NCBI GenBank assembly: GCA_964516545.1
Contig: CAZEXO010000004.1
Coordinates: forward strand, 1-50,933
DNA: 50,933 nucleotides
Source: an uncultured Melioribacteraceae bacterium
Lineage (GTDB): Bacteria > Bacteroidota > Ignavibacteria > Ignavibacteriales > Melioribacteraceae
Direction: 5' to 3'
Both the position numbers and the translations under genes were made by a program. The notes beneath the pieces were generated by a model. That model saw only the letters and a list, made by a program, of their open reading frames with translations, had not been told where the DNA came from and made no database searches. Shown here piece after piece: positions 1 through 50,933 of the stretch (its first letter is position 1; each line of letters begins with the position of its first letter).

Positions 1-117
1 ATTGGCTTCAATGTTCGGTTTGGCAAATTTAACCAGAAGAAGTATTTCTCACAAACCCACTTATTAAGCTCTGTGTTTCCTCAAAAATCAAATTGTTGTC
101 TGTTATGTAGAGTAGTT

Positions 118-951
118 CTAATTCCTTCTCACCCAAAAAGTAATTTTAGGATGCATTCCGCTTCTTATCGAATATGGCTCAATCTGGGAATAAACAATAC
201 CACTAAAAATTCCAACATCATTCCATTTATCGATTTTTATCAATCCTGTTTTTAGGGTATCATCATAATAGAAAGTACCAGTAACACTTCCATCCGATAT
301 GTTCCAATGTCTTGTATGTTCAATGAGTTCAGGTAATTCATTTCCCCGATCTAAAAATTTCCAATATAATCGTTCGCCTGCTTCATCATGAATAGTGTAG
401 ACAACGCTGATTATAACGGTATCCCCGTTTACCGACAAGGAAAAAGTCGGATCGCCCCCCCGAAGCATAGGAGGATATAAATTTTCCGGATCGATAGTTT
501 CTTCATTATTAGGTCTGATCTGTATTCCCTCAATAACCTCATAATCGAAGCTCATGTTTTGATAGGTAGTATAAACAGTGGATGGATTGTAAGAATATCC
601 GTCAACTTTGAAAGATAAAATATTACTCTCAGGCAACAATGGCCAGAACGCATAAATAGTATCTCCTGCCGAACTATCAATCGTTGTCCAAAGATTATTA
701 ATCTCAAGATAGTTGATGAACATGTCGGCGGGTTTGTTAACTAAAACAATTTTAAATTTATCTCCAACCCTTGGTTGATCCCGGACAATGATATCGCTAA
801 TTCTAAAAGATCCAATTACTGTATCAAGAGGAACATATACGGTATCATGCACATACTTTGTGATGAATGTTTCATTTTCACAGCCAGATGAAATTAACAA
901 TAACATTGTTAATAATGTACTGAGAAATATAATTGGTAATACCTGTTTCAA
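118..951 (-). CDS. hypothetical lipoprotein
   Basis: 277-aa ORF. The N-terminus MKQVLPIIFLSTLLTMLLLISSGC is a signal peptide ending in a lipobox-like Cys. Apparent TTG start. No family recognised. Confidence 0.6.
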   Translation of the reverse strand: MKQVLPIIFLSTLLTMLLLISSGCENETFITKYVHDTVYVPLDTVIGSFRISDIIVRDQPRVGDKFKIVLVNKPADMFINYLEINNLWTTIDSSAGDTIYAFWPLLPESNILSFKVDGYSYNPSTVYTTYQNMSFDYEVIEGIQIRPNNEETIDPENLYPPMLRGGDPTFSLSVNGDTVIISVVYTIHDEAGERLYWKFLDRGNELPELIEHTRHWNISDGSVTGTFYYDDTLKTGLIKIDKWNDVGIFSGIVYSQIEPYSIRSGMHPKITFWVRRN

Positions 952-986
952 AATATTATACCTTCATGAAGGCGCTTTATGTTTAC

Positions 987-1241
987 TTAGACTTCAAGTT
1001 CAACGAGTTTTGAAGCCACGCCAGGCAACACGGCAACTTTCCGGGTTAGTTCTTCTTTTTGCTCTTCTGTGCCATGCAGTTCAAGAATCAGCAATCCTTC
1101 GTCGGAACAATTTTCCATCACGCCGTCATGAATACCAAGACGTGTTTTAATTATGCATCCCCACGCAGTTAAAATTTGTTGAACTTTTACTGCTTCTTCC
1201 TTTCTTTTGCCAATTAATATCAACAAGACTGATTTTTTCAT
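987..1241 (-). CDS. small ACT/NikR-C-like protein, possibly TM1266-type (putative iron-only hydrogenase system regulator family)
   Basis: 84-aa ORF with AGGTGA 4 nt upstream of the ATG. The size and beta-alpha-beta-beta-alpha-beta-like pattern (LLILIGKRKEEAVKVQQIL...LLILELHGTEEQKEEL...LPGV) recall the TM1266 family. The family assignment is from memory only. Confidence 0.6.
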   Translation of the reverse strand: MKKSVLLILIGKRKEEAVKVQQILTAWGCIIKTRLGIHDGVMENCSDEGLLILELHGTEEQKEELTRKVAVLPGVASKLVELEV

Positions 1242-1514
1242 GATCTCACCTGATTAATTGTTGTATGAGTATAAAACTTAATTATTTTTTGTGACCAGGT
1301 CAATTCTGTTTCGTCTAACAGCCGGATAATAATATTATCTTGAAATGAAAGGATAGGTTCTAAGTTCAGGTTTGTTATATTAAAACAGGAGAATTAAATT
1401 TAGCGGGAAGTTTAACAAATCATAGAATACCCGTTGATCAGAGAAATGATCTTCGGATAAATGTTAGAATTCTCTTTCGGTGATTAAGATAAAAATGTTA
1501 AGAGGGGATAAATA

Positions 1515-2168
1515 TTGATTACCAATAAACCGGGCAAACAACGAAAGTTCTGGAAAGTATTAGTGTTAACAATTATTACCTTCGGGATGTATTTTTTATA
1601 CTGGCTATACCGCAATCTTACTGAAATGGAAAATGCATTTGAATTTGAATCCGAGGAAAATCAGGTTGTTGTGGCTAAACGTTTTTACGGAGCCGGTTTT
1701 TTTCTTGTACTGATTTATGGAATATCGCTTGTTAATATCATTCTTGAAAATCCTCAAAACGCAAAGGTTATATTCATTTATTCTAATTACTACAATTTAC
1801 TTTTCACGGCTACAGGACTTTTTTTGTTCTTCTATTTTATCAGAAGTGTTTTTCTCTGTCAATCAAAACTGAGTTTAACGCCTTTTAATAAAAAGGCAAT
1901 CTATTCAGTGTACATAGTGAGATTTGCGATTGATGTTATTGTTGCGGTTCTTTTCTTTTCTTTTAATATGGATGAATTCATAAAATCATTAATCAACGGC
2001 GAGGGGGAATTTACTGCCGAATTTCTTCTGGGTAATCCAAACATCAGACTATTAACATTATTAAGTCTTCTGAGTTACGTCAGTAACGTTGTGTTGGTGA
2101 TTTTTATTTACAGACTTCAAATCGAATTAAACGCGATCTGGCAGTTTTATAGAAATGCTAAAAGTTAG
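1515..2168 (+). CDS. multi-pass membrane protein (DUF4234-like N-terminal motif)
   Basis: 217-aa ORF with a TTG start preceded by AGAGGGGA. Several hydrophobic helices. FGMYFLYWLYRN resembles the DUF4234 signature. Confidence 0.6.
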   Translation: MITNKPGKQRKFWKVLVLTIITFGMYFLYWLYRNLTEMENAFEFESEENQVVVAKRFYGAGFFLVLIYGISLVNIILENPQNAKVIFIYSNYYNLLFTATGLFLFFYFIRSVFLCQSKLSLTPFNKKAIYSVYIVRFAIDVIVAVLFFSFNMDEFIKSLINGEGEFTAEFLLGNPNIRLLTLLSLLSYVSNVVLVIFIYRLQIELNAIWQFYRNAKS

Positions 2169-2281
2169 CAACCTAACCAAATCCGCGAAACAAAAAACCT
2201 AAACAAAGTAATTGATGTAACAATAATCACTAAATATCCGGGGTTATTTTTCGATTATTATTAATAAATCCGGAGGATAAA

Positions 2282-2644
2282 TTGAAAATTACAAGCGCGC
2301 ATGTTGAGAGTCTTAAATTATGGAGTACATCTCTGATCCAGCCGAAAGAATCAAGTGGTAATAAAAAGGATTCTATAGAAATCTCCAACACCGCAAAGGC
2401 ATTCCAGAAACTTGATGATTTTCTCAACCTGGGAAAACGCGACCGGATGGATTTAAGCGATTTGAATAAAGCTGAAAAGGAAGAATTCCTGAAGATGCTG
2501 ACTACCTTAATAAGACATGGAATTGTTGGTTACCAGGAATATGAAATAAATGGCAAGCGGGAGAAACATTACATCGTTAATACTATCGGTGATGAAAGGT
2601 TATATGGGGCAAAACCAAAAGTGGTAAGAGACAGAACCAGTTAG
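2282..2644 (+). CDS. hypothetical protein
   Basis: 120-aa ORF with a TTG start preceded by GGAGGA. Charged, non-repetitive composition. Its stop overlaps the stop of the convergent ORF 2641..3162. Confidence 0.5.
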   Translation: MKITSAHVESLKLWSTSLIQPKESSGNKKDSIEISNTAKAFQKLDDFLNLGKRDRMDLSDLNKAEKEEFLKMLTTLIRHGIVGYQEYEINGKREKHYIVNTIGDERLYGAKPKVVRDRTS

Positions 2645-3162
2645 CCTACAATATCGAGTAACTTTCCTTTGTTGAATTTCACTATCGGACTGTAAAAATC
2701 TTTCAGTTTTTCTTTTCTGTCATCTTTTCTTTCTGTTAGTTGCAAATAATTCATATTTATGCGTCTGTCGGGAACAATGGTGATAAACCAGCCTCTTTGT
2801 TCAATTTGGGTTGATGTAATGTTTTCCGGATGAGCATAATTAATTTCCGAGCTCTGAAAGGAATTTTCATTAAAATTAGTTTCGGGTAGAACGCCTGATC
2901 TGCTTAACGCATCAGAATTCAGAAATCCTTTAACAGAGTTCTGATTTGATTCAATGGGTTTATTTAACGGTAGAAAAGATTTATTAACTTCTGTAAGACT
3001 TTTTGCGGATGTAGATTTAACTATTGAGGAGATTGATTGCTCAGTTTTTAAATCAGGATTACTTGTAAACTTTTTTTCAAAGCCGAACAGATTCTTTCCC
3101 TGATGTTTGAGAAGTAGTGCCTGAGCGTTTCCGTTCGCGATATTTATGCCGTCTGTTGTCAT
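2641..3162 (-). CDS. hypothetical protein (Ser/Asn-rich)
   Basis: 173-aa ORF, the longest in this interval. No convincing SD. The middle is low-complexity and the C-terminus is more ordered. No family recognised. Confidence 0.4.
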   Translation of the reverse strand: MTTDGINIANGNAQALLLKHQGKNLFGFEKKFTSNPDLKTEQSISSIVKSTSAKSLTEVNKSFLPLNKPIESNQNSVKGFLNSDALSRSGVLPETNFNENSFQSSEINYAHPENITSTQIEQRGWFITIVPDRRINMNYLQLTERKDDRKEKLKDFYSPIVKFNKGKLLDIVG

Positions 3163-3263
3163 AAACTAAGGCAAGAATAATCCATTCCTGATAAAAATGC
3201 AATAGCTGGAAACAGTGAAATATCTGCAGATTGACGGAGAACACTTTAGGAATATTTAAGAAC

Positions 3264-3294
3264 TTGACAAGAAGTATCGATTGCGCTATATTTG
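3264..3294 (+). promoter_or_regulatory. candidate promoter of the tetR-efflux operon
   Basis: TTGACA (3264-3269), a 17-nt spacer, then TATATT (3287-3292). The -10 region read as TATATTTG also fits the Bacteroidetes-type TAnnTTTG motif. It lies 46 nt upstream of the tetR ATG. Confidence 0.45.
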
Positions 3295-3305
3295 AATCCA
3301 CTAAA

Positions 3306-3318
3306 TGACCGATAGTCA
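3306..3318. promoter_or_regulatory. candidate TetR operator, site 1
   Basis: TGACCGATAGTCA, with inverted TGAC/GTCA arms. The right half TAGTCA is identical to site 2. It sits just downstream of the predicted -10 and 22 nt before the tetR ATG. Confidence 0.4.
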
Positions 3319-3339
3319 ACAAACGGAATAGAGTCAGGA

Positions 3340-4002
3340 ATGGGAACCCTCGAAAGGCGCGAAAGGGAGAGACAGCAACGTAAAAAAGACATCATTGATG
3401 CGGCTGAAAAAGTCTTTTTCTCAAAAGGATATGAGATAGCCACTATGGACGATGTAGCCCAGACGGCAGAATTAAGTAAGGGGACACTTTATCTTTACTT
3501 CAGAAGTAAGGAAGAACTTTATTTTGGAATAGTACTCAGAGCAATGAAAATCTTGCACGATGAATTTCACAATACTGAAACGGGCGCAAGAAACGGCTTA
3601 GAAAAGATTAGGGCTCATGGAATTGCCTACATTAAATTCTACAAAGAATATCCAAACTACTTTAACGCTCTGCTTTTCTATGAAACTCGGGAAATGAATT
3701 TTCTGAAGGTAAAAGACGAATATAATTTTCAGGATGATATACGACTAGCTGCATTTCATGAAAGCGATAAAAATAATGAAATGTTGGCAACTCACATCCG
3801 TGAGGGAATCGAAGATGGATCAATCAGAGATGATATTGATCCTCTCAAAATGGCATTTTTTCTGAGGGGGGCTTCAACAGGATTACTCCAATTAACTTCT
3901 TGTAAAGGGCTTTGTTTTTCTGAATTGCACAAAGCCGATATGGACGAATACATGAATTATTTCATGGATTTTCTTGGCAAGTGTTTACAAAAACAAAAAT
4001 AA
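3340..4002 (+). CDS. TetR/AcrR family transcriptional regulator
   Basis: 220 aa. The N-terminal HTH (TMDDVAQTAELSKGTLYLYFRSKEELY) is the classic TetR_N signature. It sits directly upstream of the efflux genes. Confidence 0.9.
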   Translation: MGTLERRERERQQRKKDIIDAAEKVFFSKGYEIATMDDVAQTAELSKGTLYLYFRSKEELYFGIVLRAMKILHDEFHNTETGARNGLEKIRAHGIAYIKFYKEYPNYFNALLFYETREMNFLKVKDEYNFQDDIRLAAFHESDKNNEMLATHIREGIEDGSIRDDIDPLKMAFFLRGASTGLLQLTSCKGLCFSELHKADMDEYMNYFMDFLGKCLQKQK

Positions 4003-4019
4003 AAATTTTTAAAACACCC

Positions 4020-4032
4020 TGACTAGTAGTCA
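4020..4032. promoter_or_regulatory. candidate TetR operator, site 2
   Basis: TGACTAgTAGTCA, a perfect 6-1-6 inverted repeat in the 58-nt tetR-tolC spacer. Confidence 0.45.
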
Positions 4033-4060
4033 TTATTTTAAACCATGTTAAGGTAATGTT

Positions 4061-5446
4061 ATGAATCGTATTTATTTGCTGTTATTTATTATGGTCACAG
4101 CAGGCATTTCATTATTCGGACAAGTTGAGATTTTGGATAACTACGTCCGAATCGGATTATTGGGTAATCTTTCACTTCAGCAAAAGGAATTTTCGTTGCA
4201 AAAAAGTCTGGCTGCGCTCGACGAAGCGAGAGGTATGTTTATGCCTTCAATAATTATTAATGCACGATACACTCGTGCTGAGGGCGGACGAAAAATTGAT
4301 CTTCCAATCGGTGATCTGATGAATCCCGTTTATGCAGGATTAAACCAGCTCATTGGTTCGTCAGTATATCCTTCAATCGATAATCAACAAATTGATTTTT
4401 TAAGAAGGAGAGAGCATGAGACCAAAGTGTCATTAGTGCAGCCGATATTTACGCCCCAGATTTTTTTTAATTATGGTATTAAGTCGGATATTACTGAAAT
4501 AAGTGAGTTCGAAAAAAATCTCTATAAACGGGATTTAATCGCTATGATTAAAACCGCTTATTACAATTACAACAAAACCTTGCTTGCAATTAAAATATTC
4601 GAACAGGCTGAAGAGTTGCTGAAAGAAAATCTGCGCGTGAACAACTCGTTGTATGAAAATCAAAAAGTAACAAAAGATGCCGTCTACCGCGCTGAAGCTG
4701 AACTAAGCGAAATACAGCAACAAAAAGCCGAGGCTGAAAAAAATAATGAATTGGCAAAATTCTATTTCAATTTTATTCTCAACCGTGATCTTAATTCTGA
4801 AATTTTGGTCTCAACACAACCCGCAGAAGAAAGTTTTACTTACACAATTGAGGAAACAACAAGAAGCGCTTTACAAAAAAGGGAAGAGCTAAATCTGATT
4901 GTAAAAGCAATTGAGATTGCCGACAAAAGTGTTGATTTAGCAAGATCGAATTATCTTCCTTCTTTGATATTTGCCGCTGATTATGGCTTTCAGGGCGAGG
5001 ATTATAAATTTTCGGAAGAATATGATTATTGGATGGCATCACTGGTATTGAAGTGGAATTTATTTAACGGATTTCAGGATAAAGCTAAAGCTGAACAATC
5101 ACAGTTCGAGAAGGCGGAATTAGAATCCAAACTTCTTGAATTACAAAGGAAAATTGTACTTCAGGTGACCGAAACATATAAGTCGTATGAAATCACGAAA
5201 AAAAATCTCGAATCAGCCGCACTGAGAGAAAAAAGCTCTACAGCAGCATTTGAGATAGTTCAAAAAAAATATAATGAAGGAATGGCCAGCATGATTGAAT
5301 TTATTGATGCGAGAGGTTCACTCACGCGGTCGAGGCTAAATAAAGTTCTTACTCAGTTCGATCTCTTTATAAAAATTGCGGAACTTGAAAAAGTATCTTC
5401 AGTAAATCACGAGAAATATTTTATTGATATCAGCGAGGAAAAATAA
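4061..5446 (+). CDS. TolC-family outer membrane efflux protein
   Basis: 461 aa with a signal peptide. Two coiled-coil-rich OEP repeats. It is the first gene of an OMF-adaptor-RND triplet. Confidence 0.9.
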   Translation: MNRIYLLLFIMVTAGISLFGQVEILDNYVRIGLLGNLSLQQKEFSLQKSLAALDEARGMFMPSIIINARYTRAEGGRKIDLPIGDLMNPVYAGLNQLIGSSVYPSIDNQQIDFLRRREHETKVSLVQPIFTPQIFFNYGIKSDITEISEFEKNLYKRDLIAMIKTAYYNYNKTLLAIKIFEQAEELLKENLRVNNSLYENQKVTKDAVYRAEAELSEIQQQKAEAEKNNELAKFYFNFILNRDLNSEILVSTQPAEESFTYTIEETTRSALQKREELNLIVKAIEIADKSVDLARSNYLPSLIFAADYGFQGEDYKFSEEYDYWMASLVLKWNLFNGFQDKAKAEQSQFEKAELESKLLELQRKIVLQVTETYKSYEITKKNLESAALREKSSTAAFEIVQKKYNEGMASMIEFIDARGSLTRSRLNKVLTQFDLFIKIAELEKVSSVNHEKYFIDISEEK

Positions 5447-5447
5447 A

Positions 5448-6479
5448 ATGAAAGCAAAAATATTATACTTGATTTGTTTTATGCTGGTGGTTACTTCATG
5501 CCGGAAGGAAGAAGAAAAAACTGATATGTCTCCCGTTGTTCCTGTTAAGACAGAGAAAGTTATACGACAAAAAATGATTTTACCTGTTCATACAAGCGGG
5601 AAAATTTCAACTTCTGCTGAAACAAAACTCTCCTTCAAGATTGGCGGAATAATCGAAAAGATATTCGTCAGTGAAGGGGATTATGTTGAAAAAGGAAAAT
5701 TACTTGCCCAACTGAACTTATCGGAAATTGAAGCGCGTCTTCTTCAGGCTCAAAATGGGTTTGATAAAATGGAACGAGACTATTCTCGTGTGAAAAAACT
5801 TTACGCCGATGAGGTAGCAACATTAGAACAATTTCAGAATACCGAAACAGCATTTAATGTTGCGAAATCAGATTTGGAAATAGCCCGGTTCAATTATAAA
5901 TACGCGAAAATTACAGCCCCGGCAAACGGACAAATATTAAAAAAATTATGCGAGGAAAATGAACTTACAAATGCAGGAACGCCACTGATAATTTTCGGGA
6001 TGCAGTCTGAAGGATGGATCGTTAAAGTTGGCGTTACTGATAAAGATATTTTGAAAATTAGAGCTAACGATTCTGCTCATGTAGTAATTGACGCTTTCCC
6101 GGATAAGGTTTTTTCAGCAAAAGTGACTGAGATTGGACTCGCAGCAAATCCTTACAACGGAACCTATGAAGTTGAGTTAAAAATAAATACGGGAAATTTT
6201 AAACTCATTTCAGGACTCGTTGCGGGAGTTGATATATATCCATCCGGAGGAAATGAATTTTATATTATTCCTATTTCAGCATTAAATGAAGCAGATAAAA
6301 ACCGGGGTTTTGTATATACTCCTTCAAAAAATAATTCTGTGAGAAAACTTAATGTATTTGTTGAATCAATTATAGATGACAAAGTTGCTGTTTCAAAAGG
6401 ACTTGAAAGTATTCGAACCGTAATCACAGAAGGATCGGAGTATCTTAATTCATATTCAAAAATAGATATTGTTAATTAG
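5448..6479 (+). CDS. efflux RND transporter periplasmic adaptor (HlyD/MFP family) lipoprotein
   Basis: I chose the start at the internal ATG (MKAKILYLICFMLVVTSC, a lipobox), 1 nt after the tolC stop. Barrel-sandwich and coiled-coil pattern (GDYVEKGKLLAQL, ITAPANGQI). Confidence 0.9.
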   Translation: MKAKILYLICFMLVVTSCRKEEEKTDMSPVVPVKTEKVIRQKMILPVHTSGKISTSAETKLSFKIGGIIEKIFVSEGDYVEKGKLLAQLNLSEIEARLLQAQNGFDKMERDYSRVKKLYADEVATLEQFQNTETAFNVAKSDLEIARFNYKYAKITAPANGQILKKLCEENELTNAGTPLIIFGMQSEGWIVKVGVTDKDILKIRANDSAHVVIDAFPDKVFSAKVTEIGLAANPYNGTYEVELKINTGNFKLISGLVAGVDIYPSGGNEFYIIPISALNEADKNRGFVYTPSKNNSVRKLNVFVESIIDDKVAVSKGLESIRTVITEGSEYLNSYSKIDIVN

Positions 6480-6491
6480 GCGGGGATAAAG

Positions 6492-9400
6492 ATGAGATTT
6501 CCAAAGTTTGCAATTGAGAATCATCAGTTTTCGCTGGTGATTATTGTATTGTTATCATTGTTGGGGTTAGTATCGTTCTTAACTATGCCTCGTTCCGAAG
6601 ATCCTCAGGTGTCACCCGCTGGAACAAGCGTAATAGTGTTGTTGCCCGGAGCTAACCCAACCGATCTCGAAGAACTTATTGTTGATCCAATAGAGGAAGT
6701 TATTAACGAGCTTGAGGATATCAAAGATATAAATACAAAAGCCGAAGATGGCTTGGTTGTGGTGAGCGTTGAATTTTTATCCGGCAGCGATCCCGATGAT
6801 AAATATTCGGATGTTGTACAGAAGGTGAATAGTATTCGTAATCAGTTACCAACCGAAATCCGAATGATCGAACTAATGAAATGGACAATGACTGATGTTA
6901 GTATTTTTCAGGGAGCTATTGTAAGTGATTCGGCTGAATACAGTGTCCTGGAAAAAAACATTGAGTCGCTGGAAAATGAATTGGAAAAAATTAATGGCGT
7001 TTTAAGCGTTAAGACAATGGCATATCCCGACCAGGAAATTCGTATATCTCTCAACCTTGAAAGAATTGCTCAGATGAATCTATCGTTCCAGCAAATTTCA
7101 AACGCGATAATAAGCAGTAACGTCAATATTCCAGGGGGAAGTATTGACGTGGGCAATAAAAAACTAAATATCGAAACAAGCGGTTCGTTCGAAAGTATTG
7201 ATGAAATAAAAAATACTATTATTGACGCCCGTGACGGAAAGATTGTGTTCCTGAAAGATGTTGCCGATGTTAATTTTGATTACAGCGATCAAAAGTATAT
7301 TGCCCGATTTAATGGTGAAAGAGCTCTTTTCATATCAGCCAGTCAGAAAGAGGGAACAAATATTTTTGACATCTATGATCAAATGAAACAAAAAATAACG
7401 GAATTCGAGCAGTCACTTCCCCAGGGAATTAGATTTGAATATGTGTTTGATCAATCGGTTAGTGTTTCAACCAGGCTTAATGATTTTTTTATGAACTTAT
7501 TGCAGGGCTTGTTGCTCGTAGGAGTTGTGATATTTTTGGCTGTCGGTTTCCGGGCTTCAAGTATTGTAATGCTGGCTATTCCGTTATCTGTTTTAATCGG
7601 AATTTCTTTTACTGATTTCAGCGGTTTTGGAATCGAACAAATGTCAATTGCAGGTCTCGTTATAGCTTTGGGTCTGTTGGTTGATAATGCGATTGTTGTC
7701 ACGCAGAATATTTCGAGATTTATGGATAACGGACTGCAACCGACTGATGCAGCAATTACCGGAACAATACAAATTGCCTGGGCGGTAACCAGCTCGACCG
7801 TTACAACGGTATTGGCTTTTGTCCCGATAATATTAATGCAAAATGTGACTGGTGATTTTATAAGAAGCATGCCGGCAACCGTTGTTTATACCTTGTCCGC
7901 TTCACTTTTGATTTCTTTAGCACTAACGCCGTATCTCTCTTCAAAATTTTTGCGTAAGAAGTATGACTCCGTCAGAAAACAGAATAAAATAAAATTATTG
8001 ATGAACACATTTATAGAAACTAAATACCGAAGAATATTGGATTATGCATTAAATCACACGAGGTTGATTATAATAATATCTGTTACTGTTTTCTTTTTGA
8101 GTTTGTTGTTATTCCCTTTTGTTGGCGTCAGTTTTTTTCCGAAAGCTGGTAAAACACAGTTTATGATAAATATTGAAATGCCTGAAGGCACCAGTCTTGA
8201 CAGAACTGATGAAGTGGCCGGATTTGTTGAAAACATACTTGAAAGTTATCATGAAGTTGAATTGTATGCTACGAATGTTGGAAAAGGTAATCCGCGAATT
8301 TATTACAATGTTATTCAGCGGAGAGAGAAGAGTAATTTTGCTCAGATTTATGTTGACTTAATTGATATGGCTCCTGAAGAATATACAAAGTTCCTGATGA
8401 ACCTGAGAAATGAATTTAGCAGTTATCCGGGTGCCAGAATCGAAGTAAAAGAATTTGAACAGGGTCCGCCGATTGAAGCGCCAATCGCCATTCGTGTGAT
8501 TGGTGAAAATCTTGAAAAAATAAGTTCGATCTCAAAAGACATTGAGAATATCTATCGCTCCATTGACGGAATTGTTAACATCAACAACCAGTTAGCTACT
8601 ACCAAAACAGATTTACACGTAAAAATAAATCGCGCAAAAGCAGGTATGCTGGCCGTGCCTATTCATGAAATAGACAAAATGGTTCGTTTGGCAATCAATG
8701 GCTCCGTGGTTTCAAAATTCAGAGACTCAAACGGCAAGGAATATGATATAGTATTTCGTTTACCGATAAAAACAAAATCTCAGATAAATGATTTTGATAA
8801 AATATATGTAACCTCGGCTATTGGCACGCACATTCCTCTGAAACAATTAGCACAAATAGAATTTAGGGCAAGTCCGGTTGTTGTTGATCATTATAATCTG
8901 GATAGGACAAACACTATTACGGCCGATGTTGTTGGCGACTTATCCGTGAATGAAATTACAAATCAAATAATTGAGAAGCTGGAATCCTACGATTGGCCCC
9001 CCGGATATCATTATTATGTAGCCGGGGCTAAAGAACAACAGGAAGATTCCTTTGGCGGAATGTTTCAGGCGATTATTTTAGCGGTCGTGGGAATTTTCGG
9101 AGTACTTGTTCTGCAATTCAGATCATTCTCACAACCCCTGATAGTTTTTGCTGCCATTCCGCTGGCAATTATCGGTTCAATTTTTACTTTGTTTGTTACG
9201 GGTTATTCATTCTCATTCATGGCTTTTGTGGGAATAACTAGTTTGGTTGGAATTGTGGTTAACAATTCAATTCTGCTTGTTGATTACACCAATCAACTGC
9301 GAAGCGAAGGAGCGGAATTAATCCAAGCGCTTAAACAAGCCGGTGAAACAAGATTCACTCCAATAATTTTAACCACCGCGACAACTGTCGGTGGTCTTCT

Positions 9401-9527
9401 CCCTCTTACGTTGCAGGGAGGTTCACTTTGGGCGCCGATGGGATGGACAATAATAGGCGGGCTTTTGGTCTCCACAATTCTGACCCTTGTTGTTGTACCC
9501 GTCCTTTATAAAAGATTCACGAAATAA
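6492..9527 (+). CDS. efflux RND transporter permease (AcrB/HAE1 family)
   Basis: 1011 aa. Twelve-TM architecture with two large periplasmic loops. Typical N-terminus FAIENHQFSLVIIVLLSLLGL. GGGGA SD. Confidence 0.95.
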   Translation: MRFPKFAIENHQFSLVIIVLLSLLGLVSFLTMPRSEDPQVSPAGTSVIVLLPGANPTDLEELIVDPIEEVINELEDIKDINTKAEDGLVVVSVEFLSGSDPDDKYSDVVQKVNSIRNQLPTEIRMIELMKWTMTDVSIFQGAIVSDSAEYSVLEKNIESLENELEKINGVLSVKTMAYPDQEIRISLNLERIAQMNLSFQQISNAIISSNVNIPGGSIDVGNKKLNIETSGSFESIDEIKNTIIDARDGKIVFLKDVADVNFDYSDQKYIARFNGERALFISASQKEGTNIFDIYDQMKQKITEFEQSLPQGIRFEYVFDQSVSVSTRLNDFFMNLLQGLLLVGVVIFLAVGFRASSIVMLAIPLSVLIGISFTDFSGFGIEQMSIAGLVIALGLLVDNAIVVTQNISRFMDNGLQPTDAAITGTIQIAWAVTSSTVTTVLAFVPIILMQNVTGDFIRSMPATVVYTLSASLLISLALTPYLSSKFLRKKYDSVRKQNKIKLLMNTFIETKYRRILDYALNHTRLIIIISVTVFFLSLLLFPFVGVSFFPKAGKTQFMINIEMPEGTSLDRTDEVAGFVENILESYHEVELYATNVGKGNPRIYYNVIQRREKSNFAQIYVDLIDMAPEEYTKFLMNLRNEFSSYPGARIEVKEFEQGPPIEAPIAIRVIGENLEKISSISKDIENIYRSIDGIVNINNQLATTKTDLHVKINRAKAGMLAVPIHEIDKMVRLAINGSVVSKFRDSNGKEYDIVFRLPIKTKSQINDFDKIYVTSAIGTHIPLKQLAQIEFRASPVVVDHYNLDRTNTITADVVGDLSVNEITNQIIEKLESYDWPPGYHYYVAGAKEQQEDSFGGMFQAIILAVVGIFGVLVLQFRSFSQPLIVFAAIPLAIIGSIFTLFVTGYSFSFMAFVGITSLVGIVVNNSILLVDYTNQLRSEGAELIQALKQAGETRFTPIILTTATTVGGLLPLTLQGGSLWAPMGWTIIGGLLVSTILTLVVVPVLYKRFTK

Positions 9528-9535
9528 TTACCCGG

Positions 9536-9570
9536 GAAACAGAAACTGCTGAAATTGCGGTTTCTGTTTC
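9536..9570. terminator. bidirectional intrinsic terminator between convergent genes
   Basis: Perfect 11-bp stem GAAACAGAAAC / GTTTCTGTTTC with a 13-nt loop. It lies between the RND stop (9527) and the UPF0371 stop (9590). Confidence 0.6.
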
Positions 9571-9589
9571 TGTCATAATATTTTCTGAT

Positions 9590-11107
9590 TTAGCACATGA
9601 AAAGGGATTTGGATGAAAACAGAGGATCGGAAGTGACGTTCACACCCAGCTTCCGAAATCCGGCTTCATCTCCCGGTGTGGGAATGTGAGTAAGGTGAAC
9701 TTCACAATTTTGCAGATCCTTTAATTTTTCGACCGCTAATTTTGCAGCGGGGTTAGTTATCGCGCTTATACTAAGCGCAATCAAAGTTTCCTCAAGATCC
9801 ATGCTTACCATTTTACCTTTTAATACTTCCTTCTTTAGAAAAGTAATGGAATCAATTACATTTTCCGGGATGAGATAAAGGTTATCGGGAATTCCCGCAA
9901 GAATTTTTATAGCATTTAATACCGAGCTTGATGCGGCATGCATGAGTGAAGAATTTTTTCCTGTTACTATTTCACCGGACATTAATTCAATAGCGGCACC
10001 GCAATATACACCGTCATTTCCTTTGCCAGTCTGGCATGCTTCCTCAGCTGCTTTTCGTGCAGGTAAAACAACTAATCTGTCTTCGGATTTTGCGTCAATT
10101 CCTTTCATTATTAGTTCGGAACGATCGAGAATGTCCTGCTCAACAAACCCCATAGCATATTCACAACTGCATCTGAAATAGCGGCGGATAATTTCCTGAT
10201 GAGCGGCTTGTTGTACCGCTTCATCGTCAATAATTCCAAATCCTGCTTTGTTAACGCCCATGTCAGTTGGGGATTTATAAAAAGATTCTCCACCGGTTAT
10301 TTTTTCAATAATTCTTCTGAGTAAAGGAAAAGCTTCAATATCACGGTTATAGTTAACGGTTTTTTCATTGTATGCTTCAAGGTGGTGATGGTCAATCATA
10401 TTAACATCTTTAAGATCGACTGTTGCAGCTTCATAGGCGACATTCACTTTATGTTTAAGTGGAAGATTCCAGATCGGGAAAGTTTCGAATTTTGCGTAGC
10501 CTGCTTTAACACCTCTTTTATACTCATGATATAACTGACCAAGGCATGTTGCAAGTTTTCCGCTGCCGGGACCTGGTCCGGTAACTACAACAATTGGTTT
10601 TGTTGTTTCAATATATTTATTCGCGCCATAACCTTCATCGCTTACAATTAAGTCAACATCCGTCGGATAACCTTTTGTACATTGATGAGTATAAATATTA
10701 ATCCCGCGTCTCTCAAGTTTGTTTATAAAAGCTTTGGCAGAAGGCTGATTATCATAACGGGTTACAATAACTGCGGTGATGTCAACACCCCACTCCTTGA
10801 AATCATCGATGGTTTTCATTGTATCGGCATCATAAGTAATTCCGAAATCTGCGCGCACTTTTTTCCGTTCAATATCACCCGCATAAATACACATTATAAC
10901 ATCGATCTTGTCTTTCAACTTTTGCAATAATCTCATTTTTACATTCGGATCAAATCCGGGTAGTACTCTGGATGCATGATAATCAAAAAGTAGTTTCCCA
11001 CCGAACTCAAGATAAAGTTTATCATTAAACCGGCGTACACGATTTAATATTTCCGCAGATTGTTCTTGTAAATATTTTTCATTATCAAAACCGATTTTTA
11101 GAGGCAT
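9590..11107 (-). CDS. UPF0371/DUF1846 family protein
   Basis: ~505 aa. [21 protein letters not shown]...[27 protein letters not shown] is the conserved family N-terminus. I prefer the second ATG (11107), which has GGAG 6 nt upstream. The ORF is open back to 11119. Confidence 0.85.
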
Positions 11108-11512
11108 GCCGTTCTCCATATTCGAAAAAAAAGCTTCGGTAATATAAACAAGTGTGAAGAATTAGAAGAAAAAAAATCAGGAAAATTTATAAGGAATCAT
11201 TTTGCAGGCTAAGGAAAATATCATTTTACTTTTTAATAGCCGAATATTTTTAATGAAAAAAGTCTCGGAATTAATTCGTAAATCACCCATGATATTTAAA
11301 AATAAATTTCGTAATATGCACAGCGTTACTTAACGAAAACGGTTTTACGGAGGAATACCAGCCGCTTAAATTCCGGAAACGGGAAATTTTTTGATGACCG
11401 GCGCAGTTACCTCAAGGCAAACCAAATGTTTTATTTTTAATACAGAATAATGACACCCTGGAAATAATAATATTTTATATAAATCGTTATATCCATATTT
11501 CATGAGGGTTTT

Positions 11513-11965
11513 ATGCACGTAACTTTGAATAACCAAACACCTACGATTGAAAAAAAATCCATTATTAATCAGCAGGTTAAAACTGATTCCGGTACAGAAT
11601 TGTCGGATAACTCCCAAAATTCCTGGCTCGCAGTAAGTGAAAGATGTAATGTTACAAATTGTTCGTATGATTGCCTTATGCAGGCAATTACCGAACTTTA
11701 TATTGACGGAGAAATAACTCATAAAGATTTTGAAACTTTTGAGATAGATAAAGATAACAATGATTCTTTCTTTGCAAGCAGAGGATTTAACGTAATGACA
11801 AATCCTTATCGTACTCCGGCTGATCAGGATGGAAACAGAAACTGGATAAAAGAGTTTGAGATAAAACTTGCTGAGGCAAAACACAGGCATGACGAAAAAG
11901 CCGCGGCAACATACAAGAGTGTTGTTGAAATATTAACAAGGTTAAGCGAAGTTATCCACGCTTAA
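11513..11965 (+). CDS. hypothetical protein
   Basis: 150-aa ORF with GAGGG 4 nt before the ATG. Balanced charged composition. Preferred over the overlapping Cys/Phe/Ile-rich minus-strand ORF. Confidence 0.55.
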   Translation: MHVTLNNQTPTIEKKSIINQQVKTDSGTELSDNSQNSWLAVSERCNVTNCSYDCLMQAITELYIDGEITHKDFETFEIDKDNNDSFFASRGFNVMTNPYRTPADQDGNRNWIKEFEIKLAEAKHRHDEKAAATYKSVVEILTRLSEVIHA

Positions 11966-12061
11966 TAAATGACTGTTACTTCATAGTTCCCGTTATCGCG
12001 GAACGTGATATTTTATTTCCGGATTAGAAATAACAAACGGAATTAGGAATACTATGTGTCG

Positions 12062-13039
12062 TTATTCGGAAAATTTTTGAATGATCCACGTTATCTTGTC
12101 AGAAGGACCCTGTAATTTATCCTGCCAGTTTTCAATAGGTTTTGCAAAAAAAGCTTCATGTCTGAAAGTAATAACATCCGTCAAATCGTGAAAATCATTT
12201 TTTGATCCGAACATTTCCTTAAAGAAAACCGGGTAATTAATTTTATCTGTCAGTTCAAGACATTCATCCCTCGTCAGATAATTTAATAATACGCCTGTAA
12301 GAGCCGCTTGATGAGCGAATGTTCTGTGCTGCCTGTTTTGGCTGCATATTTCGGTTAGTCGTTCGTCGTTGTAAAGTTTTTCGAAATTTGTCATCCAGTT
12401 ATTAAATATACCGCGTTCCGGACGCACACTTAAACAACCTGCATTAATATAAGGTTTGATGCTATCGCCATCAGCAGGTGTGACCATGGAAAATATTTTG
12501 TTTTCATCAATCTCCATTAATTCGAAAGATTTTTTCCAGAATTCATCAAGCGGTTCATTAAAAAGCAGACCGATATTCTGATGTGTTACCGGGCGATAAC
12601 CTAAATTAATGTTTGCAGGTAAAAGAAATTCTACCGGCTCTTTTAATAGTATTGTATCATAGTCCAGCCAGACAAGTATTTCGTAATTCCCGTTTGCCGC
12701 TGTTTCTGCTCTGGCGGCAGCGTACACTTTTCTGCTGAAATTAAACCAAACTGCTTTTTGCGGAACATCAATTGGTTTCAATGTAACATTCAAATTATCA
12801 AATTTATCTTCGAGAGTTTCCTGAACCATTGCTTCGGGTAAATACAGCCAGATAGGTGTTTCCCTGAATGTGCCTCCGAATGTTCTTACACTCTCAGCAA
12901 ACAACTCCACGTACCTTAGCTGAACATCTCTTTCGGCCATTAACGCGATTACTAATTTGTCTTTTGCATGCAGATTTTGAAGAATAATAAGAAGAATAGC
13001 GATCACAAAAATATTGTATGAAGTTAATTCCCTTTTCAT
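12062..13039 (-). CDS. exported hypothetical protein, possibly a GT-A-like nucleotide-sugar transferase fold
   Basis: 325 aa. GGAGGAA SD. N-terminal signal or anchor (IFVIAILLIILQNLHA). VWLDYDTILL resembles a DxD motif. The assignment is weak. Confidence 0.65.
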   Translation of the reverse strand: MKRELTSYNIFVIAILLIILQNLHAKDKLVIALMAERDVQLRYVELFAESVRTFGGTFRETPIWLYLPEAMVQETLEDKFDNLNVTLKPIDVPQKAVWFNFSRKVYAAARAETAANGNYEILVWLDYDTILLKEPVEFLLPANINLGYRPVTHQNIGLLFNEPLDEFWKKSFELMEIDENKIFSMVTPADGDSIKPYINAGCLSVRPERGIFNNWMTNFEKLYNDERLTEICSQNRQHRTFAHQAALTGVLLNYLTRDECLELTDKINYPVFFKEMFGSKNDFHDLTDVITFRHEAFFAKPIENWQDKLQGPSDKITWIIQKFSE

Positions 13040-13216
13040 TATTTCCTCCGTCGATAAAATTAAAAAATTTTATTTCTTCTTTCGGGGGATGATTTTGTGG
13101 GGTGAAAATATAAAAAAAATGATTGAATGCCAGTATAAAAATTACCGGACAATACTTTATTCTGATTATTCCTTTTTAGCCTTTCGGAAATCAAACAGAG
13201 TGTTAATCTTTTATAC

Positions 13217-13756
13217 TTACTTACTTTGCATGATGTATAATTTCCCATTACGTGGGTTAAGTTCTATTTCACCTCTAAATCCCTTTTTTATTAATTCCTC
13301 ATACAGAACGCGCATGAAAAAGCCATGAGTTACAACAAGCACTTTTTTTTCTTTTTGGGAGGAAATCAAATCATAAAAATCATGTACGCGCTTTAACGTC
13401 TGTTCATAAACTTCCGGTTGGGATTGTTTATTGAACCGCCAGGCAATTCTTCCTGCAAAATGCCAGATGAAAGACGGCAAACGCCAGGTTGTGTTTGTGA
13501 ACGCCCTTAAGGGCACTTCTCTCAAAAGACCGGTCTTAATAATTTCTTTTTTATAAATAGCGTGAGCTGTAGTTATTGCACGGGGCAGGTCGCTGCAATA
13601 ACAAATATCCCAGTCGGACTCGTTGATATCAAGATTATTAGCAATCACCGGAGCTGAATCATAATCAATCATTTGTTTGTTAAACTCTGCCGTTGAGTAC
13701 ACAGATTTATTGCCGGGCAGATCCACTTTAAAATGTCTTACAAAGCCTATAATCAT
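13217..13756 (-). CDS. histidine phosphatase (phosphoglycerate mutase-like) family protein
   Basis: 179 aa. N-terminal IGFVRHF (an RH motif) and C-terminal VLVVTHGFFMR (the catalytic His region). Confidence 0.8.
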   Translation of the reverse strand: MIIGFVRHFKVDLPGNKSVYSTAEFNKQMIDYDSAPVIANNLDINESDWDICYCSDLPRAITTAHAIYKKEIIKTGLLREVPLRAFTNTTWRLPSFIWHFAGRIAWRFNKQSQPEVYEQTLKRVHDFYDLISSQKEKKVLVVTHGFFMRVLYEELIKKGFRGEIELNPRNGKLYIMQSK

Positions 13757-13799
13757 AAAAGAAAAGATTCCATATATAACATGCTATGCAATTGTGTCA

Positions 13800-16607
13800 T
13801 TAATTTTGTTCTTCAGGCATAAGTATAAATCTTACATAATTTGTGTTGTTAAAATATTTTTTTGTGGTATTGCTGAGAACTTCCGGGCTCAGTGTGTTCA
13901 CGAGTTTCGGGAAATTCAATAATTCTTTTGGATCTCTCTCATGAACATATAATTCATGAAGCGCGCCGAGCCAGAATATGTTTGTTTCAAGGTTCGTCTC
14001 GCGTTCGCGAAGATGCTGTTCTTTGATTTTATTAATGTATGAAATGTCTGGTGGAGTCAATTTTAATGTATCAATTTGCTTAAGGATTTCTTCTGTAAGC
14101 TCCTCAGCGTTTTCGGGATTACATCCAAAAGAGATTGAGTAATCATAATCTTCTTGCGGCCAGCGGGAATCATTGCACCACACACCAACGCCATACGTTC
14201 CCCCGATATCTTCACGAATAACTTCCCGCAATCTGATGTTGAGATAATCGGCGACAGTATTCATATAATAACTTTCTTCGGGTGACCAGGAAAATTCTCC
14301 GGTAAATTTCATCATTACCCTGCTCTTTGGCTCGATTCCTTTTTTAATCACTTTATGTAGTTTACCTTTTGGGTATCTGACCTCGGTATCGTTCCAGGTT
14401 TCTTTCCTGTTGGTCGAAGGAAGGTTGGCAAGATATATTTCACACATTTGTTTTATGATTTTTATATCGAGATTACCGACAAAATAAAAAGTAAAATCAT
14501 CAGCATTGGCAAAACGATCATAATAAATTTCCTTTGCCTCGGTTAAATCTATTTCGTTCAGTAAATCCAATGACCATGGTTTGCCCCTGAAATGGTAGTT
14601 CGACATGGTCACAGCGATTGTATCCTGAAAAGCGGATTCCGGACTCGCGCTTCCGTTTTCAAGAAATCCCTTAACTCTTGATTTGAAAGAGTTGAAAGCT
14701 TCTTCATCAAATCTGGGCGACTCGAAAAACATATATAACAATTGAAACAGAGATTCAACATCGGTCGGACTTGCTGTTCCTTCAAATCCTTCTCTTAATT
14801 CACCGATCCAAGGGTAAACACTAACCACTTTTCCGGCCATTTTTTTTCTGAGTTCAATGTTGGAAAAATTTCCCAAACCGCTTTCGTTGGCGATGGCTGA
14901 AACAGCCAATGAGGAATAATATTTGTCTTTGGGTACAAGTGAATTTCCGCCCGGACTTGATGCCGTAAAAAGTATCTCATCGTTTTTGAAGTCTGTCGGT
15001 TTAAGTACAACTTTAACTCCGTTGGATAATGTCCATTCGGTAATATCCAGTTCCTCAATTATTTTTTCGTGAATGATTTTACCCGGCTCAGGAATTCGTG
15101 AAAGTAAAGGTTCTTCATTTATGACTTCTTCATAAGCCGATATGTTTTTTGCTGATATATCCCCGAAAATTTTCAGTATGTCTTCTTCTTTGGGAATTTT
15201 TGTGCTGTCATTCTGAACAAGGCTGAGAGTAACCACGAAGTTGTCATTCTTAATATTTTTATTTATCAGCGAATTTATTTCCTCAAGAGAAATGTGTGCG
15301 GTGAGTTGATCATAAATTTCATAGATATACTTGATGCTATAAACAGTATTACCTGATAGGAACGATGATGTATACGCGCTCGCGATTCTTCCCGATTCGA
15401 TTTTATCCCGTTCTTCATATTGTTTTTGCAGAGCTCGGGAAGAATTCTTTTTTGCTCTTTCAAATTCAGATTGAGTGAAACCGAATTGTTTTATTCTTTC
15501 TGCTTCAGCGAGAAGAGCATCCAAGCCGCGTTCGACTTCATTTTCTTTCACAATTGCAGTAAGAGTATAAGCTTCTTTTGTTCTTACAACATCAGCATTG
15601 CCTGAATAAGCACTCATAAAAGGCGGATCGGATTTTTTTGTTATCTCGTTAAAACGATCATTTAGCATCATATTAAAAAACTGATGTTTGATTCTGTCCC
15701 GGAGGTCATTAAGAATTATTTGTTTATCCGACTCGTTGAGATACATAACACTAATGATATTGTATGCAGCTTCTCTTTCGCTTTCAATAGAAATTCTTAT
15801 ATCATTCTGATCCGGCACTTCAAATTCAGTTCGTTCGCGGGCATTTTCCGATGACGGAACATCAGAGAAGTATTTTATAATTAATTCTTCAGCGACTGTT
15901 TTATCAAAATCACCGACGGCTACCACAGCCATTAATTCAGGGCGATACCAGTCTTTATAAAATTTTTTCAGGGTTTCATAGTCGAATGATTTCAATATTT
16001 CAACTTTTCCAATGGGTAACCTTTCAGCGTACTTGGAGTTTTTAAATATTACAGGGAATTGTTTGTCGCGTATACGGGCGTCGGCTCCGCGTCCGGTCCG
16101 CCATTCTTCAATTATTACTCCGCGCTCTTTGTCTATTTCTTCATCCTCAAAAGAAATATTTGTTGCCCAGTCGCTTAATATTTGGAATCCTTTTTCAAAT
16201 ATTCCGGTGCTGTCGAGAGGAAGTTCAAGCATGTATACAGTTTCATCGAAGCCTGTGTAAGCATTAATTTCCGGTCCGAAACGCATTCCGATAGATTCCA
16301 TGAAATTTATAATTTCATGTTTAGCGAAGTTTTTTGTTCCGTTAAATGCCATGTGTTCGACAAAGTGAGCAAGACCCAACTGATCTTCGTCTTCAAGAAT
16401 TGAACCGACGTTTACAACGAGCCTGATATCAGCTCTGTTCTGTGGTTTTTTATTTTCCCGGATGTAGTAAGTAAGTCCATTCTCAAGTTTTCCGATTTTG
16501 ACATTCGGATCGAAAGGTATTTTATTCTCAAGATTAACACTTTGAGCTATGCCCGAAGAAAAAAGAACAAGGAACGATGAAATAAGAAGAATGATTTTTT
16601 TATTCAT
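13800..16607 (-). CDS. M16 family zinc peptidase (insulinase/pitrilysin-like, two fused halves)
   Basis: 935 aa with a signal peptide. Inverted zinc motif HFVEHMAFNGT (HxxEH). Confidence 0.95.
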   Translation of the reverse strand: MNKKIILLISSFLVLFSSGIAQSVNLENKIPFDPNVKIGKLENGLTYYIRENKKPQNRADIRLVVNVGSILEDEDQLGLAHFVEHMAFNGTKNFAKHEIINFMESIGMRFGPEINAYTGFDETVYMLELPLDSTGIFEKGFQILSDWATNISFEDEEIDKERGVIIEEWRTGRGADARIRDKQFPVIFKNSKYAERLPIGKVEILKSFDYETLKKFYKDWYRPELMAVVAVGDFDKTVAEELIIKYFSDVPSSENARERTEFEVPDQNDIRISIESEREAAYNIISVMYLNESDKQIILNDLRDRIKHQFFNMMLNDRFNEITKKSDPPFMSAYSGNADVVRTKEAYTLTAIVKENEVERGLDALLAEAERIKQFGFTQSEFERAKKNSSRALQKQYEERDKIESGRIASAYTSSFLSGNTVYSIKYIYEIYDQLTAHISLEEINSLINKNIKNDNFVVTLSLVQNDSTKIPKEEDILKIFGDISAKNISAYEEVINEEPLLSRIPEPGKIIHEKIIEELDITEWTLSNGVKVVLKPTDFKNDEILFTASSPGGNSLVPKDKYYSSLAVSAIANESGLGNFSNIELRKKMAGKVVSVYPWIGELREGFEGTASPTDVESLFQLLYMFFESPRFDEEAFNSFKSRVKGFLENGSASPESAFQDTIAVTMSNYHFRGKPWSLDLLNEIDLTEAKEIYYDRFANADDFTFYFVGNLDIKIIKQMCEIYLANLPSTNRKETWNDTEVRYPKGKLHKVIKKGIEPKSRVMMKFTGEFSWSPEESYYMNTVADYLNIRLREVIREDIGGTYGVGVWCNDSRWPQEDYDYSISFGCNPENAEELTEEILKQIDTLKLTPPDISYINKIKEQHLRERETNLETNIFWLGALHELYVHERDPKELLNFPKLVNTLSPEVLSNTTKKYFNNTNYVRFILMPEEQN

Positions 16608-16698
16608 GATAAAATCCGGTTTGATTTTTATACAGTTATTTTCAGCCGGTATAACAACTTCAAAACAGAACTTGTTTCACCAAAAGACTGAAATATGA

Positions 16699-18063
16699 TT
16701 ACTTCGCCCAGACTGTTTTTATGTTTACAAATTCTTTTATACCGTAATGAGATAACTCTCGTCCGTAACCCGAAAGTTTTGTTCCCCCGAAAGGCAACCG
16801 CGGATCGGACTTTACTAATCCATTTATAAAAACAGAACCTGTTTCTATCCTTGATGCGATTTCTTTTGCCCGCTTAATATCTTTGGACCAGAGTGATGCA
16901 CCAAGTCCATAATTATTATCGTTGGCAATTTCAAGAGCCTCGTCTTCATTTTTCGCTTTAATGAGTGATGCAACAGGACCAAATAATTCCTGATCATAAG
17001 CCGGCATTCCCGGGCAGATATTGCTTAAAATAGTCGGAGGATAAAAATATCCTTCTCTGTTCATCGGTTCACCACCACAGAGAATTTTTGCTCCTTTATT
17101 AACGCTTTCTTTAACCTGTTCGTGAAGTTCGAGCAGAAGATCTTTTCTCGCCATTGGGCCCAACTCCGTATCTTCTTTCATGGGGTCGCCAATTTTTACA
17201 TTCTTCATCAATTCAACAAAATGTTTTGCAAAGTCATCATATATTTTTTCAACAACAATAAATCGTTTTGCAGCAATACAGCTTTGACCGTTATTAATCA
17301 ATCGCGCTGTGACTGCTGTTTTTACTGCCTGGGCAAGATCGGCATTTTCCAGGACAATGAAAGGATCGCTTCCGCCGAGTTCCATCACTGTTTTTTTGAG
17401 AACCCGTCCGCAAGCTTCTGCAATTTTTATTCCCGCATGTTCGCTTCCGGTTAATGTTGCAGCTTTTACTTTGGGATTGTTTATAACATTTTCAACTTCA
17501 GACGATCCTATCAGGAGCGTACGAAACAGATCAACAGGAAAATCAGCTTCCCTGAATATTTCTTCAATAGCAATCGCGTTTTGAGGAACGTTTGAAGAGT
17601 GTTTCAGAATTCCGGCGTTACCAGCCATCATTGCCGGAGCTGCAAAACGAAAAACCTGCCAGAAAGGAAAATTCCAGGGCATGACTGCAAGAATAATTCC
17701 AAGGGGATCGAATTGAACGTAACTTTCAGAAGCGTCGGTTTCAATTATTTCTTTTCGTAAAATATCATTCGTGTTTTCCGCGTAGTACTCGCAGACCCAG
17801 GCACATTTTTCAACTTCGGCACGCGCTTGAGAAATCGGTTTTCCCATTTCAAGAGTGAGTATAGATGCATATTTCTCTTTCTTTTGCCGGAGAATTTTTG
17901 CGGCATTCAACATAAATGGTTTTCGTTCGTTATAGGATTTTGTTTTCCAATTTGAAAAAGCATCATGGACTGAATTGATGATCCGGTTCACTTCGTCAGT
18001 TGTATACTCTTTGTAGCTCGCGATTAATTTTCCATTTACGGGGTTAATTGTTTCAAGAGACAT
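16699..18063 (-). CDS. NAD(P)-dependent aldehyde dehydrogenase, succinate-semialdehyde dehydrogenase-like
   Basis: 454 aa. AAGGAGA SD. ALDH motifs ELGGSDP (catalytic Glu) and NNGQSCIAAKR (catalytic Cys). Confidence 0.9.
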   Translation of the reverse strand: MSLETINPVNGKLIASYKEYTTDEVNRIINSVHDAFSNWKTKSYNERKPFMLNAAKILRQKKEKYASILTLEMGKPISQARAEVEKCAWVCEYYAENTNDILRKEIIETDASESYVQFDPLGIILAVMPWNFPFWQVFRFAAPAMMAGNAGILKHSSNVPQNAIAIEEIFREADFPVDLFRTLLIGSSEVENVINNPKVKAATLTGSEHAGIKIAEACGRVLKKTVMELGGSDPFIVLENADLAQAVKTAVTARLINNGQSCIAAKRFIVVEKIYDDFAKHFVELMKNVKIGDPMKEDTELGPMARKDLLLELHEQVKESVNKGAKILCGGEPMNREGYFYPPTILSNICPGMPAYDQELFGPVASLIKAKNEDEALEIANDNNYGLGASLWSKDIKRAKEIASRIETGSVFINGLVKSDPRLPFGGTKLSGYGRELSHYGIKEFVNIKTVWAK

Positions 18064-18305
18064 AAATTCTCCTTTTGAAAATTAACAAATTCTTAAAATC
18101 GCCTCATTGTGTTTGAGAAAATTAATAATAATGTTAGCGTCTCAAGTTAAACAATTTACCGGGAATTTATCAGTGAATAATTATGTCGGACTCTTAAGAA
18201 AAATGATAAAGTTTTTCCCGAGCGTTGAATTGTTTTAAGAATACTTTTTGTTGAAAAAAATTTATTATATTTAGCACACTTCTTATACATAATGCTAAGG
18301 TGAAT

Positions 18306-19646
18306 ATGCCGAAAAAAAAGCAGCCGAAGACGTTCATTCTTGACACGAACGTCATTCTCCATGATCCCACCTGCATCGATCAGTTTCAGGAAAATAATGT
18401 AATTATACCTCTGATTGTTATCGAGGAGATGGATCATTTTAAACGCGGTAGTCAGGTAATTAATTTAAATGCGCGTGAATTTGCCCGAAAGCTTGATTCA
18501 ATAACTGGAGATGCTATTTTTAACGGCGGCGCCTCTCTCGGACCTAAAAAAGGAAAAGTTCGCGTTGTTATAACACGCGGATTACATCCCGACATAAAAG
18601 AAATGTTTCGGGAAGATACCCCCGACCATCGTGTTTTGAGCGCCGCATTTGAGCAGTATCAAAAAGCAAAAGAAAAAGACAGGGTTATTCTTGTTACAAA
18701 AGATGTAAACCTCAGAATGAAAGCTAAAGCGCTTGGATTAAGAGCTGAGGATTACACCACGGACAGAATAAGTATTGAGGAATTGTACAGCGGTAAGGAA
18801 GTGCTCGAGGATTTTGATGACGAGATTATTCAGAAATTTTATCAGCCGCCTTATGGAGTGGAAGCGAATCAGATTTTTAAGCGGGTTAAAAGTGAAAAAG
18901 TGCCCAACAAATTTTTCATTATTCGCAATTCAGGACGATCGGCATTGGCGAGTCTTGACAATGAAGCGGCGGAATTTCGCAAAGTAGATAAACAGATGAT
19001 ATATGGAATAAGACCGCGTAATGCCGAGCAGGCTTTTGCTGTTGATGCTCTGATCAATAATAATATTCCTCTTGTTACTCTGACCGGAAAAGCGGGAACA
19101 GGAAAAACTTTACTTGCGCTGGCAAGCGCTCTTCAGGTGCGAAAGTTTTACAGGCAGATTTATGTGGCGCGTCCGGTTGTTCCGCTCAGCAATAAAGATA
19201 TTGGTTTTCTTCCTGGTGATGTTGAAAGTAAACTTGCGCCTTATATGCAGCCGCTTTGGGATAACCTGAAAGTTATTCAGGATCAATTTCCCGAGACGGA
19301 TAAAAGTCATGCCGTAATTACACACATGTTAAAGGAAGAAAAGCTTGTTATCGAACCGCTGAGTTATATTCGCGGAAGAAGTTTGCAGCGAATATTTTTT
19401 ATTGTTGATGAAGCTCAAAACTTAACGCCTCATGAAGTAAAAACAATTATCACGCGCGCCGGTGAAGGTTCAAAAGTTGTGTTAACCGGCGACATATATC
19501 AGATTGATCATCCCTACCTCGACACGCTTTCAAACGGGTTATCATATTTGATAGATCATTTCAAAGGACAAAAACTTTACGCGCATGTAAACCTTGAAAA
19601 AGGAGAACGATCAGAACTTGCGGAACTGGCAAGTAATCTTTTATAA
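18306..19646 (+). CDS. PIN domain-PhoH ATPase fusion protein (PhoH2/YlaK type)
   Basis: The N-terminus FILDTNVILHD is PIN-like. Walker A GKAGTGKT and Walker B FFIVDEAQN lie in the C-terminal PhoH part. I placed the start at the ATG after AAGGTGA. The ORF is open from the GTG at 18300. Confidence 0.9.
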   Translation: MPKKKQPKTFILDTNVILHDPTCIDQFQENNVIIPLIVIEEMDHFKRGSQVINLNAREFARKLDSITGDAIFNGGASLGPKKGKVRVVITRGLHPDIKEMFREDTPDHRVLSAAFEQYQKAKEKDRVILVTKDVNLRMKAKALGLRAEDYTTDRISIEELYSGKEVLEDFDDEIIQKFYQPPYGVEANQIFKRVKSEKVPNKFFIIRNSGRSALASLDNEAAEFRKVDKQMIYGIRPRNAEQAFAVDALINNNIPLVTLTGKAGTGKTLLALASALQVRKFYRQIYVARPVVPLSNKDIGFLPGDVESKLAPYMQPLWDNLKVIQDQFPETDKSHAVITHMLKEEKLVIEPLSYIRGRSLQRIFFIVDEAQNLTPHEVKTIITRAGEGSKVVLTGDIYQIDHPYLDTLSNGLSYLIDHFKGQKLYAHVNLEKGERSELAELASNLL

Positions 19647-19656
19647 ACAAAAATTA

Positions 19657-19687
19657 AAGGCAATCGTTCGTGCAATACGATTGCCTT
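19657..19687. terminator. bidirectional intrinsic terminator
   Basis: Perfect 11-bp stem AAGGCAATCGT / ACGATTGCCTT with a 9-nt loop. It sits between convergent stops at 19646 and 19692. Confidence 0.6.
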
Positions 19688-19691
19688 ATCT

Positions 19692-21173
19692 CTAAAGTCC
19701 GTAATATCCGAAATATCTCTCAACATCGAGTTCCTTTCCGGTAGCGTTCTTAAGCTTATTTTTCCAGAACCTTAACTCACCATCGGCGTACATATTTTCG
19801 ACAAGCCAGGATCCGACTTTTTTGTTGAACATGTAGTTGTTTCCAAATTTTTGTTCCAAAGTCTGGTGAACTTGAAAAGCTATTATTTCAGCAAAGATAT
19901 AGTTTTGCATATAAACCGGATAAGAGACATACATTATGTTATTGCTCAGTGAAAAAGGCATATCCGAAGTATCAATCTGCAAAAGGTCTTTGTTAATTTT
20001 ATCTCTCAGTTTTTTTGGATCCTGATCAGGATTTTTATAGAATTCAATTTCAAACATTACCGCGGTGAAAAAGTAACGTAAATAACCCGGTATATATTTT
20101 TTTAGTTGTTCAAATCTTTCTGAAATTTCCTCCTCACTTAATCCGGTATATTTTATTTGCCACTCTTTGTTTCCAATAAAACCGGCGGAGACTTCAGCCA
20201 TACCTTCCCCGAAAGCAGGACATTGCCCGCCGAGATTCCATTCATAACCTTTCAGTATCGGTGATTGAATAGTTGTGTGTACTCCATGCAGACCGTGTCC
20301 TAATTCATGCATCCATACGCTTAAAGGCATTCCCACGTTTAATATAATTCTCATATCATTCGGAATGTTGATAGCGAGAGCGTTGCCGCCGTAGGGAATT
20401 TCTTTTTCAACAAAACGAATTGGCAGTTTGTCAAATTCAAACCCGATGTTTGCAAGAGTTTCTTTCATAACATCCATTTGTTTTTCTTTCTCTATTCCAC
20501 CCCCGCCGGAATTTCTGTAATACATTCCAACAAATCGCTGAACATCGTTTATGGAAGCTTCCCGTCCTATTTCATCTAAAAGTTTTTTATAAGGAGCCTC
20601 AGTGCGTTTCAGCATATCACGGTAAAAAATCTCAAAATTTTCCGCACCAATACCCGAAAGTTCAAGCGACATCTCTGCATAGTCGGAATAACCTATGCTT
20701 CTGGCTTTTGCATTCCGTAGCTTCATAAGTTTTAATACCGATTCAGAGTTGTCTTCGTTGTCAGAATCGCTTTGTGAAAGTTTTGCTTCGAGTTCATTTT
20801 CCAGCTTAAAGATTTCCTGGTCCATATCAACCTTGGCGCCGGTCAAAATATCACTCCACAAATCAATTCGTTTTCTTAACACATCGTCTTTAATTATTTC
20901 CAGATTTTCAGACCACTTTTCAATGCTGGAATTCAATTCGGCATCGTTGAATAATTTATAGAAGCGCCCCTTGGGTGTGTCCTGGTCGGCTTCTCCTTCA
21001 CGGGAATAAACATTCCAATTGGCAATTCCCATCTGAACAGATATTTCCTCGAATACTTTTTCTTTTTCATCAAGGTAGAGCCTGATTTTCTTTTCATCGA
21101 GTGATTGTGAAAAAAGAGAAATTGAAAAGAGAAGAATTATAAATTGCACTGAACAGAAAAACCGCTTAGTCAA
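19692..21173 (-). CDS. secreted HExxH zinc metallopeptidase (gluzincin, M3/M2-like)
   Basis: 493 aa with a signal peptide. HELGHGLH followed about 30 aa later by GEGMAEV, a candidate third ligand. TTG start after GGGGG. Confidence 0.75.
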   Translation of the reverse strand: MTKRFFCSVQFIILLFSISLFSQSLDEKKIRLYLDEKEKVFEEISVQMGIANWNVYSREGEADQDTPKGRFYKLFNDAELNSSIEKWSENLEIIKDDVLRKRIDLWSDILTGAKVDMDQEIFKLENELEAKLSQSDSDNEDNSESVLKLMKLRNAKARSIGYSDYAEMSLELSGIGAENFEIFYRDMLKRTEAPYKKLLDEIGREASINDVQRFVGMYYRNSGGGGIEKEKQMDVMKETLANIGFEFDKLPIRFVEKEIPYGGNALAINIPNDMRIILNVGMPLSVWMHELGHGLHGVHTTIQSPILKGYEWNLGGQCPAFGEGMAEVSAGFIGNKEWQIKYTGLSEEEISERFEQLKKYIPGYLRYFFTAVMFEIEFYKNPDQDPKKLRDKINKDLLQIDTSDMPFSLSNNIMYVSYPVYMQNYIFAEIIAFQVHQTLEQKFGNNYMFNKKVGSWLVENMYADGELRFWKNKLKNATGKELDVERYFGYYGL

Positions 21174-21338
21174 GGTAACCCCCGGTTAAAGTTGTTTGAT
21201 GTTTAGTAAAAATTACGAATAGAAATAATGCATATCAACTAGGGCGTGATTTTTGGAACAAAATTTTCTGTGAGTTATGTTATTCTTTTTTATTTTAAGG
21301 ACGCTAACACATTTAATCAAATACAGCGGGGGTTGTAA

Positions 21339-24300
21339 ATGTCTCGAAAAATTTTTGTCATATCTATCACAACACTTTTAGTTACGCTAAATGTTTTGTC
21401 AAAAGATAATCTTGTTCTTCGGTATCCGTCAATCAATCACGACGGAAGTAAAATCGCTTTTTCCTATCAGGGTGATATCTGGACGGTTTCATCAAAAGGA
21501 AATGACGCCAAAAGAATAACCATTCATGAAGGTTACGAAGGCTGGCCTGTCTGGAATCCCAAAGGAGATGAAATAGCTTTTTCGAGCAACCGTTATGGCA
21601 ACTTTGATGTTTTTACTATTCCATCCGAAGGAGGATTTCCTAAAAGAATCACTTATCATTCAGCAAACGATTATATAACTGATTGGGCTGATAACGATTA
21701 TCTTTTTTTCGATACAAATCGCGAGTTTAATCAGGTTGAATGGAATAATGAAGTTTACTCCGTGAGCGCGCGAGGCGGAACTCCCAACAGATATCTAAAC
21801 GCAATGGGCGAGCAATCCGTTTTATCCCCCGACGGAAAATTTCTCGCGTTTGTTCTTGGTCCCTGTCCTATGAACCGCGAAAATTATATCGGCTCTGCAA
21901 ACAAGGAAATATGGATTTACAACACCATCACAAAAGAATATCTGAATCTTACAAGCAATGATAAACAGGATTTTTATCCGCGATGGGGTCAGTCGAATTC
22001 TCTCTTTTTTATAAGCTCTAAAGAGAATAACTATAACATTTTTAAAGTAACTCTTGATGAAAACGGAAAATCTGTTGGCGATCAGGAACAAATCACAAAT
22101 TTTAAAGACGGTGGTGTAAGATATTTTGATATAAGTTCTGACGGGAAATATATCGTTCTTGAAAAAGGAGCAGAGATTTATCTTGTTGATGTAATGTTAA
22201 AAGAAGCAAGTTTGGTCGAGGTAAAAATCGGCGCTGATTATCGTTCTGATCCGACTGAGCAGAAAATTTTTACAAAAGATATAACCGAATATAAAGTTTC
22301 GCCCAATGGAAAATACTCGGCGTTTGTTATTCGCGGTGAAATTTTTATCACAGAAAATAATAAAGATAAAAGCAAGACTGTTAATTTGAGTAATTCACCC
22401 TATCGCGATCAAAATGTTCAGTGGATGAACGACACAACAATTATTTTTTCTTCTGACCGTGAAGGGCAGTATGATCTTTACCTCGTAAAATCTGCAGATG
22501 AAAAACAGACAAATCTTTTTAAGTCGCTCAAACATGAAATAGTGCGTTTGACAAATGATGAAAAAGAAGAATTATGGCCGATAGTTTCACCCGACAAAAA
22601 GAAAATCGCATATGAAATCGGGAGAGGTAAATTAGTGGTAAGCGAAATCTCTTCTGAGAGTAATCTCTCAAATGAGGTTGTTCTTCTTGATGGATGGAGT
22701 ACTCCGGGTAATGTCAGATGGAGTCCCGATAGTAAATGGCTGGCTTATTCACTCGAAGACCTGAATGCTAATGAAGAAATCTATATTCATTCGGCAGATG
22801 GAAAAACCGGACCAGTGAATGTAAGTCTTCATCCCCGTAGTGATTCCTATCCGGTATGGAGTTCTGATGGTGCGAAACTGGGATTTCTTTCCAACAGGAA
22901 TAACAGCACAACAGATGTCTGGTTTGTGTGGTTAAACAAAAATGATTGGCAGAAAACAAAAGATGACTGGGATGAAACAGTTGATGAAAACGAAAAAGAT
23001 AAAAAGAAAGACGACAAAGAGAAAAAAGATGAGGTGAAACCGGTCGTAATTGATTTCGAAAATATTCACGAAAGAATAGCACAGGTGACTAAATTATCAA
23101 CAAATGAAGGAGCGTTTGAAATTTCTAAAGACGGAAAAACTTTTTATTTCACGGCTAAAAGTCACACTTCCAAAGAGAATGATCTTTACAGCATAAAATG
23201 GGACGGGACTGAAATAAAAGAATTAACCAGCGGCGGAAAAAATCCCGCGGGATTGCAGTTCGATTCCGAATATAAATACCTGTATATGCTGAGCAATGGT
23301 ACTCTCCTGCGTTTTGAAATTAGTGGAAATAAAGAAGAAGCCCTGCCGGTTTCAGCTAAAATGGTAATCGATTATAAAAAGGAAAAGGAACAAATATTTG
23401 ATGAAGCGTGGAGATATTTACGAGATGGATTTTACGATCCTGATTTTCATGGCAACAACTGGGATGAGCTGAAAAATAAATATCGCGACTGGGCAATTAA
23501 CACGGCAACCGAAAGAGATTTCAGAGATATATTTAATTATTTGCTTGGCGAAATAAATGCAAGCCACATGGGAATGTATGGCAGCGACAGATCGGAAACC
23601 CAAAGCGAAAAAACAGGAATGCTTGGTGTTGAGCTGAAAGCTGTAAAAAACGGCATGGAAATTTTAAGAGTAATTCCCGAAACACCCGCTGACCGTGAGG
23701 AAAGCAAACTTAACAAAGGAGAAATAATTCTTGCCGTTAACGGTAAAGAGTATGATCCTGAAGTGAATTTTTATTCACTGCTCACGAATAAAGTCGACGA
23801 GAAAATAATTCTGACTGTGAAAAGAAATAACGGTGAGCAGCAGGAAGTTGTTATTCGACCGACTGGGAACATACAAAATCAGCTTTACAATGAATGGGTA
23901 AAAGAACAGCGGAAATTAACTGACAAGTATTCAAACGGAAAACTTGGTTATTTACATATCGAAGAGATGGGTTGGGAGAGTTTTGAAAGATTTGAGAGAG
24001 AAATTGCCGCAATTGGTCAAGGTAAAGAAGGAATTGTGATTGACGTACGCTATAATGGCGGCGGATGGACAACGGATTATCTTATGACTGTTCTTAACGT
24101 CAAACAGCATGCTTACACAGTTCCAAGAGGTTCGGCAAAAAATCTGAGCAAAGAACATAAAAAGTTCAGCGATTATTATCCTTTTGCTGAGAGACTTCCC
24201 TATTACCCGTGGATGAAACCATCAGTTGCGCTTTGCAACGAATCAAGTTATTCGAACGCTGAAATATTTTCGCATGCTTATAAAACTCTGGAAATCGGTA

Positions 24301-24542
24301 AACTAGTTGGTGTTCCTACTTTCGGTGCAGTAATTTCCACAGGAGGAATGAGCCTCATTGACGGTACTTGGGTAAGATTACCATTTCGAGCATGGTATGT
24401 AAAAGCGACAGATCAACCGATGGAAAATATTCCGGCGGTGCCAGATGAGATTGTTTATAATGCGCCGAATAGTAAATCGAAAAATTTTGACGAACAACTT
24501 AAAAAAGCTGTTGATTTACTTATGGATCAAATAGAAAAATAA
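21339..24542 (+). CDS. tricorn protease homolog (beta-propeller + PDZ + S41 peptidase)
   Basis: 1067 aa with a signal peptide. Repeated TolB/PD40-like segments (SPDGK.., WSPDSKWLAY). A PDZ-like stretch. C-terminal S41-like region (IDVRYNGGG, SYSNAEIF). Confidence 0.9.
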   Translation: MSRKIFVISITTLLVTLNVLSKDNLVLRYPSINHDGSKIAFSYQGDIWTVSSKGNDAKRITIHEGYEGWPVWNPKGDEIAFSSNRYGNFDVFTIPSEGGFPKRITYHSANDYITDWADNDYLFFDTNREFNQVEWNNEVYSVSARGGTPNRYLNAMGEQSVLSPDGKFLAFVLGPCPMNRENYIGSANKEIWIYNTITKEYLNLTSNDKQDFYPRWGQSNSLFFISSKENNYNIFKVTLDENGKSVGDQEQITNFKDGGVRYFDISSDGKYIVLEKGAEIYLVDVMLKEASLVEVKIGADYRSDPTEQKIFTKDITEYKVSPNGKYSAFVIRGEIFITENNKDKSKTVNLSNSPYRDQNVQWMNDTTIIFSSDREGQYDLYLVKSADEKQTNLFKSLKHEIVRLTNDEKEELWPIVSPDKKKIAYEIGRGKLVVSEISSESNLSNEVVLLDGWSTPGNVRWSPDSKWLAYSLEDLNANEEIYIHSADGKTGPVNVSLHPRSDSYPVWSSDGAKLGFLSNRNNSTTDVWFVWLNKNDWQKTKDDWDETVDENEKDKKKDDKEKKDEVKPVVIDFENIHERIAQVTKLSTNEGAFEISKDGKTFYFTAKSHTSKENDLYSIKWDGTEIKELTSGGKNPAGLQFDSEYKYLYMLSNGTLLRFEISGNKEEALPVSAKMVIDYKKEKEQIFDEAWRYLRDGFYDPDFHGNNWDELKNKYRDWAINTATERDFRDIFNYLLGEINASHMGMYGSDRSETQSEKTGMLGVELKAVKNGMEILRVIPETPADREESKLNKGEIILAVNGKEYDPEVNFYSLLTNKVDEKIILTVKRNNGEQQEVVIRPTGNIQNQLYNEWVKEQRKLTDKYSNGKLGYLHIEEMGWESFERFEREIAAIGQGKEGIVIDVRYNGGGWTTDYLMTVLNVKQHAYTVPRGSAKNLSKEHKKFSDYYPFAERLPYYPWMKPSVALCNESSYSNAEIFSHAYKTLEIGKLVGVPTFGAVISTGGMSLIDGTWVRLPFRAWYVKATDQPMENIPAVPDEIVYNAPNSKSKNFDEQLKKAVDLLMDQIEK

Positions 24543-24656
24543 ATTATTCGCATGAGTAATAAATTCAAAACAATAAAAAATTGATAATGAATTGGAATTC
24601 TCTTAATATCAAAAAGATTTTTCTAAAAAACTCACAAAAATAATTGAGGTGAATTT

Positions 24657-24956
24657 ATGGCAGTGAAAATAACAGAAGAATGTATCGCATGTAACGCCTG
24701 TGAAGCTGAATGCCCCAATACAGCAATTTATTCGGCGGGAGAAGAATGGCATTTGGGAGGGGAAAAACATGAAGCTCTATCTGAAGATTATACTTATGTT
24801 GTTCCTGAAAAATGCACGGAATGTGTTGGTTTTTATAATGAACCGCAATGCATAGCCGCGTGTCCCACAGAAGCGATTATTATGGATCCTGATAATGTGG
24901 AAACAAAAGAACAACTCATGGCAAAAAAAGAACATCTTGATCAGGTGGGAAGATAA
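24657..24956 (+). CDS. 4Fe-4S dicluster ferredoxin (YfhL-like)
   Basis: 99 aa. Two cluster motifs: CIACNACEAECP and CTECVGFYNEPQCIAACP. GAGGTGA SD. Confidence 0.9.
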   Translation: MAVKITEECIACNACEAECPNTAIYSAGEEWHLGGEKHEALSEDYTYVVPEKCTECVGFYNEPQCIAACPTEAIIMDPDNVETKEQLMAKKEHLDQVGR

Positions 24957-24966
24957 ACTTCTTTAT

Positions 24967-25000
24967 AAAGCCCGGCCTTTGTGAAGGGTTGGGCTTTTTT
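24967..25000 (+). terminator. intrinsic terminator
   Basis: AAAGCCCGGCCTT..AAGGGTTGGGCTTT hairpin followed by a T-run, 11 nt after the ferredoxin stop. Confidence 0.7.
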
Positions 25001-25097
25001 ATTACAACTTCTTACAAAATATTTTTCAGCCGCCGCAACCTTTCACAGATATCCTTAGTCTTAATCAACAGGAATAAGAATTAATTTGGAGACTGTG

Positions 25098-25787
25098 ATG
25101 ATACAGACTAACAACATGCAAAAACTTTTCAGAACAGAGGAAGTTGAAACAACCGCGCTGAACAATGTTAATATTGAGATCAAACAAGGTGAATTCGTTT
25201 CCATAATGGGACCCTCCGGATGTGGAAAATCAACTCTCTTAAATATTATTGGATTGTTGGATAATCCAAGCGGCGGTGAATACCATTTTCTCGATCATGA
25301 AGTTTCCGGTTATTCAGAACGACAACGGGCACAACTTCGCAAAGAAAACATCGGATTTGTATTCCAGAGTTTTAACCTGATTGATGAATTAACCGTTTTC
25401 GAGAATGTTGAGTTACCTTTATTGTATCTTGGTTATGGTGCCAGTGACAGAAAAACACGCGTTAATGAAATTCTTGAACGAATGAATATTATGCATCGTG
25501 CCGGACATTTTCCTCAGCAATTATCCGGAGGTCAGCAGCAAAGAGTTGCTGTAGCGCGTGCAATTGTAGGAAATCCTAAAATTATTCTCGCCGATGAACC
25601 AACCGGTAATCTTGATTCCACTCACGGCGACGAAGTGATGAATCTTCTCACAACACTTAATGATTCGGGAACAACAATTGTCATGGTTACTCACTCGCCT
25701 GCATATGCCGAGTATGGCAACAGGATTATTCATCTTTTTGATGGACAGGTTGTTACTGAAAATATTCATCAAAAATTCCGCGTTTAG
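25098..25787 (+). CDS. ABC transporter ATP-binding protein (MacB/LolD-type)
   Basis: Walker A GPSGCGKST, signature LSGGQQQR, Walker B ILADEPT. I chose the ATG at 25098, which has GGAG 6 nt upstream. The ORF is open from the TTG at 25086. Confidence 0.95.
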   Translation: MIQTNNMQKLFRTEEVETTALNNVNIEIKQGEFVSIMGPSGCGKSTLLNIIGLLDNPSGGEYHFLDHEVSGYSERQRAQLRKENIGFVFQSFNLIDELTVFENVELPLLYLGYGASDRKTRVNEILERMNIMHRAGHFPQQLSGGQQQRVAVARAIVGNPKIILADEPTGNLDSTHGDEVMNLLTTLNDSGTTIVMVTHSPAYAEYGNRIIHLFDGQVVTENIHQKFRV

Positions 25788-25825
25788 GCGATATTCCTTC
25801 CCCGCGGGGAAGTTTAATATAGATT

Positions 25826-25858
25826 AAAAGCCCAATTTTTTGAAAAGTTGGGCTTTTT
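25826..25858 (+). terminator. intrinsic terminator
   Basis: 10-bp stem AAAAGCCCAA / TTGGGCTTTT followed by a T-run. It is preceded by a second palindrome, TTCCCCGCGGGGAA, at 25798-25811. Confidence 0.7.
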
Positions 25859-25954
25859 CTTTGAACAAAAAAAAGTTTAATTCGTCTTTATCGGCATTCG
25901 GGGGGATGTCTCCTGTTAATTACCATTAAAAAATTAAAAATGTGAGGAACTATC

Positions 25955-26386
25955 ATGAAAAAGAACATTCTAGTCATGGCACTGATCGTATGTTCTGCAA
26001 TTACAGTATTTGCGCTTAACAACCTTCCTGCCGAGGAAGAGAATATTAAACAAGTTGTTTCTGATTTTATAATCAGTATCGATAATAAAGATGCAACCTT
26101 GCTTGAATCAATAATTCTTGAAGAAGGCACTTTTGTTAATGTTAATCTAAAAAATGAGGTTGAAGCTTTGTCATCCTCAGAGTTGATTACGCGCGTAAAG
26201 AGCGGTAAAATGGGCGGTTGGAAACGCGATTTTGAGGTTTCTGAAATCGAACTCGACAAGAATATCGCCATCGCAAAAGTTAAGATAAACAGCCCGAAAG
26301 TTAATCAGTTGCATAATTTTTCCCTGGTAAAAATTGGCGAACAGTGGAAAATTACAGGTTGCTGTGCGAATATGACTAAATCCTGA
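25955..26386 (+). CDS. exported NTF2-like (SnoaL/lumazine-binding-like) protein, paralog 1
   Basis: 143 aa. GAGGAA SD. Signal peptide, then PAEEENIKQVV...DNKD...GGWKR...WKI. This pattern is typical of small NTF2-fold proteins. Confidence 0.75.
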   Translation: MKKNILVMALIVCSAITVFALNNLPAEEENIKQVVSDFIISIDNKDATLLESIILEEGTFVNVNLKNEVEALSSSELITRVKSGKMGGWKRDFEVSEIELDKNIAIAKVKINSPKVNQLHNFSLVKIGEQWKITGCCANMTKS

Positions 26387-26420
26387 TTTGAGCAACGGAG
26401 TTTGATTTATGCACTTTTAG

Positions 26421-26458
26421 AACTACCGCCCCTGATTTCCAAGGCGGTAGTTTTATTT
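26421..26458 (+). terminator. intrinsic terminator
   Basis: CTACCGCC / GGCGGTAG stem with a 12-nt loop, followed by TTTTATTT. Confidence 0.7.
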
Positions 26459-26690
26459 CATTCTACTCGTAATATACCGGAAATATCCTATTATTTTTTC
26501 ACAACCTATTTAAATTCCAGAAAAATTTTCGATAATTTTGAAATACCGAAAAATTGATTTTAGCTGGACCTTATATATACTATGCAAAACATTTTTAACG
26601 CCTCATCTAAAGACTTACCCAAAATCGTAAGCCATCTAATTTAATTTATTCGGTGAATTCGATTTTATTTAACTAAAAAAAGGATCACGC

Positions 26691-27122
26691 ATGAAAAAGA
26701 TGTTTTTAATAATTGTCGTACTATGCTCTTTGACTACAATTTTTGCTTTAAGTAATTCTCCTGCAGAGGAAGATGCAGTTAAGAGTGTTGTTGTAAAATA
26801 TATGGATGGTGTTGACAATAAAGATATTAATGCTCTTGAAACCATAATACTTAAAGAAGCGGGTTTTGTAGAAGTTAATAATATTACCAAAACAGTTGCT
26901 TCATACTCAACAAGCGATTTGTATGATAAAATAAGAAACAGAAAACTCGGTGGCTGGAAGAGAACTTACAACATCGTTTCTGTCGATTCTGAAGGCGATA
27001 TCGCTTCTGTTAAGGTTCAGGTGGATATTAAAACCTTAGTACAATTTTATTACATTTCACTCGTGAAAGTGAATAATAAATGGAACATTGTCAGCAGTTC
27101 AACCTGCGTTTTTAAGAAGTAA
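26691..27122 (+). CDS. exported NTF2-like protein, paralog 2
   Basis: 143 aa, the same length and layout as 25955..26386. My hand alignment gives 54 identical columns (about 38%). Confidence 0.75.
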   Translation: MKKMFLIIVVLCSLTTIFALSNSPAEEDAVKSVVVKYMDGVDNKDINALETIILKEAGFVEVNNITKTVASYSTSDLYDKIRNRKLGGWKRTYNIVSVDSEGDIASVKVQVDIKTLVQFYYISLVKVNNKWNIVSSSTCVFKK

Positions 27123-27129
27123 TTTTTTA

Positions 27130-27162
27130 GTCCGGCTCATCTCACTGAGCCGGATTTTTTTT
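27130..27162 (+). terminator. intrinsic terminator
   Basis: TCCGGCTCA / TGAGCCGGA 9-bp stem with a 6-nt loop, then T8. Confidence 0.8.
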
Positions 27163-27267
27163 AACTGTTATAATACATTTCGAAAATTAACATCAATTTA
27201 ACTTTCAGTTAATAATCCCTTAATCCACACTTGGTAAATTTTGTGCGATAATTTATCTGGGAAATAT

Positions 27268-27468
27268 ATGTTCGGATTTTACTTCGCTTTTTATACAGTT
27301 ATTAGTGCGCTTGGGTGTTTAATTGTCGCGAGAAAAAAAAATCGTGATACCAACATCTGGTGGATTTTGGGAATATATTTAGGAGTTATTCCACTGATCT
27401 ATTTGCTTTTTTCTTCATCCACAGAATCATCACCTGAAGGAGAAAATGAAATCGTAATAATTAATTAA
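27268..27468 (+). CDS. small two-helix membrane protein (PLDc_N-like motif)
   Basis: 66 aa from the ATG at 27268. The track ORF starts at a TTG at 27241. WWILGIYLGVIPLIYLLF resembles the PLD-nuclease N-terminal membrane motif. Confidence 0.5.
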   Translation: MFGFYFAFYTVISALGCLIVARKKNRDTNIWWILGIYLGVIPLIYLLFSSSTESSPEGENEIVIIN

Positions 27469-27559
27469 CATCCTCGTAACTCCTAATTAATAACCGTTGC
27501 ATATTTTTGTGCAATGCGAATAAGTATCTGACAACATTTTAATCGGAGCAGAAGTGGAA

Positions 27560-27772
27560 ATGAAAGATGGAGAATTAGTAAAATACAGATTTCCGGAACC
27601 CAAAACCGGAAGCGAAAAAACCTTTACCGGCAGAATTGAACTTGTTACCGAGGATTATATCGTTCTTCAATCGGAGACAAATGTGAAACTACGCGTTTCG
27701 TTTAAGAATTTCGAGTACATAACCCCACTCAATAAAAATTCCAGCGATCACCTCAGCGGAACAACGAACTAA
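27560..27772 (+). CDS. small hypothetical protein
   Basis: 70 aa from the ATG at 27560. GGAGCAGAAG lies upstream and a strong terminator follows directly. Confidence 0.45.
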   Translation: MKDGELVKYRFPEPKTGSEKTFTGRIELVTEDYIVLQSETNVKLRVSFKNFEYITPLNKNSSDHLSGTTN

Positions 27773-27810
27773 TCTGGCATTTATTCTTCCTAATTAATAC
27801 GGCTCAGGGT

Positions 27811-27837
27811 TACCCCGCATCGCGGGGTATTTTTTTT
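27811..27837 (+). terminator. intrinsic terminator
   Basis: TACCCCGC-atc-GCGGGGTA 8-bp GC-rich stem, then T8. Confidence 0.8.
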
Positions 27838-27892
27838 AGCAACTTTTCGCTTGTGTAAACATCCTTTGAGTTGAGAATAAAATGGGAATATA

Positions 27893-30274
27893 ATGATTCG
27901 GAATTTTTTAAAAGTAATTTTCAGGAATATGAAAAAAAACAAAATGTTCACGATCATAAATATCGTGGGGCTCTCTGTTGGCATTGCCGGATTTCTGTTG
28001 ATTTTTTCTTACGTGAAATATGAGCTTGAATATGATACTTTTCATAAGGATGCGGAAAGAATATTCAGGGTAGTCACCGATGTAAGTATGCGTAACGGAA
28101 GCCGCATGAATACATCTCTGACATCACCAATGGCAATTGATTATTTGCAGCTTGATTTTCCCCGGATTCAATCAGCTACAAGAATAGTTCCTGCCGGTGA
28201 AACATCTGTAAAACATGGTGAAAATATCTTTTATGAAGAAGCTTTTTGGTTTGTTGACTCAACATTTTTTGATGTATTTGATTTTGAGGTAATAGAAGGC
28301 GACAAAAATCTTATGCTGAAAAACCGAAATTCAATAGTTATGACAAATTCTGTTGCCCGTAAATATTTCGGTGAGAAAAATCCTATCGGACAAACAGTGA
28401 TTGTTAATGCAGATGAAAAATTTACCGTAACCGGTATAGTGAAAGACCTTCCTTCGAATTCGCATCTTCGATTTGAAGTGTTGGCTTATTATCCCGGACT
28501 TCGGAGTTTTGGACTCAAAAACTGGGGAGCCTTATCTCTTTATACTTATGTGAAATTAAACAAGTCAGATGACAGCAAAGTAATTGATAAAGGATTCACG
28601 GATTTTGTTACTTTAAGAATGGGAGAACAATTTAAGGATATTTTTAAACTTCATCTTGAACCGATGCTTTCTATTCATTTACATTCGCAAAGAGAACATG
28701 ATTTTTCCGCACGAACTGACGTTCAACAAATTTATATTTTCTCAATCGTTGCGTTTTTAATTGTTATTGTTGCCTGCATTAATTTTATGAATCTGTCTAT
28801 CGCCCGATCTTCAAAAAGAACGCTTGAAATCGGAGTAAGAAAAGTTCTGGGTGCTGAAAGAAAGCAATTGATTTTTCAGCATCTCGGAGAATCTGTTATT
28901 TTAACTTCAATGGCTGTTTCATTAAGTGTAGTTTTATATTTTTTATTACTGCCCGAACTGAATAATTTAAGTGGGTTGCAGATTGGCAGCAAGCCGTTCA
29001 TCATATTTGTTACATCGCTTATCATTGTTGTTTCAGTTGGAGTTTTATCGGGATTTTACCCTGCGCTTGTTCTGTCATCATTTAAGCCGATAAATATTCT
29101 CTGTAAATCAGGGGTTAAAACAAAATCAGGAAATTATCTTCGTAAAGGATTGGTGATATTTCAATTCACTGTTACAATTGGATTGCTGATTTGTACCGGA
29201 ATTGTTTATCGGCAAATGGAGTACATCAGAGATAAGGATCAGGGTTTTACAAAAGAAGGAATAGTATTTATTCAGATCAGAGATGACGCAGTACAAATCA
29301 AAATAGAAGTTCTGAAAAATGAATTAAGAAAACTTGTTGATGTTGAAAATGTTTTTACAGCATCAACAGTTCCCGGATTTAACACCCATCAAAATGCTTA
29401 CAATCTCCCGGATTCAGGCGGACAAGCATATGTTTTACACACTATTTACGCTGACGATAATTTTATAAAAGCATTAAAAATCAGTATGGTGGAGGGAAGG
29501 GATTTTTCGAAAGAGTTTACGACTGAAATTAAAACAGGAATAATTATAAACGAGACAGCCGCGAAAAGATTTTCATGGAAAGAACCAGTCGGGAAAGAGT
29601 TACACTGGGCGGTTGATGCGGCGATGAATGATACAACACGGGTTATCGGTAAAGTTGTTGGTGTTGTGAGAGACTTTCATTTTCAATCTATGTTTAACAA
29701 AATTGAGCCGCTTGTAATTCGTTATGATATTTCATTAGCGAGATTTATAGGTATAAATATTCGGACGTATAAAACTGCAAATATAATAAACAGCATTAAA
29801 CGAGTCTGGGAAAAAGTGTATCCCGATATTCCCGTCAATTGCCAGTTCTTGAAGGATGTATACAATGATATGTATGATAGAGAAATAAGACAGGGGAAAA
29901 TGTTTTCTATTTTCACATTGCTTGCAATAAGCATTTCATGTCTGGGATTATTGGGACTTGCGACATTTGCGGTTGAAAGAAAAACAAAAGAAATTGGAAT
30001 TAGAAAAGTGATGGGAGCGTCAATATCAAATATTGTGACAAAACTTTCTGTCGAATATTCTTTTCTTGTTCTGATATCGAACATACTAGCTTGGCCGATA
30101 TCTTTTTATCTGATGAAGAACTGGATGGAGCGATTTGAATACAGAACAGGGCTATCGTTAATTCCTTTTATAATCTCGGCAATTATCGTTTTTATTCTGG
30201 CGTTTAGTGTTGTGGGAATTATTTCAGCTAAAGCTGCTATGAATAATCCGGTAAAGGTATTACGCGATGAATAA
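27893..30274 (+). CDS. ABC transporter permease, MacB/FtsX family (duplicated FtsX domains)
   Basis: 793 aa. N-terminal FLKVIFRNMKKNKMFTIINIVGLSVG is typical. Two periplasmic MacB_PCD-like regions, each followed by an FtsX 3-TM bundle (EIGVRKVLGA, EIGIRKVMGA). Confidence 0.9.
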   Translation: MIRNFLKVIFRNMKKNKMFTIINIVGLSVGIAGFLLIFSYVKYELEYDTFHKDAERIFRVVTDVSMRNGSRMNTSLTSPMAIDYLQLDFPRIQSATRIVPAGETSVKHGENIFYEEAFWFVDSTFFDVFDFEVIEGDKNLMLKNRNSIVMTNSVARKYFGEKNPIGQTVIVNADEKFTVTGIVKDLPSNSHLRFEVLAYYPGLRSFGLKNWGALSLYTYVKLNKSDDSKVIDKGFTDFVTLRMGEQFKDIFKLHLEPMLSIHLHSQREHDFSARTDVQQIYIFSIVAFLIVIVACINFMNLSIARSSKRTLEIGVRKVLGAERKQLIFQHLGESVILTSMAVSLSVVLYFLLLPELNNLSGLQIGSKPFIIFVTSLIIVVSVGVLSGFYPALVLSSFKPINILCKSGVKTKSGNYLRKGLVIFQFTVTIGLLICTGIVYRQMEYIRDKDQGFTKEGIVFIQIRDDAVQIKIEVLKNELRKLVDVENVFTASTVPGFNTHQNAYNLPDSGGQAYVLHTIYADDNFIKALKISMVEGRDFSKEFTTEIKTGIIINETAAKRFSWKEPVGKELHWAVDAAMNDTTRVIGKVVGVVRDFHFQSMFNKIEPLVIRYDISLARFIGINIRTYKTANIINSIKRVWEKVYPDIPVNCQFLKDVYNDMYDREIRQGKMFSIFTLLAISISCLGLLGLATFAVERKTKEIGIRKVMGASISNIVTKLSVEYSFLVLISNILAWPISFYLMKNWMERFEYRTGLSLIPFIISAIIVFILAFSVVGIISAKAAMNNPVKVLRDE

Positions 30275-30395
30275 AATATTCGGTGATTGCGAAACAGATT
30301 CGGATTGTAATGATTCAAAAAAATAATTAGTTTACCCGGTGAGGATTGACCATAGAGACTCGGAAAAGTCTTTTTATAAAATTTAGGAATACAGA

Positions 30396-30968
30396 ATGGC
30401 TCTGAAAATTTCGAAAATATTATTTCTTTTTATGTCAGGAGTATATCTCATACTCTTTATTGGGTGTGAAAAAAAAACTGAAGATTACAATTCCGTACTA
30501 ATGAAAAAAGAAAAAAACTTTCTCTCTGCGAAAAATTATCTAATTGAAAAATATAATACTCGTTTGTTGATAGACTCATCCACAGTATTAACAAATGAAT
30601 TACAAAAGAATATTCTTAAATCAGGAACTGTGGTGCTGGATTCTATAGTGAAATCATTTTATCAACAGGATGGAAAATATTTTTTAAATGTTGAAGTATG
30701 CGGGGACAGTTCTCAAAAAATAATCGCAAGACTCAACTGTGATGAAGAGATCAAAAAATCATTCCGTGAAATAAACCACTCATCCTTACTTATTGCAGCT
30801 CGAATAACCAGGGTTGAAGAACTTATCGAAGATTATGTTTCAGAGGATGATTTAATTCACTCCTCTGTTGTTTTGAAACGCGAAGAGATTGTTTTATACG
30901 GGGAATGTTATGAATTATTGAAAAAGCCTGATGTTTATGATTTCGATAAAATGAATGATGAAGGATAA
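30396..30968 (+). CDS. hypothetical lipoprotein
   Basis: 190 aa. Signal peptide ending in the lipobox LFIGC. No family recognised. Confidence 0.6.
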   Translation: MALKISKILFLFMSGVYLILFIGCEKKTEDYNSVLMKKEKNFLSAKNYLIEKYNTRLLIDSSTVLTNELQKNILKSGTVVLDSIVKSFYQQDGKYFLNVEVCGDSSQKIIARLNCDEEIKKSFREINHSSLLIAARITRVEELIEDYVSEDDLIHSSVVLKREEIVLYGECYELLKKPDVYDFDKMNDEG

Positions 30969-30997
30969 TTCAAAGAACCACAACAGGGAAATATTTT

Positions 30998-31156
30998 ATG
31001 AGTTTATACACAATTGTTTTTATTCTTGTAACTGTATTGATTCTTGTCGGGCTTTCTTTTTTCGGTATGTTTATCGGATGGCTTGACAGAAAAATAGATA
31101 AGATGGACCGATTAGGAACGAAGCGAACCGAAAAAACTTCCAAAGAATCAAAGTAG
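30998..31156 (+). CDS. candidate small single-pass membrane protein (below the ORF-track cut-off)
   Basis: My own translation gives MSLYTIVFILVTVLILVGLSFFGMFIGWLDRKIDKMDRLGTKRTEKTSKESK (52 aa). AGGGAA lies 8 nt upstream. One TM helix plus a basic tail. The 3' end overlaps the convergent hflX stop by 9 nt. Confidence 0.35.
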   Translation: MSLYTIVFILVTVLILVGLSFFGMFIGWLDRKIDKMDRLGTKRTEKTSKESK

Positions 31157-32425
31157 CTTACTTTCGTAAATTTTTCTCAACCTGTTGTAATTTGGGCTAT
31201 CCGTTCTGAAAGTTACCACAACCTTTTCATCAATATATTTAACTGAAATCACTTCCGTTGAAGCATGCAATTGAGAAATTATTTTTGATTCAACGGCATT
31301 AAGAGTGATGGTCTCTTCAATAAATTTATTTGAATAAAAATCGTTGAGACGTTCTTTCAATACTGAAATATTAATTCCTCTTGCCGCAGAAATGATAATG
31401 CTGTCATTAAACTTATTACGAACGTACTCAATTATATTTTTGTCCGACAGGGCATCGACTTTATTAAAGATTTTTAATTGTTTCTTTTTATCACAGTCGA
31501 GTTCCTTAAGAGTTTCATCAACCACACGTATGTGATCTTCAAAATATGGATGCGATATATCGATTACGTGTAAAATGTAATCGGCATCTTTAACAACATT
31601 CAGGGTAGTTTTGAAAGACGCAACTAGATGATGCGGAAGCTTACGAATGAAACCGACTGTGTCGCTTAGCATAATTTCTTTATTCTTTTCCAGCTGAACC
31701 GATCGTGTTGTTGAATCGAGTGTGGCGAAAAGTTTATCTTCAGCTAAAACATCCGAGCCGGTTAACTGATTAAGCAAAGTTGATTTACCTGCATTTGTGT
31801 AACCTACAAGGGACACGTTGATGTGTTCTTTTCTTTTGGTGCTTTTAATTGTTGTTTGCGATTCAATTTTTCCAAGTCGTTCTTTCAGTTTTGCTATACG
31901 CGTGCGGATAATCCGTCTGTCGGTTTCTATTTGTGTTTCACCCGGGCCCTTGGTTCCGATTCCACCATATTGTTTTGAAAGGTGTGTCCATGCTCTTGAT
32001 AATCTAGGGAGCATATACTGAAGCTGAGCCAGTTCCACCTGAGTTTTAGCTTCACGTGTTTGAGCGCGTGAGGCGAAAATATCAAGTATTAATCCACTGC
32101 GATCGATTATTTTTTTGTTCATCAATTTTTCAAGATTACGAACCTGAGTTGGCGTCAGATCATCGTCAAATATAATAATGTCGATGTCATTCAGCTCGAT
32201 AAGTTGTGCGACTTTTTCAGCCTTACCTTTACCAATATAAAATGCGGTATCCGGTTTTGCCCTATCCTGCAAAATTTTAAAAATAGTTTCTGCGCCGGCT
32301 GTATCGGTTAATCTTTCCAATTCATCGAGATGTTCTTCCACAACCACTTTACTTTCTCTCCCGATTCTTAACGAGATTAAAACGGCACGTTCTAACTTAT
32401 CTGATTTTATAATATCGATTGACAT
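31148..32425 (-). CDS. hflX: GTPase HflX
   Basis: 425 aa. HflX N-terminal domain, then the G domain (GYTNAGKSTLLN, DTVGF, NKVD). Confidence 0.95.
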   Translation of the reverse strand: MSIDIIKSDKLERAVLISLRIGRESKVVVEEHLDELERLTDTAGAETIFKILQDRAKPDTAFYIGKGKAEKVAQLIELNDIDIIIFDDDLTPTQVRNLEKLMNKKIIDRSGLILDIFASRAQTREAKTQVELAQLQYMLPRLSRAWTHLSKQYGGIGTKGPGETQIETDRRIIRTRIAKLKERLGKIESQTTIKSTKRKEHINVSLVGYTNAGKSTLLNQLTGSDVLAEDKLFATLDSTTRSVQLEKNKEIMLSDTVGFIRKLPHHLVASFKTTLNVVKDADYILHVIDISHPYFEDHIRVVDETLKELDCDKKKQLKIFNKVDALSDKNIIEYVRNKFNDSIIISAARGINISVLKERLNDFYSNKFIEETITLNAVESKIISQLHASTEVISVKYIDEKVVVTFRTDSPNYNRLRKIYESKLL

Positions 32426-32428
32426 ACA

Positions 32429-34480
32429 CTACTCTTTGTTGATGTTTATAATTTCATTTTTGGAATTTTTAGCCACAAACATTTCTGCAAGCGCAAAAAT
32501 TATGGCAAATAAAACGAAATGTTTCCATATTTCAAAACCAAGGTTCAATTCTTCGAGTTTTGTTTTAATGTCATCATTTCTCGAAATTGTTTTTGTGTCA
32601 AGACCATAATTTTCAAATAATGTGATTATTTCATCTTTCGTGTAGTAATTGTTTTCTGATTCCATGGGATCAACATTAGCCGCGACGGCCGCTAAGATTT
32701 TTTCACTCGCTAAGAAATTGTAAAAGCCGGCTTTGTCTGTTTTATTAAATGAAATGTTCTTTTTGTTTACAATGGTTTCGTTCGAAATGTATTCTTCCTG
32801 ATTATCCGGTGAAATTATTTTTAATTGGTCAGGAATTCTATCAATCATCAAAGAAATATTTTGACCGGATGTAATCGACTCTGATGAGAAATCACTTGAG
32901 AGATAAAAAACCGATTTAAGCACAAGCGGAGCGAAAATACTTTTGAGGGGATAATTTGACCAGTCAAGAGTCGGTGAAACACTACAGAATAACATTTTGC
33001 CCGATTCTGATTTTACTTCTGATAAAAATGGGGAGCCGTCACTCAATCTGATAATCGGAATTTCATTAACTGAAAGAGTCCGTTTCATGTTCTTGAAAAT
33101 ATCGGGAGATGATATTCTTTCTTTTTCATTTTTATAAAGATCAACAAGAAGCGGATGCTCAAATAAAATATCCTGATACTTTTCATTTGCATCAATCTGC
33201 AGGGATGAAGGTGAAAGACCTGCAGTTTTTAGTACTGAATTGTAAATTCCCGCGTTAACATTTTCCCCGGGGAATACTATTGTATTTTGTCCCGAAGATA
33301 CAAGCTTTTCGAGATCAACAAATTTATTATCGATAAAAATAATATTCACAGACGATTTGTTCACCGAAATGTTATTCGTTCTGCTGATTGGAAATGTTCT
33401 AACATTTGTTGAACCTGAGTTATCAAGAGCGTTTTTTACAAACAGATAATTTTCGGGCTGGTCGCTGAAAACATTTACCTGTATTACGGAGGGTAGATAA
33501 AAACTCAGGTAAGCCCGGTTGTCATTGCTTATATCATCTTCTTCAATTTCAATGGTAACAAAAATAAACCCGCTGTCGGCTAGTGTTGAACTAAATGAAA
33601 TGGTTTTTGACTGATTCGATAACAGGTCAAAACTTTTCAGACTGCGACGGTTACCATTGATAAACAGTGATGCCGTTTGATTATTAATGTCTCTGTTCGA
33701 ATGATTGAAAACGATAGCCTCAAAAGTAATATCGATACCGGGGCGAATGATTTGGTTTTTCATTTGCAGTCCGGTAACAGAACGGTTATCGATTTCAGCA
33801 GGAATAAAATCCACGAGCACAAATGATTTTATCCGCCCGGCAATTTCAGTCGGTATAATCTTTCTTAAAGATGTTGTGTCAAAATTTGATTTTTGAAAAT
33901 CAGAAAGAAGGTAAATCTCATTAAAGAATTTTTTATCCACCGAAGTTATTCTGAAAGCTCTATCAAGGGCTTCGTTGATATTACCCCTGGTTTCTTTCAG
34001 TGTAATTTTTTCGGGGAAATCGATTTTACCTGAGTTGCCGGATTTATAGAACAGAGAATCGCCCGTTGTTGTAATTATGTAATATTTGTTATTTCCCGAA
34101 ATATTTTCAGACAATAACTTAATGATAGATTTTGCCAGATTGAAAAGAGATCCGCTGTTTTCAACATCATTCATGCTGAAAGAATTATCAAGGATGAAAA
34201 TAATATTTTTTTCTGTTGAGGATTCGGAAATTGGAATGTTAGTTTTGATTGTTGGACGCGCGAAAGCCATTACAACACAAATAATTATCATCACTCTAAG
34301 AACCATGAGCAAAATTCTTTTGAATTTCAGTCTGCGGATTTTGGTTTGCTGCAATTCCTTCAGGAATCTTATTGAGCTAAATTCGATTCTTTTTAGTTTT
34401 CGCAGATTTAGAAAATGAAGAAGAATCGGCACCGCTGCGGCAATTAATCCGAATAATATGGCGGGGTTTAAAAATGTCAT
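32429..34480 (-). CDS. BatA_N (aerotolerance-regulator N-terminal) / vWA domain membrane protein
   Basis: 683 aa. N-terminal double-TM motif FLNPAILFGLIAAAVPILLHFLNLRK. MIDAS-like FILDNSFSM (DxSxS). C-terminal TM helix. Confidence 0.8.
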   Translation of the reverse strand: MTFLNPAILFGLIAAAVPILLHFLNLRKLKRIEFSSIRFLKELQQTKIRRLKFKRILLMVLRVMIIICVVMAFARPTIKTNIPISESSTEKNIIFILDNSFSMNDVENSGSLFNLAKSIIKLLSENISGNNKYYIITTTGDSLFYKSGNSGKIDFPEKITLKETRGNINEALDRAFRITSVDKKFFNEIYLLSDFQKSNFDTTSLRKIIPTEIAGRIKSFVLVDFIPAEIDNRSVTGLQMKNQIIRPGIDITFEAIVFNHSNRDINNQTASLFINGNRRSLKSFDLLSNQSKTISFSSTLADSGFIFVTIEIEEDDISNDNRAYLSFYLPSVIQVNVFSDQPENYLFVKNALDNSGSTNVRTFPISRTNNISVNKSSVNIIFIDNKFVDLEKLVSSGQNTIVFPGENVNAGIYNSVLKTAGLSPSSLQIDANEKYQDILFEHPLLVDLYKNEKERISSPDIFKNMKRTLSVNEIPIIRLSDGSPFLSEVKSESGKMLFCSVSPTLDWSNYPLKSIFAPLVLKSVFYLSSDFSSESITSGQNISLMIDRIPDQLKIISPDNQEEYISNETIVNKKNISFNKTDKAGFYNFLASEKILAAVAANVDPMESENNYYTKDEIITLFENYGLDTKTISRNDDIKTKLEELNLGFEIWKHFVLFAIIFALAEMFVAKNSKNEIININKE

Positions 34481-35607
34481 GAATTCTTTCTTGGGGTTTT
34501 TAATGATTGTTGATAAATATCAATCACTTTGTCAGTCAGGTATTCAACGTCAAAATATTCAACAGCTCTTTTTCTTCCTGAAAGTCCGAATTGTTCCCTT
34601 TTATCTTTTGAAAGAATTAATAACCTGAGTTTTTCTGCAAGATCACTTGCGTTTTGTTTTTGAAAAAAGTATCCGGTTTCATTGTTGATCACGATATCCA
34701 AAACTCCATCTGAATTTGAGCAGACAACAGGCTTAGCCATGCTCATGGCTTCAACGAGAGCAATTCCGAAAGCTTCAGAATGAGAAGGAAAAGCAAATAT
34801 ATCCATAGATGAAAGTATGTCCGGTGTATCACTCCTGAACCCCGTGAATATTATCTTTTCGTTCAGGGAATATTTTTTAACCATTTCAATTATTGATTTA
34901 CCGTATTCATCCTCGCCGCGGCTTGGTTCGCCGACAATCATAAATTTCAGATTATTAAATTCAGCCGATAAAATTCCGGCAGCTTCAATAAATTCTTCAT
35001 GACCTTTCCCGGGACTGAAACGGGCAAGCATTCCAACCACAATTTCATTTTCATTTATTCCTAATTCATTTCTTGCTAATTCTCTTTTGCCTTTTGAAGG
35101 ATCGAATTTTTTCGTGTCAACGGAATTATGTAAAAGTAATATTTTATTTTCGGTTAACGGACATGTATCAAGAAGATTTGATTTTATAACATTGCTTATT
35201 GCCAAAGCAAAAGTAACTCTGTTATAAATTATCCTGTGTAAGAAATCTTTCTTGATAATAAAAGAGCCAACCTGTTTAGTTAATAATAAGGGGATGTTTT
35301 TCGAAATCATTTTAAGAGCCGGACTTAAAATCCATAAGTCTTTTGATGCCTGAGTGTGGACAAGATCATAATTGTTTTTTTTTATCAGCGAAAATACTTT
35401 TAAAACCGAGAGAGGATGAAAATAACCGGTGGCTTTTATTCCGTGGACTGTGATCCCTTTTTCCTTAGCCTGCTTAAAAATTTTAGAATCTGTAAAACAC
35501 AAAAGTTCCGTGTGAATATTTCTTTTTAGGAGTTGTTCGACGGAGGTAATAGTGAACATTTCCATTCCACCCCAACTTCTGGAGAGGCATGAATAAAGTA
35601 TTTTCAT
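34477..35607 (-). CDS. glycosyltransferase family 4 (GT-B)
   Basis: I chose the start at the internal ATG 35607 (MKILYSCLSRSWGGMEMF), which forms an ATGA overlap with the upstream stop. C-terminal FAFPSHSEAFGIALVEAM (the E-x7-E region). Confidence 0.9.
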   Translation of the reverse strand: MKILYSCLSRSWGGMEMFTITSVEQLLKRNIHTELLCFTDSKIFKQAKEKGITVHGIKATGYFHPLSVLKVFSLIKKNNYDLVHTQASKDLWILSPALKMISKNIPLLLTKQVGSFIIKKDFLHRIIYNRVTFALAISNVIKSNLLDTCPLTENKILLLHNSVDTKKFDPSKGKRELARNELGINENEIVVGMLARFSPGKGHEEFIEAAGILSAEFNNLKFMIVGEPSRGEDEYGKSIIEMVKKYSLNEKIIFTGFRSDTPDILSSMDIFAFPSHSEAFGIALVEAMSMAKPVVCSNSDGVLDIVINNETGYFFQKQNASDLAEKLRLLILSKDKREQFGLSGRKRAVEYFDVEYLTDKVIDIYQQSLKTPRKNS

Positions 35608-36938
35608 GGGTAGAGTTTCTCTATTTTTGATCCTTTGAAATAGTGGATTAGTATCTCGTCGAATTGATATCCGGTTTCGCTCATCACTGCGGCGCCTATC
35701 TGACAGAGTCCGACGCCATGTCCCCATCCCGCGCCGTATAAAATAAACTTTTCGGGAATTTCATTTACGATGTTTTTCCGCTCAACAACAAACGCTGAAC
35801 TGTAAAGATGCGATTCGGAAAGCGAACGTCTTATTTCAAGTTCCTTGCCAATTGTAACGGTCTTTTTTGTGCCGACAATCTTTAGTTTTATTATTCGGGA
35901 TGAGTTTCCTCGTTCAAGAGGCTCCAGATTTTTTATCTCGCCAAAATCAATACCTGTTCTTTTTTTTATCAGTTCTTTCAGATCATTCTGAGTGTATTCA
36001 ATCTTCCAACGGTAGAAATTTTTTGTCTCCTGATCGAAATCAACAAGTACCTGAGTTAAAATTTTTTCATCAGTGGTGTTACAAAAAGCAGCCGGTTTAT
36101 TTTTAATCCATTTCTCTGCGTTCTGTTCAAATGTAAAATCTGTGTTGTAATTATCCGGTTCAAACTTATAATCAGGCGCAACACTAAGATAATTGTGTTT
36201 AACATGCTGCCAAACATTTTCAAAGTTTTCCGTTAGTCCGCCGCAGCATTTTGAATAACGTGTATCGCATATTTCATCTTTATATTTGAGAACCAGACCT
36301 CTGGTAGCGCTGATGGCTTCCTGGGCAGTTTTTGAAATTACTTTTGTGATACCCTGATAACGCTGGCAATGATCGTCGGCGCATACATCATAACTTTTGT
36401 GATCTTCGCGGTCATACCATTTGATAATTTCATTTTCATTCGTGATCATTCCCTGAGTAGTTACATCTCGCTTTTTATTCGTTTCCATTTGGGAGAGAAT
36501 CCAGCTTCGCGATACGATGGCGTGTGTTTTTAAAAACTCAAGTGAACTGTGAGGACTCATTTCAGATGAAATAACACTTGTTAAATATTCTTCGAGCGGT
36601 AACTCGTTTATTGCGGTAAGTTTGTTATCTTCAATAATAAGTTTGAGGTTTCCGGGAAATCGCTGGTGTTCTTTCCGTTCCCAGTGAAAGTTTTTTCCAA
36701 TGACAACATTTTTTAACTGAATGGAACCTGTTTCGAAATCAACCGGTCGGAACGATACTTCACCGCTATGAAAAAAATCTGTATCCTTGAAATTGATTTT
36801 TATGGAACCCTCTTTAATCGTAGCTGTCATTTTTCCTTTCACCGGTTTGCTGATTTTATCATACGCGTACCCGCCGAATAAAATGAATTCAATTTCCGGG
36901 GCTGATAAAATGCCGACTCTTATTAAAGGTTCGTTCAT
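35604..36938 (-). CDS. SpoIID/LytB domain protein
   Basis: 444 aa. Conserved YSKCCGGLTE and GAGWGHGVGLCQIGA motifs of the SpoIID family. Confidence 0.85.
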   Translation of the reverse strand: MNEPLIRVGILSAPEIEFILFGGYAYDKISKPVKGKMTATIKEGSIKINFKDTDFFHSGEVSFRPVDFETGSIQLKNVVIGKNFHWERKEHQRFPGNLKLIIEDNKLTAINELPLEEYLTSVISSEMSPHSSLEFLKTHAIVSRSWILSQMETNKKRDVTTQGMITNENEIIKWYDREDHKSYDVCADDHCQRYQGITKVISKTAQEAISATRGLVLKYKDEICDTRYSKCCGGLTENFENVWQHVKHNYLSVAPDYKFEPDNYNTDFTFEQNAEKWIKNKPAAFCNTTDEKILTQVLVDFDQETKNFYRWKIEYTQNDLKELIKKRTGIDFGEIKNLEPLERGNSSRIIKLKIVGTKKTVTIGKELEIRRSLSESHLYSSAFVVERKNIVNEIPEKFILYGAGWGHGVGLCQIGAAVMSETGYQFDEILIHYFKGSKIEKLYP

Positions 36939-37120
36939 GTTTAATTTCTTACTTTTTTATTCTACGCAAATATGGTCATTTTGAGAGAGTTTTGCACGCG
37001 TTTGTTGGCGCTGGTTTAGGACCGCCCGCCCTGGCAAATTCCACAATTAAATTCTTGTGTATTAATATTTATATCATAATTTGTGCTATCATATAATTAT
37101 CAATACGTGGAGTTAGCTAA

Positions 37121-40100
37121 ATGGGGGACATTTTTAACTTCTGTTTATTGGGAATTTTTCTGACCCAGTCAATTTTTTTTTCTGCGAAAGTCACAGCTCA
37201 GTCATCAGGAACAGGTTTGATAATCAATGAGATTATGCACAGCCCAACGAGTCCTGAGCCTGAATGGATTGAGATTTATAATTGTTCGCAGGATTCAATA
37301 AATCTGAATGGTTTTGCATTCGATGATAACAAAAACAACCCCCAAACAATTATTTTAAATGAATATTATATTCACAGCGAAGAGTATTTGATTCTCTCCC
37401 GTAATCTTCAAGTTGCTGATAACTACTCATATTCTTTTAATTACATTTGTCCCAAATGGCCTTTATTTACTAATGAAGATGAAGTGAAATTATTCAATGC
37501 CTCAGGCGAACTCATTGATTCGGTTTCATACAGTAGTTCCTGGGGAGGTAAAAGCGGGAAATCAATGGAACGAATTTCTTTCGACGGAGATAGCAACAAT
37601 AAAAATAATTGGGGAACATCAATTGCCGGTGAAGGCGCTACTCCGGGAAAGTATAATTCTATTTCACCGAAAGATTATGATCTCGCTGTCACAGATATCG
37701 GGTTTACTCCCATGGTAGGAATTGAAGACTCAGTAGTGATTGTTCGGGCTTACATTTCTAATTTAGGAAAAAAAACAGCAGACAATTTCTATGTAGTAAT
37801 TATGAATGGACAAGATATTCTATCAGAGGAGAATTTTTATAATTTTCAACCAGGAGATGGCACAACAGTATTTGCTGAAATAAAGAATTTACAATTAGGG
37901 GAATTTATAATCGAATGTTACCTGGGGTTCAGCAGTGACATGAATTATGTGAACAACTCGCTTTCGAAAAAACTGACAGTGCTTCCCAAAGTATATTCTT
38001 ACAATGATCTTGTAATAAATGAAATAATGTTCGAGCCGTATGACGACGAGCCTGAATGGTTTGAGGTTGTTAATACAAGCAACAAAAAAATAAATCTTTC
38101 CGGCTGGACAATTGCTGATGAATATCGCTCCATCAAATTGCCGGATACTTCGTTTTATTTGTTGCCGAGCGAATATCTTGTTATAAGTGCGAAAGATAAT
38201 CTGGAAAGTTTTTATGAGGAAATTCCCGCAAGAATTCTTAAAGTAAATCTTCCTTCTCTTAATAATTTATCAGATGTGGTTGCATTATATGATCATTACC
38301 ATAATAAAATTGACAGCGTTCATTACTCGAAAAAATGGGGTGGCGGGAAAACATTTTCGCTTGAGCGAATAAGTTATAATTCTGATTCCAATGATTCTCT
38401 TAATTGGCAGACATGTTTTAGTAAAACAAGAGGAACTCCGGGGAAAACTAACTCACTTAGTTATAAATTATTTGACATTGAGTTAGCGCGATTAGAAACA
38501 GACAGTTCTTATGTGATTTTGGGAAATAGTCTCGCGATAAACGCAACAGTTGTAAATAAAGGACGTAATAAACCTGCTGATTTTCAACTAACATTATTTC
38601 ATGACAGAAATAATAATTCGCTTTATGAGACAGAGGAGATAATTATTAATCAGAATTATGCATTTTCATCTGCTGAAGATTCACTGAAAATCAGATTAGT
38701 GTTTGATGGATTGTTACCGGGTAAAAATAATTTTCAGGTAGTGATTTCAGAGGAGATGGATGAGGAAACAGAAAACAACTCGCTTACTCTGTCTGTCGAC
38801 TGCATTGAATTAAGGATGAATCCGGGCGACATAATTGTAAATGAAATAATGTTCGCACCGGTTGGAAATGAAGAGGAATGGATTGAATTATTCAACACCA
38901 CCAACAAGTATATTTCGCTGAGAGGAATTTTTATTTGTGATAACCGAAGTGATTTCAGATGGAATAAAGATAACCAGAAAATAAAAGCAAAAAATTTTCT
39001 GGTAATTACCCGAAGTTTTGACAGCATGGAAAAGTACGGCAAGTCAGGTGATTTTATTGAATGTAATTTTCCTTCATTAAATAACAACGGGGATTGTGTT
39101 ATAATAAAAGATTCGCTCGGACGAACAATTACACGTCTTGAATATAATTCTGCTTGGGGAGGCGGAAATGGAAAATCTCTTGAAAGAGTTTCAACTGATA
39201 CACAAGCGAATGATTCGCTAAATTGGAAAAGTTCAAACAGTGAAATAGGCGCAACTCCATGGAGAACAAATTCAGTCTCGCAAAAAGACTACGATATAAA
39301 AATAGAAAAGCTAATAACTAATCCTGAACAGCCGAAACCCGGTGATGAATTATCTTTCATGGTTCAGATCAAAAATATCGGGAAAATTAGTTCAACCACT
39401 AAAATAGAAATTTATGAAACCGCACAAGGAAAAATAAAACAGATTTATTCAGGGGGAATTATCCAGTTAATTCCGGGCGAAGGAAAGGATATACATATCA
39501 GCAAATATTTAAAATGCACCGGTGTACATGATTTAACAGTAGAATGTTCTTCGGAAAATGATGAGGAACCGCGAAATAATAAAATATCTCAAAAAATATA
39601 CCCGTCAATTGAAAACTCAATGTTGTTAATAAACGAGATAATGTATCAACCCATTAATGGTGAACCTGAATGGATTGAATTATACAACAACAGTGATTTT
39701 GAAATTCCGCTTGAGGGGTTGGTGATTAGCGATATCTTATCAACACCGGCAAGAACAGAATTAAAAAGTTCGCAAAAGATATCGCCCCGTTCTTATTGCG
39801 TAATTTCAAAAGATAAAAGTCTTTCAACTCATCATGACAATGTTCCAAACATGATAATTAACTCATTCGCAAATCTAAATAACACTCTTGACGGTGTTGT
39901 AGTAACTGACTATTACAATCACATGATTGACTCAGTTTTTTATGGAAGCAGATTCAAATCGAAAGAAGGATATTCTCTGGAACGTATTTCAACGGATGTT
40001 CTTTCCAATGACTCGTTGAATTGGATGTCCTCGGAAGATTCGGAAAGAAGTACACCCGGGATAATAAATTCGATGACCAATTGCGGAGTTGACTTGTCGA

Positions 40101-42229
40101 TAAAACTATTAAATTGTTTTCCGTTAAATCCAGTTGTCGGTGAAAAAATCTCTCTTGAAATTCAGGTGGAAAACCTCGGACTATTTGACTGTCCACGAGG
40201 TACAATAAATATTTACACGATAAATGAAAATAAAGAGCTGTTAAAAAGTTTACCTACAGAGATAATCAAGCGGAAAGAAATTAAGTGTTACAATTGTTGT
40301 GAATTGATTGTACTTGAAAGGAATACTGAATTTTTTGCTGAAGTGATCAGTTCGTCGGATACCTTATTATCGAATAATAGTATTAACTTTAGCATAAAAG
40401 TAGGACCGCCTCGGGGGAGTATATTAATTAATGAATTCATGAGCAACGCTGCCGAAGGGCAGGATGAATGGATTGAAATTTTTAATTCCTCAAATTATGA
40501 GATTGATCTTGGTGGATGGTTTATTACGGATAATTCTAAAAGTGCAAAAAAAACCTTTTGTGAAAAAGGATGTACACTTTATCCCGGAGAGTATTTTGTT
40601 ATTTGTAAAGATACCTCCTTAAGAAGTACATTAATCAAAGAGGGAATTAAATGCGATGTTGTTGACTTTGCATCTCTGAATAATACAAGTGAAGATGAAA
40701 TTATTATCTATGATTCGAGAGGATTTACAATTGACAGTTTATTTTATGATAGTTCGTGGAATATTGAAAAAGGGTTTTCCAAGGAAAAAATTGTCTCCCG
40801 CGAAAACTCATGTTATAAAAATAACTGGTCTACTTCCATCAGCATAAATGGAGGAACACCGGGTCGCATTAATTCAGTATCTGGATTAATACCTGTTGAA
40901 ATAAACTCGCTGGTGATTAATGAAATAATGTTTAATCCGTCATCAACGAACTGCGATTATTTGGAAATTCTGAATGTCAGCGATGAGAGCATCGAGCTTG
41001 CTTCCTGTTTTCTTATGATTAATGGAAATCAGATTCCGTTAAATAATTATCAGTTATATCTTCATCCTCAGGAATATTTCATTATTTCACGTGATTCTTC
41101 AGTGCTCAATAACTATCCGAAAATAATTGATGATTGGAAAATCAACATAACAAGTAACAGTTCATTTTCATTAACCAATACAAAGCTGGAAATTACTCTG
41201 AAAGATATTTTCAACAATGTAATTGATTCGGTTTATTATGATGTTTCGGGAATATCTTCGGACTATTATAAAAACAGATCACTCGAAAGAATTAATTCAC
41301 AAGATTATTCTTGTGATTGTCAGAACTGGTATCCTTCCGTTAACAACCGCGGGGGCACACCGGGCGAAACCAACTCGGTTACGGAATTACAAAACATAAA
41401 TGCGAATTCATTAGTGATAAATGAAATTATGTTTGATCCTTCTGCTGATAATTCTGAGTTTATTGAGATACATAATAAATCCTCTGAAAATATCGAGCTA
41501 TCCGGATGTTATGTAAGAGTTGGAAAATATTCGTACGAACTGACTAATTCCCTCACAAATTTATCTCCCGGAGATTATTTTGTTTTTGCTTCCGACTCTT
41601 CTTTAGTAAATAATTATTCATGGTTGAGCACAGAAAGTAAATGTTTTATCCATGGGAATAGCGGATTTAGTCTTCCGAATACATCAGGCGAAATCGCGAT
41701 ATTTGATCATTGGAATAATAAAATAGATTCGGTTCATTACGAAAATACTTTTCACAATCCGAATTTAGTGACAAATAAAAACACGTCTCTTGAACGAATC
41801 AACACCGGATTGTCAGCTCTTGATAATTCCAATTGGAATAGCAGCGTTGATTTATGGGGAGCGACACCCGGGAAAAAGAACTCAATCCACATCGAAGTTG
41901 TTAAGTCAGATACAAAGTTTGAAATTAACCCGAATCCTTTTTCACCGGATAATGACGGATTTGAAGATTTCACAATCATAAGTTACAATTTACCGAAAGT
42001 TATTTCCCGTTATCGTCTGAGAATATTCGACAGGGAAGGACGGCTGGTAAAAACTCTGGTAAACAATGAGCTGACAGGAAGCAGCGGGGAGGTGATTTTC
42101 AACGGACTTGATGAATCGGGACGCGCCTTACGAATAGGAATTTACATTGCTCTTTTTGAGGCAAGCGATCCATTCAGCGGATATCAGGAAATAATTAAAA
42201 AACCTTTTGTGGTGGCGAGAAAATTATAG
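37121..42229 (+). CDS. giant secreted protein: 7 lamin-tail domains (LTD), 4 CARDB-like spacers, C-terminal FlgD-Ig/T9SS-like sorting domain
   Basis: 1702 aa. Signal peptide ending AQ/SS. Seven modules each start (L/V)INE(I/F)M..P....EWIE(I/L)(Y/F)N and end SLERI...NW.....GTPG..NS. The C-terminus (41918-42226) reads NPNPFSPDNDGFEDFT...LRIFDREGRLVKTL...GIYI. Confidence 0.9.
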   Translation: MGDIFNFCLLGIFLTQSIFFSAKVTAQSSGTGLIINEIMHSPTSPEPEWIEIYNCSQDSINLNGFAFDDNKNNPQTIILNEYYIHSEEYLILSRNLQVADNYSYSFNYICPKWPLFTNEDEVKLFNASGELIDSVSYSSSWGGKSGKSMERISFDGDSNNKNNWGTSIAGEGATPGKYNSISPKDYDLAVTDIGFTPMVGIEDSVVIVRAYISNLGKKTADNFYVVIMNGQDILSEENFYNFQPGDGTTVFAEIKNLQLGEFIIECYLGFSSDMNYVNNSLSKKLTVLPKVYSYNDLVINEIMFEPYDDEPEWFEVVNTSNKKINLSGWTIADEYRSIKLPDTSFYLLPSEYLVISAKDNLESFYEEIPARILKVNLPSLNNLSDVVALYDHYHNKIDSVHYSKKWGGGKTFSLERISYNSDSNDSLNWQTCFSKTRGTPGKTNSLSYKLFDIELARLETDSSYVILGNSLAINATVVNKGRNKPADFQLTLFHDRNNNSLYETEEIIINQNYAFSSAEDSLKIRLVFDGLLPGKNNFQVVISEEMDEETENNSLTLSVDCIELRMNPGDIIVNEIMFAPVGNEEEWIELFNTTNKYISLRGIFICDNRSDFRWNKDNQKIKAKNFLVITRSFDSMEKYGKSGDFIECNFPSLNNNGDCVIIKDSLGRTITRLEYNSAWGGGNGKSLERVSTDTQANDSLNWKSSNSEIGATPWRTNSVSQKDYDIKIEKLITNPEQPKPGDELSFMVQIKNIGKISSTTKIEIYETAQGKIKQIYSGGIIQLIPGEGKDIHISKYLKCTGVHDLTVECSSENDEEPRNNKISQKIYPSIENSMLLINEIMYQPINGEPEWIELYNNSDFEIPLEGLVISDILSTPARTELKSSQKISPRSYCVISKDKSLSTHHDNVPNMIINSFANLNNTLDGVVVTDYYNHMIDSVFYGSRFKSKEGYSLERISTDVLSNDSLNWMSSEDSERSTPGIINSMTNCGVDLSIKLLNCFPLNPVVGEKISLEIQVENLGLFDCPRGTINIYTINENKELLKSLPTEIIKRKEIKCYNCCELIVLERNTEFFAEVISSSDTLLSNNSINFSIKVGPPRGSILINEFMSNAAEGQDEWIEIFNSSNYEIDLGGWFITDNSKSAKKTFCEKGCTLYPGEYFVICKDTSLRSTLIKEGIKCDVVDFASLNNTSEDEIIIYDSRGFTIDSLFYDSSWNIEKGFSKEKIVSRENSCYKNNWSTSISINGGTPGRINSVSGLIPVEINSLVINEIMFNPSSTNCDYLEILNVSDESIELASCFLMINGNQIPLNNYQLYLHPQEYFIISRDSSVLNNYPKIIDDWKINITSNSSFSLTNTKLEITLKDIFNNVIDSVYYDVSGISSDYYKNRSLERINSQDYSCDCQNWYPSVNNRGGTPGETNSVTELQNINANSLVINEIMFDPSADNSEFIEIHNKSSENIELSGCYVRVGKYSYELTNSLTNLSPGDYFVFASDSSLVNNYSWLSTESKCFIHGNSGFSLPNTSGEIAIFDHWNNKIDSVHYENTFHNPNLVTNKNTSLERINTGLSALDNSNWNSSVDLWGATPGKKNSIHIEVVKSDTKFEINPNPFSPDNDGFEDFTIISYNLPKVISRYRLRIFDREGRLVKTLVNNELTGSSGEVIFNGLDESGRALRIGIYIALFEASDPFSGYQEIIKKPFVVARKL
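37214..41884 (+). repeat. diverged in-frame module array (LTD repeats)
   Basis: LTD modules at 37214-37660, 38006-38455, 38828-39274, 39620-40072, 40418-40876, 40907-41377 and 41408-41884. Start-to-start spacing is 792, 822, 792 and 798 nt, then 489 and 501 nt. Conservation shows only as short islands at the DNA level, e.g. AATGAAATAATGTT. Confidence 0.8.
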
Positions 42230-42555
42230 TTTCTGGCAGCAAATATTTTTATCACGATGAAGTTATTTTCATAATTTGAATGAGGATTTTGTATCTTCAT
42301 GTAAGTGAAAGGAATTAAAAGAAATAGCATGGGAGTGAATGTGAAATTAACACTGGAAAAATTATTATTAATAAAAGAAGAAATTGCGAAAATTTATTTT
42401 CGTATTGTTATTAAAAGGCTTGTTGCCGCCTGGATAAAAAATGAGTTGAAGTGGAGTAAAAACTAATTTCTCATCTTCTATAGTCCCGGCCTGATTGGAT
42501 TACGCAAATGATTTTCTTAAATTTATCCCCCCTTTAGAATTAAGGCTAATGAAAT

Positions 42556-43200
42556 ATGAAGAACTGTTTTATTTATTTATATATTATAACGATCGCACTT
42601 GTATTTTCATCCTGTGACAAAAACATTGAGAATTTATCAGTTAGCAAGAGCAGGGTAATCGATTATTATGAATCCGGCGAATATGAAGATAACCTGCAAG
42701 CAGCGCTTGAACCGGCTTATGAATTTCTTTCTGAGCGGGCTGATGTTGTGAATCCTGCCGTAATATTCGATGTTGATGAAACAATTCTCTCAAATTATGG
42801 TTACATAAAAAGTATTGATTTCGGATATGAGAGAAAATTATGGGATGACTATCTGGCAAACATTGATGCAAAACCGATAAACAACACAGTCGATTTATAC
42901 AAAAGTCTGATTGAAAAAAATATCGCCGTGATTTTTCTTACCGCTCGCTCACAGGAAACATATCATCATACATTTGAAAATCTAAAAACAGTTGGAATTA
43001 ACAAATTCGATACGCTCATCTGCCGTGCCGAAGAATATGAAAAAATTTCCTCATCCGAATTCAAAGAACTTGAACGTATACGCTTAACTGAAACAGGTTA
43101 TAACATAATAATGTGTGTTGGCGATCAGGATTCCGATATGCAGGGAAAGAACACCGGAGTAAAAATCAAACTACCGAATAAAATGTATATTAATAATTAA
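42556..43200 (+). CDS. HAD-superfamily acid phosphatase (class B/C, subfamily IIIB-like) lipoprotein
   Basis: 214 aa. Lipobox VFSSC. HAD motif I VIFDVDETILSN, motif II LTARS, motif IV GDQDSD. Confidence 0.8.
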   Translation: MKNCFIYLYIITIALVFSSCDKNIENLSVSKSRVIDYYESGEYEDNLQAALEPAYEFLSERADVVNPAVIFDVDETILSNYGYIKSIDFGYERKLWDDYLANIDAKPINNTVDLYKSLIEKNIAVIFLTARSQETYHHTFENLKTVGINKFDTLICRAEEYEKISSSEFKELERIRLTETGYNIIMCVGDQDSDMQGKNTGVKIKLPNKMYINN

Positions 43201-43323
43201 TTGTCCGGGTGAGCCGTCGTTGTTCCCGGAAATGTTATTGAATTAGTGAAGTCAAATTTCCATCGGTTCACTTAACAAAAATCGCTATTTTAAAACGATC
43301 CTAAAACGAATAAAAATTCACGC

Positions 43324-46300
43324 ATGAAAAAATTCGCCGTGTTTTTCATTCTTTTCTTATTCACACCAGATGTTTTCGGTTTAGCTGAGAAGGAAAGAGA
43401 TAATTTCCGAATCGAGCGTCTCTCGCTTGAAGAAGGAATAGCTCACAACATGGTTTTTTCTATTGTTCAGGATCAACGCGGGTTTATATGGATTGGAACA
43501 GCGCTCGGTCTGATCAAATACGACGGCAACCGTTACACAAACTATCGGACTTCCATTGAGGATACAAATTCTCTTTCAAACGATGATATAACAACTATAA
43601 TTGAAGACAGCGAAGGACGACTGTGGATAGGCACTTACAGCGGCGGTCTTAATATTTACGATAAAGATGCAGGTTTATTCACAAGACTTGATGTTGAATT
43701 TTTCGGGTTGGGTGACAAATGGAACGGACTTGTCTGGAGTCTTGCCGAAGACACTAAAGGCAACATTTGGGTTGGCACTCTCGACGCGGGAGTAATCAAG
43801 ATAAATAAAAGTACTCTCCAATTTAAAATTTATATGAGTGATCAGGATAATCCTGCTTCAATAAGTGTTAATGCAATCAGCAAAATTCTGACAGATAAAA
43901 ACGGCGAGGTCTGGCTCGGATCAAACGACGGTATACTTCACAGATATAATTCCACAAAAGATAACTTCACAAGATTCACTGAACTTGACAATGGACGACA
44001 GACTTCTTTTGCGGTTATAACCGTAATATTTGAAGGAAGAGAAAATGTGTTTTGGGTCGGAACAGAAAAAGGCTTGTACGTTTTTGATAAGAAGAAAAAT
44101 AAATATTTGAGTTCAGGAGATTCTGAATTTTCTGCTTTAACTGGTGAATTGATTAATTGTGTTTATGAGGATCGTAGCGGAAGAATATGGATTGGCAGTG
44201 GAAATGGTCTTCATGTTTTTGACAGTAAACTTAAATTAATCACTCACCTAAAACATGTTGAAAATGATCCTCACTCGTTAAGCAGCGATGTTGTTGTAGC
44301 TGTTTACGAAGATATGTCGGGCGTTGTCTGGGTTGGTACTTATTTGGGCGGAGTTGACAAAATTTACGTTAACCAGGATAAATTTAATTTGTATAGAAAA
44401 AACGCGATGCTTGAAAGTACGTTCAGCGATAATCATATTTTTGACATATCGGAAGATGAGAAGGGAATAATCTGGCTTGCTACGAATCGCGGGCTCAACA
44501 GTTTCAATAAAGAAAAAAACGAAATAAATATTTATTCCAGCGTGGCAAAATTACCCGGACTACTAAGCTCTGATAATGTTCGTTCACTCGCTGTTGATAA
44601 GGATAATAATTTATGGATTGGTACAAACAACGGGCTTGACAAGCTTAATCTTGATTCAAAAAAAATATCTCATTACAAGTATAATTTTCTCAATCGTTTT
44701 AGCCTAAGTGATAACAGAGTTACTGAAATTCTTGTTGACAGAAAAGGGACCGTGTGGGTAGGTACATTTAAAGGACTGAATAAATACTATTCCGGCAGTG
44801 ATGAGTTTATTCGTTATCTTCCGGGACTAATGGAGCCTTCAACAAAAGAGGAAAGAATCGAATCTCTTTTTGAAGACAAAGAGGGAAATATCTGGATTGG
44901 TACGAACCGCGGATTGTTCATGAAAAAACCTTTGAGTGATGAAATGGTTTCTTATCGACATGATCCAAAAGTCAAAGGAACATTGAGTCATAATTATATT
45001 TATTCAATACATGAAAGCCAAAAAGGAGATTTGTGGCTCGGTACCGGCGGCGGACTGAATAAGTTTCTTAAGCAGAAAAATAGTTTTGTTTATTATGATG
45101 AAAACCATGGATTACCCGACAGAGTAATTAAAGGAATTCTTGAAGACGACAAAGGTTTTCTTTACTTAAGCACTAATAAAGGATTATCAAGATTCGATCC
45201 TGAGACTGAAACTTTTGTTAATTACGATATCGGCGACGGATTACAAAGTAACATGTTTGTTGACGGCGCTTATCTGAAACGAAAGAACGGAGAAATGTTA
45301 TTCGGAGGCATTAATGGATTTAATTCTTTTTTCCCCTCGAAACTGAAACCCAAATCTTTCGTCCCGCCTATTTATATTACTTCAATAAAAAGATTTGATG
45401 AACAATTGATATTCGAGAAGGAAATTACAGCGGTAAAAGAAATCATTCTTGATTATTCTGATAACTTTATAACCTTTGAATTTGCCGCTCTTGATTATGT
45501 TAATCCGGCAAAAATTGATTACGCTTACAGGCTGATTGGAATAGATGATAACTGGGTTTACTCCGGAAACACAACAAAAGCGAGTTACACAAATCTTCCT
45601 CCCGGTGATTATATTTTTGAGGTGAAAGCTACGAACAGTGATAAAATATGGAGCGATAGAGTGCTGGCGGTTTCATTAATTATCACTCCCCCCTTCTGGA
45701 GAACATGGTGGTTCAATTCATTGTTGGTGTTTCTTCTTGTCGGAATATTTTATCTCGTGCATAAATTAAGAGTGAAAAGTGAATTAAGAAAGGCTATGGA
45801 AATCGAAGAAGTGCGCCTGCAGGAAAATGAAAGTGTAAGAAAAAAAGCCGCTGACGATTTTCATGATGAATTGGGCTATCGCCTAACTAAAATATCGCTC
45901 TATGCTGAAATTCTTAAAAAGGATTCCTGCAAATCTGAAGAAGAGAAGAAGGAATATCTGGAACACATCGGTGATATCACTAAAAGTCTTTCACATGGGG
46001 TAAGAGATTTTATCTGGACACTTGACCCGGTTAAAGACACTCTTTATGATACGATTATCAGACTGAAAGATTTCGGCGATGACCTTTTTGATAAAACCGG
46101 AATTGCCTTCAGAGTGAAAGGTATTTCGCATGAGTTCGAAAACGTAAAACTTACTATGGATTGGCGAAGACAAATCACACTCATTTATAAAGAAGCGATG
46201 AATAATGTTTTGAAATATTCCGGAGCCGAGAACGTTCTGTTGGAATTTTCTTTTACCGATGATTTATTGAAGATATCTCTTCAAGATGATGGAAAAGGCT

Positions 46301-46440
46301 TTGATATTGTAAAGGAATCGAGGGGACGGGGTTTACGCAACATTGTTACGCGCGCGAAAAATATTAATTGTAAAGCTGAAATTCTTTCTCTAAACAACCA
46401 GGGAACAACCGTATTGTTTGAAGGACGAATAACGATATAA
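43324..46440 (+). CDS. sensor histidine kinase with Reg_prop beta-propeller repeats and Y_Y_Y domain
   Basis: 1038 aa with a signal peptide. Many W(I/V)GT..GL repeats. One TM helix (WWFNSLLVFLLVGIFYLV). HisKA_3-like FHDELGYRL. HATPase motifs NNVLKYS, DDGKGF, GRGLRN. Confidence 0.9.
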   Translation: MKKFAVFFILFLFTPDVFGLAEKERDNFRIERLSLEEGIAHNMVFSIVQDQRGFIWIGTALGLIKYDGNRYTNYRTSIEDTNSLSNDDITTIIEDSEGRLWIGTYSGGLNIYDKDAGLFTRLDVEFFGLGDKWNGLVWSLAEDTKGNIWVGTLDAGVIKINKSTLQFKIYMSDQDNPASISVNAISKILTDKNGEVWLGSNDGILHRYNSTKDNFTRFTELDNGRQTSFAVITVIFEGRENVFWVGTEKGLYVFDKKKNKYLSSGDSEFSALTGELINCVYEDRSGRIWIGSGNGLHVFDSKLKLITHLKHVENDPHSLSSDVVVAVYEDMSGVVWVGTYLGGVDKIYVNQDKFNLYRKNAMLESTFSDNHIFDISEDEKGIIWLATNRGLNSFNKEKNEINIYSSVAKLPGLLSSDNVRSLAVDKDNNLWIGTNNGLDKLNLDSKKISHYKYNFLNRFSLSDNRVTEILVDRKGTVWVGTFKGLNKYYSGSDEFIRYLPGLMEPSTKEERIESLFEDKEGNIWIGTNRGLFMKKPLSDEMVSYRHDPKVKGTLSHNYIYSIHESQKGDLWLGTGGGLNKFLKQKNSFVYYDENHGLPDRVIKGILEDDKGFLYLSTNKGLSRFDPETETFVNYDIGDGLQSNMFVDGAYLKRKNGEMLFGGINGFNSFFPSKLKPKSFVPPIYITSIKRFDEQLIFEKEITAVKEIILDYSDNFITFEFAALDYVNPAKIDYAYRLIGIDDNWVYSGNTTKASYTNLPPGDYIFEVKATNSDKIWSDRVLAVSLIITPPFWRTWWFNSLLVFLLVGIFYLVHKLRVKSELRKAMEIEEVRLQENESVRKKAADDFHDELGYRLTKISLYAEILKKDSCKSEEEKKEYLEHIGDITKSLSHGVRDFIWTLDPVKDTLYDTIIRLKDFGDDLFDKTGIAFRVKGISHEFENVKLTMDWRRQITLIYKEAMNNVLKYSGAENVLLEFSFTDDLLKISLQDDGKGFDIVKESRGRGLRNIVTRAKNINCKAEILSLNNQGTTVLFEGRITI

Positions 46441-46504
46441 TTGAAAACGAGAGAGTAATTGTTTATTATCAAAATGTCGAATTTAATTATTTACCGGGAG
46501 CGAA

Positions 46505-46966
46505 GTGATAACAGTAGCCATTGTGGAAGATCATCAGGAAATACGCGATAGTCTCGCGTTATTAATTAATGCCACGGAAGGATATGAATGTCCGGCAACT
46601 TATTCAGATTGTGAATCTGCAATTGAAGGCATTGAAGAAAATCTTCCCGACGTTGTTCTGATGGATATTGGTTTGCCCGGAATGTCGGGTATTGAAGGAA
46701 TAAAAAAAATTAAACAGAAACATCCCGATATAGATTTTATAATACTATCAATCCATGAAAATGACGAGAACGTATTCGAATCGCTCTGTTCCGGCGCTAC
46801 CGGTTACCTAACAAAAGAGACCCCGCAAAGCTCACGGACCCCAGCCTCGTCATTTACCATCCCGTCCGTGTTTGCGACGGGCATATCATCGTCACAAACG
46901 GTGACCAGACAGAAACTATCCGTGACAATATGCTGGCTGAAAACAGCTTTCACACGTCACTATTAA
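46505..46966 (+). CDS. NarL/LuxR-type response regulator, receiver domain only; 3' part replaced at the breakpoint
   Basis: GTG start after GGGAG. The receiver motifs are intact (VAIVEDH, VVLMDIGLPGMSG, GATGYLTK) up to about 46816. After that the frame runs into GC-rich foreign sequence and gives non-homologous residues to a stop at 46966. No HTH domain is present. Confidence 0.8.
   Translation: MITVAIVEDHQEIRDSLALLINATEGYECPATYSDCESAIEGIEENLPDVVLMDIGLPGMSGIEGIKKIKQKHPDIDFIILSIHENDENVFESLCSGATGYLTKETPQSSRTPASSFTIPSVFATGISSSQTVTRQKLSVTICWLKTAFTRHY
46810..46820. other. compositional and reading-frame breakpoint
   Basis: Receiver-domain homology ends at about 46816 (frame 2). IMP-cyclohydrolase homology (DPAKLTDPSLVIYHPVRV) begins at about 46819 (frame 1). 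G+C jumps at the same place. Confidence 0.8.
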
Positions 46967-47346
46967 AGCGCGACTTCGAGCCGGACGCACCCAATTATAC
47001 GCCGCGCATATCGGGCCTCGTCCTGCCGGACGGAAGCTATAAGCTGTCGATTCTCAAAAGCCTTGACGGCAACCCATCCTGCTGCTGCCGCTATTTCTAT
47101 GAATACGACACCGCGGTTGCCGGCATGGGGCATTTCATCCATACGTACAAATGTGACGGCGATCCTATCCCCTCCTTCGAGGGAGAGCCGAAACCTGTCG
47201 TCATAAACGGCACCCTCGGTGAGCTGACAAGCAGCGTGTGGAACGCGCTGAACGAGAACAACAGGGTTTCCCTGTACGGCATGTCGAAGGACATTCAAAC
47301 CGGTGAAGCAGAAAGCATCATCATCAATAAAAACCTTAGAAATTAG
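46819..47346 (+). CDS. IMP cyclohydrolase, PurO-type (PF07826-like), 5'-truncated fragment
   Basis: The frame is open from 46765 with no start codon before 46930. The translation DPAKLTDPSLVIYHPVRVCDGHIIVTNGDQTETI...FEPDAPNYTPRISG matches my memory of the central and C-terminal part of bacterial PurO-like enzymes. The N-terminal ~60-70 aa appear to be missing; that figure is an estimate. Confidence 0.7.
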   Translation, partial: DPAKLTDPSLVIYHPVRVCDGHIIVTNGDQTETIRDNMLAENSFHTSLLKRDFEPDAPNYTPRISGLVLPDGSYKLSILKSLDGNPSCCCRYFYEYDTAVAGMGHFIHTYKCDGDPIPSFEGEPKPVVINGTLGELTSSVWNALNENNRVSLYGMSKDIQTGEAESIIINKNLRN

Positions 47347-47375
47347 TAAAATAATCTCCGCAGGAGGTTTTCAGC

Positions 47376-48545
47376 ATGAAAGAGCTTGAACTCAAATACG
47401 GCTGCAACCCGAACCAGAAGCCCTCGCGCATCTTCATGACGAACGGTCATCTGCCCATCGAGGTACTCGGCGGCAAGCCGGGCTACATCAATTTCCTCGA
47501 CGCCTTCAACAGCTGGCAGCTTGTCCGCGAACTGAGCGCAGCAACGAATCTCCCCTGCGCCGCCTCCTTCAAGCACGTCTCCCCCGCCGGCGCCGCCGTC
47601 GGCCTCCCCCTGACCGATATCGATAAAAAGATATACTTCGTCGAAGATATGTCCTTATCGCCTCTCGCTTGCGCCTATGTCCGGGCACGGGGCGCTGACC
47701 GCGTCAGCTCCTACGGCGACTGGGCTGCGCTGTCCGACACGTGTGACGAGGAGACGGCGGCCGTTCTTGCCCTGGAGGTCTCCGACGGCGTCATCGCTCC
47801 AGGATATACGCAAAAGGCGCTGGAAATTCTCAGAACAAAACGCAAGGGTTCCTACAACATTATCAAAATCGACCCGAACTATATCCCGGAACAAATCGAA
47901 CATAAGGACGTCTTCGGCGTCACCTTCGAGCAGGGTCGGAACGAGCTTAAAATCGGTGCGGATATGCTCTCCGATATTGTCACGAAAAACAAGGACCTCA
48001 CCGACAGTGCCAAACGCGACCTCATCGTCGCGCTCATCACCCTCAAGTATACGCAGTCCAATTCCGTCTGCTATGTGAAGGACGGCCAGGCCATCGGTAT
48101 CGGCGCCGGCCAGCAAAGCCGCATCCACTGTACACGCCTTGCAGGCAGCAAAGCCGACCGGTGGTGGCTGCGCCGCCACCCGAAGGTGCTGGGCCTGAAA
48201 TTCAAAGATATCGGCCGCCCCACGCGCGACACGACCATCGATATCTATCTGACGGACGAGTACGAGGACGTCACGGCGGACGGCTCCTGGGAAGGGCTTT
48301 TTGAGGAAAGGCCGCCTGTATTGACAGAAGCCGAGAAGAAAGATTGGATTTCGAGCTTGAGCGGGGCCGCTCTCGGCAGTGACGCCTTCTTCCCCTTCAG
48401 CGATAACATTGAGCGCGCAAAAAAATCCGGCGTCCAATACATCGCCGAGCCCGGCGGCTCCATCCGCGACGACAGTGTTATCGAAACCTGCGACAAGTAC
48501 GGCATGGTCATGGCATTCACGGGGATACGGCTGTTCCATCATTAA
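47376..48545 (+). CDS. AICAR formyltransferase (PurH, AICARFT domain only)
   Basis: 389 aa. AGGAGG SD. LKYGCNPNQ, SFKHVSPAG and QPGG-type EPGGSIRD motifs of the PurH C-terminal domain. The MGS-like IMPCH domain is absent. Confidence 0.9.
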   Translation: MKELELKYGCNPNQKPSRIFMTNGHLPIEVLGGKPGYINFLDAFNSWQLVRELSAATNLPCAASFKHVSPAGAAVGLPLTDIDKKIYFVEDMSLSPLACAYVRARGADRVSSYGDWAALSDTCDEETAAVLALEVSDGVIAPGYTQKALEILRTKRKGSYNIIKIDPNYIPEQIEHKDVFGVTFEQGRNELKIGADMLSDIVTKNKDLTDSAKRDLIVALITLKYTQSNSVCYVKDGQAIGIGAGQQSRIHCTRLAGSKADRWWLRRHPKVLGLKFKDIGRPTRDTTIDIYLTDEYEDVTADGSWEGLFEERPPVLTEAEKKDWISSLSGAALGSDAFFPFSDNIERAKKSGVQYIAEPGGSIRDDSVIETCDKYGMVMAFTGIRLFHH

Positions 48546-48573
48546 TGTCTTTTAGGGGCGGGAGGTCATCATC

Positions 48574-49836
48574 ATGAACGTTCTTGTCGTTGGCGGCGGC
48601 GGACGCGAGCACGCCATCTGCTGGGCGCTCCGGAAATCGCCGCGTGTTGAAAAGCTCTACTGCGCGCCTGGAAACGGCGGGATCGCAGGAATTGCCGAAT
48701 GCGTTGACATCAAGGCCACCGATATCGACGGTATCCTGAGCTATGTCAAGTCAAACGCCATCGATTTCGTCATGGTCGCGCCGGACGATCCGCTGGCACT
48801 GGGTCTTGTCGACGCTCTTGAAAACGCCGGCGTCCGCGCCTTCGGCCCACGCGCAAATGCAGTGCTTATTGAAGCGAGCAAGGTGTTCTCAAAAAGCCTC
48901 ATGAAGAAATACGGCATCCCGACGGCGGAATACGAGGTTTTCTCGGATATCGGCAAGGCAATTGCTTATATTAACGAAAAGGGCGCGCCGATTGTTGTCA
49001 AGGCCGACGGGCTGGCACTGGGTAAGGGCGTCGTCGTCGCCCAGGATGCCGACACGGCTGTCAATGCCGTCAAGTCCATGATGCTGGATAAGAAATTCGG
49101 CAGCAGCGGACTGAACGTCGTCATCGAGGAATTTATGACAGGCCCCGAGGTCACGGTATTGGCATTTACGGACGGCAGGTCGATCATCCCCATGCTGTCG
49201 TCTCAGGACCACAAGCGCGTCAATGACAACGACGAGGGTCCGAACACCGGCGGCATGGGCGCTATTTGCCCCAGTCCCAACTACACGCCGGAGATCGCGG
49301 AAACCTGCATGAAAACGATCTTCTTGCCGACAATCGAGGCAATGAAAAAGGAAGGCCGCGTCTTTAAGGGTGTCATCTATTTTGGCTTGATGCTCACCCC
49401 CAAGGGACCCCGTGTCGTGGAGTACAACGCGCGCTTCGGCGACCCGGAGACGCAGCCGATCCTGTCAATGCTGGAAACCGATATTCTCGAAATATTTGAA
49501 GCTGTTGTTGACGAAAAGCTTGATCGGATACAGATCAAATGGCGGCCCGGCGCCGCCTGCACAATAGTCATGGCCAGCGGCGGATACCCCGAAAGCTACG
49601 AAAAGGGCTATGAAATCACCGGCCTAGACGCCATTCCGGAAGACATCACCGTGTTCCACGCCGGGACAAAGCTTATGGGCGGCAAGTACCACACAAACGG
49701 CGGGCGCGTCTTGGGTGTTACGGCGACAGCCGATTCCCTCCGGAATGCAGTCAGGCGCGCTTACGAGGGCGTGAAAAGCATCAGTTTTAATAAGGCGCAT
49801 TACAGGACAGATATCGGGCGAATCAATACAGACTGA
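48574..49836 (+). CDS. purD: phosphoribosylamine--glycine ligase
   Basis: 420 aa. MNVLVVGGGGREHAI, ATP-grasp core, EYNARFGDPETQ. GGGAGG SD. Confidence 0.95.
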   Translation: MNVLVVGGGGREHAICWALRKSPRVEKLYCAPGNGGIAGIAECVDIKATDIDGILSYVKSNAIDFVMVAPDDPLALGLVDALENAGVRAFGPRANAVLIEASKVFSKSLMKKYGIPTAEYEVFSDIGKAIAYINEKGAPIVVKADGLALGKGVVVAQDADTAVNAVKSMMLDKKFGSSGLNVVIEEFMTGPEVTVLAFTDGRSIIPMLSSQDHKRVNDNDEGPNTGGMGAICPSPNYTPEIAETCMKTIFLPTIEAMKKEGRVFKGVIYFGLMLTPKGPRVVEYNARFGDPETQPILSMLETDILEIFEAVVDEKLDRIQIKWRPGAACTIVMASGGYPESYEKGYEITGLDAIPEDITVFHAGTKLMGGKYHTNGGRVLGVTATADSLRNAVRRAYEGVKSISFNKAHYRTDIGRINTD

Positions 49837-49870
49837 GCAAAAGGCGGTCGGCAGAAAAGGAGCAGACAAC

Positions 49871-50770
49871 ATGCCTAAATCAAGAAAAACTCGGTTATTC
49901 TGGATTCGAGCTAAACAAGCAGCCAGAAAAAGCCCGTGGCTTTTCACCTGTTACTGGATTTTGAGGCTGATGGTTGTCGGCGTTCTGATCGCACAGATCA
50001 TGAACGGAGATTACGGCAATGCGTTCATATGTATCCTGACGCTTGTTCTTTTTATGATACCGACCTTTGTGGAAAAACGAATCAAGGTCGACGTGCCGGA
50101 TACGCTGGAAGTCATCGTTCTCCTCTTTATTTTTGCAGCCCAAATACTTGGAGAGATACGTGAATTCTACCTCAATGTCCCCGGCTGGGACACGATGCTA
50201 CATACTGTCAATGGCTTTTTGTGCGCGGCCATCGGTATTGCAATGATCGATATTCTGAACAGGCATGGCAGGTTCTCCATCAGTATGTCCCCCGCTTTTG
50301 TGGCGCTCGTGGCTTTTTGTTTTTCCATGACTATCGGCGTTTTGTGGGAATTCATCGAGTACGGTGCCGATATGCTTTTCCGATACGACATGCAAAAGGA
50401 CACGCTGGTATCCTCCATCAGCTCTGTTTATATCAATCCGGAAGGTAGAAACGTACCTGTTGTTATCTCGGATATTTTGAAAACGGTCGTCTCCGGTCGT
50501 GTCAACGGGCAGCCGGCTGAAATAGTTATAAACGGCTATCTCGATATCGGGATAATCGATACGATGAAGGACTTATTCGTTAATTTTTTTGGCGCGGTAG
50601 TATTTTCTGTCATCGGGTATATCTATATTAAAAACCGCGGTGAGAGCAAAAACAGCAGGTTTGTCAGGCGTTTTATCCTGACTAAAATCACCGCCGCTGA
50701 GACAAGGACACAGCGCGCAAACACCGAAAAAGCCAGTAAAAACAATAAAAGGCCGGATGGAGATTCATGA
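49871..50770 (+). CDS. polytopic membrane protein, function unknown
   Basis: 299 aa. AAGGAG SD. About 6 hydrophobic helices. WDTMLH and WEFIEYG motifs are reminiscent of DUF2238/YjdF-like proteins, at low certainty. Confidence 0.7.
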   Translation: MPKSRKTRLFWIRAKQAARKSPWLFTCYWILRLMVVGVLIAQIMNGDYGNAFICILTLVLFMIPTFVEKRIKVDVPDTLEVIVLLFIFAAQILGEIREFYLNVPGWDTMLHTVNGFLCAAIGIAMIDILNRHGRFSISMSPAFVALVAFCFSMTIGVLWEFIEYGADMLFRYDMQKDTLVSSISSVYINPEGRNVPVVISDILKTVVSGRVNGQPAEIVINGYLDIGIIDTMKDLFVNFFGAVVFSVIGYIYIKNRGESKNSRFVRRFILTKITAAETRTQRANTEKASKNNKRPDGDS

Positions 50771-50801
50771 TTTGCTGCTTGGCTTCGGCCAATAATGTAA
50801 G

Positions 50802-50830
50802 TTGACAAGGACCCTCATATATGTTACTAT
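50802..50830 (+). promoter_or_regulatory. sigma-70/SigA-type promoter for the tRNA
   Basis: TTGACA (50802-50807), a 17-nt spacer, then TACTAT (50825-50830), about 20 nt upstream of the tRNA 5' end. Confidence 0.5.
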
Positions 50831-50849
50831 ACTTTCTGCGTCTGAGTAC

Positions 50850-50933
50850 GGAGAGATACCGAAGCGGTCATAACGGAACGGTCTTGAAAACCGTCGTACG
50901 GCAACGTACCGTGGGTTCGAATCCCACTCTCTC
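50850..50933 (+). tRNA. tRNA-Ser (anticodon UGA), 3' end clipped by the window edge
   Basis: Hand fold: acceptor GGAGAGA/TCTCTC(C), D arm CCG..CGG, anticodon stem ACGGT/ACCGT with loop CTTGAAA, long variable arm GTACG-GCAA-CGTAC, T arm GTGGG-TTCGAAT-CCCAC. Confidence 0.9.

Follow-up and report, generated by a model that had tools for sequence, protein, structure and literature searches.

The question raised by this locus is whether a contig that changes its composition abruptly in the middle of two genes records DNA taken up by one bacterium from another, or a join of two genomes that no cell ever carried. The window, i.e. the whole stretch of DNA that was analysed, is a complete NCBI contig of 50,933 bp with a left part of 46.8 kb and a right part of 4.1 kb, and the NCBI genome to which it belongs is probably a metagenome-assembled genome (MAG). 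An earlier note had placed an abrupt mid-gene breakpoint within 46790–46850 and had preferred a chimeric join to an acquired island. The breakpoint was confirmed and could be fixed to the base (46826/46827), and there is little doubt that this join inside two genes is an artefact of sequencing or assembly. The preference for a chimera is supported by native loci in other assemblies, by a junction that is a singleton, by the likeness of the right part to the end of a Clostridia pur operon and by the absence of a mobile element.

The two parts differ in every compositional measure that was applied. The G+C content is 36.4% over 1–46826 and 53.5% over 46827–50933; the hand counts previously given for four short stretches (17/60, 23/60, 42/60 and 41/60) were all exact on recount. 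A two-segment likelihood fit placed the GC change point at 46781 (range 46748–46793), slightly short of the true join on its left, a shift due to the locally high GC content of the final 45 nt of the regulator fragment. GC3 is 0.32–0.36 on the left and 0.54–0.75 on the right. Comparison of the tetranucleotide profiles of the two sides, which the earlier note had proposed, gave r = 0.19 (distance z = 21, far beyond chance), against r = 0.96 for 4-kb chunks of the left part compared with each other. The claimed shift in SD strength was also found: an SD core of at least 5 nt was present for 3/3 right genes (AGGAGGT, GGAGGT and AGGAG) and for 2/26 left ORFs. Antisense ORFs reach 295 aa on the right, and the ORF list showed long ones on that side only, as had been described. 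Separate taxonomic assignment of the sides, likewise proposed beforehand, returned a left part of Ignavibacteria/Melioribacteraceae type and a right part of Oscillospiraceae type, a difference at the phylum level.

In order to locate the join, the window was compared position by position with the native left locus; the two are equal through 46826 and unrelated from 46827. Three native loci (L001, L085 and L086, from two runs and representing two strains) all cease to align at 46826. Their identities to the window are 99.97%, 99.87% and 98.1%, and over the regulator fragment (46505–46826) all three are 100% identical to it. The fused ORF thus keeps 107 native regulator codons, ending ...GATGYLTKETP. 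The regulator homology had been thought to end at GATGYLTK (46816), a limit that the base-by-base identity with the three native loci extends by three residues (ETP) to 46826. The fused ORF 46505–46966 matches Pfam Response_reg alone (profile 1–102/111), so that the regulator does lack its HTH domain, as had been noted.

On the other side, matches of relatives to the right part start at 46819 in both tblastn and blastn searches. A blastn alignment of the closest right-side relative (L082) with the window showed that 46819 corresponds to codon 62 of a 234-aa PurO; the start codon and approximately 61 N-terminal codons are therefore missing from the purO fragment. In agreement with the earlier description of a PurO that begins mid-domain, in another frame and lacking a start codon, the IMP_cyclohyd match begins at profile position 45/192. 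The two genes had been taken to be cut about 10 nt apart; they instead share one cut point, with an 8-base overlap, GACCCCGC, at 46819–46826. The two pieces are fused head to tail in different reading frames and both genes are cut mid-domain.

Native PurO proteins read ...AFDPAKLTDPSLIIYHPVRV across this region, and within their conserved motif FDPAKLTDPSL the bases GACCCCGC code for D-P-A(2/3). The DNA of L082 reads GCATTC GAT CCC GCA AAG where the window reads AAAAGA GAC CCC GCA AAG, so that L082 carries GATCCCGC at the site of the microhomology. Judged from these alignments, GACCCCGC would be common to both parents over 8 nt, with a minimum of 5; the length of the shared stretch is bounded at 5–8 nt through L082, which has 84.6% DNA identity, and would be 5 if the true parent had GAT. 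The chance of such an overlap at a random join is 0.006 for 5 nt and 0.00014 for 8 nt.

No repeats touching 46,800–46,850 were found, and no att sites or direct or inverted repeats were found at the boundary, which lies inside two coding sequences. Pfam searches of the genes next to the boundary and of the visible 4.1-kb right block gave no integrase, recombinase or transposase. The earlier statement that no repeat, att-like site, integrase or transposase marks the boundary was thereby upheld. The junction contains neither an N run nor an overlap of the size used by assemblers. Neither the fused 153-aa 'regulator' nor the start-less purO has a biological function, both being by-products of the join, and the tail of the former is not a real protein segment; its first residue comes from the codon 46826–46828, which straddles the join. 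The coordinates of the features around the join are listed in Table 1.

Table 1. Features of the right-hand end of the window, with the junction at 46826/46827.
Feature	Coordinates	Strand	Genome	Remarks
Hybrid histidine kinase	43324..46440	+	Left	Pfam Reg_prop propeller repeats, Y_Y_Y, HisKA_3, HATPase
Regulator fragment, NarL/FixJ-type, first 107 codons	46505..46826	+	Left	Receiver domain
Junction microhomology GACCCCGC	46819..46826	+		Last 8 bases matching the native left locus
Out-of-frame tail of the fused ORF	46827..46966	+		46 non-native residues, then stop; purO read in the wrong frame
purO 3' part (archaeal-type IMP cyclohydrolase)	46819..47346	+	Right	Pfam IMP_cyclohyd 45–189/192
purH-like AICAR formyltransferase	47376..48545	+	Right	AICARFT domain only (Pfam); strong SD AGGAGGT
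purD (GAR synthetase)	48574..49836	+	Right	Pfam GARS_N/A/C; same place 3' of purH in relatives
299-aa membrane protein	49871..50770	+	Right	Weak DUF2238-like match only; NCBI-only singleton
tRNA-Ser(TGA)	50850..50933	+	Right	ARAGORN, Rfam; 3' end cut by the contig end
Junction-containing 28-mer				AACAAAAGAGACCCCGCAAAGCTCACGG; native-locus counterpart AACAAAAGAGACCCCGCCCGCTAAAATT

The hexamer GACCCC from the junction microhomology occurs once more 18 nt further on (46837–46842), where it encodes the D-P of DPSL in purO; the recurrence is probably due to chance and is not needed to explain the join.

The native continuation of the left part could be identified in independent Logan assemblies of the same Ignavibacteria-like population. 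An exact look-up showed that the kinase of the window, which is the partner of the truncated regulator, is carried by an 85,208-bp Logan contig of run SRR27370455, and the identical kinase protein lies beside an intact regulator on Logan contigs. On the SRR27370455 contig this intact regulator directly follows the kinase; it has 205 aa with Response_reg and GerE HTH domains and is followed by PAP2_C, a B12-binding protein, an M24 peptidase, TauE, Sua5 and PriA. The intact regulator protein (P0121) was found on four independent Logan contigs of 50–200 kb, two of which are 85 kb. The genes 3' of the native regulator are AT-rich, and the DNA that natively follows the breakpoint has a tetranucleotide r of 0.98 with the left part of the window and 0.17 with the right part. 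Named relatives of the intact regulator come from Ignavibacteria, Melioribacteraceae, Bacteroidota and Calditrichota MAGs and have 69–77% identity. The left gene content is that of a chromosome with housekeeping functions (AcrB/OEP efflux, tricorn protease, HflX, PhoH and an M16 peptidase); BatA, SpoIID and LTD/CHU_C were identified on the Logan contig matching the left side.

Judged by coordinates, the SRR27370455 contig covers all of the left part and extends beyond its two ends by an estimated 20 kb and 17.7 kb; its collinearity with the window was checked over 33324–46826. The NCBI assembly is more fragmented at this locus than the single 85-kb contig of Logan. The native downstream genes (PAP2_C, B12-binding protein, M24 peptidase, TauE, Sua5 and PriA) have an NCBI source and the intact regulator has none; the simplest reading would be that the native continuation lies on a second contig of this NCBI genome, which is broken at the regulator. 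Partial C-terminal regulator proteins were guessed for contig overlaps of k = 31, 55, 77, 99, 119, 127 and 141, and 0/10 were found in the protein collection. A guanylate-cyclase-domain protein (445 aa; L087, 14759–16096) was the sole native downstream protein among those checked that has no NCBI source, which suggests a further contig break or a variant in the NCBI assembly at this gene.

Everything past 46826 comes from a different organism, as the earlier note had maintained, and the Clostridia-like character that it had seen in this segment was substantiated by matches to Sporobacter/Oscillospiraceae and by the conserved 3' end of a pur operon. The proteins closest to PurO come from JGI metagenome 3300048576 (91% and 87% identity) and the best named match is Sporobacter termitidis (74%). 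PurH is 74–75% identical to the proteins of Pseudoflavonifractor, Marasmitruncus and other Oscillospirales among the matches listed, which comprise at least 600 stretches. Matches to the right side as a whole were to Sporobacter termitidis, Oscillospiraceae, Pseudoflavonifractor and Marasmitruncus. The relatives keep the order purE-purC-purF-purM-purN-purO-purH-purD with a full PurO of 234 aa; they share 79–85% nucleotide identity with the right side and have purN and a full purO upstream, as in many Oscillospirales genomes. The tetranucleotide profile of the right piece has r = 0.88–0.90 with these relatives. On the evidence of gene order and similarity, the right piece is identified as the 3' end of a pur operon of Oscillospiraceae-type Clostridia, purO'-purH-purD-membrane protein-tRNA-Ser. 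A search of the other assemblies of the collection for a same-species copy of the right side found none.

The tRNA-Ser(TGA) at the right end of the window is incomplete: the ARAGORN model runs 2 nt beyond the contig end and Rfam flags a cut at the 3' end. A conserved tRNA is a typical spot for an assembly graph to branch and for a contig to stop. The last 133 nt of the window (50801–50933) are 93% identical to the region 3' of purD in a relative (L083) whose identity elsewhere is 79%. In the right organism and in its Oscillospirales relatives (loci L002–L084) separate proteins carry out the last two purine steps, with an archaeal-type PurO (PF07826) directly 5' of an AICARFT-only PurH (Pfam profile 76–311); the split is a known arrangement and is very consistently kept as purN-purO-purH-purD.

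The junction itself was not found in any second assembly. The fused 153-aa product forms a cluster of one member on one contig among 5.8 billion clusters (∼15 billion proteins), and its next best matches are all intact regulators of ∼205 aa. The purO fragment, PurH, PurD and the membrane protein each occur, among ∼15 billion proteins, on the contig of the window alone, with NCBI as the sole source. A junction-spanning 45-mer had no match in IMG/VR. JGI metagenome contigs contained neither a codon-degenerate pattern for purO beside the join nor the 40-mer that stops at the breakpoint; these two patterns represent the flanks on each side of the join and not the junction. The insertion is absent from the four sibling Logan assemblies that carry the intact regulator.

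The explanation preferred here, with a probability of roughly 0.85, is that the window is an inter-genome chimeric contig consisting of an Ignavibacteria/Melioribacteraceae-like part (1–46826) and an Oscillospiraceae-like part (46819/46827–50933), with a template-switch molecule as its most likely origin. The contig shows a switch in composition and ribosome-binding sites, native contexts for both parts elsewhere, different taxa on the two sides and a junction that is not reproduced. With 5–8 nt, the shared stretch is much shorter than the k that any assembler uses, and a k-mer assembler could therefore not have made this mis-join from clean reads; the junction was most likely already present in a chimeric read or molecule, or was made after assembly. 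A random paste would seldom produce so long a microhomology, which speaks for a process that relies on base pairing. Polymerase template switching in vitro, during library preparation or whole-genome amplification, would generate such a molecule: a nascent strand ending ...GACCCCGC would re-anneal on DNA of the other genome. Reads from the chimeric molecule would then bridge two contig ends in a fragmented and patchy assembly. Tip clipping would remove the short dead ends of the native paths, and the 46.8-kb host part would carry the 4.1-kb foreign tail into the bin. In MDA, more than 70% of chimeric junctions show complementarity of 2–21 nt (PMC1855051), and among the errors of assembled metagenomes inter-genome translocations form a prevalent class (PMC9661791). 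The Logan assemblies use k = 31 and drop k-mers seen only once (PMC12424806). Against a chimera it can be said that a graph assembler normally cuts a low-coverage chimeric edge, or breaks the contig there, when both native paths are well covered; for the contig to stay unbroken, coverage would have to lapse close to the join in each of the two genomes, or the junction would have to be the dominant path. Genuine illegitimate recombination, too, typically shows a microhomology of this size.

The latter point leads to the alternative that Clostridial DNA was integrated, very recently and across phyla, into the regulator of an Ignavibacteria-like bacterium by microhomology-mediated illegitimate recombination, destroying both genes, and that the resulting strain dominated the sample. 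The GC-rich microhomology of 5–8 nt, GACCCCGC, is the signature expected of such an event, and de Vries and Wackernagel reportedly described in 2002 such microhomology in the illegitimate recombination of naturally transformable bacteria; in-vitro template switching predicts the same signature. An unbroken contig across the junction is easiest for a graph assembler to produce if the junction is the main path, and the finding of the right-hand species in no other assembly of the collection is what would be expected if it were present as an insert only. Against this stand the intact locus, which is present in four independent assemblies and is up to 99.97% identical to the window, and the singleton junction. 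Neither amelioration nor a mobile element is evident in the insert, and no second junction can be seen: one end is visible, and the contig stops 4.1 kb further on in a tRNA. Even under laboratory conditions, moreover, fully heterologous DNA is integrated illegitimately only in extremely rare cases: transposition during transformation, although ∼16,000 times less frequent than homologous recombination, is still the commoner event. The exchange of a regulator for a promoter-less operon fragment would also have no obvious selective value. A genuine insertion is accordingly considered unlikely.

Still less probable, and given very little weight, is a purely computational mis-join that involved no chimeric molecule and arose by scaffolding, gap-closing, contig-merging or bin-reassembly, or by a long-read assembler gluing ends. 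The greater fragmentation of the NCBI assembly here relative to the 85-kb contig of Logan and the position of the foreign piece at a contig end would suit such an origin. The join has no N run, however, and only 8 nt are shared, whereas neither merging tools nor de Bruijn assemblers work with less than 20–30 nt; an arbitrary paste would give a microhomology of 5–8 nt with P ≃ 0.006–0.0001.

The inter-genome chimera inferred above resembles the chimeric contigs of metagenomes addressed by metaMIC, DeepMAsED and ResMiCo in its two unrelated genomes, single breakpoint and abrupt switch of composition, and a short terminal foreign part that contaminates a MAG is likewise a known form (PMC9661791). 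It differs from classical chimeric contigs, which join at shared sequences longer than k (rRNA, tRNA, IS elements or strain variants), in sharing 5–8 nt only. Template-switch chimeras, produced by phi29 in MDA or by jumping PCR, have a short complementary junction as found here (Lasken and Stockwell; PMC1855051), and like the window they have no biological signal at the breakpoint and arbitrary cut positions and frames. More than 85% of MDA chimeras are, however, intramolecular inversions and the join in the window is intermolecular and head to tail. Illegitimate recombination shares with the window a few bases of GC-rich microhomology and the lack of site-specific machinery; the window has neither a visible homologous anchor nor a second junction, and the event is missing from the sibling assemblies. 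With a genomic island the window has in common a block of foreign composition beside native DNA and a nearby tRNA. It has no integrase, no att sites or direct repeats and no cargo logic, and its tRNA is of the foreign type and lies ∼4 kb off, at the far end of the foreign block and not at the boundary.

Three candidate origins were considered separately and rejected: a genomic island, because an integrase and att site are missing and the genes are cut mid-domain; a phage or plasmid, because the content consists of chromosomal housekeeping genes; and a join made artificially for the analysed sequence, because public protein data already include the fused proteins, recorded on a contig of exactly 50,933 bp.

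The biological weight of the locus is small and its value lies in quality control. The segment 46827–50933 (purO', purH, purD, membrane protein and tRNA-Ser) is contamination that should be trimmed from the genome, and the database entries for a 153-aa 'response regulator' and a 138-aa 'IMP cyclohydrolase' should be treated as artefacts. If left untrimmed, the MAG would wrongly give an Ignavibacteria-like organism Clostridial purine genes, which could be misread as an inter-phylum transfer. The case illustrates a class of chimera that is not foreseen by k-mer logic, in which a join at only 5–8 shared bases points to chimeric molecules and not to shared repeats. Were the junction real, it would offer a rare direct view of element-free illegitimate recombination between phyla (Clostridia to Ignavibacteriota) in nature, and of a transfer caught directly after integration, with a two-component regulator lost and a promoter-less fragment of a pur operon gained.

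The comparison with the Logan contigs also gave some information on the population from which the left part derives. Over the 13.5 kb compared, all 18 mismatches between the SRR27370455 contig and the window fall within 34930–36795, the other 11.6 kb being identical. This 1.9-kb stretch contains glycosyltransferase and SpoIID-like genes and may be a patch of recombination between strains or a cell-envelope locus that varies. The contig from SRR27370451 (L085), compared with 36508–46826 of the window, represents a second strain with 98.1% identity and 12 gaps; its LTD/CHU_C protein has 1703 aa compared with 1702, whereas no difference was seen in the regulator. The Ignavibacteria-like population is thus represented by two or more coexisting strains across the sibling runs. 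A full-text literature search for SRR27370455, SRR27370451, 3300048576 and Ga0498943 found no paper. In the unrelated run SRR8925742, in which the organism assembles only into contigs of ∼1.5 kb, PAP2_C was found with 99.6% DNA identity on a 1,496-bp Logan contig (L088), which brings the number of studies containing this population to at least two.
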